Shown here: piece by piece, positions 1 through 64,000 of the stretch
How the letters are laid out: the number at the start of each line of letters is the position of its first letter
How positions within the stretch are numbered: the first letter of the stretch is position 1
Virus record (IMG/VR): IMGVR_UViG_3300037882_003354
Location: 1 to 64,000 of that record
Reading direction: 5' to 3' (one strand)
Length of the DNA stretch: 64,000 nt
Program-made: the position numbers and the translations under genes
The notes under the pieces: generated by a model
The model's input: only the letters and a program-made list of their open reading frames with translations
What the model was told of the DNA's origin: nothing
Database searches by the model: none

Positions 1-15
1 GGCGGCAGCGGTCAA

Positions 16-381
16 TTGTTTGCCACCATTGGATTCAAGCGATCGTTCGGGTATTCTGCTGCACAAGATGCAGCCAGGGCAGTGGGCACCCAGACGGCAG
101 TATTGATGAATGAACAGCAGAATGGTTACACACAGACCATGCTCAGGCAACGCGACACACTCAGACAGTTGGTCAAGGCAGAAACGTTGGAAATGAGTTC
201 CATCAGATGGAACATTACACAACTCAGACAGACTCGTGTGAGTGTTCAGGGAATCGATACTGCGCTGGCGCAGAACACCCTGAGATCGGTCAATCTACAA
301 CTTTCAGTCATGCAAGCACAACTGGCCGGCACTCTGACCCGGCTGGACGGATACAAAAATCTGTTGTTGACCCTGTTGTAA
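16..381 (+). CDS. Hypothetical protein, possibly truncated at the window start
   Basis: 121-aa coiled-coil-like ORF; no recognisable motif. Confidence 0.45.
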   Translation: MFATIGFKRSFGYSAAQDAARAVGTQTAVLMNEQQNGYTQTMLRQRDTLRQLVKAETLEMSSIRWNITQLRQTRVSVQGIDTALAQNTLRSVNLQLSVMQAQLAGTLTRLDGYKNLLLTLL

Positions 382-394
382 TACACCCAGTAGA

Positions 395-423
395 TTGACT
401 TCATCATGTGATCATGCTATAAT
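395..423 (+). promoter_or_regulatory. Sigma70-type early promoter
   Basis: TTGACT-17 bp-TATAAT upstream of ORF 454. Confidence 0.75.
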
Positions 424-453
424 AGTAGCATGTTTATGCATGATTGGAGTTGA

Positions 454-1248
454 ATGATGAGCGAATTACGGAAAGCAGCGCAAGAGGCGCTGGAGGCGCT
501 GGAGTACCACGTTGAGCAGACGCGGCCCATACATCGCACCACAGACGCAATAACCGAACTCCGCGCTGCCCTCGCGCAGCCTGAGCAGGATTTGCAGTTG
601 GTTGCCAATTTTTTGAAAGAGTATGGATTGGAGGTTCTGGAGGTTATTGCTGCACTTAAAACACAGCCCGAGCCTGAACCCGTTGGTTGGCTGTACGAAT
701 CCCGAGCAGGAGTTCGCATCTTTCATCCGGCATCCGATGACAAGAGATTCCAAGCAGATTGGGAGGCTGCCCAGCAACACCCAGAGGCACACAAGATGAC
801 GCCCCTCTATACCCAGTCACCCCAGCACTTGCAGAGTTTTGCTCAAGACTGGGATGCCCCGGGCATGGAGGCATACGATGATCCGCCACTCGCGCCACCT
901 GAGCCGACACGCTCTCAGCAAATGCGCGATGCAGGATACACGCGCCGTCCACGGCAGTTGCCGAAAGAAGATGAGCCTGAGCCTGTGGCGTGGGGGTGTT
1001 TTAGGAACGGCGTTTTGCTAGACGACCTTGTTAGTGATGAAGCGTCGGTGGATTACTGGTGTGAATCTGATGAGCCAGAGATGCAGAAACTGGTCAAACG
1101 TGCGCTCTACACCGCCCCACCCCAGCGCAAGCCGCTGACGGATGAGGAAATCGTAAAGATTTGCATGGATTGTTGGCGGGTGACGCCGAGCGACATCTAC
1201 TTTGCCCGTGCCATTGAACGGGCGCATGGGATTGGGGGTGATGTATGA
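454..1248 (+). CDS. Mosaic phage hypothetical protein (AALAQPE / EPVAW / QRKPLTDEEI / FARAIE modules)
   Basis: 264-aa ORF; GGAG RBS; motifs common in proteobacterial phage accessory ORFs. Confidence 0.75.
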   Translation: MMSELRKAAQEALEALEYHVEQTRPIHRTTDAITELRAALAQPEQDLQLVANFLKEYGLEVLEVIAALKTQPEPEPVGWLYESRAGVRIFHPASDDKRFQADWEAAQQHPEAHKMTPLYTQSPQHLQSFAQDWDAPGMEAYDDPPLAPPEPTRSQQMRDAGYTRRPRQLPKEDEPEPVAWGCFRNGVLLDDLVSDEASVDYWCESDEPEMQKLVKRALYTAPPQRKPLTDEEIVKICMDCWRVTPSDIYFARAIERAHGIGGDV

Positions 1249-1315
1249 GTACTTCTGATTGGATTCTCCTATATTGCACTGTAGTTGCTTTTGGCTTGGG
1301 GATTTGGATAGCAAA

Positions 1316-1561
1316 ATGAAACCACTTTACAAAACAGTCAAAGTAGTGTATGATGCCCATAATGCAGAGTACAAAGTATATTATCGTAATTGGTTTCGTT
1401 GGCGTTTTGATCGTGGATATAATGTTAGCAAGTATATGTCTCCTAAGAGCGCAAGAGAGATGGCAATTGAACGTGCTGAGGCACTTTTGAATACCGTTGA
1501 AGTATTCCGTAAATCTTATTCTCTGCCATGGAAGCATATGAGGTCTTATGAATCAGAATGA
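1316..1561 (+). CDS. Hypothetical protein
   Basis: ORF 1259..1561, likely start MKPLYK; overlaps the next gene. Confidence 0.55.
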   Translation: MKPLYKTVKVVYDAHNAEYKVYYRNWFRWRFDRGYNVSKYMSPKSAREMAIERAEALLNTVEVFRKSYSLPWKHMRSYESE

Positions 1562-1811
1562 ATTAAGGCCAACAGAATCTGAAGTAATTATCGGCAGACT
1601 TCGAAAGAAGATTGTTAAGTTGATGGAACAGCGTGATAGGTACAAGAATGAACTGGTTCATTATCGTGAGGTACTTGACCATCATACTTTCCGTGAACGA
1701 GAATATAAAGATTATAATGCTAGAATCAAAGAACGTGAACGAGTTAAAGCATTGGAAACAAGAGTCAAAGAGCAGGAAGAACTTATTAAGTTGCTGAGGA
1801 AAGAACAATGA
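1548..1811 (+). CDS. Coiled-coil hypothetical protein
   Basis: 87 aa; coupled to neighbours. Confidence 0.65.
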   Translation: MNQNELRPTESEVIIGRLRKKIVKLMEQRDRYKNELVHYREVLDHHTFREREYKDYNARIKERERVKALETRVKEQEELIKLLRKEQ

Positions 1812-2011
1812 GTAAAACTACCCATAAACAACAAATAATTGATGCTGCTTTGGAAGGTCTACATCAGGGCGGATTCAGTCAAGAATATGCATACCTGTTT
1901 GCGAAATTACTTGACAGAGTGTACACTTCGGGATATAATGAAGGTAAGTGGTCGGGTCAACAAGAACAATACCTAGTGAACCTTGGCTCACAGATTTATA
2001 CGAGAGGTTGA
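1808..2011 (+). CDS. Hypothetical protein
   Basis: 67 aa; ATGA overlap. Confidence 0.6.
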   Translation: MSKTTHKQQIIDAALEGLHQGGFSQEYAYLFAKLLDRVYTSGYNEGKWSGQQEQYLVNLGSQIYTRG

Positions 2012-2012
2012 A

Positions 2013-2195
2013 ATGAATGAAGTATTTGTTGTTTTCTATGATGAGGTTTATTATGGCTACGGCGAGCGTGGTACCGAACAGCGTAGAATTGAAGGTGTTT
2101 TTGACACTGATGAAAAGGCACGTGCCAAGGTGCGAGAGTTAGAGAAACTACCACAGATCGCTTATGCTGACTTTGATGTTTTTGAGGTGTTGTGA
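2013..2195 (+). CDS. Small hypothetical protein
   Basis: MNEVFVVFY...IEGVFDTDEKA; GAGG RBS. Confidence 0.6.
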   Translation: MNEVFVVFYDEVYYGYGERGTEQRRIEGVFDTDEKARAKVRELEKLPQIAYADFDVFEVL

Positions 2196-2422
2196 TGAAC
2201 GAACGAATTCGAGAACTTGCTGAACAGGCAATCATACCATTTCAAGATGAAAATCTCATGAAGTGTTATCATTTTTCAAAAGAAAAGTTTGCCGAACTGA
2301 TTGTGAAGGAAACGATTAATGAAATGGTTTCCCAGCTGTGGAATTATGGTATAGATGAATCAAATAATCCATCGTTTTATAAAGCAATAGACAGGACCAA
2401 ACAACATTTCGGAGTTGAATGA
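2192..2422 (+). CDS. MNERI/KFAELIV/HFGVE family small protein
   Basis: All three family blocks present. Confidence 0.8.
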   Translation: MMNERIRELAEQAIIPFQDENLMKCYHFSKEKFAELIVKETINEMVSQLWNYGIDESNNPSFYKAIDRTKQHFGVE

Positions 2423-2766
2423 TGAAGGTCGGTGAACTTTACGAACACATTGGCAGGATTGTAACTTACGGTGATGCTGATGCCGAAGTGGTAATTCAGA
2501 TCAAACTTCCATATAATACTGTAGGCGGCAGTCCAGTAGTCAAGGTCAAGCAAGTTCAGATGGGATTTGACTGGGATAGCGGTAAATTCATCATTGTTCC
2601 TGAAGAAGACCTAACTCCAAGCGACCGAGACTTTGCCAAGCAGATGAAAGAGATGCAAGATCGGGCTGGCTGGGCAGACTATGAGAATCGCAATCTCAAG
2701 GCAGAAGTCAAGCAACTAAGAAAGAAACTAAAGGTGGAAAATGGATCCAATTCGCAAAGCGTTTGA
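2419..2766 (+). CDS. Hypothetical protein
   Basis: 115 aa; ATGA coupling. Confidence 0.65.
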   Translation: MMKVGELYEHIGRIVTYGDADAEVVIQIKLPYNTVGGSPVVKVKQVQMGFDWDSGKFIIVPEEDLTPSDRDFAKQMKEMQDRAGWADYENRNLKAEVKQLRKKLKVENGSNSQSV

Positions 2767-2995
2767 AGACGTAACTGCCCAGGCTTTCATGGGCGATGAT
2801 TGTGTGTATGATTATCAACGACTTAAAAAATTGTATCCACGAAAGCCCAGCGGCGAATACAACAACAGTGTCGTTGAAGATCATTGGCAGACTTTCCAAG
2901 AGGGTTGGGAAGAAGCTGTCAAATACTTGACAAATAGAGACAATCCATGCTATACTGATGTTGTTAGCAATGGTGGAATGGATCCTAGGAGTTGA
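2741..2995 (+). CDS. Hypothetical protein
   Basis: 84 aa. Confidence 0.6.
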   Translation: MDPIRKAFEDVTAQAFMGDDCVYDYQRLKKLYPRKPSGEYNNSVVEDHWQTFQEGWEEAVKYLTNRDNPCYTDVVSNGGMDPRS

Positions 2996-3328
2996 ATGAT
3001 GGGAACTAATATCAATCTCAAGCAAGAATTCAGGAATTACTTTGATGGACTAGAAGGATTCGCACTTCGTTCAGAAAGATTCTATGATGAATTCGAGTCT
3101 GGTGTTATGCGTGAGAAGCGTATTCTGGAATGGCTAGAAGCAGCATATATTGCTGGTGCTAGGAAAATGGCGCAGGATACTCTGGACACACTCGGTGATT
3201 ATGCCTGTGCCCTGTCTGGACTTAAGCCAGAGCTTATCAAGCCAGAAGAAATATACGATCGCGCACATAGCAATCTTATGGTGTATTATACCAAGGTATT
3301 GGATGATGCAGAAAGGATTGAAGAATGA
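2996..3328 (+). CDS. Hypothetical protein
   Basis: 110 aa; GGAG RBS. Confidence 0.65.
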   Translation: MMGTNINLKQEFRNYFDGLEGFALRSERFYDEFESGVMREKRILEWLEAAYIAGARKMAQDTLDTLGDYACALSGLKPELIKPEEIYDRAHSNLMVYYTKVLDDAERIEE

Positions 3329-3630
3329 GTAACCAACCAGAAGCCCTGCGGCTGGCTGATGCCATTGATCCGCTGATCCGCAATCGGCTCGACAACCTGA
3401 CCTGCGCTACTGCCGCCACCGAACTGCGGCGCCTACATCAGTCTGAGAGGGAAGGCTGGCGATATGCTGCGGAGCTTGAACAAGAACGCATCCACTTGAA
3501 CGCGGTGAATCAAGAACTGCTAAATGCACTACACTGCATCAGTCTCGCGTCACAAGATTCTGGTAGCACAAGGGAGGGCATGGGGTTATATGCCCGTGCC
3601 GCCATCGCCAAAGCGGAGGAGCAAGCATGA
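3325..3630 (+). CDS. Phage hypothetical protein (QPEALRLAD...ARAAIAKA)
   Basis: 101 aa; coupled. Confidence 0.7.
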   Translation: MSNQPEALRLADAIDPLIRNRLDNLTCATAATELRRLHQSEREGWRYAAELEQERIHLNAVNQELLNALHCISLASQDSGSTREGMGLYARAAIAKAEEQA

Positions 3631-3893
3631 ATAGGGAAGAACTGATCCGCATGGCGCGGGAGGCTGACCAATACGCTGACGACCACGCCCCGGCATGGAC
3701 TCAAACTCCGCAAGAATGGCAGGAGTTGCGCGATCACCGCTTTGCCACATTGGTCGCCGCTGCCGAGCGCGAAGCGTGTGCGAAGGTGTGTGATGAGTTT
3801 GCCGCGCATTACTGGGCTAAAGACGATGCTGTGGAGTCGGTGATCTACGAAGAATGCGCCGCCGCCATCCGCGCAAGGAGCAACAATGTTTAA
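3627..3893 (+). CDS. Phage hypothetical protein (IRMAREA...AEREACAKVC...AAAIRAR)
   Basis: Common phage small-ORF motifs. Confidence 0.75.
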   Translation: MNREELIRMAREADQYADDHAPAWTQTPQEWQELRDHRFATLVAAAEREACAKVCDEFAAHYWAKDDAVESVIYEECAAAIRARSNNV

Positions 3894-4716
3894 GCTGAAA
3901 GAATACCACAAAGACCAGCATTGGAGCCGTTATGCGCTCAATGTGTCTAATCCACATGAGTATTATGAATCTGGGCATTGTGCTACTCGCTATTGTATGT
4001 TAAATATCGCACTAGGCAAACACTCTTGGTGGTGGCAGATTCCCGAGTTCTTCAAGCCGCGCAAGAAGTGGGTTGATCTTTCTAAAGAATCTTGGTGCAA
4101 GTCTGAACAAAAGGGATATTGGGAACATATTCGCCGAGAGTACGGATTCACAATCTCTGACGACAACATTCACGTTCACTACGGCATTCAACCTGGATCT
4201 TGGTCTTCACGTGACAAGAAGAACTCTGACCATACCAAGCTGTTTGGAATTCCCTGGCTGCAGAAGCGATACGTTCATGAGAAGTTCTATAGGCCAGACT
4301 GGAAAGAGTTTGGTGTCTGTGAGCCCATGAAGAGTAGCAGGCTGGACTTTGATTTACTGCACAAAATCAAAGATATGGTTCCCAAGATCAAGTTTAGGTT
4401 CAATGACTACGATGGCGAAGAGATTGTTGCTACTTGCTACATCAGCGAAATGCGTCATGAACACGGCACTGGTTGGTTCAAGTGGTTGAAGTATTTTGTC
4501 GAGCCTCTAATTACTCGCCGTCTTGATCTTGAGTTCAGCAAAGAGATTGGATATGAAAAAGGTAGCTGGAAAGGCGGCACATTGGGTCACTCTGTTGAGA
4601 TTGCGTACGGAGAAGATCCACTGCAAGCATTCATTCGCTATGGTACCGCCGATGATCGCTACAAGAATCATGGAACAAAGAATCGTGGATTCACTAACAT
4701 CCAGAGAATTGAGTGA
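3886..4716 (+). CDS. Hypothetical protein
   Basis: 276-aa Trp/His-rich ORF; coupled. Confidence 0.75.
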   Translation: MFKLKEYHKDQHWSRYALNVSNPHEYYESGHCATRYCMLNIALGKHSWWWQIPEFFKPRKKWVDLSKESWCKSEQKGYWEHIRREYGFTISDDNIHVHYGIQPGSWSSRDKKNSDHTKLFGIPWLQKRYVHEKFYRPDWKEFGVCEPMKSSRLDFDLLHKIKDMVPKIKFRFNDYDGEEIVATCYISEMRHEHGTGWFKWLKYFVEPLITRRLDLEFSKEIGYEKGSWKGGTLGHSVEIAYGEDPLQAFIRYGTADDRYKNHGTKNRGFTNIQRIE

Positions 4717-4991
4717 TGGCTAAAACATTGTTTGTATGCTCGACATATGAACGAGCAAGATACCATTTCAACAAACTCTTGAAGTTATATGAGGATAATA
4801 ACATTTTGGGTATTGCATCCCCCTCACGCTTACGCATTGAAGTGAATTCTAATACTTACGAATTTATTTGGTCAGATGGCATTCGTGATAAGGTTGTGGG
4901 AAGAACATGTAGTAGTATAATCATTGATGAATATGCGACGATAACACCAGAACAATATTCACTTCTGCAATCACGAAAGAGGACGGAATGA
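4713..4991 (+). CDS. Small protein with a Walker-B-like motif
   Basis: GRTCSSIIIDEY resembles a terminase/helicase Walker B; no Walker A. Confidence 0.5.
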   Translation: MMAKTLFVCSTYERARYHFNKLLKLYEDNNILGIASPSRLRIEVNSNTYEFIWSDGIRDKVVGRTCSSIIIDEYATITPEQYSLLQSRKRTE

Positions 4992-5182
4992 TGTTAGTAA
5001 AACTTACAGATCAAGACTATGTGAATCCAGAAGATGTTTCAAGTGTCTATGTTCGTGAATACAATGAGCACGCCTTTGTGAAAATGCGTGATGGAACAGA
5101 ATACTCAGTCTATCCTCTTTATGGAATGATGAAACACGAGAATCTTAATAGAATTGTAAAATTAATAAATGGAGTTGACTAA
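4988..5182 (+). CDS. Hypothetical protein
   Basis: 64 aa; coupled. Confidence 0.6.
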   Translation: MMLVKLTDQDYVNPEDVSSVYVREYNEHAFVKMRDGTEYSVYPLYGMMKHENLNRIVKLINGVD

Positions 5183-5557
5183 ATGAGCAAGCTATCAGAT
5201 CAATTTACCACACAAGTTCAAGACTTCTACAGAGTTCCGAGGACTAAACCTACGCTTTCTAATTTCAGTGCCAAGACCGTGATCGATGGTTCTTCGCATG
5301 AATACTACCGTCAGCGTCAAGTCAAGGTTATTGCCAAGTTTGAATACACTGGGTGGATCAACGAAACAAAGACTCCCGGAGATGAGAACCAGAACTACTC
5401 TGCGTTCTTGAACACTGTCCGTCGACAAGTCATTGAAGAAGTATTCGGTGAGTTCCGACCATTCATTTATGAAATGAACACTGCGCTCTATGACGAGGAT
5501 CTAACTCGGATTAGGACTCTGCTAGCTAATTTAGAACAACAAATGTTTACGGTGTAA
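5183..5557 (+). CDS. Hypothetical protein
   Basis: 124 aa; GGAG RBS. Confidence 0.65.
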   Translation: MSKLSDQFTTQVQDFYRVPRTKPTLSNFSAKTVIDGSSHEYYRQRQVKVIAKFEYTGWINETKTPGDENQNYSAFLNTVRRQVIEEVFGEFRPFIYEMNTALYDEDLTRIRTLLANLEQQMFTV

Positions 5558-5581
5558 GGAATAGATAATGAGGAATAAGAA

Positions 5582-5839
5582 ATGAACGAACGAATCCTAG
5601 CAATATATCGTCAAAGCCATACTGAAGGTTATTTGGGTAAAGCATTTGATCCAGAAAAATTTGTTGAACTCATCAAGCAAGCAATTTATGATGATGTAAA
5701 ACAAGACCTGATCGAAGATTCTGAGATTAACATAGAGCCGGACAGTCCACAGCGTCAATATCTTAAAGGCTGCAATGGTGGAGTAACCGATGCTTTGTAT
5801 CGAATCAAAATGTTCGGGGTAGATGAGGAAGAACAATGA
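5582..5839 (+). CDS. MNERI family small protein
   Basis: MNERI...EKFVELI...MFGVDEE. Confidence 0.75.
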   Translation: MNERILAIYRQSHTEGYLGKAFDPEKFVELIKQAIYDDVKQDLIEDSEINIEPDSPQRQYLKGCNGGVTDALYRIKMFGVDEEEQ

Positions 5840-6117
5840 ACGAACGTATCCTAGAACTCGCCAAGCAAGCAGGTCTCAAGAAAGAACACGGTGCTGATCG
5901 TGAGTATATGGGTGACTTTGATTGGCGACAGTTCGCCGAGTTGATTGTTAGGGAATGTATTGAACAACTGGTCAAAGAAGGCGATGCTTGGGAACAATTC
6001 AGTCGCAATCCTCCCCAAGGTCAAGAGACCAATGCCAGTGCCGCATTGTTTGCCGCATACAGGTTGAAGGAAGATGCGGTATCTAGATTAGAAGAACATT
6101 TCGGAGTTGAAGAATGA
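5836..6117 (+). CDS. MNERI family small protein
   Basis: MNERILELAKQAG...FAELIVREC...EHFGVEE. Confidence 0.8.
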   Translation: MNERILELAKQAGLKKEHGADREYMGDFDWRQFAELIVRECIEQLVKEGDAWEQFSRNPPQGQETNASAALFAAYRLKEDAVSRLEEHFGVEE

Positions 6118-6272
6118 ACAATACTGATATTGTAGGTATAAAAACATACAATCCCAAATATGACGATAATCTAGTGCTGATCCAGCGAGATGGTGTATGT
6201 ATTAGTTTGGAAGAGTATGTATCTCAAAAAGTTGCCGAACAGATTAAAGAACATTTTGGAGTTGAAACATGA
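6114..6272 (+). CDS. 52-aa ORF ending KEHFGVET (not in the ORF track)
   Basis: Read manually: MNNTDIVGIK...IKEHFGVET; ATGA overlaps on both sides. Confidence 0.65.
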   Translation: MNNTDIVGIKTYNPKYDDNLVLIQRDGVCISLEEYVSQKVAEQIKEHFGVET

Positions 6273-6511
6273 ACGATTATGATATGAATATACACACAAA
6301 TCCTGATGCAAGAGCCTGGGCTAAATTCTTTACTGAAAAGTATAAAGTATGGTCGGAAGATGGTGTTGAATCTGATAGTGAGGCTTTAATGACTACATGG
6401 TTCGCCAATGCCATGATGGCGATGCACGATTATTTGGTATTGAAAGATAATCCAATCAATGGAGATCATGCTCAATATCTATTAGATAAAGAAAACGGAG
6501 TTGAAGAATGA
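6269..6511 (+). CDS. Hypothetical protein ending GVEE
   Basis: 80 aa; carries the junction motif. Confidence 0.7.
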   Translation: MNDYDMNIHTNPDARAWAKFFTEKYKVWSEDGVESDSEALMTTWFANAMMAMHDYLVLKDNPINGDHAQYLLDKENGVEE

Positions 6512-6768
6512 ATGAACGAACGCTAGAACTTGCCCTGCTGGCAGGTCTCAAGAAGGCGCACGGTGCTGACCGTGAGTATATCGGCGATTTTGATTGGCGA
6601 CATTTTGCTGAGTTGATTGTGAAAGAATGTGCTGAATTGTTTGTAGACCAAAGATACATGATCCTAAGTCCACATGAGCCATTTGCCAATGAAAGAGTTC
6701 GTGCGTTGAAAGAACACGACAAGGATACTGTTAAAAAGATTAAAGAACATTTCGGAGTTAAAGAATGA
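6508..6768 (+). CDS. MNERI family small protein
   Basis: N-half nearly identical to 5836..6117. Confidence 0.8.
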   Translation: MNERTLELALLAGLKKAHGADREYIGDFDWRHFAELIVKECAELFVDQRYMILSPHEPFANERVRALKEHDKDTVKKIKEHFGVKE

Positions 6769-6908
6769 AACGCAATTATCGTGGTTGGAGTATCTATATG
6801 TGTTCCGCCAGTAGATATTTTGCAGTTCGTCATGGTGTCCGTATGAATGCCAACACTGAGGAATTGTTGATTACCATGATTGATCTACGTCCAGTTTGGG
6901 GGAAATAA
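6765..6908 (+). CDS. 47-aa hypothetical protein (not in the ORF track)
   Basis: MKRNYRGWSIY...PVWGK; coupled on both sides. Confidence 0.55.
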   Translation: MKRNYRGWSIYMCSASRYFAVRHGVRMNANTEELLITMIDLRPVWGK

Positions 6909-7111
6909 TGAACGAACGAATTAAAGAAATTGCTGCACAGGCTGGACTAAGATTTACTCAACTAATGAGCAATCCAATGGTTCCTGTTGTAGATGGTAAA
7001 GAAACAGATTTGGAAAAGTTCGCCGAGTTGATCGTCAGGCAGTGTGCTGAGATTTGTTTGGAAGCAAACGACCATGATAATATCCTAAGATATTTTGGAG
7101 TTGACGAATGA
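6908..7111 (+). CDS. MNERI family small protein
   Basis: MNERIKE...KFAELIVRQC...YFGVDE. Confidence 0.8.
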   Translation: MNERIKEIAAQAGLRFTQLMSNPMVPVVDGKETDLEKFAELIVRQCAEICLEANDHDNILRYFGVDE

Positions 7112-7326
7112 ATTCCCGAATGCAAGATTTGATGTATGAATCGGGACTGACAGCACAGGGTTGTTGGGATCAAATGGATGAGTATGATCGAGCGGCAATT
7201 GAAAAATTTGCTCAGTTGATTGTTCGGGCGTGTGCCGACGTGGCTGCTACGGTTGTTGTCGAACACGAAGGGGTGGATTTTGGTCTGACGGCCGCCTGTC
7301 ATGAACATTTCGGAGTTGAAGAATGA
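7108..7326 (+). CDS. MNERI family small protein
   Basis: KFAQLIVRAC...EHFGVEE. Confidence 0.8.
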   Translation: MNSRMQDLMYESGLTAQGCWDQMDEYDRAAIEKFAQLIVRACADVAATVVVEHEGVDFGLTAACHEHFGVEE

Positions 7327-7703
7327 TTTCTGAACAACTTAGAAAATATATTGACATGGTCATTAAAGAAGAACAAGATGACGTGCTTCACGAAATGGCC
7401 AATTTGGGCAGTCATAATCACGGAATACCAGATGTTGTCATCTGGGTGGGAAAAGCAAATAAACAACATGGGTTGAGAATCAAAGTTTCCAATCTAAAAA
7501 ATCGTTGGAGCAACGATGACAATTTTGTAATTCAATTGCCACAGTTGGATCATGATCCCGATCAAGTTGCTCGATGGATCACAGTTGATGTGATGAAAAA
7601 AATCATGGACTGGGTCAAGTTGAATCAGCAAGTGTTACATGATTTTGAAACTGACAAGATCATGTATACAGACCAATTTATCAGTCAAATTTCCAAGGTA
7701 TAA
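7323..7703 (+). CDS. Phage hypothetical protein (LHEMANL...HGLRIKV)
   Basis: 126 aa; coupled. Confidence 0.7.
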   Translation: MISEQLRKYIDMVIKEEQDDVLHEMANLGSHNHGIPDVVIWVGKANKQHGLRIKVSNLKNRWSNDDNFVIQLPQLDHDPDQVARWITVDVMKKIMDWVKLNQQVLHDFETDKIMYTDQFISQISKV

Positions 7704-7704
7704 A

Positions 7705-7893
7705 ATGCACGAACGAATGCGAGAATTTGAGAAACAATGCTGGAATCATCAAGCCAATTGTTTGGATGCGAAAAAGTTCGCCCAGTTGATTGTGAAAGAA
7801 TGTGTTGGCATTGTAGCAGATGCTGTTGATCATCGTGAACCCGCAAGCACTTATGTAGGCAAAATTAAACAACATTTTGGAGTTGAAGAATGA
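7705..7893 (+). CDS. MNERI family small protein
   Basis: MHERMRE...KFAQLIVKEC...KQHFGVEE. Confidence 0.75.
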   Translation: MHERMREFEKQCWNHQANCLDAKKFAQLIVKECVGIVADAVDHREPASTYVGKIKQHFGVEE

Positions 7894-8123
7894 ACGAACA
7901 AATTCGATCACTTGCCATGCAGTCTGGTGCACGGGAAGCGAAAACCGTGCTCAACTCACCACCGGCGCTATCATTGAACGGGGATGAGATTGCAGAGTTC
8001 GCTCAGTTGATTGTGCGGGCATGTGCCCAGATCGGTGAATTAAAAGAACAAGGCCATGAAGATTATGACCCTGACATGTCAGTTGGCTGGTACATGCGGC
8101 AGCATTTTGGAGTTGAAGAATGA
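7890..8123 (+). CDS. MNERI family small protein
   Basis: FAQLIVRAC...QHFGVEE. Confidence 0.8.
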   Translation: MNEQIRSLAMQSGAREAKTVLNSPPALSLNGDEIAEFAQLIVRACAQIGELKEQGHEDYDPDMSVGWYMRQHFGVEE

Positions 8124-8302
8124 ACTATCCACAACTTGACCGTGACACACCGGAACAATGCCAAATGTTCGACCAGTATCTGAATGACACCGAAGAACTG
8201 GAAGATCGCAGCCGACGAGGTCGGGGATTGAGTTATGATGAAGCAGAATGGGAAGCATTTCAGTATGGGTGGAATGCTGCTCGTGCCCATTTTGGAATTT
8301 AA
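8120..8302 (+). CDS. Small protein ending HFGI
   Basis: 60 aa; last ORF of the array. Confidence 0.65.
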   Translation: MNYPQLDRDTPEQCQMFDQYLNDTEELEDRSRRGRGLSYDEAEWEAFQYGWNAARAHFGI

Positions 8303-8348
8303 AAATAATTGGTAATATTAGTATTAAATACTATTTTTGGAGAACCAC

Positions 8349-8570
8349 ATGCGATATTGGACCATAGCCACACCACATCCAGAGACAGACGAACCTGTCT
8401 ACGAAACATTAAGTGAAGATGAAATACTTGAGCAGTATTATCCTTACTGGTCTGGTAAGATGATCGAGAAGTATGGTCTAGAAGAATTCAACAAGACTTG
8501 GTCAAAGAAGGAATGTATAGAAGATTGGGTAACAATTCATTGGGCATGGAAGAGTTCTGAAAGTCATTGA
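8349..8570 (+). CDS. Hypothetical protein
   Basis: MRYWTI...IEDWVTIHWAW; GGAG RBS. Confidence 0.65.
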   Translation: MRYWTIATPHPETDEPVYETLSEDEILEQYYPYWSGKMIEKYGLEEFNKTWSKKECIEDWVTIHWAWKSSESH

Positions 8571-8595
8571 CACCGCCCTGTTTCTAGTGTATAAT
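8567..8595 (+). promoter_or_regulatory. Consensus sigma70 promoter
   Basis: TTGACA-17 bp-TATAAT. Confidence 0.85.
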
Positions 8596-8602
8596 ATATC
8601 AC

Positions 8603-9103
8603 ATGAGGTGGGCAATGTGCATGGCGGTGTTGGTGGCAGTCGCTGCATGTGCGTCGTATGGTAGTTCGTATGTCTTGGCTGATGTAACTGACGTGAACAA
8701 TCATGTCAATGACGCCATTGAATTTGGCACTGACCAGGACAATTGGGGTGTGCGAGATTATTGGACCAGTCCAGACGAGTTATTTGCCCTGGGCTCTGGT
8801 GATTGTGAAGACTATGCCATTGCCAAGTATTTTATTTTGTTAAAGCATGGAATAGATGCCCACCGTTTGAAATTATGGTATGTCCAAGCACCTGTTGGTG
8901 CACACATGGTGCTGGCATATGATTGGTATCCGGTATCGTCGACATATGATCCCTTGATTTTAGACAACATGGTACCAGTCATACTGCCATTGTCACAACG
9001 TAACGACCTAGTACTAATTTTTAGTTTCGATCAAGACACTCGAAACATAAAAAGATGGAACAATGTTTTAATCAAAGCAAGATCAGAAGGGTACATCCAA
9101 TGA
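8603..9103 (+). CDS. Transglutaminase-like cysteine peptidase (BTLCP/C93, LapG-like)
   Basis: Signal-like N-terminus; WGVRDYW, GDCEDYAIAKY, HMVL, LDN (Cys-His-Asp triad). Confidence 0.85.
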   Translation: MRWAMCMAVLVAVAACASYGSSYVLADVTDVNNHVNDAIEFGTDQDNWGVRDYWTSPDELFALGSGDCEDYAIAKYFILLKHGIDAHRLKLWYVQAPVGAHMVLAYDWYPVSSTYDPLILDNMVPVILPLSQRNDLVLIFSFDQDTRNIKRWNNVLIKARSEGYIQ

Positions 9104-9555
9104 AAAAGATTTACTACGAAAAAGTTGGCCGCCGGTATGTGCCCGTGGCAGAGTACGACAGCGATTTTTATGACAGTTTTAGACGTGGCAACCACCTGGT
9201 CATGTGCTACCCTGGTGGTACCAGCCGTCGATTTGACGTTGATCCAGACCATGCCGCCATGGTTGCTGCTGGGCGTGTGGCAGAAGATGCAATCAGTCAT
9301 GCATTGATAAAAGCCAGCGAGATGCGGCCGGCCCGAACACCCATCACAGAAGGCCAGCGAAAAGCATGGAAGAAGTTGGCACGGGAATTCGGTGACGATC
9401 TGGCCACATTAAATGTGGCCAGTGCCCGAGACATTGCCGAAGCAGGAGTCCAGGCTTTACAAACCCAGGCAGATGTGCTATTATCTAATCCAGCAGTTCG
9501 TAAAGCCTACGATCACTTTATGTTAATGTGTGAACTTACCAAGGAAAACAAATGA
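9100..9555 (+). CDS. Phage hypothetical protein
   Basis: MKKIYYEKVGRRYVPV; coupled. Confidence 0.7.
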   Translation: MKKIYYEKVGRRYVPVAEYDSDFYDSFRRGNHLVMCYPGGTSRRFDVDPDHAAMVAAGRVAEDAISHALIKASEMRPARTPITEGQRKAWKKLAREFGDDLATLNVASARDIAEAGVQALQTQADVLLSNPAVRKAYDHFMLMCELTKENK

Positions 9556-10079
9556 TCACTCTGAAAACTTTCATGGAAACTGTGGACTATCGGATCACTG
9601 AAGGTTCGGCCTATGGCTGGTCCTGCTATGGCGAGAACCCTTTCGGCCTGGATTCCTGGAAAGACCATTGGGAAAATAACTCACTGTCCATCGTGTTTGA
9701 CACCAAGACACAGACGGTGTACGAGGTCACGGCCTGCGATTACAAGAATAACCGCGCCTACCGGTTGGTGAACCCTGATCATGTTCAGGCAATTGAACAA
9801 GAAGCCCAGCGTCGTGGTGTGAATTATAAGTCGGCCTGGGACGATGTCAATTGGGTGGACCTGGACACTGATGAAGATTTCCTGGAAAAAGCCCAGGCCA
9901 TCTTCCGGGGCGAGGACTATGACACTCGTGTACAGGTTCCCCTGGATCTAGACGACAAAACGCTGTTCCAACTCATGCACATGGCACATGAATCGGATGT
10001 CACTCTGAACCAGAAGGTGGAAGAGATCCTGCGGGACGTCATTGAGCAACATAACAACACCATTGATTGGGTGATTTGA
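9552..10079 (+). CDS. Phage hypothetical protein
   Basis: 175 aa; AAGGA RBS. Confidence 0.75.
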   Translation: MITLKTFMETVDYRITEGSAYGWSCYGENPFGLDSWKDHWENNSLSIVFDTKTQTVYEVTACDYKNNRAYRLVNPDHVQAIEQEAQRRGVNYKSAWDDVNWVDLDTDEDFLEKAQAIFRGEDYDTRVQVPLDLDDKTLFQLMHMAHESDVTLNQKVEEILRDVIEQHNNTIDWVI

Positions 10080-10080
10080 C

Positions 10081-10506
10081 ATGAAAATTGGACTGAGTTT
10101 TTCCAGGTGTGTGCTGGACATTGTGGAGGAGCGTGTGGACATCAACGATGTGTTGATTGTCATTGCACGTACCAACTTTGATCCCAATGTTGACACAGAA
10201 TGGACAGACATTTGGAACGGATACCGACAGGCTGATCCATTTAGTTCGTCAGCCCCTGAATGGGAGCACCATGCAGAAGAAGATCAGGACAAGTTTCGTG
10301 CTGTGGCCATGATGTTGTATAATGATGGCAAGATGCATCAACCCAGGAAATTTGGTGCTCGTGCGGCCCGTCGGAGTGAATTTTGGCTGGAAACAGTATT
10401 ACCCAGTTCTGAACTGGAGCGAAATCCCATGGCCCGGCGGGCCTGGGAGACATTTCAGACTGTTGCTGGATTGGCCAGCGTCAGTCTCGATAAAGATTAT
10501 CAATAA
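10081..10506 (+). CDS. Phage hypothetical protein
   Basis: [15 protein letters not shown]; 141 aa. Confidence 0.75.
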
Positions 10507-10514
10507 GGAAAACG

Positions 10515-11108
10515 ATGTATTCAAATCTTGTACCCATGGTGGTAGAGCAATCGGCTCGCGGTGAGCGCGCCTTCGACATCTTCTCACGTCTGTTGAGCGA
10601 ACGAATTGTGTTCCTCAACGGGCAGGTGGACGAACAGTCGGCCAATCTGGTGGTGGCACAGATCTTGCACTTGGAGAGTTCAGATTCCGAGAAGGACATA
10701 CATTTGTACATCAACTCACCAGGCGGGGTCATCACGGCTGGCATGGCCATCTATGACGTCATGCAGTTTGTCAAGCCCGATGTGTGCACTTATGTCATGG
10801 GTCAGGCTTGTTCCATGGGCTCGTTCCTGGCGCAGGCTGGCACTCCGGGCAAGCGTTTTGTACTACCCAACTCCAGAACCATGATTCATCAGCCGTCGGG
10901 TGGTGCTCGTGGCATGGCCAGTGATATTGAAATTTCCTACAACGAAATCATGTACTGGAAGAAACGGCTGACTGAACTGTATGTCAAGCACAATACCCAG
11001 GGCAAGACCTACGAAGAATTTGAACGTAACATGGATCGTGACACCTTCCTGAGTGCCCAAGAGGCCCTGGACTTTGGGTTGTGCGACAAAATCATTCAGC
11101 AACGGTGA
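10515..11108 (+). CDS. clpP: ATP-dependent Clp protease proteolytic subunit
   Basis: [22 protein letters not shown] (catalytic Ser), [12 protein letters not shown]. Confidence 0.97.
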
Positions 11109-11167
11109 TGGGCTGGGGATTAAATTATGGTCGTTTAATGATTAAATAGCCCACAGGGGCTGGACCA

Positions 11168-11344
11168 TGTTATTGTACGTTTGGATACTCATGATTCTTT
11201 TGACCATATCGGTGATTGGCTGGGTCTGGGTATTTTTTACCATTCGCAGATTGATGATTGCCAACCATTGCGGTGCAGAAATAGTCACAGAAATCAAAGA
11301 AGACATCCAATCAATAAAAACTTCCTTGAAAGAACTAGAATAGT
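11168..11344 (+). CDS. Small membrane protein (not in the ORF track)
   Basis: MLLYVWILMILLTISVIGWVWVFF...LKELE: one TM helix plus coiled coil. Confidence 0.5.
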
Positions 11345-11401
11345 TATTGATATTTCCTGTACAGTGCCGTAAAATAAAAGAATTACACAAGGTATTAACA
11401 A

Positions 11402-11914
11402 ATGACAACACAGCCAGTGACTTATAAATTTACATCTACCAAAGAATACATTGATGCGTTTCCAGTAGCCTATCGACAGTGGCGTGCTGACAGCCATTGC
11501 AATTTGATTCATGGATACTCCTTCAGTATGAAGTTCTTCTTTGGTACGAATGATCTTGATGTTCGTAACTGGTCTGCGGATTACGGCGGATTGAAGGAAT
11601 TGAAGAATGTGTTGCAAGATAAGTTTGATCATTGTCTCTTAGTCAGTTCCGATGATCCAGAACTCGAAACATATAAACTCCTACAAGAAAAGAAGATGGC
11701 TAAACTAACCATTTTACCTAAACTTGGATGCGAAGGTTTAGCTGATATGTTATACAAATACATTAATGCTGTTTATATCCCAGATATGTGGGGACCGAGC
11801 GAAGCCGAAAGACTTTGGTGTTACCGTGTAGAAGTGAGAGAAACACAATCTAATATGGCTTTTAGAGAAGGCCACCGAGAGTGGAACGAAGATTTATTTG
11901 AAGGATTTGACTGA
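11402..11914 (+). CDS. queD: 6-carboxytetrahydropterin / 6-pyruvoyl-tetrahydropterin synthase
   Basis: HCNLIHGYS, DYGGLK, KFDH, VEVRET. Confidence 0.88.
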   Translation: MTTQPVTYKFTSTKEYIDAFPVAYRQWRADSHCNLIHGYSFSMKFFFGTNDLDVRNWSADYGGLKELKNVLQDKFDHCLLVSSDDPELETYKLLQEKKMAKLTILPKLGCEGLADMLYKYINAVYIPDMWGPSEAERLWCYRVEVRETQSNMAFREGHREWNEDLFEGFD

Positions 11915-11954
11915 TTTCATATAAATAAACATAGTTAGTAGCAAAGGACGAACT

Positions 11955-12815
11955 ATGTATTATGGATTTATTTATGAATGGACTAATGATCTTAATGGTA
12001 AAAAATATATTGGTTCACACGCAGGAACAATAGATGACGGTTATATCGGTTCGGGAAAAGTTTTCATAAGGGCTATAAAAAAGCATGGCATTGAAAATTT
12101 TACAAGAACCATCATTGAATATGTTGAAGTAAAAGATAGACAATATCTTTTAGAGCGTGAAAAGTTTCATTTAGATAAAGTGAATGCTTATTACTCTAAC
12201 GACTATTACAATGTTGCTAAAGATGTCATAGGTGGCGATACCAAAGCAGGATGGACTAACGAACGCCGTCAAGAGTTTAGCAATCAAATCAAGCAAGTTT
12301 GGGCCAAAAGAACGGAAGAAGAAAAAAAGACATTGTTTGATACCATTCGTAGTAAAACTAAAGAATGGTATCAAACTGAAGAAGGTGACCGATTTAAAGA
12401 AAAGTTGCGTTCCAATGTTCCTCGAATGGTCGAGGGTATCAAAGCCCGCGAGCCAGAAGATAGAAAGCGCAGTGCCCGTTTGGGCAAAGAGCGAATGGGT
12501 GCTGAACGTAGAAAAGAAGTTGCCCGCAAAGGCGTAGAAAATCGTAATCCCGAAACCGAAGCATTGGCAAGACAAAAGGCATTAGAAACCAGAGCAAATT
12601 GGTCAGAAGAAAAGCGTAAAGAAGTTTTCGAGAATAGCAGTAAAGGTAGAAAAGGTAAATGTATTGGTGCCAAAAATGGCAGGGCACGAAAGATTTACGC
12701 TGAGTCTAGAACATTTGACACATTGAAGGATGCCATGCTACAATTGAACATATCTGAATACAAACTGCAAAGTAGATTAAAAGATCCAAACAACAAAGAA
12801 TATTATTATCTATGA
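11955..12815 (+). CDS. Free-standing GIY-YIG (Seg-like) homing endonuclease
   Basis: GFIY...KKYIGSH, YIGSG, YYN; basic C-terminal region; AT-rich. Confidence 0.85.
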   Translation: MYYGFIYEWTNDLNGKKYIGSHAGTIDDGYIGSGKVFIRAIKKHGIENFTRTIIEYVEVKDRQYLLEREKFHLDKVNAYYSNDYYNVAKDVIGGDTKAGWTNERRQEFSNQIKQVWAKRTEEEKKTLFDTIRSKTKEWYQTEEGDRFKEKLRSNVPRMVEGIKAREPEDRKRSARLGKERMGAERRKEVARKGVENRNPETEALARQKALETRANWSEEKRKEVFENSSKGRKGKCIGAKNGRARKIYAESRTFDTLKDAMLQLNISEYKLQSRLKDPNNKEYYYL

Positions 12816-13063
12816 ATGAACGAATTAAAGCACTTGCCGAACAGGCTTGGGATGCCACAGCGGTGAGCCCAGACTTTAATCATCCTGTTTCATTTGCTGA
12901 AAAATTATCCGAGTTGATTGTGCAGGAATGTATCGACAAGATTGAAACATATCAGATTCCTGTTGGTAACAGTACCGCTGGTGAAATGGCCTGTGAATGG
13001 ACCTATGACGCATTGAAAGAAATTAGGGACGATATTAAAGAACATTTCGGAGTTAAAGTATGA
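12812..13063 (+). CDS. MNERI family small protein
   Basis: MNERIKALAEQA...ELIVQEC...KEHFGVKV. Confidence 0.8.
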   Translation: MNERIKALAEQAWDATAVSPDFNHPVSFAEKLSELIVQECIDKIETYQIPVGNSTAGEMACEWTYDALKEIRDDIKEHFGVKV

Positions 13064-13155
13064 GATACAAATTTAAGGTAGAAGTAAGAGAAACTCAATC
13101 AAACATGGCTTTCAGAGAAGGCCACAGAGAGTGGAACGAGGATTTGTTTGCGTGA
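13060..13155 (+). pseudogene. Displaced duplicate of the queD 3' end
   Basis: Encodes MRYKFKVEVRETQSNMAFREGHREWNEDLFA; 13078-13150 matches 11828-11900 with synonymous changes. Confidence 0.85.
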
Positions 13156-14330
13156 AAAAACATACGGCAGTTGTGGGAGCAGGTATCACTGGCATGACCG
13201 CAGCCTATTATTTGGCTCGAGCAGGACATCAGGTGACCGTATACGAGCAAGAACGATATCCTGCCATGCGAACCAGTTTTGCCAACGGTGGACAGATCAG
13301 CGTCAGTAACAGTGAAGTATGGAACACTTGGAGCAATGTTAAAAAGGGCTTCAAATGGATGCTGAAAAAAGACGCGCCATTGTTGGTCCGTCCTCGTCTG
13401 GATTGGGCACAGTGGGAATGGATGTTTAAATTTTTGTATTACACCGTGACCGGTGCTTATGAAAAGAACACCAGGGAAACCATACGACTGGGTCTGGATT
13501 CCAGGGACTTGTACCAGCAGATGATTAAAGACGAACTGCTGGAGTTTGATCAAAGTCGCAGTGGAATTTTACATTTTTATCGAGATCCACTGTATTTCCA
13601 GCATGCAATCAATGTAAAAGATCTCTATAACAGCAGCGGCGTAGAGTGGGACATATTGGAACCACTGCAGACCAAAAGCCTTGATCCTGCTCTGTGTGAT
13701 CTAACAGGCGTAGTAGGAGGTGCCTGGACTCCTGAAGATTGGACCGGTGACATACACAAATTTTGTGTGCAACTGGCACAAGTCTTAGAAGAAAAATATG
13801 GTGTTAGTTTTGTATATGGCTCAAATACTGATCTAGAGCAACTTGCTGTTGACCATGATCATGTGGTGGTTTCTGCAGGTGTGGGCAGCGTAAAATTAGC
13901 AGCCAGCATTGGGGATCATTTGCCCATCTATCCCATCAAGGGATATAGTATCACAATCCAGGTACGTGATCAAGATCTCATACATCTACCACGAGTGAGT
14001 TTGCTGGACGATCAGGCCAAGATTGTGACCTCCACACTGGGCAATAAATTTCGTGTGGCGGGCACTGCTGAGTTGGCTGGCGAGAATTATGACATCAGGG
14101 CAGACCGGATTGCTCCTCTGCTAAAATGGGTGCATGACAATTTCCCTGGTATAAACACTAGTGAATATTCCAGCTGGGCATGTCTTCGGCCCATGACTCC
14201 CAACATGCTGCCCATAGTAGAGCAGAGCCAGACCAATCACAAAGTATACTATCATACTGGTCACGGCCACTTGGGCTGGACCCTTAGTCCGGCCACGGCC
14301 AAACAACTGGTAGATAAGATGTCCAACTGA
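13152..14330 (+). CDS. dadA: FAD-dependent D-amino acid dehydrogenase
   Basis: VVGAGITG, TSFANGGQIS, YPIKGYSIT, RVAGTAE, WACLRPMTP, GHGHLGWT. Confidence 0.9.
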   Translation: MKKHTAVVGAGITGMTAAYYLARAGHQVTVYEQERYPAMRTSFANGGQISVSNSEVWNTWSNVKKGFKWMLKKDAPLLVRPRLDWAQWEWMFKFLYYTVTGAYEKNTRETIRLGLDSRDLYQQMIKDELLEFDQSRSGILHFYRDPLYFQHAINVKDLYNSSGVEWDILEPLQTKSLDPALCDLTGVVGGAWTPEDWTGDIHKFCVQLAQVLEEKYGVSFVYGSNTDLEQLAVDHDHVVVSAGVGSVKLAASIGDHLPIYPIKGYSITIQVRDQDLIHLPRVSLLDDQAKIVTSTLGNKFRVAGTAELAGENYDIRADRIAPLLKWVHDNFPGINTSEYSSWACLRPMTPNMLPIVEQSQTNHKVYYHTGHGHLGWTLSPATAKQLVDKMSN

Positions 14331-14516
14331 CATGAAGAAAATTTTAATGGCGGGTGGTGCAGGATTTTTTTGGGATAATCCAGGAAAATGCATCATGCTA
14401 GGGTTGATGCAGAAAGTCATTGACTTTGCGTCGTCTTCAAGTATAATAGTATACAAGCACTTGCCCATACAGGGTTACAATATACTACTAACTACTTTCC
14501 CACTAAAAAGAGAATT

Positions 14517-14987
14517 ATGGAAATCCAACCCAAACAACTAAATTTTGCCAATTGTGAAGCCGGTACAGAATATAGGTATAATGCCATCACAGCCCTGTTG
14601 CATGAGCATCAGTGCACTGTTGATTTTGTTAAACTTGACGGCGAGACTCGTACCATGCCCTGTACCCTGCGTTCCGATCTCATGCCAGTGGCCACACAGA
14701 TGATCAAAGAAGACATGGTGAACAAACCTGTAAACTATGAAACCATCACAGTCTGGTGCACTGACAAGCAGGCCTGGCGCGCCATGAAGACCATGAACGT
14801 GACCTCCATCAGGGTCGCACCCACTTCCTGGACGGTGACAGTAGAGCAAGATCCTGCAACTGGTGACATCCTGCTGCCCTTGCCACCTGATGTGCTGACC
14901 ATGCGTGGTTGGAACGAGGGAGACACCCTGGAATGGTCGGACAACGGCGACGGATCTTGGAGCCTGTCCAAAGTCCATGAACTGTAA
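14517..14987 (+). CDS. SH3/WYL-like domain fused to an AbrB-like domain
   Basis: VDFVKLDGETRTMPCTL...WRAM; then ILLPLPPD...GWNEGDTLEW. Confidence 0.55.
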   Translation: MEIQPKQLNFANCEAGTEYRYNAITALLHEHQCTVDFVKLDGETRTMPCTLRSDLMPVATQMIKEDMVNKPVNYETITVWCTDKQAWRAMKTMNVTSIRVAPTSWTVTVEQDPATGDILLPLPPDVLTMRGWNEGDTLEWSDNGDGSWSLSKVHEL

Positions 14988-15239
14988 TACTTGTCACAAA
15001 GAATACACCGTCCGGTGTGCACTAAAACAGGGCCGATGCCCACATCATGCACCATTAATTGAGGTAAAAAATATGATACAAATTTTTAAACCACTGCGAG
15101 AACGCATCAGCTATATCAAGAGTTTCACCGGCATTGTATGTGGAATCATACTATGTGTGAGCGGCTGGGGACTATTGGCTTACGTGCTGGGCGTCATGCT
15201 GATTCTAGCAGAGATCATCATTCTTTTGGAGAAATTGGA

Positions 15240-15422
15240 TTGAACTCAGTACAACAACGCATGGCAGAATTGATGGAGCCCATCAACCGTCAGATTATGA
15301 TGTGTGATTCCACACAAGAAATGCTCATGATTGCCAGTGCCATGATGGTCAGTGCCAAGGAAATTTTCGATAATCATATTGGTGTGCAGGGTCGTAAACA
15401 AATGTTCAAAGATCTGTCATGA
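15240..15422 (+). CDS. Hypothetical protein
   Basis: LNSVQQRMAELMEPI...; coupled to uvsE; start uncertain. Confidence 0.45.
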   Translation: MNSVQQRMAELMEPINRQIMMCDSTQEMLMIASAMMVSAKEIFDNHIGVQGRKQMFKDLS

Positions 15423-16453
15423 AAAACATCAAGCGTCTGGCTTTTGCCTGCAAGTGGATTGACTCCATGGACCAGGTGGACGCAATCAAGCCCACTGACG
15501 ACTGCAGAAAATACAACACCAGTACCACCACGGTGGCCTGGTTGAATCGGCAGCCACGGGATGTGGCAGTACAAAAACTCTGGGACCTGATGGTGAGCAA
15601 CATTGAGTCTGTTCGACTGTTGGTGGAGCGAGTGGGATTCCTGCAGCCGCACCTGCGCATGGTCCGACTGGGCTCAGATCTACTGCCAGTGTACACACAG
15701 GCAGATTGGTCCTGGTTTTGGAAGCGGCCGGATGTAATCGCATATTGTGAACAGCAGTTTGCCAGGATTGGCGCAATCGCTCGTGATCGTGATGTCAGGC
15801 TGTCCATGCATCCTGGACAATTTGTGGTGCTGGCCAGTGAAACTCCTGCCATTGTGGAACGCAGTATAGAAGAATTTGAGTATCATGCGGACATGGCACG
15901 TTGGATGGGTTTCGGTCGTGAGTTTCAGGACTTCAAGATCAATGTGCACATCTCAGGACGGCTGGGTCCTGCAGGTATTCGCACCGTATATCAACGCCTC
16001 ACTCCCGAGGCACGCAACTGTTTGGCTATTGAAAATGAGGAAATGACCCATGGATTGGATGATTGTCTCGCTATTTCTGATCTGGTGGCTATCACACTGG
16101 ACATACATCATAATTGGATTAAAACAGGAGAGTACATCTCCCCAACCGACCCTAGGATCGATCGTGTTATTCAGTCTTGGCGCGGTCGCCGGCCTACTAT
16201 GCATTATAGTATCAGCCGTGAAAATGTTCTCCTGGATCACAGCACTACTGTGATGCCTGATCTGGCCAGCCTGCTGGCATCAGGACACAACCGTCAGAAA
16301 CTCAGGGCGCACAGTGATACCTATTGGAATACCACGGCAAACGACTGGGCGCTGAGTTTCCTGGATCGATTCGATCTCATGTGTGAAAGTAAATCCAAGA
16401 ATCTTGCCAGCTTTGCACTGGCCAGTCGAGCCCAAGAATTAAACCTTCTTTGA
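15419..16453 (+). CDS. uvsE: UV DNA damage endonuclease (UvsE/UVDE)
   Basis: RLGSDLLP, RLSMHPGQFVVLAS, IENEE, LDIHH, LRAHSD, MCESKSKNLA. Confidence 0.9.
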   Translation: MKNIKRLAFACKWIDSMDQVDAIKPTDDCRKYNTSTTTVAWLNRQPRDVAVQKLWDLMVSNIESVRLLVERVGFLQPHLRMVRLGSDLLPVYTQADWSWFWKRPDVIAYCEQQFARIGAIARDRDVRLSMHPGQFVVLASETPAIVERSIEEFEYHADMARWMGFGREFQDFKINVHISGRLGPAGIRTVYQRLTPEARNCLAIENEEMTHGLDDCLAISDLVAITLDIHHNWIKTGEYISPTDPRIDRVIQSWRGRRPTMHYSISRENVLLDHSTTVMPDLASLLASGHNRQKLRAHSDTYWNTTANDWALSFLDRFDLMCESKSKNLASFALASRAQELNLL

Positions 16454-16747
16454 AGGTGCCTTGACTTTCTTTGCAGCCGGGGCCTTGACTCGGGCTGTAG
16501 TTGCTTTTGTGGTCTTCACTGGCGTTTTTGCCACAACCACTGGTGCCGACTTGGCTGTTCTGGGCTTGCGTGGTTTCTTGGCAGGCGCCACTTCCACCAC
16601 AGCTTCAGCAACTGGTGTTTCGATCTTGTAAGGGGCCTGGTCCCAGATCTCATCTAGGGTGGGCGCTGTTTGCTTGTACCTGTGGCCCACCCAGGCGGCG
16701 GCGCCTGCTGCCAGGGCAAGAATGGCGAGAATGATAATGATTTCCAT
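16439..16747 (-). CDS. Membrane-anchored Lys/Ala-rich protein
   Basis: Hydrophobic N-terminus; histone-like basic tail; AGGA RBS. Confidence 0.65.
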   Translation of the reverse strand: MEIIIILAILALAAGAAAWVGHRYKQTAPTLDEIWDQAPYKIETPVAEAVVEVAPAKKPRKPRTAKSAPVVVAKTPVKTTKATTARVKAPAAKKVKAPSKKV

Positions 16748-16802
16748 TTGGGGTTTCCTTTAAAGAAGTTTATGTGTTTATTTAACTCCGAATAAATACC
16801 AT

Positions 16803-17372
16803 GTGGAAAAAACATTACATGAGTTGAGCAAGATCATAACACTGGCTGAATCAACTAAAGAACAGTTGGTTCTGGCACCGTTACCCTATGCTCGCGATGA
16901 TCTTGACCCTGTATTGAGTGCGGAGTCCTTGGTCAACCACCATGACAAACTGGCACAAGCCTATGTCACCAGATATAACAATGGTGAGGGGGATGCAGAG
17001 TTCAATCAGGCCGGCGCATTTCTGCACAATATCTTTTTCCCACAACTACAGGCACCCATGGGCGGCAACAAACCACATGGCGCCAGTGCTGAGTTTATCG
17101 AGCGACATCACAGCAGTTTTGACCAATTGAAAAGCCATGTGGAGACCCAGGCCATGGGCATACAAGGCAGCGGGTGGGTTTACCTGGCTCGCAATGGTGA
17201 AGTAAAAACCATTAAAAATCATCAAATACGGCAGGACATCGTGCTGCTAATAGACTGGTGGGAGCATGCTTTTATCTTGGACTACGGCACTGACAAGGCA
17301 AAATACTTAAAAAACATATGGAGGATCATCAACTGGTCGGTTATCAACGACAGAATACACTTGAACAAGTGA
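16803..17372 (+). CDS. sod: Fe/Mn superoxide dismutase
   Basis: LPYARDDLDP, HHDK, FLHNIFF, QGSGW, DWWEHA. Confidence 0.92.
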   Translation: MEKTLHELSKIITLAESTKEQLVLAPLPYARDDLDPVLSAESLVNHHDKLAQAYVTRYNNGEGDAEFNQAGAFLHNIFFPQLQAPMGGNKPHGASAEFIERHHSSFDQLKSHVETQAMGIQGSGWVYLARNGEVKTIKNHQIRQDIVLLIDWWEHAFILDYGTDKAKYLKNIWRIINWSVINDRIHLNK

Positions 17373-17407
17373 TTCTGTAATACTGTTAAAATTATTGGAG
17401 TAATAAG

Positions 17408-17632
17408 ATGTCTAACCACGAAATAGGCGATGTTTCCCAAGTTGAAGACGTTGAAGAAGATGATGCATATGCCAAAGACGACTTTGGATTTATCATCGGA
17501 GCCGACGGAGATTTAAAGAGTATCATGTATCCCGAGCACTTGATGGGCGAACCTCCTGAAGAAATCAAGATGATTCTGGAGATTTTTGGCATTGACGACC
17601 TAGATCAGGTGGAAAACAGAGTGTTGCATTGA
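17408..17632 (+). CDS. Acidic hypothetical protein
   Basis: 74 aa; GGAG RBS. Confidence 0.65.
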   Translation: MSNHEIGDVSQVEDVEEDDAYAKDDFGFIIGADGDLKSIMYPEHLMGEPPEEIKMILEIFGIDDLDQVENRVLH

Positions 17633-17669
17633 TGCGTTTTGGGTAAATATCGGATAACCATTTACCCCA

Positions 17670-18824
17670 ATGACCTCACCCACTTGGATTACCCCGGCAG
17701 GATTTTTATTCACTGCCACTGAATTATTGATCACCGCCACCACGGTGATGGCCGTGGGCACACCCACATACACTCTGATAAGTGGTGCCCTGCCCCTGGG
17801 TCTGACATTATCCACTGCCGGCGTGATCTCGGGCATACCGTCGGGTGTGTTGGATGTCGGTCGCAGTGAATTCGTCATCCGAGCAGCCAACTCATCGGGC
17901 AAGACTGATCGCACATTTTATGTTGATGTTGCAGGGCCTGATGCACCCATCTGGCTAATACCCGCAGATTATTATCTGCCCGTGGGCATACGTGGCGAAT
18001 CATATGCTCTGAACAAGCAATGGGTAGATTATCAGCTGACCGCCCAGCCGGTGCAGGCCCCAATCAACACTCCGTTGAAGTATTACATAGCCAGGGGCGA
18101 TGGACTATTACCACCAGGTCTGACACTGAGTCAGACCGGCAGAATAACCGGCTACGTCAACGACCAGTTGTCCTACGAAGCTGACATTTCTGTACTGGGT
18201 GGATACGATGACGAGGCTTATGATAAATTTCCCTACGATCATGGTGGCAGTTACCTGGGATCCATCACCGATGCCAGCATGGCAGGCTTGCCCAAGATCT
18301 ATCAATTCATAGTCACTGCAAGTGACGGTGTGGCGCAAGAAAAAAGATTATTCAAGATTGTGGTCACTGACACTATCATTCTGACTTTCAATTTAAAGTC
18401 CATGCCTGAAGAGCTGACAACGTCAACCAGCGTGTTGTACGTACCATTGTCCACCAGCACAATATATGCACCATTACCGCAGTGGATCAATGGCTCAGAC
18501 CTAGGCACTGTGCGCGCTAACAACAACGTCAGCATCGATGTGTCGGCTTATGATCCATATAACTTGGTATTACGAGACAATCAAAATTTTACATCTGTTC
18601 CTGATGTGATCGTGGACATCGTAACACCTCCACCGCCACCGCCACCACCGCCTCCCCCACCGCCTCCCCCACCGCCACCGCCTCCTCCACCGCCTGTGAC
18701 CACGCTGGGTGTCTATGATGTCGGCATTTACGAACCGGGCATATACAATCAGACTGTGGTCTCAAGCGATGTGGTGTTCGAGGCTGGCATATACGAACCA
18801 GGCATCTACTACGATGCTGCATAA
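17670..18824 (+). CDS. Ig-like (He_PIG-type) virion structural protein, N-terminal part, with poly-Pro tail
   Basis: SGALPLGLTLS..GVISG and LPPGLTLSQTGRITG repeats; poly-Pro tract; YEPGIY x2. Confidence 0.75.
   Translation: MTSPTWITPAGFLFTATELLITATTVMAVGTPTYTLISGALPLGLTLSTAGVISGIPSGVLDVGRSEFVIRAANSSGKTDRTFYVDVAGPDAPIWLIPADYYLPVGIRGESYALNKQWVDYQLTAQPVQAPINTPLKYYIARGDGLLPPGLTLSQTGRITGYVNDQLSYEADISVLGGYDDEAYDKFPYDHGGSYLGSITDASMAGLPKIYQFIVTASDGVAQEKRLFKIVVTDTIILTFNLKSMPEELTTSTSVLYVPLSTSTIYAPLPQWINGSDLGTVRANNNVSIDVSAYDPYNLVLRDNQNFTSVPDVIVDIVTPPPPPPPPPPPPPPPPPPPPPPPVTTLGVYDVGIYEPGIYNQTVVSSDVVFEAGIYEPGIYYDAA
18626..18694 (+). repeat. Poly-proline coding tract
   Basis: Over 20 consecutive CCN codons. 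Confidence 0.9.
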
Positions 18825-18827
18825 ATA
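18821..18827 (+). promoter_or_regulatory. T4-like late promoter motif ATAAATA
   Basis: The motif recurs just upstream of many genes: + strand at 11921, 16792, 29901, 43124; - strand at ~40233, 44059, 45006, 61872. Confidence 0.6.
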
Positions 18828-18846
18828 CATAGAATAAGGAAATAAC

Positions 18847-19230
18847 ATGGGATATCTTTCACGAACTGAAAAAGGCAGCGCACTCAACATAAGTGAGCAC
18901 GATACCAATCTGGAATTGCTGGCCAAGGGTCGGGCACTTGATCCTGTGATCATTACTACTAGCACCACGTTAACAGCCACCCTGCATGAAAGTCGAGAAC
19001 TGTTTTGCAACAGTGACGACCCCATCACACTGACCATTGCGCTGGAAGCCAGCGGCGGCCCCACTGCGCTGGGTGCAAGATTTTTTGGTACCAACATCGG
19101 GGTGGGCGAGGTGACATTGCTGGCTGCTGGCACACTAAATGGCGATGCGCTGCTACCAGCCACCATCAGCCAATGGTCACCATTCGAAGCCATTAGAATT
19201 GACCCAGACATTTATGTGCGGAGAGCATGA
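18847..19230 (+). CDS. Tail-fibre adaptor-like protein
   Basis: N-terminal RTEKGSALN.SEHDTNL fibre-anchor-like motif; ITLTI...GEVTL beta domain. Confidence 0.6.
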   Translation: MGYLSRTEKGSALNISEHDTNLELLAKGRALDPVIITTSTTLTATLHESRELFCNSDDPITLTIALEASGGPTALGARFFGTNIGVGEVTLLAAGTLNGDALLPATISQWSPFEAIRIDPDIYVRRA

Positions 19231-19233
19231 TCC

Positions 19234-22200
19234 ATGCGCTCCCTATTTTTTAGAAGATCAGTTGCCCGAGCAAAGCAAGCCCCCACACTGAGGGAAGCGG
19301 CCAGGTTTTTACGCAATGCCACCCTGGCACCCAGCTATGCTGAAATACGCGCCCTGGTCAACAATCCCAGTGGTCTTGAGGCCACACTGACTTCCGGAAC
19401 CAACACTGTGGTGTTGACTGCGGGCACCACCAACGACTTGTATATAGGACAATTGTTGAAGAAAACCAGTGGCACTGGCGAATTTAACACCGACTGTTTC
19501 GTTGTTTTGATCAGTGATGCAAACACCTCCACATTCACAGTGAGTAATCCGCATGTGGCGTCAGGTGACATAGTGTTTAGTGGGGCCAACGATTTTACCA
19601 CTGATCATTTTTCCCGGTGGATAGACGCTCAGATGGCACTGTCATTCCCCAGAATCACCGCCACACAGCCGGCCAGGAGTGGCTGGGACGATGACTTCGT
19701 AGCATGTAGAGTCAATCCACTAGCTTTAGGTAGCACAGATGTTCTGTTGGCATCGGGCAATACCAGTCTGATGCGGGTGGGTGATTATTTATACTATACA
19801 CTTGGACAGGACAATTCCCATCTGGGCAGGTTTGGTGCTGGCGCTCGAGTTGCGTCGATAACTGACAACACCCGATTCACCACCACCGTGCCGCATGCGG
19901 CGTCAGGACAACTTGAGTTTTGGCACGGTAGTGGCATACAACAAACCATACGCATGCGTGAAACTTGCGGTGTCTTGGCACTAAACCGTGGAAACCTGGG
20001 AAGAACACTGAATTGGACCCAGTATCAAGAAGGCAGGAGACTAGCCGAAGCCTATAGATTTTACTTGCACCCTGATAAACTACGCATGCGTGTGATACGT
20101 GCTCTGTCGGAATTGTATTCTGTAGGTCCCACTATTCTTGACGGTGCAGAGGCCGCCAGGGGAACTGATTTTACTGACATGCTGTCAGCATCTGCATTTG
20201 GCAATTACGAAGATTTGATTTACAATGTGACCAAAAGTCTCATCATGGGACGATGGCTCAACCATGAAGGCAACAGGAAGGCCAGTGCGGCCAGCGAACC
20301 TGACGAAAATTATGCGCGAGAAATCATGCAACTGTACACCATTGGTCTATGGGAATTACATCTCAACGGTTCTAGAAAACTGGCCAGTGAGCTATCTCCC
20401 AATGACAGTCGTTATATTGCCCAGCCTGACCCGGGATGGGATGCACAAGTGCCCACCTACGGCTATGATGACATACGAGCCATGGCCAGAATACTCACCG
20501 GATATGTGAGTGCAAGTAGAAATCAAGTTTATTATCTGGGCAACCTTGACGACTCAGTCACGGTGACCATGGCCAGCACCACCACCTCACATGGATTGTT
20601 GCCTGGGGATGGAGTATACATTAGTTTCCCACCTTATGACGATGTCCGTTGGAAGGCCACGTTTACCAACAGCAGCACCACATGCACAGTGATCGATACT
20701 ATAGGTTACGGATCCATCCACGGTTTAAGTGCGAATATGGACATCCTGGATATGGACGCCAATCCTGACCGGGAATATACCATTACCTCAGTCAATACAT
20801 TGACAAATACGTTCACTGTTAACACTGCCAGCAATGTGACTGGTGCCCGCGTCATACAGCAAAAAACACCCCCTAATACGGGGTCGTATCTTCCAACATC
20901 AGCTATATTTTCAGTAGTCAGTACATCCAGCGATCGGGTGTTCACCTTTGATTATTCCACACTGCCAATTAAAGCGTCCAACATAAAAACTAGAATCAAA
21001 GGCCGTGGCGGCTACGCTTATATATCGTCAGAGATCATTGGTGGTATTGATCGGGGCATGATCATAGACCAGGACAGACACGAATATGCGTTGCCCAAGG
21101 TGGCCCTCAAGTGGATCACCAATGATCCGGACCAGATCGAGAATGATGCAGCCCTGGCTGGCTCATTATACATTCCCTCCAGAACAATATCATTGAATGC
21201 CACACTGGCAGCCAACACCAACACCGTTTTACTCAGAGATGTGTCATTCCGCGCCCCTGGTACGACCAACTTCGATGTAAATCGTGTCAACACCACAGAC
21301 GTGTTGTATGTGGGACAGCCACTGTACAAGATTAGTAATACTGGCGTATTTGGCACTGGCACTTTTGTAACCAGTATCAACAGCTCTTACGAATTCACAG
21401 TGAGCGTCAATCATAGAACTTCCGGTAACGTGACATTTACAGGCACCAGTACTGGATTCCAGGCCACGCTGGAGCAGGGTAGCAATACTGTTGTATTGAC
21501 ACCTGGTAAAGGCATACCACAAGGCCTGTATGTGGGGCAGGCCCTGTCCAAGATCAGCGGCACCGGCGTGTTTGGAACAGGCACAGTGGTCAGCTCCATA
21601 ATGATGGGCAGCACCACCACATTCCAGGTGAGTGTGCCGCATGAGACCTCGGGTGTTATATCTTTTCAAGGTCTAAACCCCCGCACCATGGTGGGACTGA
21701 CCGATCCAACACTTCTACAAAATTTAGCCGAACAAGAAGTCAGATGGGCCATGCGAGCACTAACCCGTCATCCCAGCACAGCACCCTATTTTGCCACCCG
21801 AATGATTCGCATGATGGTCACCAGTAATCCGTCTCCAGGCTACATTGCTCGAGTGGCATCTGTGTTTAGGAATGATGGACAGGGCGTGGTGGGCAATCTG
21901 GCAGCCGTGTTCAAGGCCATGTTGCTGGATCAAGAAGCTCGCGCACCAGCATCGAAAAATTTAATTGCCAGGGGTACCGACCCACATGACCTGGGCGCCA
22001 CTCTGGTGGGCGCCACACGCCGCCGCCCAGACCGCCTGGGCGGCAGGCTGGATGGTTATAACAGGCAGCATGGCACTGGCACTAGTCAATACACCCAGGC
22101 CTTTACCTACGCCACCGCGCTAAATCACGGTGTTAATTTTGGTCTGTTCACCACTGGTTCGGTATTTGGTCGGTATCCTGCAATATATTCACCAGCGGGG

Positions 22201-22566
22201 CCAGTTCAAGATGCAGGTAAAATTGCACCAGAATTATTCCTATATGATGAAAATGGCACCAGTCGTATCTACAATAGTTCTGAGGATTTCAATGTTATTA
22301 TAGTAGACATCATGGACCGAGAACAGGAGCATCTGCAATTGGCAACGTCCAATCCTAGTGCTGAGGCCAACATCGATGCTCTGATAGAAAAATATAACAT
22401 TCTGTTCACAGGTGGCACTGCTTCGCCTGCATATATAGCAGCATTGTCCAGTTTTATTAAAAATACCACCAATTTCAGTCGCAGCACGGTGTCCAGCCAA
22501 AAAAAGGCACTTCAAATGATCATGCACAGTCTGTACATCAGCCCTTATTCAGTAATCAGGACCTAA
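19234..22566 (+). CDS. DUF1800 family protein with beta-repeat insertions, no signal peptide
   Basis: EAARFL, DKLRMRV..ALSE, AFGNY, PDENYAREIMQLYTIGLWEL, HPSTAPY, VTSNPSPGYIARVA, GNLAAVFKAMLLD. Confidence 0.88.
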   Translation: MRSLFFRRSVARAKQAPTLREAARFLRNATLAPSYAEIRALVNNPSGLEATLTSGTNTVVLTAGTTNDLYIGQLLKKTSGTGEFNTDCFVVLISDANTSTFTVSNPHVASGDIVFSGANDFTTDHFSRWIDAQMALSFPRITATQPARSGWDDDFVACRVNPLALGSTDVLLASGNTSLMRVGDYLYYTLGQDNSHLGRFGAGARVASITDNTRFTTTVPHAASGQLEFWHGSGIQQTIRMRETCGVLALNRGNLGRTLNWTQYQEGRRLAEAYRFYLHPDKLRMRVIRALSELYSVGPTILDGAEAARGTDFTDMLSASAFGNYEDLIYNVTKSLIMGRWLNHEGNRKASAASEPDENYAREIMQLYTIGLWELHLNGSRKLASELSPNDSRYIAQPDPGWDAQVPTYGYDDIRAMARILTGYVSASRNQVYYLGNLDDSVTVTMASTTTSHGLLPGDGVYISFPPYDDVRWKATFTNSSTTCTVIDTIGYGSIHGLSANMDILDMDANPDREYTITSVNTLTNTFTVNTASNVTGARVIQQKTPPNTGSYLPTSAIFSVVSTSSDRVFTFDYSTLPIKASNIKTRIKGRGGYAYISSEIIGGIDRGMIIDQDRHEYALPKVALKWITNDPDQIENDAALAGSLYIPSRTISLNATLAANTNTVLLRDVSFRAPGTTNFDVNRVNTTDVLYVGQPLYKISNTGVFGTGTFVTSINSSYEFTVSVNHRTSGNVTFTGTSTGFQATLEQGSNTVVLTPGKGIPQGLYVGQALSKISGTGVFGTGTVVSSIMMGSTTTFQVSVPHETSGVISFQGLNPRTMVGLTDPTLLQNLAEQEVRWAMRALTRHPSTAPYFATRMIRMMVTSNPSPGYIARVASVFRNDGQGVVGNLAAVFKAMLLDQEARAPASKNLIARGTDPHDLGATLVGATRRRPDRLGGRLDGYNRQHGTGTSQYTQAFTYATALNHGVNFGLFTTGSVFGRYPAIYSPAGPVQDAGKIAPELFLYDENGTSRIYNSSEDFNVIIVDIMDREQEHLQLATSNPSAEANIDALIEKYNILFTGGTASPAYIAALSSFIKNTTNFSRSTVSSQKKALQMIMHSLYISPYSVIRT

Positions 22567-22570
22567 TCAA

Positions 22571-24373
22571 ATGGCATTATTACCAGCAGAGTTTACGCAA
22601 GCAATAAAAGCAGTTGACAAGCAAAAGTCAAACAACAAACGTGCCCTGGTGATTGTGTACCTGGGTGGTGGGTCGGATAACTTTAATTTTGTCAGCCCCA
22701 CCACTGGAACCAATCGCGTGAATTACGAAGCCGCTCGTGCAGAAACAAATAGAATTCCTGTTGATGCCACAGGCAATACCCAATTGATGCCCGGCTGGCA
22801 AATGCACCCGCAATGTTTCAAGCCGGTGTTAACTGGGGGATCGTACGCTTACCATTCACCCACCACAACAGTTGTCACATCCAACGCAGTGGCTCAGTTG
22901 ACCTCCAATCTTCGATTGGACACTGGGGATCAGGTGTACATTGATTTTAAAACTGTGAATACTGGAACGATTGCCACTAGCGGGGTGTTCACGGCCACGG
23001 TATTAACTTCCAGTACATTCATAATCGATAGATCGGTGGATGTTGATCAAACAGGTACGGCTGACATCACCATAAGAAAGAACACCTTCATGCGTTTGAT
23101 TGACCAGGGCAAGGCAGCAGTAATCATGAATGTGGGACCCTTGATGGAACCCACCAGTCGGGCAAATGTAGGCGGTGCTTATTATGGCCAACCGGCCTCA
23201 GTAAAATTGCCAGTGCAAATCGCCAGTCATTCAGATCAAAATGCTTTATGGCAGACCGGTGTTGCGCAAAACCCACAGTACACCACCGGTTGGGCAGGTC
23301 GGGCCATGGATTTGTTAAACCCAGTGTACAACTCCACGCTGACCAACGGAGAACCCACGGTGCTATATCCGTCATCCATCTCTTTCAGTGGAGTGGGTGT
23401 GGCATTTCGAGCCAATGATCAACACGCCGCTGGCATGTCCCCCACCGGATTGACCGGTCGCACGGGCAAAATTTTATCTAATGTAGCAAACACTGGTACC
23501 ATCAACTCATTTGGTTCCGGCACCCAGGGACAACTGTTGACTAATTTTAACAATGTGTTGTACACTGACACCACCTCATCCAATGCATTGATTAAAGAAT
23601 ATTTGGCGGCTCAACAGCGAAGTGATGTGGCGACCCAGGTGATATCAGCGGTATTGGCTACAACGAATACATTTAATACTGTACCGAGCGACAGATTTAG
23701 CGCAGGTGAGTCGATATATTCTTCATTAAAAACCACTACTCGATTGATCAAGGGCATGTTTGACACAACACCGTCGAGAGATTTACAACAAAACCGTCAG
23801 ATTTTCTTCATGACGCACGGCGGATTTGACCAACACGATGATTTGATTTTTGACCAAGACAAGCGACTGGCGCCACTCATGTCGGCATTAAGACAATTCT
23901 ATGATGCAACTGTGGATTTGGGCGTGCAAGATAATGTCACCCTGCTGGTGTATAGTGAATTCGGCAGAACATTATTGCAGAACGATGATGGAACTGACCA
24001 TGGTTGGGGAGGGCATGTGCTGGTCATGGGTGGCGCGGTGCAAGGTGTCAATGGAGTGGGCGGTCTCCCAGTATTTGGCACTCCCCCCACCATTGGCACT
24101 CGATCTGATCGATGGGGACCAGACTTCACAAATGATTTCCGAGGGCTACTATTACCATCCATGCCCACTGAAACATTGTATTCAACACTAATACAATGGA
24201 TGGGTATACCGGATGGTTGGTATGATTTGAATGGTGATCCCACAGTCAAGGGCGCACAAAATGCTGTCAACCCTGTGGAAGTAGTGTTACCCAACATGCC
24301 TAACTTTGACACGGCAGTGGACGGGTCGGGCAATCCCAGACTGAGAAAAATCACAGGACTCTTGAGTCCCTAA
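22571..24373 (+). CDS. DUF1501 family protein lacking a Tat signal
   Basis: ALVIVYLGGGSD, NVGPL, SHSDQ..WQ, GWAGR, GGFDQH, SEFGRTL, GTDHGWG. Confidence 0.9.
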   Translation: MALLPAEFTQAIKAVDKQKSNNKRALVIVYLGGGSDNFNFVSPTTGTNRVNYEAARAETNRIPVDATGNTQLMPGWQMHPQCFKPVLTGGSYAYHSPTTTVVTSNAVAQLTSNLRLDTGDQVYIDFKTVNTGTIATSGVFTATVLTSSTFIIDRSVDVDQTGTADITIRKNTFMRLIDQGKAAVIMNVGPLMEPTSRANVGGAYYGQPASVKLPVQIASHSDQNALWQTGVAQNPQYTTGWAGRAMDLLNPVYNSTLTNGEPTVLYPSSISFSGVGVAFRANDQHAAGMSPTGLTGRTGKILSNVANTGTINSFGSGTQGQLLTNFNNVLYTDTTSSNALIKEYLAAQQRSDVATQVISAVLATTNTFNTVPSDRFSAGESIYSSLKTTTRLIKGMFDTTPSRDLQQNRQIFFMTHGGFDQHDDLIFDQDKRLAPLMSALRQFYDATVDLGVQDNVTLLVYSEFGRTLLQNDDGTDHGWGGHVLVMGGAVQGVNGVGGLPVFGTPPTIGTRSDRWGPDFTNDFRGLLLPSMPTETLYSTLIQWMGIPDGWYDLNGDPTVKGAQNAVNPVEVVLPNMPNFDTAVDGSGNPRLRKITGLLSP

Positions 24374-24376
24374 ATC

Positions 24377-25729
24377 ATGGCCAATGTGACCACCAATCAG
24401 GGCGTGACTGTGTATACAGTCACAAGTTCCACAGACTCGGCCACCCGTATACCCGACAACCTGGTGTTGGATCCCCTGAAGGGCGTCATACACGGCAACA
24501 TACCCTATCAGCCGGCCTACGTCAAGAATTATGAACTGACGGTCAATGCCACCAAGTACATCACCACCTCGTCAGGCGCACCTCTTTACGTTGTCACCAC
24601 CACCAACACATTTACCCTGGCCATCAAGGGCGAAGTTGAAAGCACCATCGAATGGGTCACTGGCACTGATTTGGGATCCATTGAAACTGGCATCACCAGT
24701 GAACTGGCCGTGGCAGCCCGCCAGATAAATTCAGATTACACCATCAAATATCAGCTGGCCAGTGGCACACTTCCACCGGGGCTGGCCTTGGAAAGAGATG
24801 GCAGTCTGTCCGGCCGTGTGAATACTGGATCCACCACTGGCACCTACACATTCTCCGTCACAGCCAGCGATGTTTACCAGTTGAGTGCCGTACAACGAAC
24901 ATTCACAGTCAATGTCATACAACTAGATAACCGTGTGTACACTGAAGTTTACATGCGCCCGTTTCTGTCCCGACAAAAACGCGATGTCTACAGAGAATTT
25001 ATATCCAACGAGTTTACATTTCCACCCAACATGATGTATCGATATTTTGATGCCAACTTTGGGGTGAGACATGATCTCAGGATCACACTGGAATTTGGCA
25101 TAGAGAAGATAAACTTGCGTGATTATGTGCCAGCACTCAGGGAGAACTTCTATCGTAGGAGGTTTTATTTTGGCGACGTCAAAACGGCGGTGGCCAAGGA
25201 CACACACGGCAGGGTGTTATACGAACTGGTGTATGTGGATGTGGCCGACAGCCTGGTGAACAATTCTGGAGACAGTGTGTCATCCATGATCACATACAAT
25301 CATGGTGGCATGTATTACCCTGGCAGCGTGGCCAACATGAGACAACGATTACAAGGACTGGTACTTCCAGATGATCAATACATTGGTATCAACTACTTTA
25401 ATTTGCCACGATTCATGCAAACACCGCAAGTGGGCAGTTATCGCCCAGTGGAGTACATCAGTGTGATACCGCTTTGTTATGCGCTGCCCGGACAAGCAAG
25501 TAAAATCGTCAGCAGAATTCGACTGAGCAAGTTTGATTTTAAGTTGATAGATTTTGAAGTTGACCGATTGATTGTACAGAGCAGTGCTGATAACAACTCA
25601 GCTAAATATTTGATGTTCGACAGAGAGGATTTAGCCAATTCCATCAGCGACGATTATATTGTATACGGCGCTGACGCCGTGAGTATAAGCACCGTGCAGG
25701 ATGCGGTGCCATTAACCAGAGAAGAATAA
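24377..25729 (+). CDS. Ig-like virion structural protein, C-terminal part
   Basis: LDP..GVIHG.IPYQPA, SGTLPPGLAL..DGSLSG, YPGSVANMR, LCYALPG, FDFKLIDFEVDR. Confidence 0.75.
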   Translation: MANVTTNQGVTVYTVTSSTDSATRIPDNLVLDPLKGVIHGNIPYQPAYVKNYELTVNATKYITTSSGAPLYVVTTTNTFTLAIKGEVESTIEWVTGTDLGSIETGITSELAVAARQINSDYTIKYQLASGTLPPGLALERDGSLSGRVNTGSTTGTYTFSVTASDVYQLSAVQRTFTVNVIQLDNRVYTEVYMRPFLSRQKRDVYREFISNEFTFPPNMMYRYFDANFGVRHDLRITLEFGIEKINLRDYVPALRENFYRRRFYFGDVKTAVAKDTHGRVLYELVYVDVADSLVNNSGDSVSSMITYNHGGMYYPGSVANMRQRLQGLVLPDDQYIGINYFNLPRFMQTPQVGSYRPVEYISVIPLCYALPGQASKIVSRIRLSKFDFKLIDFEVDRLIVQSSADNNSAKYLMFDREDLANSISDDYIVYGADAVSISTVQDAVPLTREE

Positions 25730-27306
25730 TGACACAAATCACCAACTTGCCAGCATTGACCACCATAACCAATGCCATTGTGCTCCCCATTCAGGATCTC
25801 TCCTCACTACCCAACATCACCAAGAAGATGACCATACCACAGCTCAAACAGGCGCTGAGTGGTGCACAGGGATACAGCGGTTCATCAGGATATACAGGTT
25901 CTGCCAGCAATGTAATAGGACCACTAGGGTACACTGGCAGTCGAGGTTACACTGGCAGCACGGGTTATACTGGCAGCACAGGATATGCTGGCAGTCTGGG
26001 ATACACCGGCAGCATAGGTTACACGGGCAGCACGGGTTATACTGGCAGCCGGGGATACGCAGGTAGTCGTGGCAATCTGGGTTATACCGGATCCATAGGC
26101 TATACCGGAAGTTCAGGATATGTGGGATCGCAAGGAGAACCAGGATTAATAGGCGACGTGGGATACGACGGATCCCGGGGTGATCAGGGATACCAGGGCA
26201 GTCGTGGTGACCTGGGCTACACTGGCAGCATGGGATATACCGGATCAATTGGTTATACCGGCAGTCGGGGTGACTCTGGATATGACGGATCCAGGGGTGA
26301 CCTGGGCTACACTGGGTCAATTGGATATACTGGCAGTCAGGGCGATACAGGTTACGCAGGCAGTGCGGGGATTGACGGTGATGATGGTCTACCTGGTGCG
26401 CGCGGTCCGCAGGGGTACACCGGCAGTTATGGTTACACAGGTTCCAGTATAACTGGATATGCTGGCAGCCGTGGATATGCTGGCAGCCGTGGATATGCTG
26501 GCAGCCGTGGATATGCTGGATCAATAGGATATACTGGCAGTAGCGGCTATACTGGCAGTCGGGGATACACTGGATCAACGGGAGCAGGATACACCGGCAG
26601 TCGAGGCCTGGATGGAGCAGCAGTGGCCAGGGGTGACACTGGGTATACCGGCAGCCTGGGCAAATTTATCAGTAGCGACATTGATTGCGGGACACCCTAC
26701 GATGTCAGCAACACCAGAGTCCAACTGCGTCGTGGCACCGCCCAGCAGTGGACCACACTGCCGTCGCCAAATTCAGTTTTACGATCAGGTGAAATCGGAA
26801 TCGAAACCGACACTGGGGCAATCAAGGCTGGCAATGGCACAGCCTCCTGGAATACCTTGCCCTACACCAACAATGCACAGAACAGTCTGGCCACGCCCAG
26901 CAGCACCCGACCACCCACTGTGGACGCTGTGAATGCGGCGTTGGCGGTGCTGGCAACACCGGGTCAACTGTACATGGATTCAAACAACGACATCACTGAA
27001 ATTCGTACTCTTAGTGCATCGGATTTTGACGGGTATATTCGTCGTATCAATAGTGAGTATCCCATCACAGTCACCGTGCCCACAGTGGCTGACATGGGTC
27101 TTGAATCAGATCCAAATATCCTGCGCACCATTGTATTCCTGCACATGGCTCTTGGTGATTTGGAATTTTACGCCAGTGAGGGTGTTACAATCAATGGAGT
27201 GGCTGGTCCCAGTGTGGTCAACCCAGTGGGCGGTGCCGCTGTGGGCTATAAGTTTTATACACTCACACAGATGTCTGTGAATGGTGATGAATGGGCGCTA
27301 TCATGA
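25729..27306 (+). CDS. Collagen-like (GYTGS) tail fibre with an Mtd/hyaluronidase N-terminal-like domain
   Basis: About 260 aa of Gly-X-Y; QLRRGTA..W...GEIGIETDT..K.GNG..WNTLPY. Confidence 0.85.
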   Translation: MTQITNLPALTTITNAIVLPIQDLSSLPNITKKMTIPQLKQALSGAQGYSGSSGYTGSASNVIGPLGYTGSRGYTGSTGYTGSTGYAGSLGYTGSIGYTGSTGYTGSRGYAGSRGNLGYTGSIGYTGSSGYVGSQGEPGLIGDVGYDGSRGDQGYQGSRGDLGYTGSMGYTGSIGYTGSRGDSGYDGSRGDLGYTGSIGYTGSQGDTGYAGSAGIDGDDGLPGARGPQGYTGSYGYTGSSITGYAGSRGYAGSRGYAGSRGYAGSIGYTGSSGYTGSRGYTGSTGAGYTGSRGLDGAAVARGDTGYTGSLGKFISSDIDCGTPYDVSNTRVQLRRGTAQQWTTLPSPNSVLRSGEIGIETDTGAIKAGNGTASWNTLPYTNNAQNSLATPSSTRPPTVDAVNAALAVLATPGQLYMDSNNDITEIRTLSASDFDGYIRRINSEYPITVTVPTVADMGLESDPNILRTIVFLHMALGDLEFYASEGVTINGVAGPSVVNPVGGAAVGYKFYTLTQMSVNGDEWALS

Positions 27307-29873
27307 ATTTAGGTTCAGCAGCAGGGGATTTTACACCCCCCAACGTCATGCAATTTTCATTCACCACCACAGCCAGCTGTTCAACCAGTGCTGGCGTGTA
27401 TGATGCAAATGATCGATTGATTCGAACCCTGTGGAGCGGTGCAGCAGTGGGGGCAGGGCTGGTAACTAGATCCTGGGATGGACTGGATGATCAGGGGGAA
27501 TTTGTATCCAACACCGCCACCTACACCATTAAAGTTTTACAAAATAATGTACAGCATGTATACGACGGCGTGGTGGGCAATAGTTCCTGGCGGGACGACG
27601 ATCATCAAAACATGCACAGCCTTTTCGGCGGTGCCCCCTCATGTCTAGATGCAAATGGCAACCAGGTATTTTACACCGCCGCTTATAATGAAGGCCAAAG
27701 AATATTTGGTAGTTTTGACAGCACCCAATCTCAAATCAATACATACAGAGTTGCCTTCCAGGATTTCCTTACCAGTCCCTATAATTTTGCAGTTGACGAT
27801 CAACGGCTGTATTTTATAACTGCTGGCGGATTAGCTCTGGAAGGACAACTCAGTTACCCGCCGAAAACATTCATTTATGCAGTGGCCCTGGATGTCCCTG
27901 ACAATAATCAATCAAGAACTGGATTCTCATCCGGCACCTACCAGTGCCTGTATTATTATCCAGGACCCGAAACCTGTGCTAATCCTTTTCCCGGAATGAT
28001 CAACCTTGACGAGTATTACCCCACCGATCTTGAATCAGTGGGAACACCTGTGGACGTGCCGTCTGGTATTGCTGTGCAAAAAAATGGAACAGTATTGGCC
28101 GTGGCCTACCCCACTAGGGGAAAAATTCAGTTGTTTGACAAAATTACCGGAGTTGAATTACCCAGCATACTCACTCAATTGATTCCACAGGTATTGATTG
28201 ATCGAGTGTGGGACGGCAGCCGAGTGATACCCTGGATGCCCTATCAATTCCGTATGAATCAACTGGCCATGACCACCGCAGGTGATCTGTGGGTCATCAC
28301 TGGACCCACCACGGTGGCCAAATACACCAACCTCTCCACCACCGCCACCATGGTTACATCGTTTTCCATGAACACGCAGGATCCCGTGGCCATTGCAGTG
28401 GATCCAACCAATGGATCCATCTGGGTGATAGACGGTGGCACCAATCAACAGATTAAGAATTTCAGTGCTGCAGGGGTGCTGCTGAGAACCCTGGGAGTAG
28501 CTGGCGGTTCAATTGGCACCCCCAACTTAAATGATGATCAATTTAATTTCACCGTCCTTCAAACACGTCGAAATGCCGATACCCGTGATACAGAAATCTT
28601 GCTCTATCCCAAGGGCGCCCTAACGGTTGATGCAGGTGGCAATGTGTGGGTGTCAGATCCTGGCAACATACGCACTTTGAAATTTAGAAAGGGCACCTCC
28701 ACCGTCATAGACCGAATAACATATCTTGGTGCAACTTATCATGCTCATGTTGATGCTGGCAATCCCAGCCGAGTATTTTCCAGATTCACAGAGTATGCCG
28801 TGAAGTATGACAAACCATTGACCAATCCTGATTCATGGCGCGTCAGGTTAAATTGGTTGGGGGCTATCCCGCCAGAATGGATAAATCCATTAAGTTATGG
28901 TAGCTTCTATGGTTTTGCCGCTGGGTTTAAAAATGTTGTGACCTTGCGTAATGGTAGAACCTATGCACAATTGGGCTTGGGACAACCCCCGCAAGAACCG
29001 TACGGGAATAATCTTTATGTGATAGTAGAACTCCTGGGTAACGGGACCATCAGGCAGGTGCCTAACATAGTGGGTTCACCACTACGTACCAGTTCCACAG
29101 GCATCGGCCAATATCATCCCACGGCTCTCTTTGAATTACATGATTTGTGTAATGATGGCAGCATTGTATATGCAATAACTGAAGAAAACATCAGGCAAAC
29201 CGTCTACCGGCTACAATTGCAAGGCTTTGACAATTCAAATAACCCTGTATGGAATACCGTCCCCGAGGTAATTGCAACTGCTCCTCTGAATGTTACAGGC
29301 TGGGAGTTGGGGGCGCGAACACAGTTTGGGAATGTTCTTTTTCCAATCACATCCGGTGGTAAAGTGATATTTTATAATGCCATTCCTGACTACGCAGGCA
29401 TGCATCTGGGTGCGGTCAACCTGGGAGACACTGAATGGTCCTGGATGACCAGTCCCACTGGTGAAATCGATTTCAAGGGAACATTCGGTGGACGATTGAC
29501 GAATGGCAGGCCCAATGGTTTAAATTACACCGGCATTTATGCAAAAACATGGGAATCAAGTGTAATTTATGGATATCATGGTGAGGGATATAATAATTCT
29601 CAAGCTAACCAGTTTTACCATTTCCATGAATCAGGACTATTTATAAGTCAGTTTGGCGTGCCCGGCTATGTCGCACCACATGGTCGGAGAACCCCAGGTT
29701 GCATTGGCAATGCATTCAGCTGGAATCTGGCACATGTGGCTGGTTCACTGTATCTGTACAGCAATGACGAAAGCATGTTTGGGGGCATCAGCAGGTGGCG
29801 AATTGACCATCTGAACTCGGTGGTCATGCAAACTGGATCGGGTGGTCTGGGCAGCCGCATTAGCCTGACATAA
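27303..29873 (+). CDS. FlgD-Ig plus NHL/beta-propeller protein, putative receptor-binding or cargo protein
   Basis: SAGVYD..RLIRTLW...WDGLDDQG; PSGIAV, PVAIAVD, VWVSDPGN. Confidence 0.7.
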   Translation: MNLGSAAGDFTPPNVMQFSFTTTASCSTSAGVYDANDRLIRTLWSGAAVGAGLVTRSWDGLDDQGEFVSNTATYTIKVLQNNVQHVYDGVVGNSSWRDDDHQNMHSLFGGAPSCLDANGNQVFYTAAYNEGQRIFGSFDSTQSQINTYRVAFQDFLTSPYNFAVDDQRLYFITAGGLALEGQLSYPPKTFIYAVALDVPDNNQSRTGFSSGTYQCLYYYPGPETCANPFPGMINLDEYYPTDLESVGTPVDVPSGIAVQKNGTVLAVAYPTRGKIQLFDKITGVELPSILTQLIPQVLIDRVWDGSRVIPWMPYQFRMNQLAMTTAGDLWVITGPTTVAKYTNLSTTATMVTSFSMNTQDPVAIAVDPTNGSIWVIDGGTNQQIKNFSAAGVLLRTLGVAGGSIGTPNLNDDQFNFTVLQTRRNADTRDTEILLYPKGALTVDAGGNVWVSDPGNIRTLKFRKGTSTVIDRITYLGATYHAHVDAGNPSRVFSRFTEYAVKYDKPLTNPDSWRVRLNWLGAIPPEWINPLSYGSFYGFAAGFKNVVTLRNGRTYAQLGLGQPPQEPYGNNLYVIVELLGNGTIRQVPNIVGSPLRTSSTGIGQYHPTALFELHDLCNDGSIVYAITEENIRQTVYRLQLQGFDNSNNPVWNTVPEVIATAPLNVTGWELGARTQFGNVLFPITSGGKVIFYNAIPDYAGMHLGAVNLGDTEWSWMTSPTGEIDFKGTFGGRLTNGRPNGLNYTGIYAKTWESSVIYGYHGEGYNNSQANQFYHFHESGLFISQFGVPGYVAPHGRRTPGCIGNAFSWNLAHVAGSLYLYSNDESMFGGISRWRIDHLNSVVMQTGSGGLGSRISLT

Positions 29874-29939
29874 ATTTACTTCAAACAACCTGAAGAAATA
29901 ATAAATACATTATCGAACTTTTGACAGGGATATAACCAA

Positions 29940-31829
29940 ATGGCCATTAGACCAGACCTTACACTATTACCAATACTATCCGACCCCACCGAGGGCGGGA
30001 CAGTGTTCATTGTTCAGGATGCTGGCGTTAATCAGACATTGACTGTGGCAAGAACACGAGCGTTACTGTCCACTGTGGGACCCGCTGGGCCACGTGGGCC
30101 ACAGGGATACAGTGGATCAAGGGGTTACACAGGGTCAATTGGATACACTGGCAGTTCAGGCGGCAGCGGCACCGCTGGTTATACTGGCAGCATAGGCTAC
30201 GCCGGCAGCAGTGGCTATGTGGGCAGTCGTGGCAGTGAAGGGTATACTGGCAGTATAGGTTATACTGGCAGTCGTGGTTATACTGGCAGCAGTGGCTATG
30301 TGGGCAGCCAGGGTGAGGAAGGTCCCGAGGGACGCCCGGGTGAGAGAGGTTATTCAGGATCAGTAGGATACACCGGATCAGCGAGTGATGTGGCAGGCCC
30401 ATTAGGATACGCCGGCAGTATAGGCTACACTGGCAGTCGAGGCGACACCGGATATGTCGGATCCAGGGGGGACCTGGGTTACACTGGTAGTATAGGATAC
30501 ACTGGTAGTATAGGTTACACTGGTAGTCAAGGTTACACTGGTAGTCAAGGATACACTGGCAGTATAGGATACACTGGTTCAACTGGTGCTGGCTACGTGG
30601 GCAGCTCGGGATATGCAGGTAGCCAGGGCAGTCTGGGCTATACTGGCTCAATTGGTTACACTGGCAGTCGAGGAGACACTGGATATGACGGATCCAGGGG
30701 TGAACAGGGTTACGCAGGGTCCATTGGTTACACCGGCAGTTCAGGATATACAGGCAGTCAGGGTGATCTGGGATATACTGGCAGTATAGGCTACACTGGC
30801 AGTCAGGGTATACCAGGTGAAGCAGCCGCTCAGGGATACACAGGATCAATTGGTTATACAGGGTCAATTGGCTACACTGGATCAGAAGGTGTTGGGTACA
30901 CAGGATCGGGAGTACGAGGTTACACTGGATCAATTGGCTACACCGGCAGCATTGGCTACACAGGATCGGCCAGTACTGTGCGTGGGTACTTGGGCAGTGT
31001 GGGATATGCGGGATCAATTGGTACTGTGGGATACACTGGCAGCCGTGGCGATTCGGGATACATAGGTTCAGCAAGCATTGTTTCAGGTCCCAGGGGCCCA
31101 CAGGGCCCATCAGGATATGCGGGCAGTCGAGGTGATGTTGGATACGTGGGCAGCCGGGGATACACTGGCAGCATAGGTTATACTGGCAGTCAGGGATACA
31201 CTGGTTCGGTGGGAGCGGTGGGGTCCAGGGGCGATCAGGGATACTATGGATCAAAGGGTTACACTGGCAGTCAAGGATACACCGGCAGCAGAGGATACGA
31301 CGGCAGTCGGGGATACACTGGAAGCATAGGTTATACCGGCAGTGCAGGAAACGACGGGGAAGATGGACTTACTGTTCGTGGTCCGCAGGGATACACCGGC
31401 AGTGTAGGCTATACTGGCAGCATAGGTTACACAGGATCCAGGGGTGCGCAGGGAGCGCAGGGTGTTCAGGGTGTTCAGGGAGCGCAAGGTGCTCAGGGAG
31501 CGCAGGGTGCTCGCGGAGCCTCACCGTATGGATACGCTAATATAGCAGTAACATCTGGTAGAATTGGTATAGCTAATTACTCCAACAACGCGGGATTCCC
31601 CAACGACCGAAATTTCTTTGATGTACTGCCGCCTGGGGGCTATACCATGGCAGGCATCATAGGATTTACACTCAGCATTGGGGCGATTTATTTTAATGGC
31701 GATGTCGATGATAATGATGCCATACGGGCGGAATATTCTTATTTGAGTGATCGTGTTCGCTGTTGGGTCCAAGGTACTGAACAAGATGGGGCGCCAGTTG
31801 GTAATTGGTTCGCAATGTGGGGAGCATAG
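29940..31829 (+). CDS. Collagen-like (GYTGS) tail fibre 2
   Basis: About 480 aa of Gly-X-Y; small globular C-terminal tip. Confidence 0.85.
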   Translation: MAIRPDLTLLPILSDPTEGGTVFIVQDAGVNQTLTVARTRALLSTVGPAGPRGPQGYSGSRGYTGSIGYTGSSGGSGTAGYTGSIGYAGSSGYVGSRGSEGYTGSIGYTGSRGYTGSSGYVGSQGEEGPEGRPGERGYSGSVGYTGSASDVAGPLGYAGSIGYTGSRGDTGYVGSRGDLGYTGSIGYTGSIGYTGSQGYTGSQGYTGSIGYTGSTGAGYVGSSGYAGSQGSLGYTGSIGYTGSRGDTGYDGSRGEQGYAGSIGYTGSSGYTGSQGDLGYTGSIGYTGSQGIPGEAAAQGYTGSIGYTGSIGYTGSEGVGYTGSGVRGYTGSIGYTGSIGYTGSASTVRGYLGSVGYAGSIGTVGYTGSRGDSGYIGSASIVSGPRGPQGPSGYAGSRGDVGYVGSRGYTGSIGYTGSQGYTGSVGAVGSRGDQGYYGSKGYTGSQGYTGSRGYDGSRGYTGSIGYTGSAGNDGEDGLTVRGPQGYTGSVGYTGSIGYTGSRGAQGAQGVQGVQGAQGAQGAQGARGASPYGYANIAVTSGRIGIANYSNNAGFPNDRNFFDVLPPGGYTMAGIIGFTLSIGAIYFNGDVDDNDAIRAEYSYLSDRVRCWVQGTEQDGAPVGNWFAMWGA

Positions 31830-31835
31830 AAATTA

Positions 31836-32219
31836 ATGACAACATACAACTTATTACACGATACACTGACAGGGGTCATCAGTATTATAAACTATGAACC
31901 CAATGCACCTGCAGAATTCAATGTTTATCCAATCACTGAAGCAGAAAAACTTGGTATGGATACAGGTACACACTACTTTGATTTAACTACCAACACCATA
32001 CAGGCAAAACCCGCGGAAGTACTGCAGGCAGAACAAGATATAAAAGCCATTAAAATTGCCAATGCAGGATATAGAACATTTTTAGGATCTACCGATTGGC
32101 AAGTGTTACGTCACATCAGACAACAGTCGCTGGGCATGGCGACTTCGCTGACACAGCAAGAATATCTGGACCTGGAAAATCAAAGACACCAAGCAGCACT
32201 CAGTGTCATTCCAGAATAG
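31836..32219 (+). CDS. Tail fibre assembly chaperone-like protein
   Basis: FLGSTDWQVLRH..Q...L..QR motif directly after a fibre gene. Confidence 0.6.
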   Translation: MTTYNLLHDTLTGVISIINYEPNAPAEFNVYPITEAEKLGMDTGTHYFDLTTNTIQAKPAEVLQAEQDIKAIKIANAGYRTFLGSTDWQVLRHIRQQSLGMATSLTQQEYLDLENQRHQAALSVIPE

Positions 32220-32225
32220 CAGGTA

Positions 32226-32894
32226 TTACACAGATTCTGGAAACAGGATGTCTTGTACAAACTTGGTTATCTGAGCCTCAGGTACACCCATGCTGACCAT
32301 GCTGCGAACCACATGCGGGTTCTGCTTCTGGTAGTGGCAATACCTGTTCTGAGCCTGATGGAAGTCGGCACCGCTCTCCTGTGTCAGACCCACATGTTCC
32401 AGATAATAATCCAGGCTGTCCAAGGCCAGATCGCATAATGCAGTAATTTCGCTCTCTGTGCTGATGTTACCTGCTGCCACCATGGCAGGGCTGAATATGC
32501 TTCGTGCCCAGACGGGCAGTTCACGAGGTTTATTCCATGCATAGTCAGCAGTTTTATTAGCGAACCATTGCATCATCACATGCGAACTATCACCTGCCGA
32601 ACTGAAGTCGTGAAATGCACCAGTTATCTTATGGGCACCACACACTGCATCGAATCCCCAGATGGGGCTGGCATCATTAAAGTGTGGAAATATGGTGCAA
32701 TGTAGTATGTAGGTCTTGTGTGACTCTCGATGGTCCACCACCTCAATGTGCGCCCTGCGATACCTGTTGCTGGTGTACAGACTGTTATGCCATGCATACT
32801 CGTCAGTGGCCACTGGCAGTACATCGCCAGTGTCTTTGAATCTTTGTTCTATGTGACTGGCCAGTGCACTGATATGTGACCAGACGTCAACAGT
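32226..32894 (-). CDS. pcyX: Ferredoxin-dependent bilin reductase (PcyX/PcyA-like)
   Basis: RRAHIEVVD, LHCTIFP, PIWGFD, GAFHDFS, RELPVWA.IFS, QNRYC..QKQNPH. Confidence 0.85.
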   Translation of the reverse strand, partial: TVDVWSHISALASHIEQRFKDTGDVLPVATDEYAWHNSLYTSNRYRRAHIEVVDHRESHKTYILHCTIFPHFNDASPIWGFDAVCGAHKITGAFHDFSSAGDSSHVMMQWFANKTADYAWNKPRELPVWARSIFSPAMVAAGNISTESEITALCDLALDSLDYYLEHVGLTQESGADFHQAQNRYCHYQKQNPHVVRSMVSMGVPEAQITKFVQDILFPESV

Positions 32895-33414
32895 CATATT
32901 CGCGCAGTATTCTGATGGCCCAGTCAAATGCCACATTGGCTTCATCAGCCATGTCATCCGACAGCATGCCACGCATGGTCATCATGAGCGTCTGGACATT
33001 ATCAAAATCCAGATGTCTGTGTGGTGCATCTATAAGTTTCTTGATCATCTGTCCGCCAAACATGTCACCCATGTGCCAGGTGTACAAGTGCGCCAGCACT
33101 CTTTTGGCATCATCAAGACCATTGATATATTGTACGTATTCCCCAGTGATGGGACGAAAGAAATATGTGTCCTGACTGCCACTGATCATGTCATAAAAGT
33201 CGTCTCTGATCAGGTGGGCTCTGGCAATTCCCGGCAATTGATCCAAAAGTCCCATTTTACCAGCCTGGTCTTCAATGGCGTAATACCATTGAAATTTTTG
33301 ATAGGTGTAATCAGTCCATGTGTCTGGTCGCATGGTGCCCGCAAACACTGATCGCATGAAGGCAGTATTCTCAGCCAGGGCATGCCGCTCCTGGGTCAAT
33401 TCTTTTAGGCTCAT
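32887..33414 (-). CDS. hemO: Heme oxygenase
   Basis: LKELT..RH..AE (heme-ligand His); HLYTWHMGDMFGGQMIKK. Confidence 0.9.
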   Translation of the reverse strand: MSLKELTQERHALAENTAFMRSVFAGTMRPDTWTDYTYQKFQWYYAIEDQAGKMGLLDQLPGIARAHLIRDDFYDMISGSQDTYFFRPITGEYVQYINGLDDAKRVLAHLYTWHMGDMFGGQMIKKLIDAPHRHLDFDNVQTLMMTMRGMLSDDMADEANVAFDWAIRILREYDC

Positions 33415-33419
33415 TTATA

Positions 33420-33722
33420 TCACTCCGGCACCACTTGAATGAGCAGGGGAAACTCGTGTGCTCGGGCCATTTGTGTGCCGTCCAGTGCCTTTTGTTCGGC
33501 AATCTCACAACTATAAACACCCACCACTGCATTACCCTGATTGTGAATTTGCAATGTTAATGCAACCGCGGCTTCCGCAGAGTGTTTGAACACCTGCACC
33601 AGCATGGCCACCACAAATTCCACAGTGGTAAAATCATCGTTGCACACAATGACCTTGTACTTAATGGGTTCTTTAACACGTGAGACTGTGTGTGATTTCT
33701 TTTCTATTACGATGTCTGTCAT
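33420..33722 (-). CDS. clpS: Clp protease N-degron adaptor
   Basis: YKVIVCNDDFTTVEFVV, IHNQG..VVGVY..EIAE, FPL. Confidence 0.93.
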   Translation of the reverse strand: MTDIVIEKKSHTVSRVKEPIKYKVIVCNDDFTTVEFVVAMLVQVFKHSAEAAVALTLQIHNQGNAVVGVYSCEIAEQKALDGTQMARAHEFPLLIQVVPE

Positions 33723-33756
33723 AATTTTATTTAAGTGTGTGTTTGACTCTTGGTTC

Positions 33757-33781
33757 AAAAAGGGAGCAGTCTCCTGCTCCC
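33757..33781 (-). terminator. Intrinsic terminator after hsp20
   Basis: GGGAGCAG/CTGCTCCC hairpin plus U-tract on the - strand. Confidence 0.75.
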
Positions 33782-33788
33782 TGGTTGC

Positions 33789-34223
33789 TTACTCCGATTT
33801 CAACTGGAGTTGTCGCGGCTTCAGAGACTCCGGAATCCTGCGATAGAGTGTGATGCTGAGCACGCCGTTCTTCACAGTGCCCTCACCCACCTCCATGTGC
33901 TCTGCCAGTGTCCAACTACGGGTAAAATCCCGTGTGGATAGTCCACGATGCAGATACTGGATGGACTCATCGTCAGGTTTGGTCCGTTGTCCTTTGACCA
34001 CCAATTGATTTTGATCAATCTCAACAGTGATCTCATCTGGCAAAAATCCCGTCACAGCGATTTCCAACTCGTAAGAATCTTCATCGTGTTTGAGAATGTT
34101 GTAGGGTGGATAACTGTTGTTGGCTTGAGTTGCGTGACGATTCTGAAAATCGTCAAACAAGGTGTCAAAACCCAGCAGGGCTCGGTTGAGCGAATTGGTG
34201 TCAAATCTAACTAATTGTGTCAT
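33789..34223 (-). CDS. Small heat shock protein (Hsp20/IbpA-like)
   Basis: YPPYNI, EIAVTGF, YLHRGLS.RDF, NGVLSI. Confidence 0.93.
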   Translation of the reverse strand: MTQLVRFDTNSLNRALLGFDTLFDDFQNRHATQANNSYPPYNILKHDEDSYELEIAVTGFLPDEITVEIDQNQLVVKGQRTKPDDESIQYLHRGLSTRDFTRSWTLAEHMEVGEGTVKNGVLSITLYRRIPESLKPRQLQLKSE

Positions 34224-34306
34224 GATATTTTTCCTTATTAAGTGTTATCATTGTTTTGGGCCCTATGCCCTATGCAGAAGCCATTAGGTCTTCCACACAT
34301 TTATTT

Positions 34307-34335
34307 ATTATAATTAACTACTAGGTATATGTCAA
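34307..34335 (-). promoter_or_regulatory. Consensus sigma70 promoter
   Basis: TTGACA-17-TATAAT upstream of hsp20. Confidence 0.8.
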
Positions 34336-34348
34336 ATGGTTTAAAATA

Positions 34349-34627
34349 TTAATCTTTTGTCACATGATCAGCAATGGGGGACAGTTTGTCCAGATATTCT
34401 TCACGGTAGACACGCTGACTCTCCACGGGATCATATGTGACTTTGTGCTGTTCCTTCATCACACCAAGGATATGATGCTTGAGTTTGTCCACAATACGCC
34501 TGCCCATGTCTTCCATGACCAAGTTTATATCCATGCCAGTGGCAACTTTTTTTAGTGCCACGCCGTATTCGTATATACGCACCCGGTGGGCCCAGGATTC
34601 AAAAGTTTCGTCAGGCAACCTCTTCAC
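34349..34627 (-). CDS. Hypothetical protein
   Basis: 92 aa, helical. Confidence 0.6.
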   Translation of the reverse strand: MKRLPDETFESWAHRVRIYEYGVALKKVATGMDINLVMEDMGRRIVDKLKHHILGVMKEQHKVTYDPVESQRVYREEYLDKLSPIADHVTKD

Positions 34628-34649
34628 TGTATGAACATCTCAATTGTGG

Positions 34650-35459
34650 TTAAATTTCAAACGTGCACCCTGAATTGAAGCCACTGGTATCTTCGTGACC
34701 CACATACCCGCGTGGGTTACTCAGCACCCTGGTGGTACCAATCATATAATCCACGGGATCATGCATGTGGCCGTGGATCCAGTTCTTGATGTTGCCATGA
34801 TCCAGGATCAGTTCACTCAGATCGCTGACATAACCACCGTTCATCAAATGATCGCCCTTGTACTTTTCATGGGTGCTCATGTGACTGGGCCCATGATGCG
34901 TGATGATGACAAACGGCTTGTCTGCATGTTCTTTGAGCATGAGCCGGAAATATTGCAGAGTCTTATAGTGAACACCAGCAGTATGCTCCGGAGTCAGTTT
35001 ATGATAGACGTCTTTACCCACATAGTGGTTTTGAATGACTTTGTAATCACTCATGCAACCCCTCAGATGGTATGCAGTCAAACTGTCATTCTTGTTCAAG
35101 TCAGTCCACAAGGTGCTGCCCATGAACATGACGCCCTGATACTCCACCACTTGATTTTCCAGTATGGTGACGTTCCGGGGCATGATGCTCTTGAGTTGAT
35201 CGTGGGTCTTGTCCAACCGACCGTGGTAATGTTCATGATTTCCTAAAACATAGAACACCTGGTCATACTTGGCACACTCCCACTCAAAAAAGTCCCAGCA
35301 GGATTTGCCTGGCACAGGAGGATAAGGTCGAGTGCTGTGGAATGCCTTGGTGATGCTGCGGGCTTCGGCGATATCGCCAGCCAGAATCAACACCTCTCCA
35401 CCAGGGAGTTCCTGGTATTGAAATTCCAGGTGGAGGTCTGAGCAAACTGAAACTTTCAT
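34650..35459 (-). CDS. Calcineurin-like metallophosphoesterase
   Basis: SDLHLE, LAGDI, GNHEHY, THH.PS, HGHMH. Confidence 0.9.
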   Translation of the reverse strand: MKVSVCSDLHLEFQYQELPGGEVLILAGDIAEARSITKAFHSTRPYPPVPGKSCWDFFEWECAKYDQVFYVLGNHEHYHGRLDKTHDQLKSIMPRNVTILENQVVEYQGVMFMGSTLWTDLNKNDSLTAYHLRGCMSDYKVIQNHYVGKDVYHKLTPEHTAGVHYKTLQYFRLMLKEHADKPFVIITHHGPSHMSTHEKYKGDHLMNGGYVSDLSELILDHGNIKNWIHGHMHDPVDYMIGTTRVLSNPRGYVGHEDTSGFNSGCTFEI

Positions 35460-35479
35460 GATAATCCTTTCTATACACT

Positions 35480-35508
35480 AGTATAGTTGATTTATCCCGA
35501 AATGTCAA
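35480..35508 (-). promoter_or_regulatory. Sigma70 promoter
   Basis: TTGACA-17-TATACT. Confidence 0.75.
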
Positions 35509-35517
35509 TCAGTGCGA

Positions 35518-36048
35518 TTATCTGGGTCGGATCTTGAGTTTGGCATAGATGTTCTGCACACCCACACTCTGACGGATGGCATCTTGTAGTGCATCATGCT
35601 TGCTGTTCTTGGGCATGTCAGGATCGTAACCCAGATCAAACAGCGTACGAGTGTCTCGCAATTGCCAGAAATTCCAGGGCAGGGGCTTGCCCAATTGACG
35701 GTAGATGTTTTCGATGATCACCAGGTCAAAAGTTGCACCGTGTGACCAGAAGGCATCGCAGCCCCAGGCAAATTTATGGAACCGATCCATGGCATCCACC
35801 AGACTGATGCGATCGTCAGGACTGAATGCTTCATCCTGAATGTCGGCAGCTTGCCGACCCCACCAATCCAGAGTGTCGGGATCCACCTCTCTGCCCAGCG
35901 CATCTTGATCGTCTATGCTGATACGGAAATAAATTTTATCACTGTATCCGTTGCCATAGGGGTTGAAATGTACTGCGCCTAAACTCAAGACCACAGCGTT
36001 GGGGGAAACTGCCAAGGTTTCCATATCTAGCATCAAATGTTTGGCCAT
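35518..36048 (-). CDS. DEDDh 3'-5' exonuclease (Rv2179c-like)
   Basis: MLDMETL, SLGAV, GATFD, RDTRT, HDALQD. Confidence 0.88.
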   Translation of the reverse strand: MAKHLMLDMETLAVSPNAVVLSLGAVHFNPYGNGYSDKIYFRISIDDQDALGREVDPDTLDWWGRQAADIQDEAFSPDDRISLVDAMDRFHKFAWGCDAFWSHGATFDLVIIENIYRQLGKPLPWNFWQLRDTRTLFDLGYDPDMPKNSKHDALQDAIRQSVGVQNIYAKLKIRPR

Positions 36049-36084
36049 GCTGGCTTTCTATTAAAAATATAGTCTAATTAACAA

Positions 36085-37047
36085 TTAGTCTGTTGTCGAC
36101 TGCTTCTTTTTCATTGCCATCTTATATCTACGTTGCGCTAGTGCTTCAGGAGACAATTTACTACCCAATTTTCGCTTGCTCATAGCTTGTTTCTCCTCAA
36201 CAGTCCACTTTTTTCCATAATTGGGATTTTTTTCGCCATCCATGTCAGTACGCCCTTTAAATCTCAAACCCACTAATTTTTTAAAATTTTCACCTTTGGG
36301 ACGTTGACCATTCTTTCTTGCTGTTTCAATCTGACGTTGTTTTCCTTCTGGCGTGTATTCTTTATTTTTGTTAGCCTCGTGCATTCTTTGAATTTGCTCG
36401 GGAGTATAGAGTTCTTCCCAAGTCTTTCCTCGTTTTTTAGCTGCACATTTTTCTATAATTGCTGGATCTCGTTTAATCCCACGCAGCGCATCAGATGCGG
36501 CTTTTCGTTTGACGATCACTTCAGGTCGTTGATTGGCGATTCTTCTATTTTCTAATGTTTTAGCTTTACGAACCGGGTCATTCCAGAGTTCATCAACACT
36601 TTTTTTCCGATTAAGTTTACCCTCTTCAGAAATATTTTGTTTCTTACCCCATGCTGGACTCAGTGGACCTTTTAGGGTTTGGAGATGCGCCACTCTTTCC
36701 AATCTTACTGATTCGAACAATCTACTGTTAAGTTTATATCCAGGTTTGTTGTATGAACCGTCCTTCATAATACACATAGCATTAAATGCATGCACCATTT
36801 TATTATGATAACCTATGCTCACATTCATTTTCCATAATATAGCATGTGCTACATAATGTTCTCTTGCAGTAAGACGAACGATATTATTTCTCGTATCTGC
36901 TCCTCCCCAACTTTTAGGTATTATATGATGCCCTTCTGTGTAAACATCTTTGGGTAACGTACGAGTCTGTGCTTTTTTGATAAGCGACTCATACCATCTA
37001 CTATGCTTGGTATCTCTCAATTTTACTTTAAGCGGCCAATTGATCAT
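36085..37047 (-). CDS. HNH homing endonuclease with a basic DNA-binding tail
   Basis: EGHHIIPKSWGG...NIVRLTAREHYVAH; GEKNPNYGKK; AT-rich. Confidence 0.88.
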   Translation of the reverse strand: MINWPLKVKLRDTKHSRWYESLIKKAQTRTLPKDVYTEGHHIIPKSWGGADTRNNIVRLTAREHYVAHAILWKMNVSIGYHNKMVHAFNAMCIMKDGSYNKPGYKLNSRLFESVRLERVAHLQTLKGPLSPAWGKKQNISEEGKLNRKKSVDELWNDPVRKAKTLENRRIANQRPEVIVKRKAASDALRGIKRDPAIIEKCAAKKRGKTWEELYTPEQIQRMHEANKNKEYTPEGKQRQIETARKNGQRPKGENFKKLVGLRFKGRTDMDGEKNPNYGKKWTVEEKQAMSKRKLGSKLSPEALAQRRYKMAMKKKQSTTD

Positions 37048-37095
37048 GATATTTTTAATAATTTAAGTCTTATTATAGCATCAATCTCCATCATG

Positions 37096-37332
37096 TCAAT
37101 ATAATTTTTTAGGCAGCTCTTGTTCCCGCAATTGTTTGAGCCAGCGGGCTCGGGCAGCACCCTTTTTACGTTTACGTTCAGTGGTGGGCTTCTCATAGAA
37201 CATGCCGGATCTGACCACCTCCAGGGTGCCGTTGTCTTCAATCAATTGCTTGAATTTACGCATGGCCACCGTGAGTGGTAGATCCCCCACCGTTATGCTT
37301 GATCCGCGTGTGTTGATTTTATTCCGCTTCAT
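37096..37332 (-). CDS. rpsU: Ribosomal protein bS21
   Basis: AMRKFK...[16 protein letters not shown]. Confidence 0.88.
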
Positions 37333-38548
37333 CGTCTGAATTTTCTTCGAATGTCATGGCAGCTGGCTGGCCAGTCACAGTGTCTTTGTTTACACAGATG
37401 CTTTTAAGACCCCGCTCCACTAGATTGACGGCATCAAATTGATAGGGCAACAGCGCACGCTCTATGATGTTCTTCAGGCCACGAGCATTGGTCTTCAATT
37501 CCTTGGCACGTTCTGCTATGTGAGTCAAGGCTGACTCTTCAAAAATTAGATCAATACCATCCAGCTCAAACATGTATTGATACTGGCGGATCAGACTGTT
37601 CTTGGGTTCTTTCAGCACGGTCACCAGATCGTCCACAGACAGTTCATCCACATTGGTTATCAGACCAAAACGTCCAACAAATTCTGGAATGAAACCAAAC
37701 TGTATGATGTCCTTGGTGGTCACCTGCTGATAAACTTTACTGTTGTTTTCCAAGTTGGCCACTGATGCATGAAAACCAATGCTGCGACTTTCCAGACGCT
37801 TGCTGATGATTTTGTCCAGGCCCACAAATGCACCACCACAGATGAACAGCATGTTGCGAGTGTCAATTTCTTGCATGTCACCACCGGGATGTTTGCGCTT
37901 GCCCGAATGCGGTACTCTGACAATGCCTCCCTCGATCATTTTAAGCAGGGCCTGCTGTACACCCTCTCCACTGACGTCGCGAGTGATGCTCATGTTTTCA
38001 CCCTTGCGAGCAATCTTGTCGATTTCGTCGATGTAAACAATGCCTCGGCTGGCCCTTTCAACGTCACCGTCGGCAGCGTTGATCAATCTGAGTATGATGC
38101 TTTCCACATCGTCGCCCACATAGCCGGCTTCTGTGATGCCAGTGGCGTCGCAGATGGCGAATGGTAGATCCAGGTAGTCGGCTATCTTTCTGGCCATGAG
38201 AGTTTTCCCGCAGCCAGTGGGCCCCAACAGCAACACGTTGGTTTTTTCCAACTCAATGTCCTTGCTGGGATTGTTGATGCGTTTGAAATGCTGGCTCACA
38301 GCCACACTGAGCACTGTCTTGGCATCTTCTTGGCCCACCACATAGTCGTCCAGGTAGTCCTTGATGGCAGTGGGATTCAGGGTCCGTTTCTCTGTGGGGT
38401 CGGCTTTACCTTTTTCATCATCCAGGATGCCCACACACAGACTGATACAATCGTTACAAATGGCGGCGTGCTCGCCCACGATTAGTTTTTCCACGTCTTC
38501 TTTGCTTTTTCCGCAAAAATCACACACATGATTAAGTTGTTTAGCCAC
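37319..38548 (-). CDS. clpX: Clp protease ATP-binding subunit
   Basis: CDFCGK zinc-binding domain; GPTGCGKT; IDEIDK; [12 protein letters not shown]; RKHP; IGF loop. Confidence 0.97.
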
Positions 38549-38930
38549 CTAGTACTGTCTCCAAAAAACCCTCGATACTGCTCACTCGATTTTGACTGAT
38601 GTGACTGTATATCTCAGCCACCTGATCATTCTCTGTGTGATAATAAAAATCCTGTCGGCCCAGCAGGTAACCACTCAAGGATTGTGTGATTAAATTCAAG
38701 CTGTCCAGGTTCAAGTACTTGTGTTCACAGCGAGCGGCTGCATACAAAAACCATGATATATTGTGTTCACCGTCATATACATAGATGTTTAAATCCTGGT
38801 CAAAATTGGATTTAGCCAACCATTGACTGGCTGCATCTTGTTCTTGATCGCTCAGATGAACCAGTAGTATGCTGAGATCCCCTGTCTCAAAAAAATCAGG
38901 AGGCGTGATTAGTTTTATTGTTCCCTGCAT
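38541..38930 (-). CDS. Hypothetical protein
   Basis: 129 aa; coupled. Confidence 0.7.
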   Translation of the reverse strand: MQGTIKLITPPDFFETGDLSILLVHLSDQEQDAASQWLAKSNFDQDLNIYVYDGEHNISWFLYAAARCEHKYLNLDSLNLITQSLSGYLLGRQDFYYHTENDQVAEIYSHISQNRVSSIEGFLETVLGG

Positions 38931-38931
38931 G

Positions 38932-40227
38932 TCATATCCTTGATTTCACGGACTGTTGCAGCGATCGCGGCACTTCGTCCAGTTCTAAATGTCCTGACTT
39001 TACAAGTTCCACGATTTCGTCAATGTAATCTTCCAGTTTGGAAAGACTGATGTCCTGATAATGTTCCCTGCTGATGGATTCCATGGTGTTGGTCCATTGG
39101 TTGCTTTGTTGTTGTTCTTCATTTTGTACATAATCGTGCGTCAAAGGTTCTGTGCCAGTGGATTCAGAAACCACATCTCCTGCCTGCTCAGGGCGGTCAT
39201 CTTCCCGAACTTCAGGTGGGCATACCTGTGGGCCGGCATGTACCCAACCAGCAGGCATCTTCCAAAAACTATCTCCTTGAAAAAGATAGGGATGACGCTC
39301 CACCAGGGTGAGTTCTGGTTCAACCACAGGTGTCGCCACCGGGCCAGCATCTGCCAGAGTGGCATCTGGTTCAACCTCTTGATCTGTGACAGTGAGCGGC
39401 TGTGGGTCTATGACTGCTTGGGTCTCTGCAGGGCTGTCACCCTCCTCAATTCTTTTCTTGAAGTTCTGAAAACTCACCTGGCTGGCCAACAGCAATATTA
39501 TAGCCAGTGGGTCAAATACCACAATCAGAGTGATGATGATCCAGGTCACTGACTTTTCCATGATGGCTGTATCAGTGGCACCATAAAAGAATGCCGCGAT
39601 GTAACGAATGGGCCCCACTTCTGCATCAACTGCACGTACTTCGGCGGCAATGGGTGCCCGTTGCTGATTCAGTTCCTGTATGATCTGTTGTGAGCTAGTG
39701 ATTTCGGACATCAGTCTGCTGCGTTCCTTGGACTGTGATTTTCTCACAACCACAGCACGATTGGCACCTGTTTCAGTAGTACTACGAGACATCACTTGGT
39801 CCACTGCTGTGTCCATTTGCTGGAGTGCTCGTCGATTGGCATCAATATTTTCTTTTTCAGTCTGGATCTTTTCATCGTAGATGGCAATCCTGGACATGAC
39901 ATCTCCTGACACCAGACTCTGATCACTGTGTGCCTTGCTCAGGAATCCAAAAATGCCCAGACTGGTGATCAGCATCAATACTATGATGGCAATGATCAGG
40001 TATGCCTTGATGGTGTAGTGCGTAATGGACCAGTTTTGCTTGAGCCAGACTGTGGCAATGAGTTTGCTGATCTCCAGGGTGACACCCATGATGATGATGG
40101 GTATCACGGCGGCAGAGAAGATGGCAGTGAGCCCAGACACTGAATAATAGACTGCCACTGCGGATATGGATAGCCCACTCAACAGGGCCAGGTATGCAAT
40201 CAGTCTTTCATTAAATGTTGGTTTCAT
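38932..40227 (-). CDS. Multi-TM coiled-coil membrane protein
   Basis: Several TM helices; GIFGFLSKAH, EVGPIRYIA, VFDPLA. Confidence 0.8.
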   Translation of the reverse strand: MKPTFNERLIAYLALLSGLSISAVAVYYSVSGLTAIFSAAVIPIIIMGVTLEISKLIATVWLKQNWSITHYTIKAYLIIAIIVLMLITSLGIFGFLSKAHSDQSLVSGDVMSRIAIYDEKIQTEKENIDANRRALQQMDTAVDQVMSRSTTETGANRAVVVRKSQSKERSRLMSEITSSQQIIQELNQQRAPIAAEVRAVDAEVGPIRYIAAFFYGATDTAIMEKSVTWIIITLIVVFDPLAIILLLASQVSFQNFKKRIEEGDSPAETQAVIDPQPLTVTDQEVEPDATLADAGPVATPVVEPELTLVERHPYLFQGDSFWKMPAGWVHAGPQVCPPEVREDDRPEQAGDVVSESTGTEPLTHDYVQNEEQQQSNQWTNTMESISREHYQDISLSKLEDYIDEIVELVKSGHLELDEVPRSLQQSVKSRI

Positions 40228-40248
40228 AGTGTATTTATTACAAGCAAT

Positions 40249-40626
40249 TTATCGACGCATTTTACTAATGTCGATGGCATCTTGACGGGAGAATACAGGT
40301 ACTGCATTACTTTTATGAAGTGTGGAAATGCCAATGATCTTGTCACCAGTGTACACAGGTGCGGCTTTCTTGGTACAAGGCACCCAACCAGTATTCAGGC
40401 TGGGGATCTTGGGTTCTGCCAGGCGGCGGTTGGGTTCAGTCACCCAGACTTCAGCAGACATGGCGCGGCGTCGCCGCTTGTCTTCAGCCTCCACACCCCA
40501 CTTCTTTTGCAGAGCTTGCCACTCTCGATCCAATTGTGCTGCTCGTTGTTTGTCTGCAGACGATGCAAACTTGTGTTTGCCCTTTTTTTTACCCGTGGTA
40601 TTCAATGCTGGATGTGCTAGGCTCAT
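40249..40626 (-). CDS. Basic phage hypothetical protein
   Basis: YTGDKIIGISTLHKSNAVPVF; sigma70 promoter at 40655-40683 (TTGACC-17-TATAAT). Confidence 0.7.
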   Translation of the reverse strand: MSLAHPALNTTGKKKGKHKFASSADKQRAAQLDREWQALQKKWGVEAEDKRRRRAMSAEVWVTEPNRRLAEPKIPSLNTGWVPCTKKAAPVYTGDKIIGISTLHKSNAVPVFSRQDAIDISKMRR

Positions 40627-40709
40627 GTGCGGTGTCTCGGTTGATTGTTGTACTATTATACTGGATACTGGACACTGGGTCAATGTGTCACCAGGCGTAG
40701 CTCACAGGT

Positions 40710-40737
40710 AAAAATAGGACCCGAAGGTCCTATTTTA
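40710..40737. terminator. Bidirectional intrinsic terminator
   Basis: AAAATAGGACC-CGAA-GGTCCTATTTT. Confidence 0.85.
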
Positions 40738-40756
40738 TTATTTCACCCGACTATTC

Positions 40757-41203
40757 TCAGAAAGAATATTTAAGACCAGCGGTGATTCGATTGCCGTTAA
40801 AATCACGCACTCGTGATTGGCCACGCTGATAGGAATAATCCAAAGTGGCTTTGACTTGGTCAAACACTGGAATTTCAGCACCAACACCCACCAGTGCAGC
40901 GCCACCATCAGACACGATGCCGTTTTCAAGATATGCAAAACCCGCCTTGACCGACAGTTCAACTGGTCCAACTTTTGTCACCTGGTAACTGCCCAGCAGG
41001 CTCCAGCGACTCTGATCATTGTCACCAGTGGTGCTACGATCAAAACCACCAGTTACGCCAAATGCACCGAACCGCTCACCCAGAGTGACACCGACGGAAT
41101 TGCGTTCACTACCAAAATCTCGAGCAGCAGTCACGCCCATTTCCAGTGCGCTGGCAGCAGTTGCCGACAGTGCGATTAACGATGCAATTACAATTTTCTT
41201 CAT
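40757..41203 (-). CDS. Outer-membrane beta-barrel protein (OmpA/Ail-like)
   Basis: Sec signal; alternating beta strands; C-terminal GLKYSF. Confidence 0.85.
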   Translation of the reverse strand: MKKIVIASLIALSATAASALEMGVTAARDFGSERNSVGVTLGERFGAFGVTGGFDRSTTGDNDQSRWSLLGSYQVTKVGPVELSVKAGFAYLENGIVSDGGAALVGVGAEIPVFDQVKATLDYSYQRGQSRVRDFNGNRITAGLKYSF

Positions 41204-41344
41204 GTTTAAGTTTCCTTTGAAATAATGATCTCAATGATCATTGTATATTATGTATCCTTTTGCTGACAATAGCAAGCGGAATCGGAAAAAACTGGTTACG
41301 GGTTCCAGCGCAGCCCAATTAGTTGCTGCCGATTTGACATGACT

Positions 41345-41378
41345 ATAATAACATGCAGTTGTTACACCATTGTTAAAC
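41345..41378 (-). promoter_or_regulatory. Pho-box-like promoter
   Basis: GTTTAAC-AATG-GTGTAAC-10 nt-TATTAT, matching PhoB promoter geometry. Confidence 0.5.
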
Positions 41379-42368
41379 GAGATTTTCCTTGAAGATGTTC
41401 CAGCAATGGTCCCAACTCCATTGCCGACTGTGCCGCTCCACCTGCTGTCTGTCCAGGGTCAGGCACTGATTGATGGCCCTGCGGAGATCCTGGTCTAGAC
41501 ATCCAGTGACACCTGACTCAATGATGTCCAGAGGGCCAGGCACAGGATATGCAGCCACCGGTGTACCCACTGCAAGTGCCTCGATGATCACCACCCCAAA
41601 CGTATCGTGGCGGCTGGTGAACACAAATACATCTGCCTGTGCGTAATACCGTGCCAGGCTGGTGCCTGTTTTTGCTCCGGTAAAAATAACATCGGGGTAA
41701 CGACTTTTCAGCTGGTTCAAGTATGGACCATCGCCCACCACTATCTTGGTGGCACCCGGATAGTACAGATTGCAGAAGTCATCCAGACCCTTCTCCTTGC
41801 TGATGCGGCCCACGCTGAGTAATATGGGACGGCCAGCCACTGTGGTGCCGCGCAGACTACTCTGAAATACATCACGATCCACACCCCGCGTCCAGGGAAT
41901 GATGTCACCGTCAAATCCGTGAGATCTGAGATCATTGACCATGGTCTGGGTGGTGGTCAGTACCCGTCCACTATGCTTGTGAAACCAGCGCACATACCAA
42001 TAGGTCATGAACATGGGAATGCCATAGATCTTTTTTAGGAATTCGGGAAATTTAGTATGATAGGAAGTGTTATAGCGCCGGCCACACAGATCCATCCAGC
42101 AACGTGCCGCCAGGCCAATAGGCCCCTCCGTAGCAATATGTATGTGATCAGCCCCCACCGCCGCAATCTTCTTGCCAATGCGCCAGGGCCAACTGAGTTT
42201 AACTTCAGGATAACCAGGGGTACTAATATGAGGGAACTGCCGGGGATCAAGATAAACAATATCGTACCCGTCATGACCTGCGCATATCTCAATGTTTTTG
42301 AACGTGGTGACAACGCCATTTAGTTGGTCAGGTAGATTGTCTGTTATTACTAGTATCTTTTTTCTCAT
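41373..42368 (-). CDS. GT4 glycosyltransferase, Agt-like diacylglycerol glycosyltransferase
   Basis: ITD...QLNGVVTT, YPEVKL, HIATEGPIG, YHTKFPE, RGVD, VGRISKEK, DTFGVVIIEALA. Confidence 0.85.
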   Translation of the reverse strand: MRKKILVITDNLPDQLNGVVTTFKNIEICAGHDGYDIVYLDPRQFPHISTPGYPEVKLSWPWRIGKKIAAVGADHIHIATEGPIGLAARCWMDLCGRRYNTSYHTKFPEFLKKIYGIPMFMTYWYVRWFHKHSGRVLTTTQTMVNDLRSHGFDGDIIPWTRGVDRDVFQSSLRGTTVAGRPILLSVGRISKEKGLDDFCNLYYPGATKIVVGDGPYLNQLKSRYPDVIFTGAKTGTSLARYYAQADVFVFTSRHDTFGVVIIEALAVGTPVAAYPVPGPLDIIESGVTGCLDQDLRRAINQCLTLDRQQVERHSRQWSWDHCWNIFKENLV

Positions 42369-43125
42369 CTTGTTCTGTTGTCCAAGTTATGATTTCCCAT
42401 GTGCCGTCATGATGTTCCACCAGGGCTGTGCATGATTCCACCCAGTCGCCATCATTCATGTAGGTGACGCCGTCTATTTCTTTTATTTCAGCATGGTGTA
42501 TGTGACCACAGATGACCCCATCATATCCACGCTTCTTGCAGTAGGCAGCCAGATTTTTTTCAAATCGGAATATGAAATCCACTGCCTTCTTCACACGTTG
42601 CTTGAGATACTGGCTCAGGCTCCAGTAACCAAATCCCAGGCGATGACGCAGCCAATTGAATTTGGTATTGAAACTCAGCATGAAATCGTAGGCTTTGTCG
42701 CCCAGGAACACCAGCCAGGGCGCCAGTCTGGTGATGCCATCAAATAAATCTCCGTGGGTCACCAGATAATGCTTGCCGTCCAGTCCAATATGCTCCACTT
42801 GGTTGGCTATTTCGATATTGCCAAATCCAATGTCATAGGGCATGAGCGGTCTTAAGAATTCATCGTGGTTACCGGCAATATAAATTACTCGGGTGCCGCG
42901 CTTGGAATGTCCAAGTATGCGTCGAACCACATTGGTGTGGCTTTGTTTCCATCGCCATTTGTTTTGTTGAATCTTCCAAATGTCCAGGATGTCGCCCACC
43001 AGATAAAGCGTTTCGCAGGTGTTGTGTTTGAGAAAGTTGTTGAGTTTGTCTGCTTGACAATCTCTTGTACCTAAGTGCACATCACTGATTGCTATTGTCC
43101 TATATTTTTTTTTATTTTTTGGCAT
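42328..43125 (-). CDS. LpxH-family metallophosphoesterase, PlcP-like phospholipase C
   Basis: ISDVHLG, LVGDILD.W, GNHDE, HGDLFD, CGHIH, NDGDWVESCTALVE. Confidence 0.85.
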   Translation of the reverse strand: MPKNKKKYRTIAISDVHLGTRDCQADKLNNFLKHNTCETLYLVGDILDIWKIQQNKWRWKQSHTNVVRRILGHSKRGTRVIYIAGNHDEFLRPLMPYDIGFGNIEIANQVEHIGLDGKHYLVTHGDLFDGITRLAPWLVFLGDKAYDFMLSFNTKFNWLRHRLGFGYWSLSQYLKQRVKKAVDFIFRFEKNLAAYCKKRGYDGVICGHIHHAEIKEIDGVTYMNDGDWVESCTALVEHHDGTWEIITWTTEQDEKKDTSNNRQST

Positions 43126-43192
43126 AAATAAAGTTGTAGTTCGCGATACTGGAAATATCCAACTACCCTAATGCTTGAAAGGAGCAGTCAGC

Positions 43193-43879
43193 ATGAGTAT
43201 TTATAAAGAAGTTCGTTACAGGAATATTACAACTAACGGACATTATATCTATGCCTATTTAAGAGAAGACGGCACACCTTATTATATAGGTAAAGGGCAA
43301 CGATATAGAGCCTGGATGAATCATCGAGTGAATAACAAGGGTGTTCATACACCCACCGATTTATTTCGTGTAGTTATTATGGAAGAAAATCTAACCGACC
43401 TTGGAGCATCTGCTTTAGAAAGATTTTACATAAGATGGTATGGTCGTAAAGATTTAGGAACAGGAACACTACACAATAGGACCGATGGTGGTGATGGCGG
43501 TAGCAATGACTCGGAGGAAACTCGTCGCAAAAAAGCAAGGCCAGGAAAACTAAACGGAATGTATGGTAAGAAGCGTCCGCCAGAACTCATTGCCAAATTA
43601 GTTGCTGCAAGTGTTGCTAATTCAAAAGGTAAAACTTACGAAGAAATATACGGAGAAGAGCGGGCGCAGGAAATAAAACAGGCTCGTTCAGTAGCACTAC
43701 AAAAACCTAAGTCTGATGCTCACAAAGAAAAGTGTAGAGAAAACGGTATGAAGGGTGCCTTAAAGATTGGCGCCACACGTAAAGGAAAAACGGCAGAAGA
43801 AATCTACGGCCCAGAAAAAGCACGTTCTATGGTTGAAAAAAGATTAGCAACATTAGCCAAGAAAAGTACTACTAAATGA
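43193..43879 (+). CDS. GIY-YIG-like homing endonuclease
   Basis: [30 protein letters not shown]; [10 protein letters not shown] x2. Confidence 0.85.
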
Positions 43880-44054
43880 ACCAGTTGCATGTCTTGAGTA
43901 TTTTGATGATCCTGTCTTCACTAGTGTGATGCATTCTGGCAGCCATGGTGATGAATTCAGCACCGCGCGACCTATACTCATCGTTACCCTGCTGCCAGCA
44001 TTGGTACATGTTTTTTAATTCATCCGCAGTCATGCTACAATGAGTTTTCTGCAT
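43872..44054 (-). CDS. Small hypothetical protein
   Basis: 60 aa; ATAAATA upstream. Confidence 0.5.
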
Positions 44055-44098
44055 AGCAGTATTTATCGCTCTAGAGTGTATGTAATGTTACAGTTGGG

Positions 44099-44734
44099 TT
44101 AAATCTGTGTCACAGTGATTACCGCACTAGGAATAGCAGGTCTCACATACGGTACAGTCTGTGCGGCGGTAAATTCAAGTTTTATGTCATCAACACGACT
44201 TAGAGCAAACTTCAGTTGAATATAGTCGTTGGCGTTGATGTTGTGAAGTAACCACGGTTTATTAAAAGTCTGATATACTGGATTAACCCCCTGTCTCAGC
44301 GAAATCTTTACAGCAGATTCTGCGATATCATTGCCATTCCTTGCCAACCAAAGAAACACATTTCTTTCAGCATTGCCGGTTATTTTTACTATCATTTCCA
44401 ACATAACCAAATAATCACCAGCAGTGTCAATGTTTAATCGAGTGGGTTGACCTGATATTACAGTGACGCCCGAATCCCCAACATGTTGCGTGACATCTGT
44501 AAACCAATCAAACTCATATATAGTATCAGCGGCCACAGCCGTGACATCTGCCATTTTGTGAAAACAACCGTGAACACCTTGAACATTGCTACCAATTGGT
44601 AGGCCGCCGGCAGTAGATCCATTAGAAATTCTTAAATTTGTTGCGGCCGGATCATAAAATATCTCGCCTGTTCGGCCCACATAAGCACCTGCGGTGCCCG
44701 ATACTGCTTTATTTACGAGTTTCCTTACAGTCAT
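44099..44734 (-). CDS. Fibre/C1q-like hypothetical protein
   Basis: GEIFYD...LRISNG.T.GG anchor-like motif; AGDY..., ANDYIQL, PSAVITV. Confidence 0.65.
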   Translation of the reverse strand: MTVRKLVNKAVSGTAGAYVGRTGEIFYDPAATNLRISNGSTAGGLPIGSNVQGVHGCFHKMADVTAVAADTIYEFDWFTDVTQHVGDSGVTVISGQPTRLNIDTAGDYLVMLEMIVKITGNAERNVFLWLARNGNDIAESAVKISLRQGVNPVYQTFNKPWLLHNINANDYIQLKFALSRVDDIKLEFTAAQTVPYVRPAIPSAVITVTQI

Positions 44735-44767
44735 ATACTATCCTTTTATTCTATAATATATTTAGTC

Positions 44768-44794
44768 AAAAGAAAGGGCTACCGAAGTAGCCCT
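44768..44794 (-). terminator. Intrinsic terminator
   Basis: AGGGCTAC-TTCG-GTAGCCCT followed by a U-rich tract. Confidence 0.8.
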
Positions 44795-44818
44795 ACTGTG
44801 TGTAATGTTACAGTTGCG

Positions 44819-44977
44819 TTAAATCTGTACCAAAGTCCAGTTGACTGTAAATGGCTTGCCCTTGGCTTTGCGTTTTAAGATTTTTTCAAACTCAAGTTTC
44901 TTGAGTTGAGCAATCCGGTCGGCATTGTGTTCGAGACAGGCTTGATACAGTTTTTTTATCAGTTTACGTTGTTTCAT
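44819..44977 (-). CDS. 52-aa basic protein (not in the ORF track)
   Basis: [14 protein letters not shown]...WTLVQI. Confidence 0.55.
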
Positions 44978-45032
44978 GATTTGCCCCTTCGCTATAGTAT
45001 AAACTATTTATATAGAAGGAGCAAATTATTCA

Positions 45033-45182
45033 TCAAACCTTGGCAGGTTCGCTGGCAACAGGTGCTGCAGGTACTGTAGGCACCTCAAAGGCTGGTGCAG
45101 GTGCGGCCTCAGGTGCCTTGCCACAAGCGACAAGAGCAGCAGCGGCGATCAGGGTGGCGATAGTAGTTACAATTGATTTCAT
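45033..45182 (-). CDS. Small lipoprotein
   Basis: MKSIV...ALVACGK lipobox; Ala/Pro-rich; GGAG RBS. Confidence 0.7.
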   Translation of the reverse strand: MKSIVTTIATLIAAAALVACGKAPEAAPAPAFEVPTVPAAPVASEPAKV

Positions 45183-45267
45183 GTTTTCTCCAGGGTTATG
45201 AAATGTCACATGTATAATGTAGCATGATGTCATGATTAATGCTAGTGTTTTTTAAAATATTTTCATC

Positions 45268-45580
45268 AAAAGAATGGGCCCCGAGGAACCCATTCACTAT
45301 TTCCTGTTTCTAGGGATAGTTCCCCAATGATGGTTTAAGCGGCCATCAAATATGCATCATCATTAGCTGCATTTAAAGGTTTTGCTTGATTGACAGTCAT
45401 CGCCTACTGTGTTGCCTGCTCCACTATCTCGCGCAATCGAAAACCTGGTCATCCCCATCAAAAGCACTCCCACGGTTTATCTGTCCGTTGCCAGCATACT
45501 ATGTACCTGGATGAAAATGCTTTTGGTGGAGATGGGCGGAATCGAACCGCCGTCTTGCCCGCCTTTGTTTTGCCGGAATT
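45268..45580 (-). ncRNA. ssrA: Circularly permuted (two-piece) tmRNA gene
   Basis: Acceptor piece GGCGGTTCGATTCCGCCCATCTCCACCA ends at 45524 and precedes the coding piece starting GGGGATG at 45456; G3-U70 pair; tag ORF 45370-45335 AANDDAYLMAA*; terminator 45268-45295. Confidence 0.92.
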
Positions 45581-45602
45581 ACAACAATTAAGAATATTTA
45601 GT

Positions 45603-46094
45603 CTACACTGGTTTGCCGTCTGCGTCAACTTCCACCCAGGTGTAATCTCCCAACCACATGACTCGGGCAATGTACTCATATTCGTCAGGAATGAACCAAT
45701 GGTCAGGATCAGTGATCACCAGCCGAGTAATGTTTTTCCTGGAATCAAAAACCAACCAGTAGGGTCGGCCGTGGCACACCTGAAACTGGTATTCAGCAGC
45801 ATGCACCTGATCTGTGATCATCAAGCGACGCTGAATGGCCTGCGCCTGTCGTTCCAGCACCCGTACCATGTCCATGATTCTGTCATACTCTTGCTGTGCG
45901 TACATCCTGGCCACATTGAGCATGACGTCCTTCTGCTGGGTCACTGGCACCAGATCAAACTTAGGACCACCTGCTTCAGTGGGGTAGGGACTCACATTCC
46001 TGTTGAAGAACGTCACCATGGCACCGTCGATTCGGGCGTCGTAACTGGTCCGGCCCTTGGCCAGATTGGATTTTTCTTCAGGATCAGGGTTCAT
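45603..46094 (-). CDS. DUF2452-like protein
   Basis: YPTEAGGPKF..VPV; QQEYDRI. Confidence 0.65.
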   Translation of the reverse strand: MNPDPEEKSNLAKGRTSYDARIDGAMVTFFNRNVSPYPTEAGGPKFDLVPVTQQKDVMLNVARMYAQQEYDRIMDMVRVLERQAQAIQRRLMITDQVHAAEYQFQVCHGRPYWLVFDSRKNITRLVITDPDHWFIPDEYEYIARVMWLGDYTWVEVDADGKPV

Positions 46095-46209
46095 GAATTG
46101 TTCTATTCGGTTGGCGGACTCCCTGGGGCGGCTGGGTCCTCCGCCTAGACAAGTAGCCTCTCACTACCACAATTGGCTATGCCAATTTACCCCCAAAGAT
46201 CTAGTTTAT

Positions 46210-47106
46210 TTACGCATTGGCGAGATCGTACAATCCCGCAACACCAGGGCCCTTGCAGTTTTTATCATTCATGAATGTAAACACCTGCTTCCTGTTGCCA
46301 TCTTTGTTAAAACTAATATGGTGCCAGGGGTTTTTACTTCCGGTGGTTTTATATTCTAACAAGAACTGATCGAAGGCGATGTTATCCTTGATCCATTGTG
46401 CTCTGATGAAATAATCTGCCTTGGTGGCCTTGGAATATTGAATGTCGCAAGCCATGCCCAAGGGATGTTGACTGGTACCGTTGCCCTTGCGTAATCGAAA
46501 AGAGTTAGTCATAAAGGCATCGGGATACTCTGCTTTGATGGGGTCATAACAGTTGATCACCAGTAGTCTCAAGTTGTCCACCACTGATTGAACTGTGACA
46601 CCATTTTGTATGGCCACAGTGGCCACATCGTAGGGAAATGTCACACCCGGTGCCTTGGTCACAGTTTTGACGTAATACGTGATTCCAGTTGCTTCGCTGA
46701 TATATAGTACTGTGTCATCAACTGACGTGGCCAATGTCACACTGCCTGTGGTGGTGGCAGTGGTGGTGGCTGTGGAGGCCGGAGTGGTATCCACGTTGGT
46801 GGCACTGACGGCGGCATTGTCACCTGCACTGAGGTCAGCCTGAGTTATAGTACCAGCGGCAATCAATTTCTGTTGTTGTACTTGTACCTCTGCTTCATTG
46901 GTTTCCCCGTCTAATTCAGCAGTGGCTGCATCAACTTTGTATGATGGACTGTTGATCAATGCCAATGATGCGGCCTCTGAACCCTGCGGATCGTTCCATA
47001 ATGCCACAGGCACAAAGTTAGCGTATACATTGTCACTGTGATAGACATCGCTGACGGCCGGCAATCCGCTGTTTTTTTGCGCACCACCACCTTTAATATA
47101 GGGCAT
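46210..47106 (-). CDS. Peptidase M15 (Zn DD-peptidase fold) peptidoglycan hydrolase
   Basis: SFR...SQH..GMACD...WHHISF. Confidence 0.75.
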   Translation of the reverse strand: MPYIKGGGAQKNSGLPAVSDVYHSDNVYANFVPVALWNDPQGSEAASLALINSPSYKVDAATAELDGETNEAEVQVQQQKLIAAGTITQADLSAGDNAAVSATNVDTTPASTATTTATTTGSVTLATSVDDTVLYISEATGITYYVKTVTKAPGVTFPYDVATVAIQNGVTVQSVVDNLRLLVINCYDPIKAEYPDAFMTNSFRLRKGNGTSQHPLGMACDIQYSKATKADYFIRAQWIKDNIAFDQFLLEYKTTGSKNPWHHISFNKDGNRKQVFTFMNDKNCKGPGVAGLYDLANA

Positions 47107-47118
47107 GTTGTTATCCTG

Positions 47119-47412
47119 TTATCTCAGGGCAATGCCTGTGGTGCCGGTCAGGTACTGATCTGCGGCTTCTTTCTTGCTTATGACCATGACGAACACATGC
47201 TCTCGCTTGAGAGAAAATGTTTCAGTGTCACCCAGGAACAACCAGGGAATCATGCCCAGTCCATTGGCGCCCATGGTCAATGCCAGGGGGCGATTGATGG
47301 TGATGGTACCATCATCTTCACTCTCGTAACGTGCAATGATTTCATCACCATTGACCAATTTCATGCTGACCACCGATCCCGGTGTAATTTGCTTTTGTAA
47401 TAACATGTTCAT
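47119..47412 (-). CDS. Sm-like phage protein
   Basis: VSMKLVNGDEIIAR...RPLAL...GMIPW. Confidence 0.6.
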   Translation of the reverse strand: MNMLLQKQITPGSVVSMKLVNGDEIIARYESEDDGTITINRPLALTMGANGLGMIPWLFLGDTETFSLKREHVFVMVISKKEAADQYLTGTTGIALR

Positions 47413-47567
47413 CCTTTGTTGTTGGCTATTCTTACTATCTCGTTTCTACGTCGACCGTTCTCTCTTTCCAAGAAATCGGTTCGTTGAATTAATTTACTGC
47501 ACAGGTCCATCAATTGCCGGACCTGTTGTTCAAGTTTTGCAATTTTTTGATCACGTGGATCAGTCAT
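47409..47567 (-). CDS. Small coiled-coil protein
   Basis: MTDPRDQKIAKLEQQV; coupled on both sides. Confidence 0.55.
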   Translation of the reverse strand: MTDPRDQKIAKLEQQVRQLMDLCSKLIQRTDFLERENGRRRNEIVRIANNKG

Positions 47568-47958
47568 GTTTCTGATCCGTGGGAATTTCGCACAGTGCTT
47601 CCAGTGTCTTGTAGTGTGCGTATGCTTTCTGCAGACTCTGGAAGTGTTCCAGTTTCTTGGGGTCGGGTACCAGGATGGCCATTCTTTTTTCCATGCTTTC
47701 CATGAAATCTCGCATGCTGCGTCCATCAATGATCACATCCCGGTCTGCGCGGATTACGCCGTAATCTTTATTGAATGAGTTCGTATCAAAATAACCGTCG
47801 TACCCCAGCCCACCTGAACCACTGGAACCACCAGTGCCCAATGTGTTGATGGTAACATGACCACCAGCACCCACTGCTCCAGTGTTGGCAGCATAATTGC
47901 TTGATGAAGTACATGCACCAGGCGGATAAAAGACGTCTGTATTAATAATGGTGTTCAT
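47560..47958 (-). CDS. Hypothetical protein
   Basis: IDGRSM...EKRMAILVPD...LQKAY..YK.LE. Confidence 0.7.
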   Translation of the reverse strand: MNTIINTDVFYPPGACTSSSNYAANTGAVGAGGHVTINTLGTGGSSGSGGLGYDGYFDTNSFNKDYGVIRADRDVIIDGRSMRDFMESMEKRMAILVPDPKKLEHFQSLQKAYAHYKTLEALCEIPTDQKHD

Positions 47959-48011
47959 GTGTATATTTTAGTTTAAAGCACATTGCCTAGTCAATTAATA
48001 ACCAAGCATTC

Positions 48012-49382
48012 CTATACTAAGAACCCCAAATTAGGTTTCGAGAATCTTCCAATGTTGGGCACGACGGTGGACAAGTCTGAGGCAGGCACGCCAAACCAGG
48101 ATGCGAGGGTGGCCGCATATTCATCCACAGAGGTGGTGGGGATCAATCGACCCTGTCCAGCGTCCTCCGGACTACCTATAGCAACTGTTGGGAAATTACC
48201 GTAGATTCTATTTCCTAGAACTGCACCACCCATAATGAAGTGATGACTACCCCATCCGTGATCTGATCCTTGACCATTGCCCTGCAGGGCACGACCAAAC
48301 TCCGATGCTGTAAAGCTGGTCACACTTTCAGATATGCCCATGGCAACGGTCGCCTGATAGAACGCTGTCATGGCGTCGGAAAGTTCCTTCATTCTGACTG
48401 CATGATCATTTACGAGATTAGCGTGTAAATCGTTACCACCCATGTTAACAAAAAATATCTGTCTCTTTTGCGACAATCCACCTCTGGCACCAATCAAACG
48501 AGCCACCATCCTCAATTGCCTACCAAGATTTGTATCAGGGAATAGTGTACTTGCGGGTACATTAGATAAAGCATTAGTAACCAAGACCTCTGTGGAAATA
48601 GCTCTGGTTGACACTTTATTCAGCTCGTTTTCTAGTAGGCTACTTCGTGGATCCGTGATAAGTTTTCTCATAGCAGGACCAATAGATGGAGCATGATATG
48701 CTCCATTTGCTAAAGCATATACTTTGATCGCACCTCCCACGGAACACTGATACTGGATGGTGTTATTTCCGATTTGCATAGTATTATTACCAGCAACGGA
48801 TATTGCAATAGACACTCCACTGCCTGGATTGAATGCACTGTTGGTTAAGTCTCCGATACGTCCCAACCATCCCGTACTGGAGGCACGGTCTGGCAAGCCA
48901 GTTTGCCAGGCGCGAGTTTGATCTGAGTGGGAGAACAGTTGAAATGGTAGATCTACGCTGCCATTTTTGTACTGTGTTTTTGTTGTTGGAACGCAAAGTG
49001 GCCCAACATTGGCAAGTACGGCGAGATTTTCCTGATCGAATACGGATTTTAGGCCGCCCATCGATCCGTTGAATGCTAGAGTAGGACCATTCCATCCAGA
49101 AGGACTGATCTGCTGGAGACCAGAGACGGGCAGGGCAAGAGCTCCTCTGCCTTTGGCGTAGAGGTCGTACTCTGCCGCGCTGACGGGGACGATGGTGTTT
49201 GACTGATCGTTGCCGCCACCGAGGTAGATGCAAACCAGAGCCTTGTAGTCGCTGGCCTGCTGTGCGCTGGCTGCACCCATGGCAAGCAGGTTGGCCGCGA
49301 ATGGCGTCCCGGCCAGAGCACTAATTTTTGAAAATTTCTGGAGGAATTGACGGCGATTGGCTGCATTGAATGTGTTTGTCAT
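48012..49382 (-). CDS. DUF1501 family protein with a Tat signal
   Basis: NRRQFLQ + hydrophobic + ASA; DYKALVCIYLGGGND, SHSDQ, SEFGR, GSDHGWG, GRLIPTTSVD. Confidence 0.93.
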   Translation of the reverse strand: MTNTFNAANRRQFLQKFSKISALAGTPFAANLLAMGAASAQQASDYKALVCIYLGGGNDQSNTIVPVSAAEYDLYAKGRGALALPVSGLQQISPSGWNGPTLAFNGSMGGLKSVFDQENLAVLANVGPLCVPTTKTQYKNGSVDLPFQLFSHSDQTRAWQTGLPDRASSTGWLGRIGDLTNSAFNPGSGVSIAISVAGNNTMQIGNNTIQYQCSVGGAIKVYALANGAYHAPSIGPAMRKLITDPRSSLLENELNKVSTRAISTEVLVTNALSNVPASTLFPDTNLGRQLRMVARLIGARGGLSQKRQIFFVNMGGNDLHANLVNDHAVRMKELSDAMTAFYQATVAMGISESVTSFTASEFGRALQGNGQGSDHGWGSHHFIMGGAVLGNRIYGNFPTVAIGSPEDAGQGRLIPTTSVDEYAATLASWFGVPASDLSTVVPNIGRFSKPNLGFLV

Positions 49383-49390
49383 GGTGTCTC

Positions 49391-51571
49391 CTATTTTTGT
49401 GTGATAAATTCTGGTGACACCATAGTCAGCAACACAGCAGCGGCAACTCTAGTGTGACCTGAATCCCTAGTTGCCGGAATGGTGTTTATTACATTGATGA
49501 TCGTTTGTTTGGTGGAACTACTCATTCGACCTGCAGTGAGAAGCAAGTTCAAACGATCTACAAGTGCCACTGGGTTCGAGGCTAGGGCCATTTCCACGCT
49601 GTAGTCAGCACCGAGATAGTGATCAACCGAGCCATATTTAATGGCGACGTTATCTCTCCACCAATTGGTTTGCCGTTCCGCTATGTTAGTAATAAAGTTG
49701 TCATAGCCTGTTACTGTGGTTTCATGGGTTATAGCGAACTCCGGTGCTACCAGACCTCTATTCATGATTTCACCTGGTGGTGAATAAGTAGGGCTAAACC
49801 AGTTGAAAACGCTTGGGGCTCTTAGAGGGTTTTGGCCTATGCTTGATACAGGATCTTCGAGATTCCAGATCTTGTAATACCCACTGGTGGCCTTGACATC
49901 AAAGGCGCGCATGAAGTTAGCATATCTGATCATCGGCTCGCGAAGTTTCCCCCACAACGGATCCGACACCTTGGAGGTATCTCGAGCCTCTGGGTCGAGC
50001 AACACGGCCTTGATCACCGCTTTCATGTCACCGCGCACGCCTTGGCCATTGTTGTTGAAGGCTGCTGTCACCCTCGAAACATAGGCTGGGCTCGGATTGC
50101 TGGTGACGAAACGCTTGATCAACTGGCTGCCAATGAAGGGCCCCACGTTGGGGTGGTTGAACAGGGTGTCCAGCGCGATCTTCAGACTTTGCTCTCCAGT
50201 GGTGCCTGCCGGGATGACGACACCCCTGATGATATTCTTTTCACTGGTGCTATGGTACTGTGGGTAATTGATCATTTGCTTACTCCAACTGTTATAGGTC
50301 ACGCTGCTCCAACCATTCCAGTCACTAGCCCAACTCCAGCCCGTGAAAACCTTGGCCATACCCATCACGTCGATCTGGTCGTAGGTGGGTATGTCCTTAC
50401 CATACGCATCTTTTTTTCTTGATCCGTCTGGGTTCAGTTCCCACAGACCTATTGAAAATAACTGCATCATCTCACGTGCAAAATTTTCATCAGGAATTCT
50501 GCCTGTTATTGGATCTTCTTTTATGTTCTTAAAATGAGACAAATAATGGCCCATTGTTGGGTGAGTTGCCACTTGTTCCAGCAGGGTGCGATAATTACCA
50601 AATGCATTACGAGACAGCATATCAAGATAGCTAGCGTGTGCGTCCTTTTGTACCTCTACTGCACTATTGACCGTGCTGACAACGAAGATCTCGCTGAGCG
50701 CAAAGACTAAACGCTGACGCAATTGGTCAGGTCCGACAACAGCTTGTCGCCAGAAACTTTCCATTACTGCGTTGATGTGCTCAGAATTACAAGGGTTGCA
50801 TCCTGGTGGCCCCTTGCGCTCCATCACATAGGTCCAGTGGGTTTCCAGGCTGGGTGTCACAAACTGGTTTTCAATCCACGCGGCCGGGCCGGACTGGGCC
50901 ACCGATGAAATGCTGCTCATGTTGGGACCGAAACTCGCCTGCACGAGAAAGCGCGCCGCTTCAGCTGGAGTTACAGAAGGAGGAGCAGGTGCTGGTTCTG
51001 GCGCAGGTGCTGGAGCAGGTGCTGGAGCAGGTGCTGGAGCAGGTGCTGGAGCAGGTGCTGGAGATGTACCTGGAACAAATCCCACTGGGTAATAACAGGC
51101 TTTTACTGTTCCAACAATTGGGTCTCCAAACACCCAGTTATTACAGCCAACTATAGGTGTTGTGAAGGTCTTGGTGACAAATTTACCAGCAGCACCATAC
51201 GAAATACTAACGGGTGCGCCAGGTGAGCAGATTCCATTTTCAGTAGCACACGGAGTTGTTGAGAATCCTGTGGGAGCTGTAGTTAGCACCGTTACTTCTG
51301 TGTAGCAGGATTTAGTTTTCGTGGTGGTTAAACGACCAAACGTCTGGTCGCTGCAAACGAACGTGGCTTCCCGCATTGACTTCAGGCGAAATTTGCCAGC
51401 AGCTCCGTAAAGTACCCTCGAGGCCTTTGGAAGCGTGCAAGTCTGACCCTCGACCGCGCAGGGGGTAGACGAAAACGTCATGCCTGCAAGCCTGAATGTT
51501 TCCGCAGATACTACTGGTGCCGCGTATCCAGCCAACACCAGAGATAATGTTAAAAGTATTTTAAGTTTCAT
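49391..51571 (-). CDS. Secreted DUF1800 family protein with two Cys-rich N-terminal modules and a PA linker
   Basis: Sec signal; AARFLVQASFG, DQLRQR..FALSEIFVVS, PDENFAREMMQLFSIGL, HPNVGPF, KLREP. Confidence 0.93.
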   Translation of the reverse strand: MKLKILLTLSLVLAGYAAPVVSAETFRLAGMTFSSTPCAVEGQTCTLPKASRVLYGAAGKFRLKSMREATFVCSDQTFGRLTTTKTKSCYTEVTVLTTAPTGFSTTPCATENGICSPGAPVSISYGAAGKFVTKTFTTPIVGCNNWVFGDPIVGTVKACYYPVGFVPGTSPAPAPAPAPAPAPAPAPAPAPEPAPAPPSVTPAEAARFLVQASFGPNMSSISSVAQSGPAAWIENQFVTPSLETHWTYVMERKGPPGCNPCNSEHINAVMESFWRQAVVGPDQLRQRLVFALSEIFVVSTVNSAVEVQKDAHASYLDMLSRNAFGNYRTLLEQVATHPTMGHYLSHFKNIKEDPITGRIPDENFAREMMQLFSIGLWELNPDGSRKKDAYGKDIPTYDQIDVMGMAKVFTGWSWASDWNGWSSVTYNSWSKQMINYPQYHSTSEKNIIRGVVIPAGTTGEQSLKIALDTLFNHPNVGPFIGSQLIKRFVTSNPSPAYVSRVTAAFNNNGQGVRGDMKAVIKAVLLDPEARDTSKVSDPLWGKLREPMIRYANFMRAFDVKATSGYYKIWNLEDPVSSIGQNPLRAPSVFNWFSPTYSPPGEIMNRGLVAPEFAITHETTVTGYDNFITNIAERQTNWWRDNVAIKYGSVDHYLGADYSVEMALASNPVALVDRLNLLLTAGRMSSSTKQTIINVINTIPATRDSGHTRVAAAVLLTMVSPEFITQK

Positions 51572-53122
51572 GATTTAATATCCTTAATAACCAAGCATCT
51601 GATTTCCATCACCCAGATTGTTAGTATGACAATCTCTGCTGCGTTGATTGCAGTTCAACATCCAAGTATTTATCAAACCACTCCAACCATTCCACCAGTC
51701 TCCATGACCACTAAATCCACCAGGAGTTCCCATGGGATAGTTGTCTGAACTCAGTCTCCAGTAGGTGTCAATGCCAGGTTCTTTTACGGGGTAGTAGATA
51801 TTGAAAGCTATCTCAGTAAGAGGTACTGGATGTGTTGCTGGACAGCCAAAAGCAGGATAGGCCATGTGTGCCTTGTGGTCTGGACTGTCTAGATTAACTC
51901 CATCCCAACACTGTGGAAATTGCACACCCATTACCATTGTGCTTCCAACTGGACAATTGGGTATTGACTTGCCACGAGGTGGTGCAGTCATACCAGCGGG
52001 AACACCCTGACACTCATAGGTAACTTTTGACGAAGTGGCAGAATCCACAGCCTTCATGTTACCAGCAATCATTCTTAATCCTACTGGCAGTGGCTGAATT
52101 AAACTAGGTGGAATATAGCTATATCCAGTCTTGTAGTAAATTTGATTGCCCCTTGCCTGGATCGGAGTATTAGTACGAGTATCGATCATGGTGGGAACCC
52201 AATACGAACTACGATTGGCGATACCACCACCACAGGTGGAATTGCCTGTGTTGGTCAGACTGTCAGTGGTACTGAACGCATCTGCTCCGGTATTTCCAAA
52301 GAAGGTGTGGAGATGTGATGCTCCGTTCTGGCCAGGGTATATGATGGGATCGTTAAATCCCATGTGGCTGTAACCACACATCATTCTGAAAGCACCAATG
52401 TTACTAGTGGTAATATCGTCCGTTGCGTGAAATTTCAAACGTAAATCGCTAAAGCCAGAGGCTCTTTTGGGCACTTGATTGATGTCTACAACGGGCATAT
52501 CGCCCATTTTCATGCTGAGATTTTGTGCAGTGCTGGCTGGCGTAAACACCTGGCATTCCTTCAGGTCATTATGCCAATAACCCAAATAACCATGAGAGCA
52601 GGTTCCACCCAGTGTGTCCTGACGATAGAACCACTTGCCGAGTCCATCACCCCAACGGACCATTTTGGTGCCTTCAAATGAGTATGGTTGGTTAAGCAAA
52701 GCAACACGGCTCCAAGTGCCTGGTGGGATATCTGGCAGTACATTATGCGACATCATTGACATGGGTACCTCTGGCATGACAAGTGGTACCACAACAGGTA
52801 ATGCCGCTACTGGAATATAGCAATGCTTTATCTTGCCAGGGGCGGGATCACCACCAAAAGTAGTGTTGTTACAAGTGACAACTTGACCAGCTAGGAAAGT
52901 TTTGATCGTATACGGACCTGCAGGTACCAGATCAAATGCTACAACAGGGCCATATGCAATAATGGTATCAATACTAGGAGTACATTTACGACCCCATTCA
53001 TCACCACAACTAGCAATGGAAAACTCATGACCACCGTAACTAAACGTTGGTTTAACTGGAGCAGGTGCGGGAGCAGGTGCGGGAGCAGGTGCGGGAGCAG
53101 GTGCGGGAGCAGGTGCGGGAGC
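50984..53122 (-). repeat. 12-bp tandem repeats encoding (PA)n linkers at ~50984-51062 and ~53058-53122
   Basis: GGAGCAGGTGCT and GGAGCAGGTGCG arrays on the + strand. Confidence 0.85.
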
Positions 53123-53404
53123 CTCTATATAACAGGCTTTCTCTGATTTTGTTGTAGTCCTACCAAACGTCTTGTCGCTGCAAATGAAGGTACCTACCGG
53201 AATAGACTTCAGGCGAAACCTGCCAGCCACTCCGTAAAGCACCCTAGATTTATACGGAACAGTACATTGTTCACCCTCCACAGCACAAGGTGTAGATAAG
53301 AATGTCATCCCAGCTAACCTGAATGTTTCCGCAGATGCTGCGGGCATCGAGTAAGTCGCTAGCAGCAGAGGGATAGTTGATAAGATTGTTCTTAGTTTCA
53401 TGTT
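51584..53404 (-). CDS. Secreted DUF1996 domain protein
   Basis: DPIIYPG..GASHLHTFFGN, NRSSYWVP, GLRMIAG, FPQCWDGVNLDSPDHKAHMAY, HGDWWNGW. Confidence 0.88.
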   Translation of the reverse strand, partial: NMKLRTILSTIPLLLATYSMPAASAETFRLAGMTFLSTPCAVEGEQCTVPYKSRVLYGVAGRFRLKSIPVGTFICSDKTFGRTTTKSEKACYIEAPAPAPAPAPAPAPAPAPAPAPVKPTFSYGGHEFSIASCGDEWGRKCTPSIDTIIAYGPVVAFDLVPAGPYTIKTFLAGQVVTCNNTTFGGDPAPGKIKHCYIPVAALPVVVPLVMPEVPMSMMSHNVLPDIPPGTWSRVALLNQPYSFEGTKMVRWGDGLGKWFYRQDTLGGTCSHGYLGYWHNDLKECQVFTPASTAQNLSMKMGDMPVVDINQVPKRASGFSDLRLKFHATDDITTSNIGAFRMMCGYSHMGFNDPIIYPGQNGASHLHTFFGNTGADAFSTTDSLTNTGNSTCGGGIANRSSYWVPTMIDTRTNTPIQARGNQIYYKTGYSYIPPSLIQPLPVGLRMIAGNMKAVDSATSSKVTYECQGVPAGMTAPPRGKSIPNCPVGSTMVMGVQFPQCWDGVNLDSPDHKAHMAYPAFGCPATHPVPLTEIAFNIYYPVKEPGIDTYWRLSSDNYPMGTPGGFSGHGDWWNGWSGLINTWMLNCNQRSRDCHTNNLGDGNQMLGY

Positions 53405-53412
53405 AGTCCTCA

Positions 53413-53754
53413 TTAGGGCATGGTCTTTGATACTTCGTTTGAATAAGCACTTTCCATACCAGCACGATCAATGGCAGTCACAGCGAAGTAATATGTATAT
53501 CCTGTGGTGAGACCCACAACGGTATAATTAACCTTTCGAGAATACATACCACTGCCCGACGGCTGGTCATATGTGCCTGGTTTTGTTCCGTAGTACACAC
53601 GGTATCCACTGATTGCTTCAGCAGGTGCCACCCAGGTCAATGCAGCAGTATTAGGCGCATGGGGTCGTCGACGATGAGCATGGCTGGGGTCAGTGACCAT
53701 CAAACTGGTACTGACCAAAACCAGGCTTGCCATCAATCGTGTCCAGGATCTCAA
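53413..53754 (-). CDS. Secreted fibronectin type III protein
   Basis: LTW...GYRVYYG...YTVVGL..G.TYYFAVTA.D..G.ES.YSNEV. Confidence 0.85.
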   Translation of the reverse strand: MRSWTRLMASLVLVSTSLMVTDPSHAHRRRPHAPNTAALTWVAPAEAISGYRVYYGTKPGTYDQPSGSGMYSRKVNYTVVGLTTGYTYYFAVTAIDRAGMESAYSNEVSKTMP

Positions 53755-54002
53755 GGTGTGCTCTTGTTAACCACAGGATGGGACCGCAGGTGATGCTTTA
53801 ATTCGTTGTACCCACCAATCAACTGATCGCCCAGAAAAATTTGTGGCACTGAGCGTGCACCGGGTACCAGTTCCAAGAGTTCCTCTCGTGTGTGCCCACG
53901 ACCAATCACTCGCTCGTCAAATGGTATACCATGCTGTTCGAGTAAAAATTTAGCTTGGTCGCAAAAAACACATTGTTCTCGACTGTAAATTACGGCTTTC
54001 AT
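53751..54002 (-). CDS. Glutaredoxin
   Basis: CVFC, RSVPQIF, IGGY. Confidence 0.9.
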   Translation of the reverse strand: MKAVIYSREQCVFCDQAKFLLEQHGIPFDERVIGRGHTREELLELVPGARSVPQIFLGDQLIGGYNELKHHLRSHPVVNKSTP

Positions 54003-54017
54003 TTGTATTCCTTAAAG

Positions 54018-55106
54018 TCATAGATCCGGCAATTGGGCAAGATCAATTTCTGAACTCATGGCTCCGATGACATATGATGTACTTTCTGTTTCCTGCAGAG
54101 CCGATTGTTTTTTCCCCAGATTCAAATGTTTGTTAAACCAGGGAATGGGGCTGGATTTGGGATATTCCTCAGTGTATTTAATACCAATATCTTTCAGGCG
54201 AGTAAAAGCGGTATAGTCCACAAAGTCTTTGAGAATGGCGGCATTGAGACCGATCACAGGTCCTTTCTTGAACAAATAGTCAGCCCAGGCCTTTTCTTCT
54301 TGAATAACTTCCATGTACATAGCATATACTTCTTCACGGCATTCTTCAACTAAATTGGCAAAATCTTCATCATCTTTGGTGACATTGTTGATCAACCAGG
54401 CGGTCCATTCTGCATGCAGAATTTCGTCCTGCAAGATCAAACTGATGATGTTGCCATTACCAATGTAGATCTTGTTTTCCACCATGGCCAGGCTGGTGGC
54501 AAAGCTCACCATGAATCGGAAGGCTTCCAGTGCATAACTTGCATGCAGTGCCAGCCAGATGGCCCGTTTGTGATCATGCATGGAGATGTCTTGTCCCATG
54601 GCCCGGCGGCAGTTGAGATCGTGTAGTGCATCGTAATAACGGCCAATGTTGGCGGCCATGTCCACGATTTCCTTGGTGTCATGAATCTTGTTGAATTCTT
54701 CCTTGGGCACCGAGTACACGTTGCGAATGATGTGGCTGTAACTCTTGCTGTGGATGTTGGTCTCAAACATGCTCCAGATGAGCACCAGTGATTCCAGTTC
54801 TGGTATGCTGATCACTGGACTGAAGATCTGTACAGGTGCACGACCCTGAATGCTGTCCAGGGCAGTCTGTCGCAGCAGGTTGCTGGTGAAGATGTGTTTG
54901 ATGGCAGGTGTGGCATCCTTGTGATCCATCTTGTCCTTGGTCAGGCTGATTTCTTCGGGCACCCAGAAAAATCCTCGTTGTAATTCTTCGTACTTGGCAA
55001 TCTTGGGTTGACGGAATTCTTCATATCGTTGTACTGTGACCTCACCGTCCAGAAACATTTTACGCTTGAGGTAATTGGTGGGTTTAGATATATCGTAAGT
55101 GCTCAT
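54018..55106 (-). CDS. nrdB: Class Ia ribonucleotide reductase beta subunit
   Basis: FFWVPEE, LDSIQGR, ETNIHSKSY, LEAFRF, DEILH, QETE. Confidence 0.96.
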   Translation of the reverse strand: MSTYDISKPTNYLKRKMFLDGEVTVQRYEEFRQPKIAKYEELQRGFFWVPEEISLTKDKMDHKDATPAIKHIFTSNLLRQTALDSIQGRAPVQIFSPVISIPELESLVLIWSMFETNIHSKSYSHIIRNVYSVPKEEFNKIHDTKEIVDMAANIGRYYDALHDLNCRRAMGQDISMHDHKRAIWLALHASYALEAFRFMVSFATSLAMVENKIYIGNGNIISLILQDEILHAEWTAWLINNVTKDDEDFANLVEECREEVYAMYMEVIQEEKAWADYLFKKGPVIGLNAAILKDFVDYTAFTRLKDIGIKYTEEYPKSSPIPWFNKHLNLGKKQSALQETESTSYVIGAMSSEIDLAQLPDL

Positions 55107-55170
55107 ATTTTATCCTGTTTTGTTAATGTTGTATCGTTCCAAAAATTTCTAGTTTGTATTAAACTACCGG

Positions 55171-55806
55171 TCAGCAGTCTCCGGATTTTCCTGGGGAGGG
55201 GTCTCTAGTCCAAAAACCCAGTCTATCCTGCATGGGACTGGCATACCATGCCCAGTTGGGTGGAGGTGTTGTGTCTTGACCTGTCCAGACTGGAATGATT
55301 TCGTCTGCAGTATGATTGGCAAAGTCATCATTGTATCTAAAGTGTACTTCAATCACTTGATGGCCTATTACTTCTACATTGAACCAAGGATATCTGTCTG
55401 CCACACATTGTAATACCTGGGGCAATTTAAAATCTAGGTCAATTTTTGTCCAACGACTGAATCTGTCCAGGCGTGTGGGATCTGTTCTAAATCCTTCAAC
55501 TGCCAGTGTTTGCTTGCCCCAGTTGTAATCAAAACTCATGTGTGGTCCAGTGAACAGTTGACACCAGAAATAACCATCTGGAATTGAATCCGAGTCCAGA
55601 TATTGAATGGTAGCACCCACACTCATGGATTTTAGATTCATAATGGGACGCACCACATACTGCCCAGGCACTGCTGGTGGTATGCCTGCGGGCCCACACT
55701 CATGCCCCAATTTTTTTGATAAGATCAATTTATCCACACACCACAGATCATCTGAGTGTATGCTGTCAAATACATCTGCATCGCCAATCTGAGGTACTAT
55801 GATCAT
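55171..55806 (-). CDS. Phage hypothetical protein (possibly ATP-grasp-like)
   Basis: DKLILS..LG..CGPAG, YVVRPIMNL, IEVHFR. Confidence 0.7.
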   Translation of the reverse strand: MIIVPQIGDADVFDSIHSDDLWCVDKLILSKKLGHECGPAGIPPAVPGQYVVRPIMNLKSMSVGATIQYLDSDSIPDGYFWCQLFTGPHMSFDYNWGKQTLAVEGFRTDPTRLDRFSRWTKIDLDFKLPQVLQCVADRYPWFNVEVIGHQVIEVHFRYNDDFANHTADEIIPVWTGQDTTPPPNWAWYASPMQDRLGFWTRDPSPGKSGDC

Positions 55807-55810
55807 TTGA

Positions 55811-56461
55811 TTAGTATTTCCCGCTGGCTAAAATGATCTTGCAAATATGTGATAGGCGTTCAATATGCTCATAAGCACGCCAGGGGCTGGTGTCAATGGC
55901 CACAACTCCGTGCCCTTTAATACCAACTATGTCGTAGGCAATGTTGCCATTTTTATCCAACTGTAGATTTTCGTGGCAACGATCAGCAAGCTCTTGGCTG
56001 ATGGGAGGCACATCTCCCACGTTGGGAGCCACCCTGGTATAGCGATTGAGTTCTGGAAATGCACGACTGATGGTGCTCAAATCAATACCGGCATGCATGG
56101 CCGCAATACAGTAAGTGGGGTGAACATGCACCACCACCCTGACATCCTTTGCATATTGCCCCAATTCCCTTTGCAGTCCAAAGTGCAAGGGTAGTTCTCC
56201 ACTGGGCCGTAGATTTTTACTGATTTCAGTGTACTCCAGCTCCCTGCAGGAATAATGCAATCGAGGCGGCTGGTCGTAGAAACCCTGCTCAATGCCAATC
56301 TTCTTGAACTGATCAGGTTGTAGCGTTTGCTTGCGAACACCGCTGGGAGTAATGTAAAAGTGATCACGGTCGTGATGTCGTATGCTCACATTACCATCAC
56401 GGCTGGTGATCCAATTACGCTTGTATGCGTCTACTAATATATCACATATGGTTTCTAACAT
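55811..56461 (-). CDS. Class II aldolase/adducin family protein
   Basis: DGNVSIR, ITPSG, PSGELPLH, VVHVHP, GHGVVA. Confidence 0.88.
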   Translation of the reverse strand: MLETICDILVDAYKRNWITSRDGNVSIRHHDRDHFYITPSGVRKQTLQPDQFKKIGIEQGFYDQPPRLHYSCRELEYTEISKNLRPSGELPLHFGLQRELGQYAKDVRVVVHVHPTYCIAAMHAGIDLSTISRAFPELNRYTRVAPNVGDVPPISQELADRCHENLQLDKNGNIAYDIVGIKGHGVVAIDTSPWRAYEHIERLSHICKIILASGKY

Positions 56462-56479
56462 TAGAGTTTGTATAATTGT

Positions 56480-57109
56480 TTATGATATGCAATTTAATAA
56501 CTGCTCTTTTGACCAAAGACACATTTCTCGCTTGGGGTGCGGCCACATGGTATCATCAAATCTATACAATGGTTCAGGAAAGTTGTAGGGAGCGGCAAAC
56601 AGATTTAACAAATCAAAATGACCGTTAGGAATGCTGCGGTTTTCGCTCCACATAAATCCATCGTAGTTTATAGTATTAAAGTTATGTGAAGTAGTCAGTA
56701 TATACTTTACATCCGACTTTTTAAAGTTTAATAGCACTTTTTTAATATTTTCAGGCGTCAGGTGAAACAGTATATCTCTAACAATCCAAAGATCAGCAGA
56801 AGGAATAGGGTCTTCAGTTATATCTAAATGTACAAATGATCTTCCGCCCACATCTTTAAAGTTTTCGTTATGTCTATCAATTAGTCCTCTGACTATATCC
56901 CCACCTGTATATTTTATGTTAGGTTGGCCTTTTAGCAATGGGGTCATCCATACCATATCCCCACACGGTGCATCTAATACAGTTTTGATATCAAACTGGT
57001 CAAATATTACTGGTAGATTTTGACAAACGTTTAACGTATATTCAATAGTGGACCCTGGTCCACTTGATTCTATGTATCCTTGAAAAATCTGTTCTAATTC
57101 TTGATTCAT
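56480..57109 (-). CDS. Class I SAM-dependent methyltransferase
   Basis: SGPGS, VLDAPCGD..WM, YTGGDIV, RDILFHL; AT-rich. Confidence 0.8.
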   Translation of the reverse strand: MNQELEQIFQGYIESSGPGSTIEYTLNVCQNLPVIFDQFDIKTVLDAPCGDMVWMTPLLKGQPNIKYTGGDIVRGLIDRHNENFKDVGGRSFVHLDITEDPIPSADLWIVRDILFHLTPENIKKVLLNFKKSDVKYILTTSHNFNTINYDGFMWSENRSIPNGHFDLLNLFAAPYNFPEPLYRFDDTMWPHPKREMCLWSKEQLLNCIS

Positions 57110-57127
57110 TATTTTATTTTTCCTTTA

Positions 57128-59449
57128 TTATAATTTACAGGCGTCACAATCCGACTCATCATTTGCTGTAACTGGTTCAGATTCTGATGTATTCTTTGTG
57201 GTGGTTAAAACATGTTTAGAGTCGGTTTTAGAAAGAAGACTATAGTACATGGTTTTTAGCCCCCACTTGTAAGCCAACATGAGATTTCTGGCAATCAGAG
57301 TGCCTGGAACCTTGCCGTCTGCGAAGTGTTTGGGTGAATAGAACGTGTTGGTGCTCAGGCTCTGATCAATGTATGCAGCCAGCACAGCAGCAGTCTTCAG
57401 ATATCCCACGCAGTCTGTCTGATCCCACATGAGTTGGTATTTGTTCTTTAACTTCCGATATTCCGGAACAACCTGTACAAAACTACCAGCCTTGGATTCC
57501 TTGACTGAAATTAATTCCATGGGCATCTCAATGCCATTGGTGCTGTTCAATACTACGCTGGAACTTTCAACTGGAGCCACGGCCATCAATGTAGCATTAC
57601 GAATGCCATGCTGTTTCATTCGTGCTCGCAAGGGTTCCCAGTCCAGGCTGGGTGTGAAGTCGGTGAGTTCGTTGACTCCAGCGGCCCGTCGCTCCCAGGG
57701 AAATACTCCACGCCCGTAGTAAGTGTACTGACTGCGCTGGCATGACCCACGTTCCTGGGCCAGTTCCACACTGGCTTCGGTCAGGTAATAGGCCTGATGC
57801 TCCATCCAACGACGAACTTCTGCCAGTGCTTCAGGTGCACCGTACTTGAGACCACGCTTGGCATGCCAGTAGGCCAGATTGGTGATGCCCACGCCCAGGG
57901 GCTCAAAATCTTGATTGGCCAGTCGACTCTGAATGGACAGGAAATCCTGATAGTTCAACAAGTTGCTCAGGCTGCGCACCAGCACACGGCAGGCCTTGCG
58001 CATTTGTTGAGGGTTGGTAAACGACCCCCAATTCACACTGCCCAAAGTGCACAGGGCGATCCGGCCCTTAGGGTCTTCAATACGCTGAAATGGTCTGGTG
58101 GGAAGAAGTATTTCCTGGCAGAGGTTGCTCTGGTAGATGGGATCAGTGGTGGCATCAAATGGGCCTTGATTGATCACATTGTCAATGTTCACCAGATAGA
58201 TACGGCCAGTATCAGTCCGTTCTTTAAGAATACCGTTCTTGAAGATTTCTGCTGCTGGCAGTACTTTTTTCTTGATGTCTGTTCTGGCTTCGTATGCCAC
58301 ATACAGTTTTTCAAATTCGGCTGAATCACGATAGTATGCTTCGTACAAGTCAGGCACTTGATGCGGGTCAAACAATGTGATGTCGCCGCTATGCTTGTAT
58401 CGACGCCAGAACATGGCACTGACCACCACTGAGTAATCCATCTGACGCACACGAGTTTCGTCAGTGCCCTGATTGTTCTTGAGCACAATTAGATCTTCGA
58501 ATTGGTAGTGCCAGATGGGAAATGTCACCGTGCAACTGGCGTTGCGAATGCCACCCTGACTGCAACTGCGTAGATCACTGAACCACTTCTTCAAGAAGGG
58601 TATCATGCCCGTGTGTTTGATCTCTCCGTTGCGAATTGGGGCACCTAATGGGCGTAAACGGCCGATTTCCAGGCCGATTCCGGCTCGTTTGCTTGCATAT
58701 TTTGCCATCATTTCACCACTGGCAAAGATACTGTCCAGAGTATCGTCGCTGGTGATCAGCACACAACTGCTAAACTGCTTGGTGGTGGTGCCCAGGCCTG
58801 CCAGCACAGGGGTGGCCAGAGTAAAGTGCCCATCGCTGGCACATTCATAATATTCCTTGACCAATTTCAATCTGCTGTCCCGGGGCTCTGCATGAAAGGC
58901 AGTGGCAGCAGCCATGGCATATCTCACCTGCGGAGTTTCATAGATCTGTCCAGTGGCGCGATTTTGCACCAGGTATTTTTCTGATAGTTGTGCGATGGCA
59001 GCGTAGGTGTAAGTTTCATCTTTGTCATGATCAATGAACAGATCAATGATGTCCCATTCTGCTTCAGTGTACCAATCCAGCAGTTCGGGCGTGTACATGC
59101 CAGCCTCTACGTTTTTCTTCACAATGCTGTAAAGATTTGGTGGAGTGTATCCGCCGTACACCTCCTTGCGCAACATGCTGATGCGCTGTCTGCCGGCCAC
59201 ATACTGATAGTTGACATTGTTGATTTCTGGATTCTCTGACTCATCGATCAGATTGACCATGGCCTTGAGCAACAGCTCGTCAATGGTCTTGGTGGTCATG
59301 CCATCATGTATTTCGATCTGAGCTTTGATCTCAATCATGCTGGGGCTTACACCGTCTATACCACAGCAGGCGTTGGCCACCTGTCTTTGTATTTTACTAA
59401 TATCCAGTGGGACTCGTCCACCGTCACGCTTAACTACTGTAATTGTCAT
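57128..59449 (-). CDS. nrdA: Class Ia ribonucleotide reductase alpha subunit
   Basis: ATP cone VVKRDG; SSC; SNLCQE; AVAPVESSS; KTMYY; C-terminal CDAC. Confidence 0.97.
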   Translation of the reverse strand: MTITVVKRDGGRVPLDISKIQRQVANACCGIDGVSPSMIEIKAQIEIHDGMTTKTIDELLLKAMVNLIDESENPEINNVNYQYVAGRQRISMLRKEVYGGYTPPNLYSIVKKNVEAGMYTPELLDWYTEAEWDIIDLFIDHDKDETYTYAAIAQLSEKYLVQNRATGQIYETPQVRYAMAAATAFHAEPRDSRLKLVKEYYECASDGHFTLATPVLAGLGTTTKQFSSCVLITSDDTLDSIFASGEMMAKYASKRAGIGLEIGRLRPLGAPIRNGEIKHTGMIPFLKKWFSDLRSCSQGGIRNASCTVTFPIWHYQFEDLIVLKNNQGTDETRVRQMDYSVVVSAMFWRRYKHSGDITLFDPHQVPDLYEAYYRDSAEFEKLYVAYEARTDIKKKVLPAAEIFKNGILKERTDTGRIYLVNIDNVINQGPFDATTDPIYQSNLCQEILLPTRPFQRIEDPKGRIALCTLGSVNWGSFTNPQQMRKACRVLVRSLSNLLNYQDFLSIQSRLANQDFEPLGVGITNLAYWHAKRGLKYGAPEALAEVRRWMEHQAYYLTEASVELAQERGSCQRSQYTYYGRGVFPWERRAAGVNELTDFTPSLDWEPLRARMKQHGIRNATLMAVAPVESSSVVLNSTNGIEMPMELISVKESKAGSFVQVVPEYRKLKNKYQLMWDQTDCVGYLKTAAVLAAYIDQSLSTNTFYSPKHFADGKVPGTLIARNLMLAYKWGLKTMYYSLLSKTDSKHVLTTTKNTSESEPVTANDESDCDACKL

Positions 59450-59482
59450 TTAACGACCTTATTTTATATGCTGAGCATCTAT

Positions 59483-59917
59483 TTACCCAGGTTTTTTGAT
59501 TTCTATAAGATTCTCAAGTAAAAAAGTCGGTGGCAAGAGATCCATGGCAAGTGGCCCATCGTCATTGAAATTTATAACCCATTGATCATCAACACAAATT
59601 ATATTATACTGTCTAGTTCGAGCATTGTCTACTAGTGTCCTAATTTCAATTTTGGAGTTTTGATATCGTTGAGACAATTTCAAGGTCCAAGCAATCATCA
59701 GGGCCTTGGTGAAATCATCGTATTTGTTCCCCACAATGATGTCCCAGGGCGTGGGCCAACTTCTTTCATGATAAGGATCAATTTTGTTATTATAGGGAAC
59801 AAAGGGAGCAGCTTTCCAGAACTCCCAGACCTCCCGGAGGGCATCAGGTGTTTCAGACAATTGGGAACGCAACCACATCCATGCCGACAGGCGGTCATCT
59901 ATGGATCTATCAAACAT
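59483..59917 (-). CDS. Phage hypothetical protein
   Basis: RLSAW..LR...SWPTPWDI. Confidence 0.7.
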   Translation of the reverse strand: MFDRSIDDRLSAWMWLRSQLSETPDALREVWEFWKAAPFVPYNNKIDPYHERSWPTPWDIIVGNKYDDFTKALMIAWTLKLSQRYQNSKIEIRTLVDNARTRQYNIICVDDQWVINFNDDGPLAMDLLPPTFLLENLIEIKKPG

Positions 59918-59918
59918 A

Positions 59919-61847
59919 TTAGAGCAGTGTGTCTATCTGAAATTCCAGCAAGGTCTCAGTCAAGGCCGAGCTGTTGCTGCAGGTCAACTCCACATAATTA
60001 TTTCTTGGTAACGACACATTAAAATCTTGTGAAGGCGAATCGGCTCGTAATAATTTCCAAGTTTCACCAGGTGTGCTGAAAACAAATTCAGGATCCGCTG
60101 AGTCAGTGTTGAAAGTGTATATGGTGGCACTGGTCTGTGCAACAGCTATGATGGTGGCTGCATAACCAGCATACTCATTGTCCCCAGTCATGAAATAGGT
60201 GCCAGCGGCTATATCGGTGACGATAGTGGGGTCGAATGAGGGGAACTCACTGACGTCAATGGCGAACTGAGTGTCATCCAGACCACCCACAGTGGCAGTG
60301 GTCACGTTGTCAGTAATGACATACAATCCCTGTGTGAAATTGTAGGTATCAGTTATCACAGAATACCCTTCAGTGCTCAGATTCAAACTCAGGGTACCCT
60401 TTCTTGACAGTCCAAAATCGCTGAGTTGATACTTGATGGTGATCAATTGCCCCACATCGTTAAGGCAAATCTTGGCCACTGGTTGGTTTATTGATTCTGT
60501 GGCCAGGGTGGCAGTAAAGGCAGCACCGCTTCTGATGGATGTTCTGCCTATGATCAAGGGATTGTAATAAAAGGTGGTGCTCGTGGTGGCATTGGCCAGC
60601 GCCTGTCTGTTGAAATAATCAGCATCAGATTCGTTACCAGTGGCCTGGAATACTATGACCGCAGTGGCGCCAGTGCTAGTGGTGACGAAGTCATCCAGGC
60701 CCAGGCCATTGCCCACTTGGACAAAATTGTTTTCTTTGCTGATGTGATTGCTGGAAATACCGTTGGGGTTGGCACCCACAAATATGCCTTCTTGCACAAT
60801 GTTTTCAAATCTGTTCTTGGATATGATGCCATTCATGGGACCTGGTTGAGTGTCTTCAGTATGGAAGTCCACACCACGATACAGGTTGCTGAATATGTTA
60901 CGATCTATGATGGGGCGCATGACTGTGCCAGTGGCCAATATGCCCACGTACATGCCGTCAAATTTACAATCAGTGATCATGGGGTTATAGCACAGTGTGA
61001 CATCACTGGAGCCTTGTGTGGTGCCTGAGCCACGTATGGCGATACCATGGCCGTATGTGGTCAATCCATAGGTCCAGGTGGATGCGGCATCGAATGAACT
61101 CTGAAAATGCACACGAGTTATCTTGGCATCCAGCACATTGTCCAGTGACAACAGGGGATATATTGAAGTGGTGCCAGTGCTGTCGTACTGCAATGTCATG
61201 TTGGACATACTGACTTCACGAGCCCTGTTGATGCCCGACTGCATGTTGCCAGATTCAAAAACATTCTCCTGTGCGTCCACTGTTTTAAACATGGTGGCAG
61301 TGTTGGAGACCATGGTCAAGGTGGTGATACCCGGGCCTTCTCCGCGCAACGATGTGTATGGTGGCAATTCTATGGTGTTATTGATATAATAATTGCCTGC
61401 CGGAATCATGAGTTCGCGTCTGGCATCAGTTCTATTGGTGGGATTGAGAAATATATTGTCTATGGCCGATTGTAATATAGAAGTGATGTCAGTGGGCGTA
61501 GAGCTGGCCCGGACCCCATAGTCAGTCAAACTCACCAGTGCGTCCAACTTGATGCCCACCGTGGACACCACTGAGTTAATGTAGCTGACTCCGTCTCGGT
61601 ACTTGTAGGTGCTGGTGCTGGACACGGCTTCACCACCATATATGAATGCGAAGATGTTGTCCAGGTCTTTTTCTGTCAGAATTCTGGAGTTGGCGTCGCT
61701 GACTGCACCGTCTACTATGCGTTTACCTATGTAGAGATTTTCTGTGTCCTGTGACCAGCCAAATTCACCAGGCTCCAGCTGTGGGACTCCTGTCTGGTTC
61801 TCGCGACCACGTCTAACTTGAACCCTGCTTATTTGAATTACCGCCAT
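59919..61847 (-). CDS. Virion structural protein with a pectin-lyase-like beta-helix (tailspike-like)
   Basis: MAVIQISRVQVRRG..PQL..GEFGW..D...LYIG; DYGV, IPAGNYYI, LRGEG. Confidence 0.75.
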   Translation of the reverse strand: MAVIQISRVQVRRGRENQTGVPQLEPGEFGWSQDTENLYIGKRIVDGAVSDANSRILTEKDLDNIFAFIYGGEAVSSTSTYKYRDGVSYINSVVSTVGIKLDALVSLTDYGVRASSTPTDITSILQSAIDNIFLNPTNRTDARRELMIPAGNYYINNTIELPPYTSLRGEGPGITTLTMVSNTATMFKTVDAQENVFESGNMQSGINRAREVSMSNMTLQYDSTGTTSIYPLLSLDNVLDAKITRVHFQSSFDAASTWTYGLTTYGHGIAIRGSGTTQGSSDVTLCYNPMITDCKFDGMYVGILATGTVMRPIIDRNIFSNLYRGVDFHTEDTQPGPMNGIISKNRFENIVQEGIFVGANPNGISSNHISKENNFVQVGNGLGLDDFVTTSTGATAVIVFQATGNESDADYFNRQALANATTSTTFYYNPLIIGRTSIRSGAAFTATLATESINQPVAKICLNDVGQLITIKYQLSDFGLSRKGTLSLNLSTEGYSVITDTYNFTQGLYVITDNVTTATVGGLDDTQFAIDVSEFPSFDPTIVTDIAAGTYFMTGDNEYAGYAATIIAVAQTSATIYTFNTDSADPEFVFSTPGETWKLLRADSPSQDFNVSLPRNNYVELTCSNSSALTETLLEFQIDTLL

Positions 61848-61912
61848 GACAATATCCCCTCAATATAAGGATATTTATGCGGATTGAGTGAGCAATTGCC
61901 AGTGACCTTGCG

Positions 61913-62605
61913 TCACATGGAGTAGTATTCTTCCACTTTTTTCAGCCACATGTCCTGATACTTGTTGTAGTTGGCCGGAGTCAGATCAAATTGTTGATAC
62001 TGAAGATCTCTGCTGCACATGAAGATCACACCACGACGTATGTTGGTTCCATACACTTCGTTATGTGCTTCTGCGTAGGCCACCAGTTGTACGTAGTAGT
62101 CTTCCACCCATTCTGCCTTCTTGGGTTTGTTGGTTTGTTTGTGGTCAGCAATGGCTGGCTCACCGTCATACACACCCACCAGGTCTGTGGTGCCGCTGTA
62201 CAAGCCGGGAAAGTACAGGCTCTGCTCCATGGCCCAGACTTCATTCATTTTGCTCAATCCATGTTCAATGATGACATCAGCCATGCGATTGGCCTGTACA
62301 TGCACTGGATTGTTCCCCGGTTGTCGCTGCTCACCGATTAGGAATCGTTCCAGATTGGCGTGCATGGCACTTCCTACTCCGGCCGCTTCTGTGGTGATTT
62401 GTTGAGCTTTTTCCACTCCCACACGCTTCCGCCATTCGTTGAGTGCTGTCATGTCCTTGGTGGCACTCAGTATGGTGGTCACCGAGGGCAGTCGTTCACC
62501 GTCGGGTGTCAGATACACTCGCTTGCGTGTCACAGGATCATTGATCTGTTGACATTTTTTATATTGGAATCTTTCGACGAACGGTGGAGGATTGTAAGTG
62601 GTCAT
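61913..62605 (-). CDS. PD-(D/E)XK exonuclease
   Basis: PSVTTIL, WRKRVG, GSAMH, YSGTTD, DHK, QLVAY. Confidence 0.85.
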   Translation of the reverse strand: MTTYNPPPFVERFQYKKCQQINDPVTRKRVYLTPDGERLPSVTTILSATKDMTALNEWRKRVGVEKAQQITTEAAGVGSAMHANLERFLIGEQRQPGNNPVHVQANRMADVIIEHGLSKMNEVWAMEQSLYFPGLYSGTTDLVGVYDGEPAIADHKQTNKPKKAEWVEDYYVQLVAYAEAHNEVYGTNIRRGVIFMCSRDLQYQQFDLTPANYNKYQDMWLKKVEEYYSM

Positions 62606-62640
62606 ATACTGACTATAACATCAGTATTGGAATACTTCAA

Positions 62641-62979
62641 CTATTTTATTGCAGTTTTGGCGTTGCGGCTGGCCATTTGATCCACGCTGGGACCTGCTGG
62701 CGTTTGAGCAGCATCCGGCTTCTGATTGCTGGCAGTCTTGGTTTTCAGAACAACTGTGCCGTTGTCCAGTATGTCAGAGATGACATCACCTGCAGGATCC
62801 AGGGAGTTTTTCAGTGCTCTCAGGCCGTCAGGGGTGGATATGCCCAGTCCCAGTGGCTTGAGCATGTGCATGACCACTGGAAAGGGCAATTCAGAAGATT
62901 GGCCCTGCTGGTTGGCCTGGCCTTGAAGTACCGCCAGAACGTCTCTGGCGGACCCTTGATCTACTTCAAACAATCTCAT
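62641..62979 (-). CDS. Hypothetical protein, possibly an internal head protein
   Basis: MRLFEV start; coupled. Confidence 0.65.
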   Translation of the reverse strand: MRLFEVDQGSARDVLAVLQGQANQQGQSSELPFPVVMHMLKPLGLGISTPDGLRALKNSLDPAGDVISDILDNGTVVLKTKTASNQKPDAAQTPAGPSVDQMASRNAKTAIK

Positions 62980-64000
62980 CTGGCCAGTTTGCTCATGATG
63001 CTGTGACTTTCGGACAATTTTCTGGCGCGCTGCTGAGCCCGGCTTTCACGCATTTCGCGTCCACTGGTCTCATCGCCGCCAGCGGCAGCATCACTAGCAC
63101 CGAACTCATCGCCAGCTGGCGTTGGGTTCATCTCGTCTGGTGCACTCAGGTCCATGCCTGGCTCTTGACCACCCATGTCTGGTTCCATGCCCATGGGCTC
63201 TTCTGCGCCAGCCTCACCGGCCAGAGTGGCCACTGCGTTGCTGATGGCTTCACGTTGTTGTGTCAGTGTTTCCAGTGTGGCAGACAAGGCAGGTGCCACT
63301 GATTGTTTGAATGCCTCAGCTTCAGCAGCACCAAACTCTGAACGAATCTCGTCAGCCAATTCGATGATGGCCTTGGTCTGATACTGGCCCACACGTTGCA
63401 TCCAGCTGGTGAAGTCATTGACCATGTCACCGGCGGCGGTGATGGCTTTAGCCTTGGCTTCTTCATCTTCCATCAGGAAGAATTCAATACTTTCGTTGAC
63501 AAACTTGACGTTCTGCTTGAATACTGAACGTGATTCCTTGGCCTGCTGTTTCCACATGGCGGCGGCGGCCACTGCCTTGGGATCACGGGCACCGCTCTTG
63601 GCGGCTGCTTTCTCCACCTTGGCGAAACCCTTGCCTGGCTTGCCGATGTCGCCACCTGCCTTGGCCTTCTTGACCACAGCAGACTTTTCCTTGGCACTCA
63701 TACCAGCACTGGGCTTGGTTTCGGCAACGCTTTCACGTTCCATTCTGTCAGCATATGCCTGGTCGTCGGCTGCCTTTTCACGTGCCATTCTGGCCAGTGT
63801 GGCCTTGGCGCGCTCGTCACCTGCGGCGGCTTTCTTTTGCAATTCTTTTTCACGATGAGCCCTGAGCTCTCTGCCCTGCTGTGCATCTGGTGAGTTTGGA
63901 TTATATGCTTCCTTGACCTTCTTGGACTTCTTTTCTTCAGGCTCAGGTTGGTCTTTGGTGGCTTTCTTGGTGTAAACTGTGCCAGTAGTGGTGTTCTTCT
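62976..64000 (-). CDS. Acidic/helical protein, 5'-truncated; possible head core or internal protein
   Basis: Frame stays open to the window end; repeated x-x-E motifs (VKEA, VAET, AKES, VNES, MRES, LSES). Confidence 0.65.
   Translation of the reverse strand, partial: KNTTTGTVYTKKATKDQPEPEEKKSKKVKEAYNPNSPDAQQGRELRAHREKELQKKAAAGDERAKATLARMAREKAADDQAYADRMERESVAETKPSAGMSAKEKSAVVKKAKAGGDIGKPGKGFAKVEKAAAKSGARDPKAVAAAAMWKQQAKESRSVFKQNVKFVNESIEFFLMEDEEAKAKAITAAGDMVNDFTSWMQRVGQYQTKAIIELADEIRSEFGAAEAEAFKQSVAPALSATLETLTQQREAISNAVATLAGEAGAEEPMGMEPDMGGQEPGMDLSAPDEMNPTPAGDEFGASDAAAGGDETSGREMRESRAQQRARKLSESHSIMSKLAR

What the first reader, a model, noticed from the sequence alone, without database searches (positions are those of the whole stretch)
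48012..53754. Second, exported FN3-DUF1996-DUF1800-DUF1501 operon downstream of RNR
Seen: four tightly packed genes, all with export signals (three Sec-like, one Tat), coupled to glutaredoxin. One phage thus carries two divergent DUF1800/DUF1501 pairs in contrasting formats: secreted by the infected cell versus located among structural genes. Inference: repeated capture implies a selected role in infection, such as envelope or polysaccharide modification or nutrient scavenging, with DUF1996 as a third partner.
Basis: partly seen in the sequence, partly recalled or inferred. Interest (0 to 1): 0.75.

Follow-up and report, generated by a model that had tools for sequence, protein, structure and literature searches.

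The report
Phage-borne exported polysaccharide-locus enzymes
A 322-kb freshwater jumbo phage carries four tightly packed exported genes (FN3, DUF1996, DUF1800, DUF1501) whose closest bacterial relatives sit in one variable slot of Burkholderiales exopolysaccharide gene clusters, so the phage most likely cuts or remodels its host's slime layer with enzyme families nobody has characterised.

Summary
On the minus strand, RNR small subunit and glutaredoxin are followed by FN3 (53413-53754), DUF1996 (51584-53413), DUF1800 (49391-51571) and DUF1501 (48012-49382). Spacing is -4 to +12 nt. By eye there are three Sec-type leaders and one twin-arginine leader.

The genes are not a chimera. GC and GC3 match the phage rather than the bacterial homologues. 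dN/dS is 0.09-0.23, and near-identical metagenome contigs span four junctions.

The two DUF1800/DUF1501 pairs have independent origins (AU p 1e-45 and 1e-84).
- Pair b nests in a freshwater Burkholderiales clade. There it sits right after epsI in an exopolysaccharide (EPS) locus, on six independent contigs.
- DUF1996 fills the same slot in closely related loci. It was never found next to DUF1800/DUF1501 in the roughly 90 bacterial loci examined. It is an alternative cassette, not a third partner.
- Pair a has no signal peptides. It belongs to a phage lineage that recurs in structural modules of at least 10 other viral contigs.

DUF1800b and DUF1501b are predicted to form a heterodimer (0.93 against controls at or below 0.01), with the invariant motifs of both proteins at the interface. 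DUF1996 and DUF1800 have no fold relatives in the PDB.

Best reading: exported, polysaccharide-targeted enzymes acting on host EPS. The chemistry is unknown.

The parts
54018..55106 (-). Ribonucleotide reductase small subunit (upstream context, same strand)
   Evidence: Pfam Ribonuc_red_sm, 131.6 bits
53751..54002 (-). Glutaredoxin. Its TGA stop overlaps the TTG start of the FN3 gene (TTGA).
   Evidence: Pfam Glutaredoxin, 56 bits; sequence read
53413..53754 (-). Small exported FN3 protein (113 aa). Sec-type leader with cleavage after SHA. An alternative ATG start lies at residue 8.
   Evidence: Pfam fn3, 37.6 bits; translation; no close relatives in IMG/VR
51584..53413 (-). Exported DUF1996 protein (609 aa). 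Leader residues 1-28 (53330-53413). 4-Cys CBM-like module 1 at residues 29-97 (53123-53329). Pro-Ala linker. Second module at about residues 122-200. DUF1996 catalytic domain at residues 355-577 (51683-52351).
   Evidence: Model pLDDT 94. No PDB fold relative. dN/dS 0.17-0.23 against phage relatives.
49391..51571 (-). Exported DUF1800 protein b (726 aa). Leader residues 1-23 (51503-51571). Cys modules at residues 24-92 (51296-51502) and 103-163 (51083-51265). Pro-Ala linker. DUF1800 domain at 49403-50953, with the invariant PDENFAREMMQ motif starting at residue 363.
   Evidence: 76-82% identical to bacterial L034 and L170. Model pLDDT 87.
48012..49382 (-). Tat-exported DUF1501 protein b (456 aa). 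Twin-arginine leader at residues 1-40 (49263-49382). Conserved GGGND55-59, SHSDQ151, GGNDLH315, SEFGR360, GSDHGWG372.
   Evidence: 76-78% identical to bacterial homologues. Predicted heterodimer with DUF1800b.
47984..48008 (-). Terminator-like hairpin 4 nt after the DUF1501b stop; likely end of the transcription unit
   Evidence: 10 pairs. The scan overall is not enriched over shuffles, so this is weak evidence.
18847..19230 (+). Small ORF (127 aa) preceding pair a. Homologous to the 115-aa ORF that precedes the pair in other phages.
   Evidence: BLASTP 38% identity, E 2e-12 against L131; also found in L134 and L135
19234..22566 (+). DUF1800 protein a (1110 aa). No leader. Four copies of a ~75-aa beta-rich repeat (residues 41-125, 163-229, 654-739, 740-818). 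PDENYARE motif retained.
   Evidence: Groups with phage DUF1800s L133-L135.
22571..24373 (+). DUF1501 protein a (600 aa). No Tat leader. Insertions present. All conserved motifs retained.
   Evidence: Falls in the signal-less clade with P0241-P0249.

Best explanation
The operon is a host-derived, exported polysaccharide-processing module kept by a freshwater jumbo phage, probably of Burkholderiales.

Shown:
- Four co-directional, translationally packed genes sit behind RNR and glutaredoxin. Each carries an export leader.
- DUF1996 and DUF1800b start their mature chains with the same ~65-aa four-cysteine module (ETFRLAGMTF..., 71% identical) followed by Pro-Ala linkers.
- Pair b branches inside a Burkholderiales clade whose members lie directly after epsI in an exosortase-type EPS locus. 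That locus runs Bac_transf, OM beta-barrel-like protein, epimerase, ManC, Ugd, EpsI | slot | glycosyltransferases, Wzx, pyruvyl transferase, WecG.
- In closely related loci the same slot holds DUF1996 plus a PA14 protein instead.
- The phage copies are under purifying selection and have phage-like composition.

Predicted:
- DUF1800b and DUF1501b form a tight heterodimer. The invariant PDENxARExxQ helix of DUF1800 packs onto the conserved Asp/His/Ser cluster of DUF1501. The pair would then be one two-subunit enzyme with a composite or gated active site.

Inferred:
- After Sec export (FN3, DUF1996, DUF1800b) and Tat export (DUF1501b), the proteins meet in the periplasm of the infected cell. The Cys modules tether them to a glycan.
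- The two catalytic units cleave or strip substituents from host EPS or capsule. Each is the locus-specific processing enzyme of one EPS type.
- The benefit to the phage would be to stop or thin the slime layer, so progeny are not trapped and neighbouring cells become accessible after lysis. Alternatively it alters the surface glycan used as receptor.
- Pair a has no leaders, sits in the tail-fibre module and belongs to a phage-only lineage. It would be the virion-borne counterpart used at adsorption.
For: Anatomy and export leaders.

Shared module. Its nearest ESM Atlas cluster scores 0.93. That cluster's predicted fold recurs appended to GH16, GH78 rhamnosidase, GH5 cellulase and DUF1800 proteins.

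EPS-locus context of the closest DUF1800/DUF1501 homologues:
- L031, 72-75%
- L120, 68%
- L122, 64%
- L170, 82%/78%, and L171, 62-66%
- L034, 76%, with the L170-type GT1 downstream

DUF1996 in the same slot: L116, Piscinibacter, and L166. L166's flanking EPS genes are 82-97% identical to L031's, and its DUF1996 also carries the Cys module.

Phylogeny. AU tests.

Heterodimer: ipSAE 0.93 against a best control of 0.01. That mark was reached by 58 of 80 solved complexes and 2 of 110 mismatched pairs. The interface holds DUF1800 model residues 162-176 and DUF1501 residues S151/H152, D318/H320 and D374/H375 (invariant columns).

Domain fusions pointing to carbohydrate substrates:
- DUF1996 with F5/8-C, CBM6/35, CBM96, WSC, CBM1, and the fungal secretome note in PMC7679414
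- DUF1501 with dockerin, F5/8-C, T9SS tail, PKD
- The pair is co-transferred with bacterial chitin-synthase operons (PMC5122149)

Selection: dN/dS 0.09-0.23.

Composition: phage copies have GC 0.47-0.50 and GC3 0.40-0.49, against 0.54-0.59 and 0.61-0.70 in the bacterial homologues.

Pair a in structural modules of other phages.
Against: - No enzymatic activity is known for any of the three DUF families.
- DUF1996 and DUF1800 have no fold relatives in the PDB, so no chemistry can be assigned.
- Outside the closest clade, the DUF1800/DUF1501 pair has no conserved neighbours and no EPS markers in its flanks. The EPS link may therefore be clade-specific.
- One of three close bacterial DUF1996 homologues is not in an EPS locus (L167). 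Three more distant ones showed no EPS markers.
- DUF1996 lies beside PhoH in two other phage groups. That could point to phosphate stress instead.
- Alkaline-phosphatase-superfamily membership of DUF1501 could not be confirmed here.
- Signal peptides were judged by eye. The host is inferred only from gene phylogeny. Expression was not shown.
Confidence: 0.55

Rival explanations
1. Nutrient (phosphate) scavenging. DUF1501 would be a Tat-exported metallo-phosphatase or phosphodiesterase, analogous to Tat-exported PhoX and PhoD. DUF1996 would be another periplasmic hydrolase. The phage would boost phosphorus supply for its large genome, which would fit the placement beside nucleotide-metabolism genes.
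For: - Twin-arginine leader.
- Conserved Asp/His/Ser motifs that resemble alkaline-phosphatase-superfamily metal sites. The Pfam clan assignment is from my own knowledge.
- The operon lies behind RNR and Grx.
- DUF1996 is adjacent to PhoH in L006 and L020.
- DUF1996 relatives sit in nucleotide-metabolism regions of related phages.
Against: - No pho-regulon or transporter neighbours recur in the bacterial loci surveyed.
- The closest homologues of both enzyme types sit in EPS loci.
- CBM-like modules and CBM fusions point to polymeric glycans.
- Similarity to the sulfatase/AP profile is weak.
- PhoH adjacency may simply reflect clustering of accessory genes.
Confidence: 0.15
2. Surface-receptor remodelling for superinfection exclusion. 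The exported enzymes would not degrade bulk EPS. They would modify the surface glycan (EPS, capsule or LPS) that this or competing phages use as receptor, much as seroconverting phages do.
For: It rests on the same context evidence as the main explanation. The phage also carries a virion-module version (pair a) that could recognise the same glycan. The enzymes are exported to the compartment where glycans are assembled.
Against: - Nothing distinguishes modification from depolymerisation.
- A lytic jumbo phage gains less from exclusion than a temperate one. No integrase was looked for.
- Known seroconversion enzymes are inner-membrane glycosyl- or acetyl-transferases, not soluble exported proteins (my own knowledge).
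Confidence: 0.2
3. Artefact or passenger. The block would be bacterial DNA misassembled into the phage contig, or a recently captured, decaying moron without function.
For: - Very high similarity (76-82%) to bacterial genes.
- No close relative of the DUF1800/DUF1501 genes in IMG/VR.
- No listed run spans the whole 6-kb stretch.
Against: - GC and GC3 of all four genes equal the phage's and differ from the bacterial homologues.
- dS is about 1 or more with dN/dS 0.09-0.15.
- Every invariant residue of the three families is kept.
- Start and stop codons overlap with the phage's Grx gene.
- Contigs with 0-4 differences span four junctions, though run X2 may be the source sample.
- Related phages carry DUF1996 with the same module.
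- The genome has terminal repeats.
Confidence: 0.03

Closest known systems
Bacterial DUF1800-DUF1501 two-gene operons (e.g. those co-transferred with bacterial chitin synthase genes, PMC5122149)
   Same: Same two Pfam families and the same order (DUF1800 then DUF1501). The Tat motif is on DUF1501, and the operon sits next to polysaccharide-synthesis genes. Pair b is a phylogenetic member of a Burkholderiales subclade.
   Different: It is encoded by a phage, joined to FN3 and DUF1996, and placed behind RNR/Grx. Its composition has been ameliorated to the phage's. Most bacterial DUF1800s are lipoproteins (LAACGGG), whereas this subclade has a cleavable leader plus Cys modules.
Periplasmic or exported processing enzymes encoded inside EPS loci (AlgL, PslG, BcsZ, PelA; my own knowledge)
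   Same: An exported enzyme encoded inside the biosynthetic locus of the polymer it acts on. It lies in a strain-variable region and carries carbohydrate-binding modules.
   Different: There is no sequence or fold relationship. DUF1996 and DUF1800 match nothing in the PDB. Activity is unproven.
Phage tailspike and soluble capsule/EPS depolymerases
   Same: The proposed job is the same: removing host surface polysaccharide. Pair a lies in a tail-fibre/baseplate module as depolymerases do. Carrying several specificities in one phage is common.
   Different: Known depolymerases are mostly trimeric beta-helix lyases or hydrolases without export leaders, released by lysis. Here the folds differ, the enzyme is a predicted heterodimer, and the second copy is exported by Sec/Tat from the living infected cell.
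Phage auxiliary genes whose products are exported, e.g. cyanophage PstS (my own knowledge)
   Same: A host-derived gene with a leader peptide, working in the periplasm of the infected cell.
   Different: The substrate class differs (glycan rather than phosphate). It is a four-gene module and includes a Tat substrate.
Fungal DUF1996 proteins (PMC4738358, PMC7679414)
   Same: [quoted passage not shown] Frequently fused to carbohydrate-binding modules and secreted.
   Different: The phage and bacterial versions carry a different, 4-Cys module. Some fungal members are reported as vacuolar stress proteins.

Membership tests
Pfam DUF1996 (PF09362) | [quoted passage not shown] | tested here: met
   154.3 bits against a cut-off of 27. 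NDPIIYPG and HGDWWNGW are present. All 49 invariant columns of a 50-sequence alignment are kept.
Pfam DUF1800 (PF08811) | HMM score above the cut-off; conserved PDENxARE motif; gene directly upstream of a DUF1501 gene | tested here: met
   309.4 bits (pair b) and 155.7 bits (pair a) against a cut-off of 26.1. Motif at residues 363 and 359. Adjacency holds in every bacterial locus where the upstream flank was available.
Pfam DUF1501 (PF07394) | HMM score above the cut-off; N-terminal twin-arginine leader | tested here: met
   Pair b: 103.7 bits and NRRQFL. Pair a: 80 bits, but the Tat leader is absent. Pair a therefore meets the domain criterion only.
Alkaline-phosphatase/sulfatase superfamily (for DUF1501) | Detectable profile or fold similarity to AP-superfamily enzymes, with the metal-binding Asp / nucleophile / DxH / DH motifs | tested here: inconclusive
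   The motifs GGGxD, SHSDQ, GGxDxH and xDHGWG are conserved. A profile search of the PDB found nothing. Pfam listed no weak AP-family hits. hhalign against a home-made and rough sulfatase alignment gave only E 0.045 over 43 columns.
Sec / Tat signal peptides | Positive n-region, hydrophobic h-region, AxA-type cleavage site; for Tat, S/T-R-R-x-F-L-K | tested here: met
   Manual reading. All four have n/h/c regions ending in SHA, ASA, VSA and ASA. DUF1501b has RRQFLQK. No predictor (SignalP, TatP) was available.
Phage tailspike depolymerases (beta-helix type) | Right-handed parallel beta-helix catalytic domain | tested here: not met
   The DUF1996 model is a mixed beta fold with no PDB match (best Foldseek E 0.02; VIA-align Z 2.5). 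DUF1800 is all-alpha.
Host-derived auxiliary gene of a phage | The gene nests within a cellular clade on a tree, lies in a bona fide phage genome and is under purifying selection | tested here: met
   Pair b is sister to bacterial L034/P0005 inside a Burkholderiales clade (99-100 SH-aLRT). The genome has terminal repeats and is rated complete. dN/dS is 0.09-0.15.
Exosortase/EpsI-type EPS locus accessory cassette | Located in the slot directly after epsI, between the conserved sugar-nucleotide genes and the variable glycosyltransferases | tested here: met
   This holds for the bacterial homologues, not for the phage copy itself. DUF1800/DUF1501: L031, L120, L122, L171, plus L170 and L034 in part. 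DUF1996: L116 and L166.

The most novel reading that the evidence does not exclude
DUF1996 and the DUF1800/DUF1501 heterodimer would be two previously unrecognised classes of polysaccharide-active enzymes with new folds. Bacteria would use them as interchangeable, serotype-specific processing enzymes of exosortase-type EPS loci. Phages would have recruited them twice: once as a virion-borne, signal-less three-gene cassette in tail modules (a new kind of phage depolymerase), and once as Sec/Tat-exported enzymes that dismantle the slime layer from inside the infected cell.
Probability: 0.35. Interest if true: 0.8.

Novelty: new variant of a known kind. Interest (0 to 1): 0.62.

Why it matters
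Three large, widespread domains of unknown function gain a concrete, testable functional context: the variable slot next to epsI in EPS loci. The DUF1800/DUF1501 pair also gains a structural hypothesis, an obligate heterodimer with a composite site.

For phage biology the locus suggests two things. One is an unrecognised family of virion-associated enzymes, with signal-less pairs found in at least 10 viral contigs and none matched in PHROGs. The other is an unusual strategy: exporting host-type glycan-processing enzymes through Sec and Tat during infection.

If the activities are confirmed, they would add new enzyme classes for degrading bacterial exopolysaccharides and biofilms.

Tried and rejected
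- **Nucleotide and protein searches of GenBank phages.** These found only low-complexity hits to the Pro-Ala linker and two remote DUF1800 hits.
- **PHROGs.** No family matched any of the DUF proteins.
- **Single-protein scans of IMG/VR** with DUF1800b, DUF1501b, DUF1501a and FN3. No close relatives were found. Only an alignment-based scan found the phage pairs.
- **Sequence and profile searches of the PDB.** Nothing was found for any of the proteins.
- **Fold searches.** Foldseek and VIA-align on DUF1996 and DUF1800 gave no meaningful matches. AlphaFold DB clusters returned only other DUF1800s.
- **Test of DUF1501 against sulfatases by hhalign.** The result was inconclusive. The template alignment was rough and included some wrong-strand ORFs.
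- **A general EPS link for the whole DUF1800/DUF1501 family.** Rejected. Most of the 80 genome loci have no EPS markers and no conserved neighbour at all.
- **DUF1996 as a regular neighbour of the pair.** Rejected.
- **Within-phage duplication of the pair.** Rejected.
- **Chimera or decay.** Rejected.
- **Promoter and terminator scan.** Counts did not exceed shuffles.
- **Literature.** No paper assigns a function to the pair or reports it in phages.

Full report
**1. What is there**

The window is the first 64 kb of a 322,512-bp viral record with direct terminal repeats, rated complete. On the minus strand a long co-directional block runs as follows:
- RNR large subunit (57128-59449)
- a methyltransferase, a class II aldolase and an unknown ORF
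- RNR small subunit (54018-55106)
- glutaredoxin (53751-54002)
- the four genes of the finding: FN3 (53413-53754), DUF1996 (51584-53413), DUF1800 (49391-51571) and DUF1501 (48012-49382)

All four Pfam matches are far above their gathering scores. The junctions are -4 nt (TTGA, Grx stop/FN3 start), -1 nt (TAATG), +12 and +8 nt. A 10-bp hairpin follows the last stop, although the terminator scan is not enriched over shuffles.

Each product begins with an export leader, read directly from the translations. Three have the Sec n/h/c pattern, ending in SHA, ASA and VSA. DUF1501 carries NRRQFLQK followed by a hydrophobic stretch ending in ASA, a twin-arginine leader. No signal-peptide predictor was available, so this is manual.

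The second pair sits at 19234-22566 and 22571-24373, among He_PIG, collagen-repeat and Mtd_N tail-fibre-like genes. It lacks leaders.

**2. A shared targeting module**

Mature DUF1996 and mature DUF1800b both start with ETFRLAGMTF and share a ~65-aa four-cysteine module that is 71% identical. DUF1800b has a second copy and DUF1996 at least one more. Pro-Ala linkers follow, and the module occurs nowhere else in the genome.

The nearest ESM Atlas cluster scores 0.93 with 212 shared features. It is an uncharacterised ~70-aa domain. Its predicted fold recurs appended to GH16, GH78 rhamnosidase and GH5 cellulase proteins, S8 peptidases and DUF1800 proteins. This is a lead, not a proof, that the module binds carbohydrate.

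**3. Not an artefact, not decaying**
- GC and GC3 of the four genes (0.47-0.50 and 0.40-0.49) match the phage genome (GC 0.479). The closest bacterial homologues have 0.54-0.59 and 0.61-0.70.
- Pairwise dN/dS is 0.09-0.15 for DUF1800b and DUF1501b against the bacterial contig L034, 0.17-0.23 for DUF1996 against three phage relatives, and 0.13-0.15 for DUF1501a against L118. dS is near 1 for the comparisons with the bacterial L034 and for pair a, and 0.55-1.16 for DUF1996 against its phage relatives; where it approaches 1 the ratios are approximate but far from 1.
- Freshwater metagenome contigs with 0-4 differences span the junctions at 47958/48012, 49382/49391, 53413 and 53751. That run may be the source sample, so this is weak independent support.
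- Every invariant column of the three family alignments is kept in the phage copies.

**4. Where the genes came from**

DUF1501b has thousands of bacterial homologues. The best are 76-78% identical, and the best in GTDB genomes (60-65%) are freshwater Burkholderiales MAGs such as Rhodoferax and Hydrogenophaga.

In all bacterial loci DUF1800 directly precedes DUF1501. In the closest subclade, DUF1800 carries the same Cys module and Pro-Ala linker.

The DUF1501 and DUF1800 trees agree:
- Pair b is sister to the bacterial contig L034 inside this Burkholderiales subclade (SH-aLRT 99-100).
- Pair a falls in a separate, deep clade.
- AU tests reject a sister relationship of a and b (p 1e-45 and 1e-84).

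The two pairs are therefore independent acquisitions, not a duplication.

**5. Genomic context of the closest bacterial homologues**

On six independent contigs (L031, L120, L122, L171, and in part L170 and L034), the pair lies in one particular place. That place is directly after a divergently oriented epsI gene of an exosortase-type EPS locus. Upstream are the priming transferase (Bac_transf), an outer-membrane beta-barrel-like protein, an epimerase, ManC and UDP-glucose dehydrogenase. Downstream is a variable set of glycosyltransferases, Wzx, a pyruvyl transferase and WecG.

DUF1996 homologues are 50-55% identical in Burkholderiales. They are rare, found in 3 of 301 sampled genomes of the order. 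Two of the three close homologues whose context I could read sit in exactly the same slot of the same locus:
- Piscinibacter sp. XHJ-5, with DUF1996-PA14-DUF1996
- Burkholderiales bacterium 28-67-8, with DUF1996 followed by a PA14-like protein

The conserved EPS genes of the second are 82-97% identical to those of L031. Near-relatives therefore differ in whether the slot holds DUF1996 or DUF1800/DUF1501. The bacterial DUF1996 also carries the Cys module.

The DUF1996 catalytic domain was never found within the flanks of any DUF1800/DUF1501 locus. The two enzyme sets behave as alternative, strain-variable cassettes of one EPS locus. The phage is, so far, the only place where they are combined.

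Caveats:
- Outside the closest subclade the pair has no conserved neighbours and no EPS markers.
- One close DUF1996 homologue (Aquabacterium) is elsewhere in its genome.

**6. DUF1996 in the phage lineage**

Related viral contigs encode full-length DUF1996 with the module (74-89% identical) but no DUF1800/DUF1501 within 8-10 kb. The gene lies among nucleotide-metabolism and replication genes, twice next to PhoH. Twenty-one further IMG/VR contigs carry the catalytic domain at ~40% identity.

One contig from a 2015 viral metagenome is ~92% identical. It joins position 51332 to 53160, fusing the DUF1996 leader and first module to the second module of DUF1800b. It therefore lacks the DUF1996 body. 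This rests on a single low-depth contig.

DUF1996 is probably the older resident. The DUF1800/DUF1501 pair was added beside it, and the repeated module is a recombination substrate.

**7. What the proteins look like**

The DUF1996 domain folds confidently (pLDDT 94). It is a mixed, mostly beta structure with many conserved His, Asp and Cys residues. It matches nothing in the PDB (Foldseek best E 0.02; VIA-align best Z 2.5) or Swiss-Prot. Across the ESM Atlas the same fold is fused to F5/8 type C, CBM6/CBM35, CBM96, WSC and CBM1 modules. A fungal secretome study also noted the CBM/WSC fusions and proposed a role in polysaccharide degradation (PMC7679414).

The DUF1800 domain (pLDDT 87) is all-alpha and also has no PDB relative. 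AlphaFold DB returns only DUF1800s, with Ig, IPT and DUF4214 fusions.

DUF1501 elsewhere is fused to dockerin, F5/8 type C, PKD and T9SS sorting tails. Its conserved GGGxD, SHSDQ, GGxDxH and xDHGWG motifs resemble an alkaline-phosphatase-superfamily metal site. I could not confirm that relationship.

**8. The pair as one enzyme**

Co-folding the DUF1800b domain with mature DUF1501b gave ipSAE 0.93 in all three runs, against 0.00-0.01 for three controls. That mark was reached by 58 of 80 solved complexes and 2 of 110 mismatched pairs, and the counts hold only roughly because my own alignments were used.

There are about 210 contacts. They include the invariant PDENxARExxQ segment of DUF1800 and the conserved S151/H152, D318/H320 and D374/H375 of DUF1501.

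The model supports binding but does not show it. It does explain the strict gene adjacency, and it suggests a composite or gated active site.

**9. Pair a belongs to a phage lineage**

An exhaustive HMMER search with DUF1501a found a 74%-identical relative and a clade of signal-less DUF1501s. Contexts of this clade:
- L131: Phage_base_V, gp25, Baseplate_J, a 1615-aa fibre, a 115-aa ORF, DUF1800, DUF1501, then a tail fibre.
- Eight IMG/VR contigs hold adjacent DUF1800/DUF1501 and a ninth a lone DUF1501 at its contig edge; the four whose neighbours were annotated lie in head, neck or tail modules.
- The small upstream ORF is conserved, including in this window at 18847-19230.

DUF1800a additionally carries four copies of a ~75-aa beta-rich repeat. 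None of these proteins matches a PHROG.

**10. Explanation and rivals**

The best-supported reading is that the operon encodes exported, glycan-tethered enzymes that process the host's exopolysaccharide. It combines two alternative locus-specific cassettes. Pair a would be the virion-borne analogue.

Shown:
- gene anatomy and leaders (by eye)
- origin of the pairs
- purifying selection
- genomic context of the closest homologues

Predicted:
- the DUF1800b/DUF1501b heterodimer

Inferred:
- the substrate
- the benefit to the phage

Rivals are phosphate scavenging (Tat leader, AP-like motifs, PhoH adjacency), receptor remodelling for exclusion, and artefact or passenger. The last is largely refuted.

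**11. Novelty**

I found no paper that assigns a function to DUF1800/DUF1501 or reports the pair in phages. Phage polysaccharide-active enzymes and exported auxiliary proteins are known kinds. The enzyme families, the heterodimer, the Sec/Tat-exported format and the recurrent signal-less tail-module cassette are new variants of them.

Noticed in passing
window 18847-24373; loci L131, L133-L140, L118, L119, L130, L132: A signal-less cassette (small ORF, DUF1800, DUF1501) recurs in baseplate, tail-fibre or head-neck modules of at least 10 other viral contigs. No PHROG family matches it. It may be an unrecognised virion enzyme family.
   Followed up: partly
window 51332-53160 (run X3): A ~92%-identical contig from a 2015 viral metagenome joins the first Cys module of DUF1996 to DUF1800b, deleting the DUF1996 body. 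This suggests recombination between the repeated modules. It rests on a single contig at depth ~4.
   Followed up: no
L006:2179-2886, L020:5908-6723; own genome G000:C1:285868-286629: In two other phage groups DUF1996 lies directly beside a PhoH-like gene. This phage has PhoH about 230 kb away.
   Followed up: partly
window 19354-19608, 19720-19920, 21193-21444, 21451-21687: DUF1800a contains four copies of a ~75-aa beta-rich repeat (LYxGQxLxKxSGTGxFGTGT...). The repeat is found nowhere else in the genome. In L119 an ORF downstream of the pair resembles this N-terminal repeat region.
   Followed up: partly
window 50974-51063: The Pro-Ala linker coding repeat gives spurious nucleotide hits to unrelated phages (Microviridae, Vibrio phages). 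It also produces a depth spike (about 110x in X1) when metagenome contigs are laid on it.
   Followed up: no
window 13131-14330 and 15419-16453: The phage encodes a DAO-family FAD oxidoreductase and a UvdE UV-damage endonuclease just upstream of the structural block.
   Followed up: no
window 55811-57109: A class II aldolase-like gene and a methyltransferase sit between the RNR large and small subunit genes.
   Followed up: no
L036-L115: Most bacterial DUF1800 proteins have a lipobox (…LAACGGGG…) and are probably lipoproteins. The subclade closest to the phage instead has a cleavable leader plus Cys modules.
   Followed up: no
L034:592-7494: In the closest bacterial contig the pair lies just downstream of a 2300-aa RTX-repeat protein and type I secretion genes.
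   Followed up: no
run X11: Contigs from a freshwater-sediment RNA library match parts of DUF1800b and DUF1501b at 90-99% identity. Whether they come from this phage, a relative or bacteria, and whether they are transcripts at all, is unresolved.
   Followed up: no
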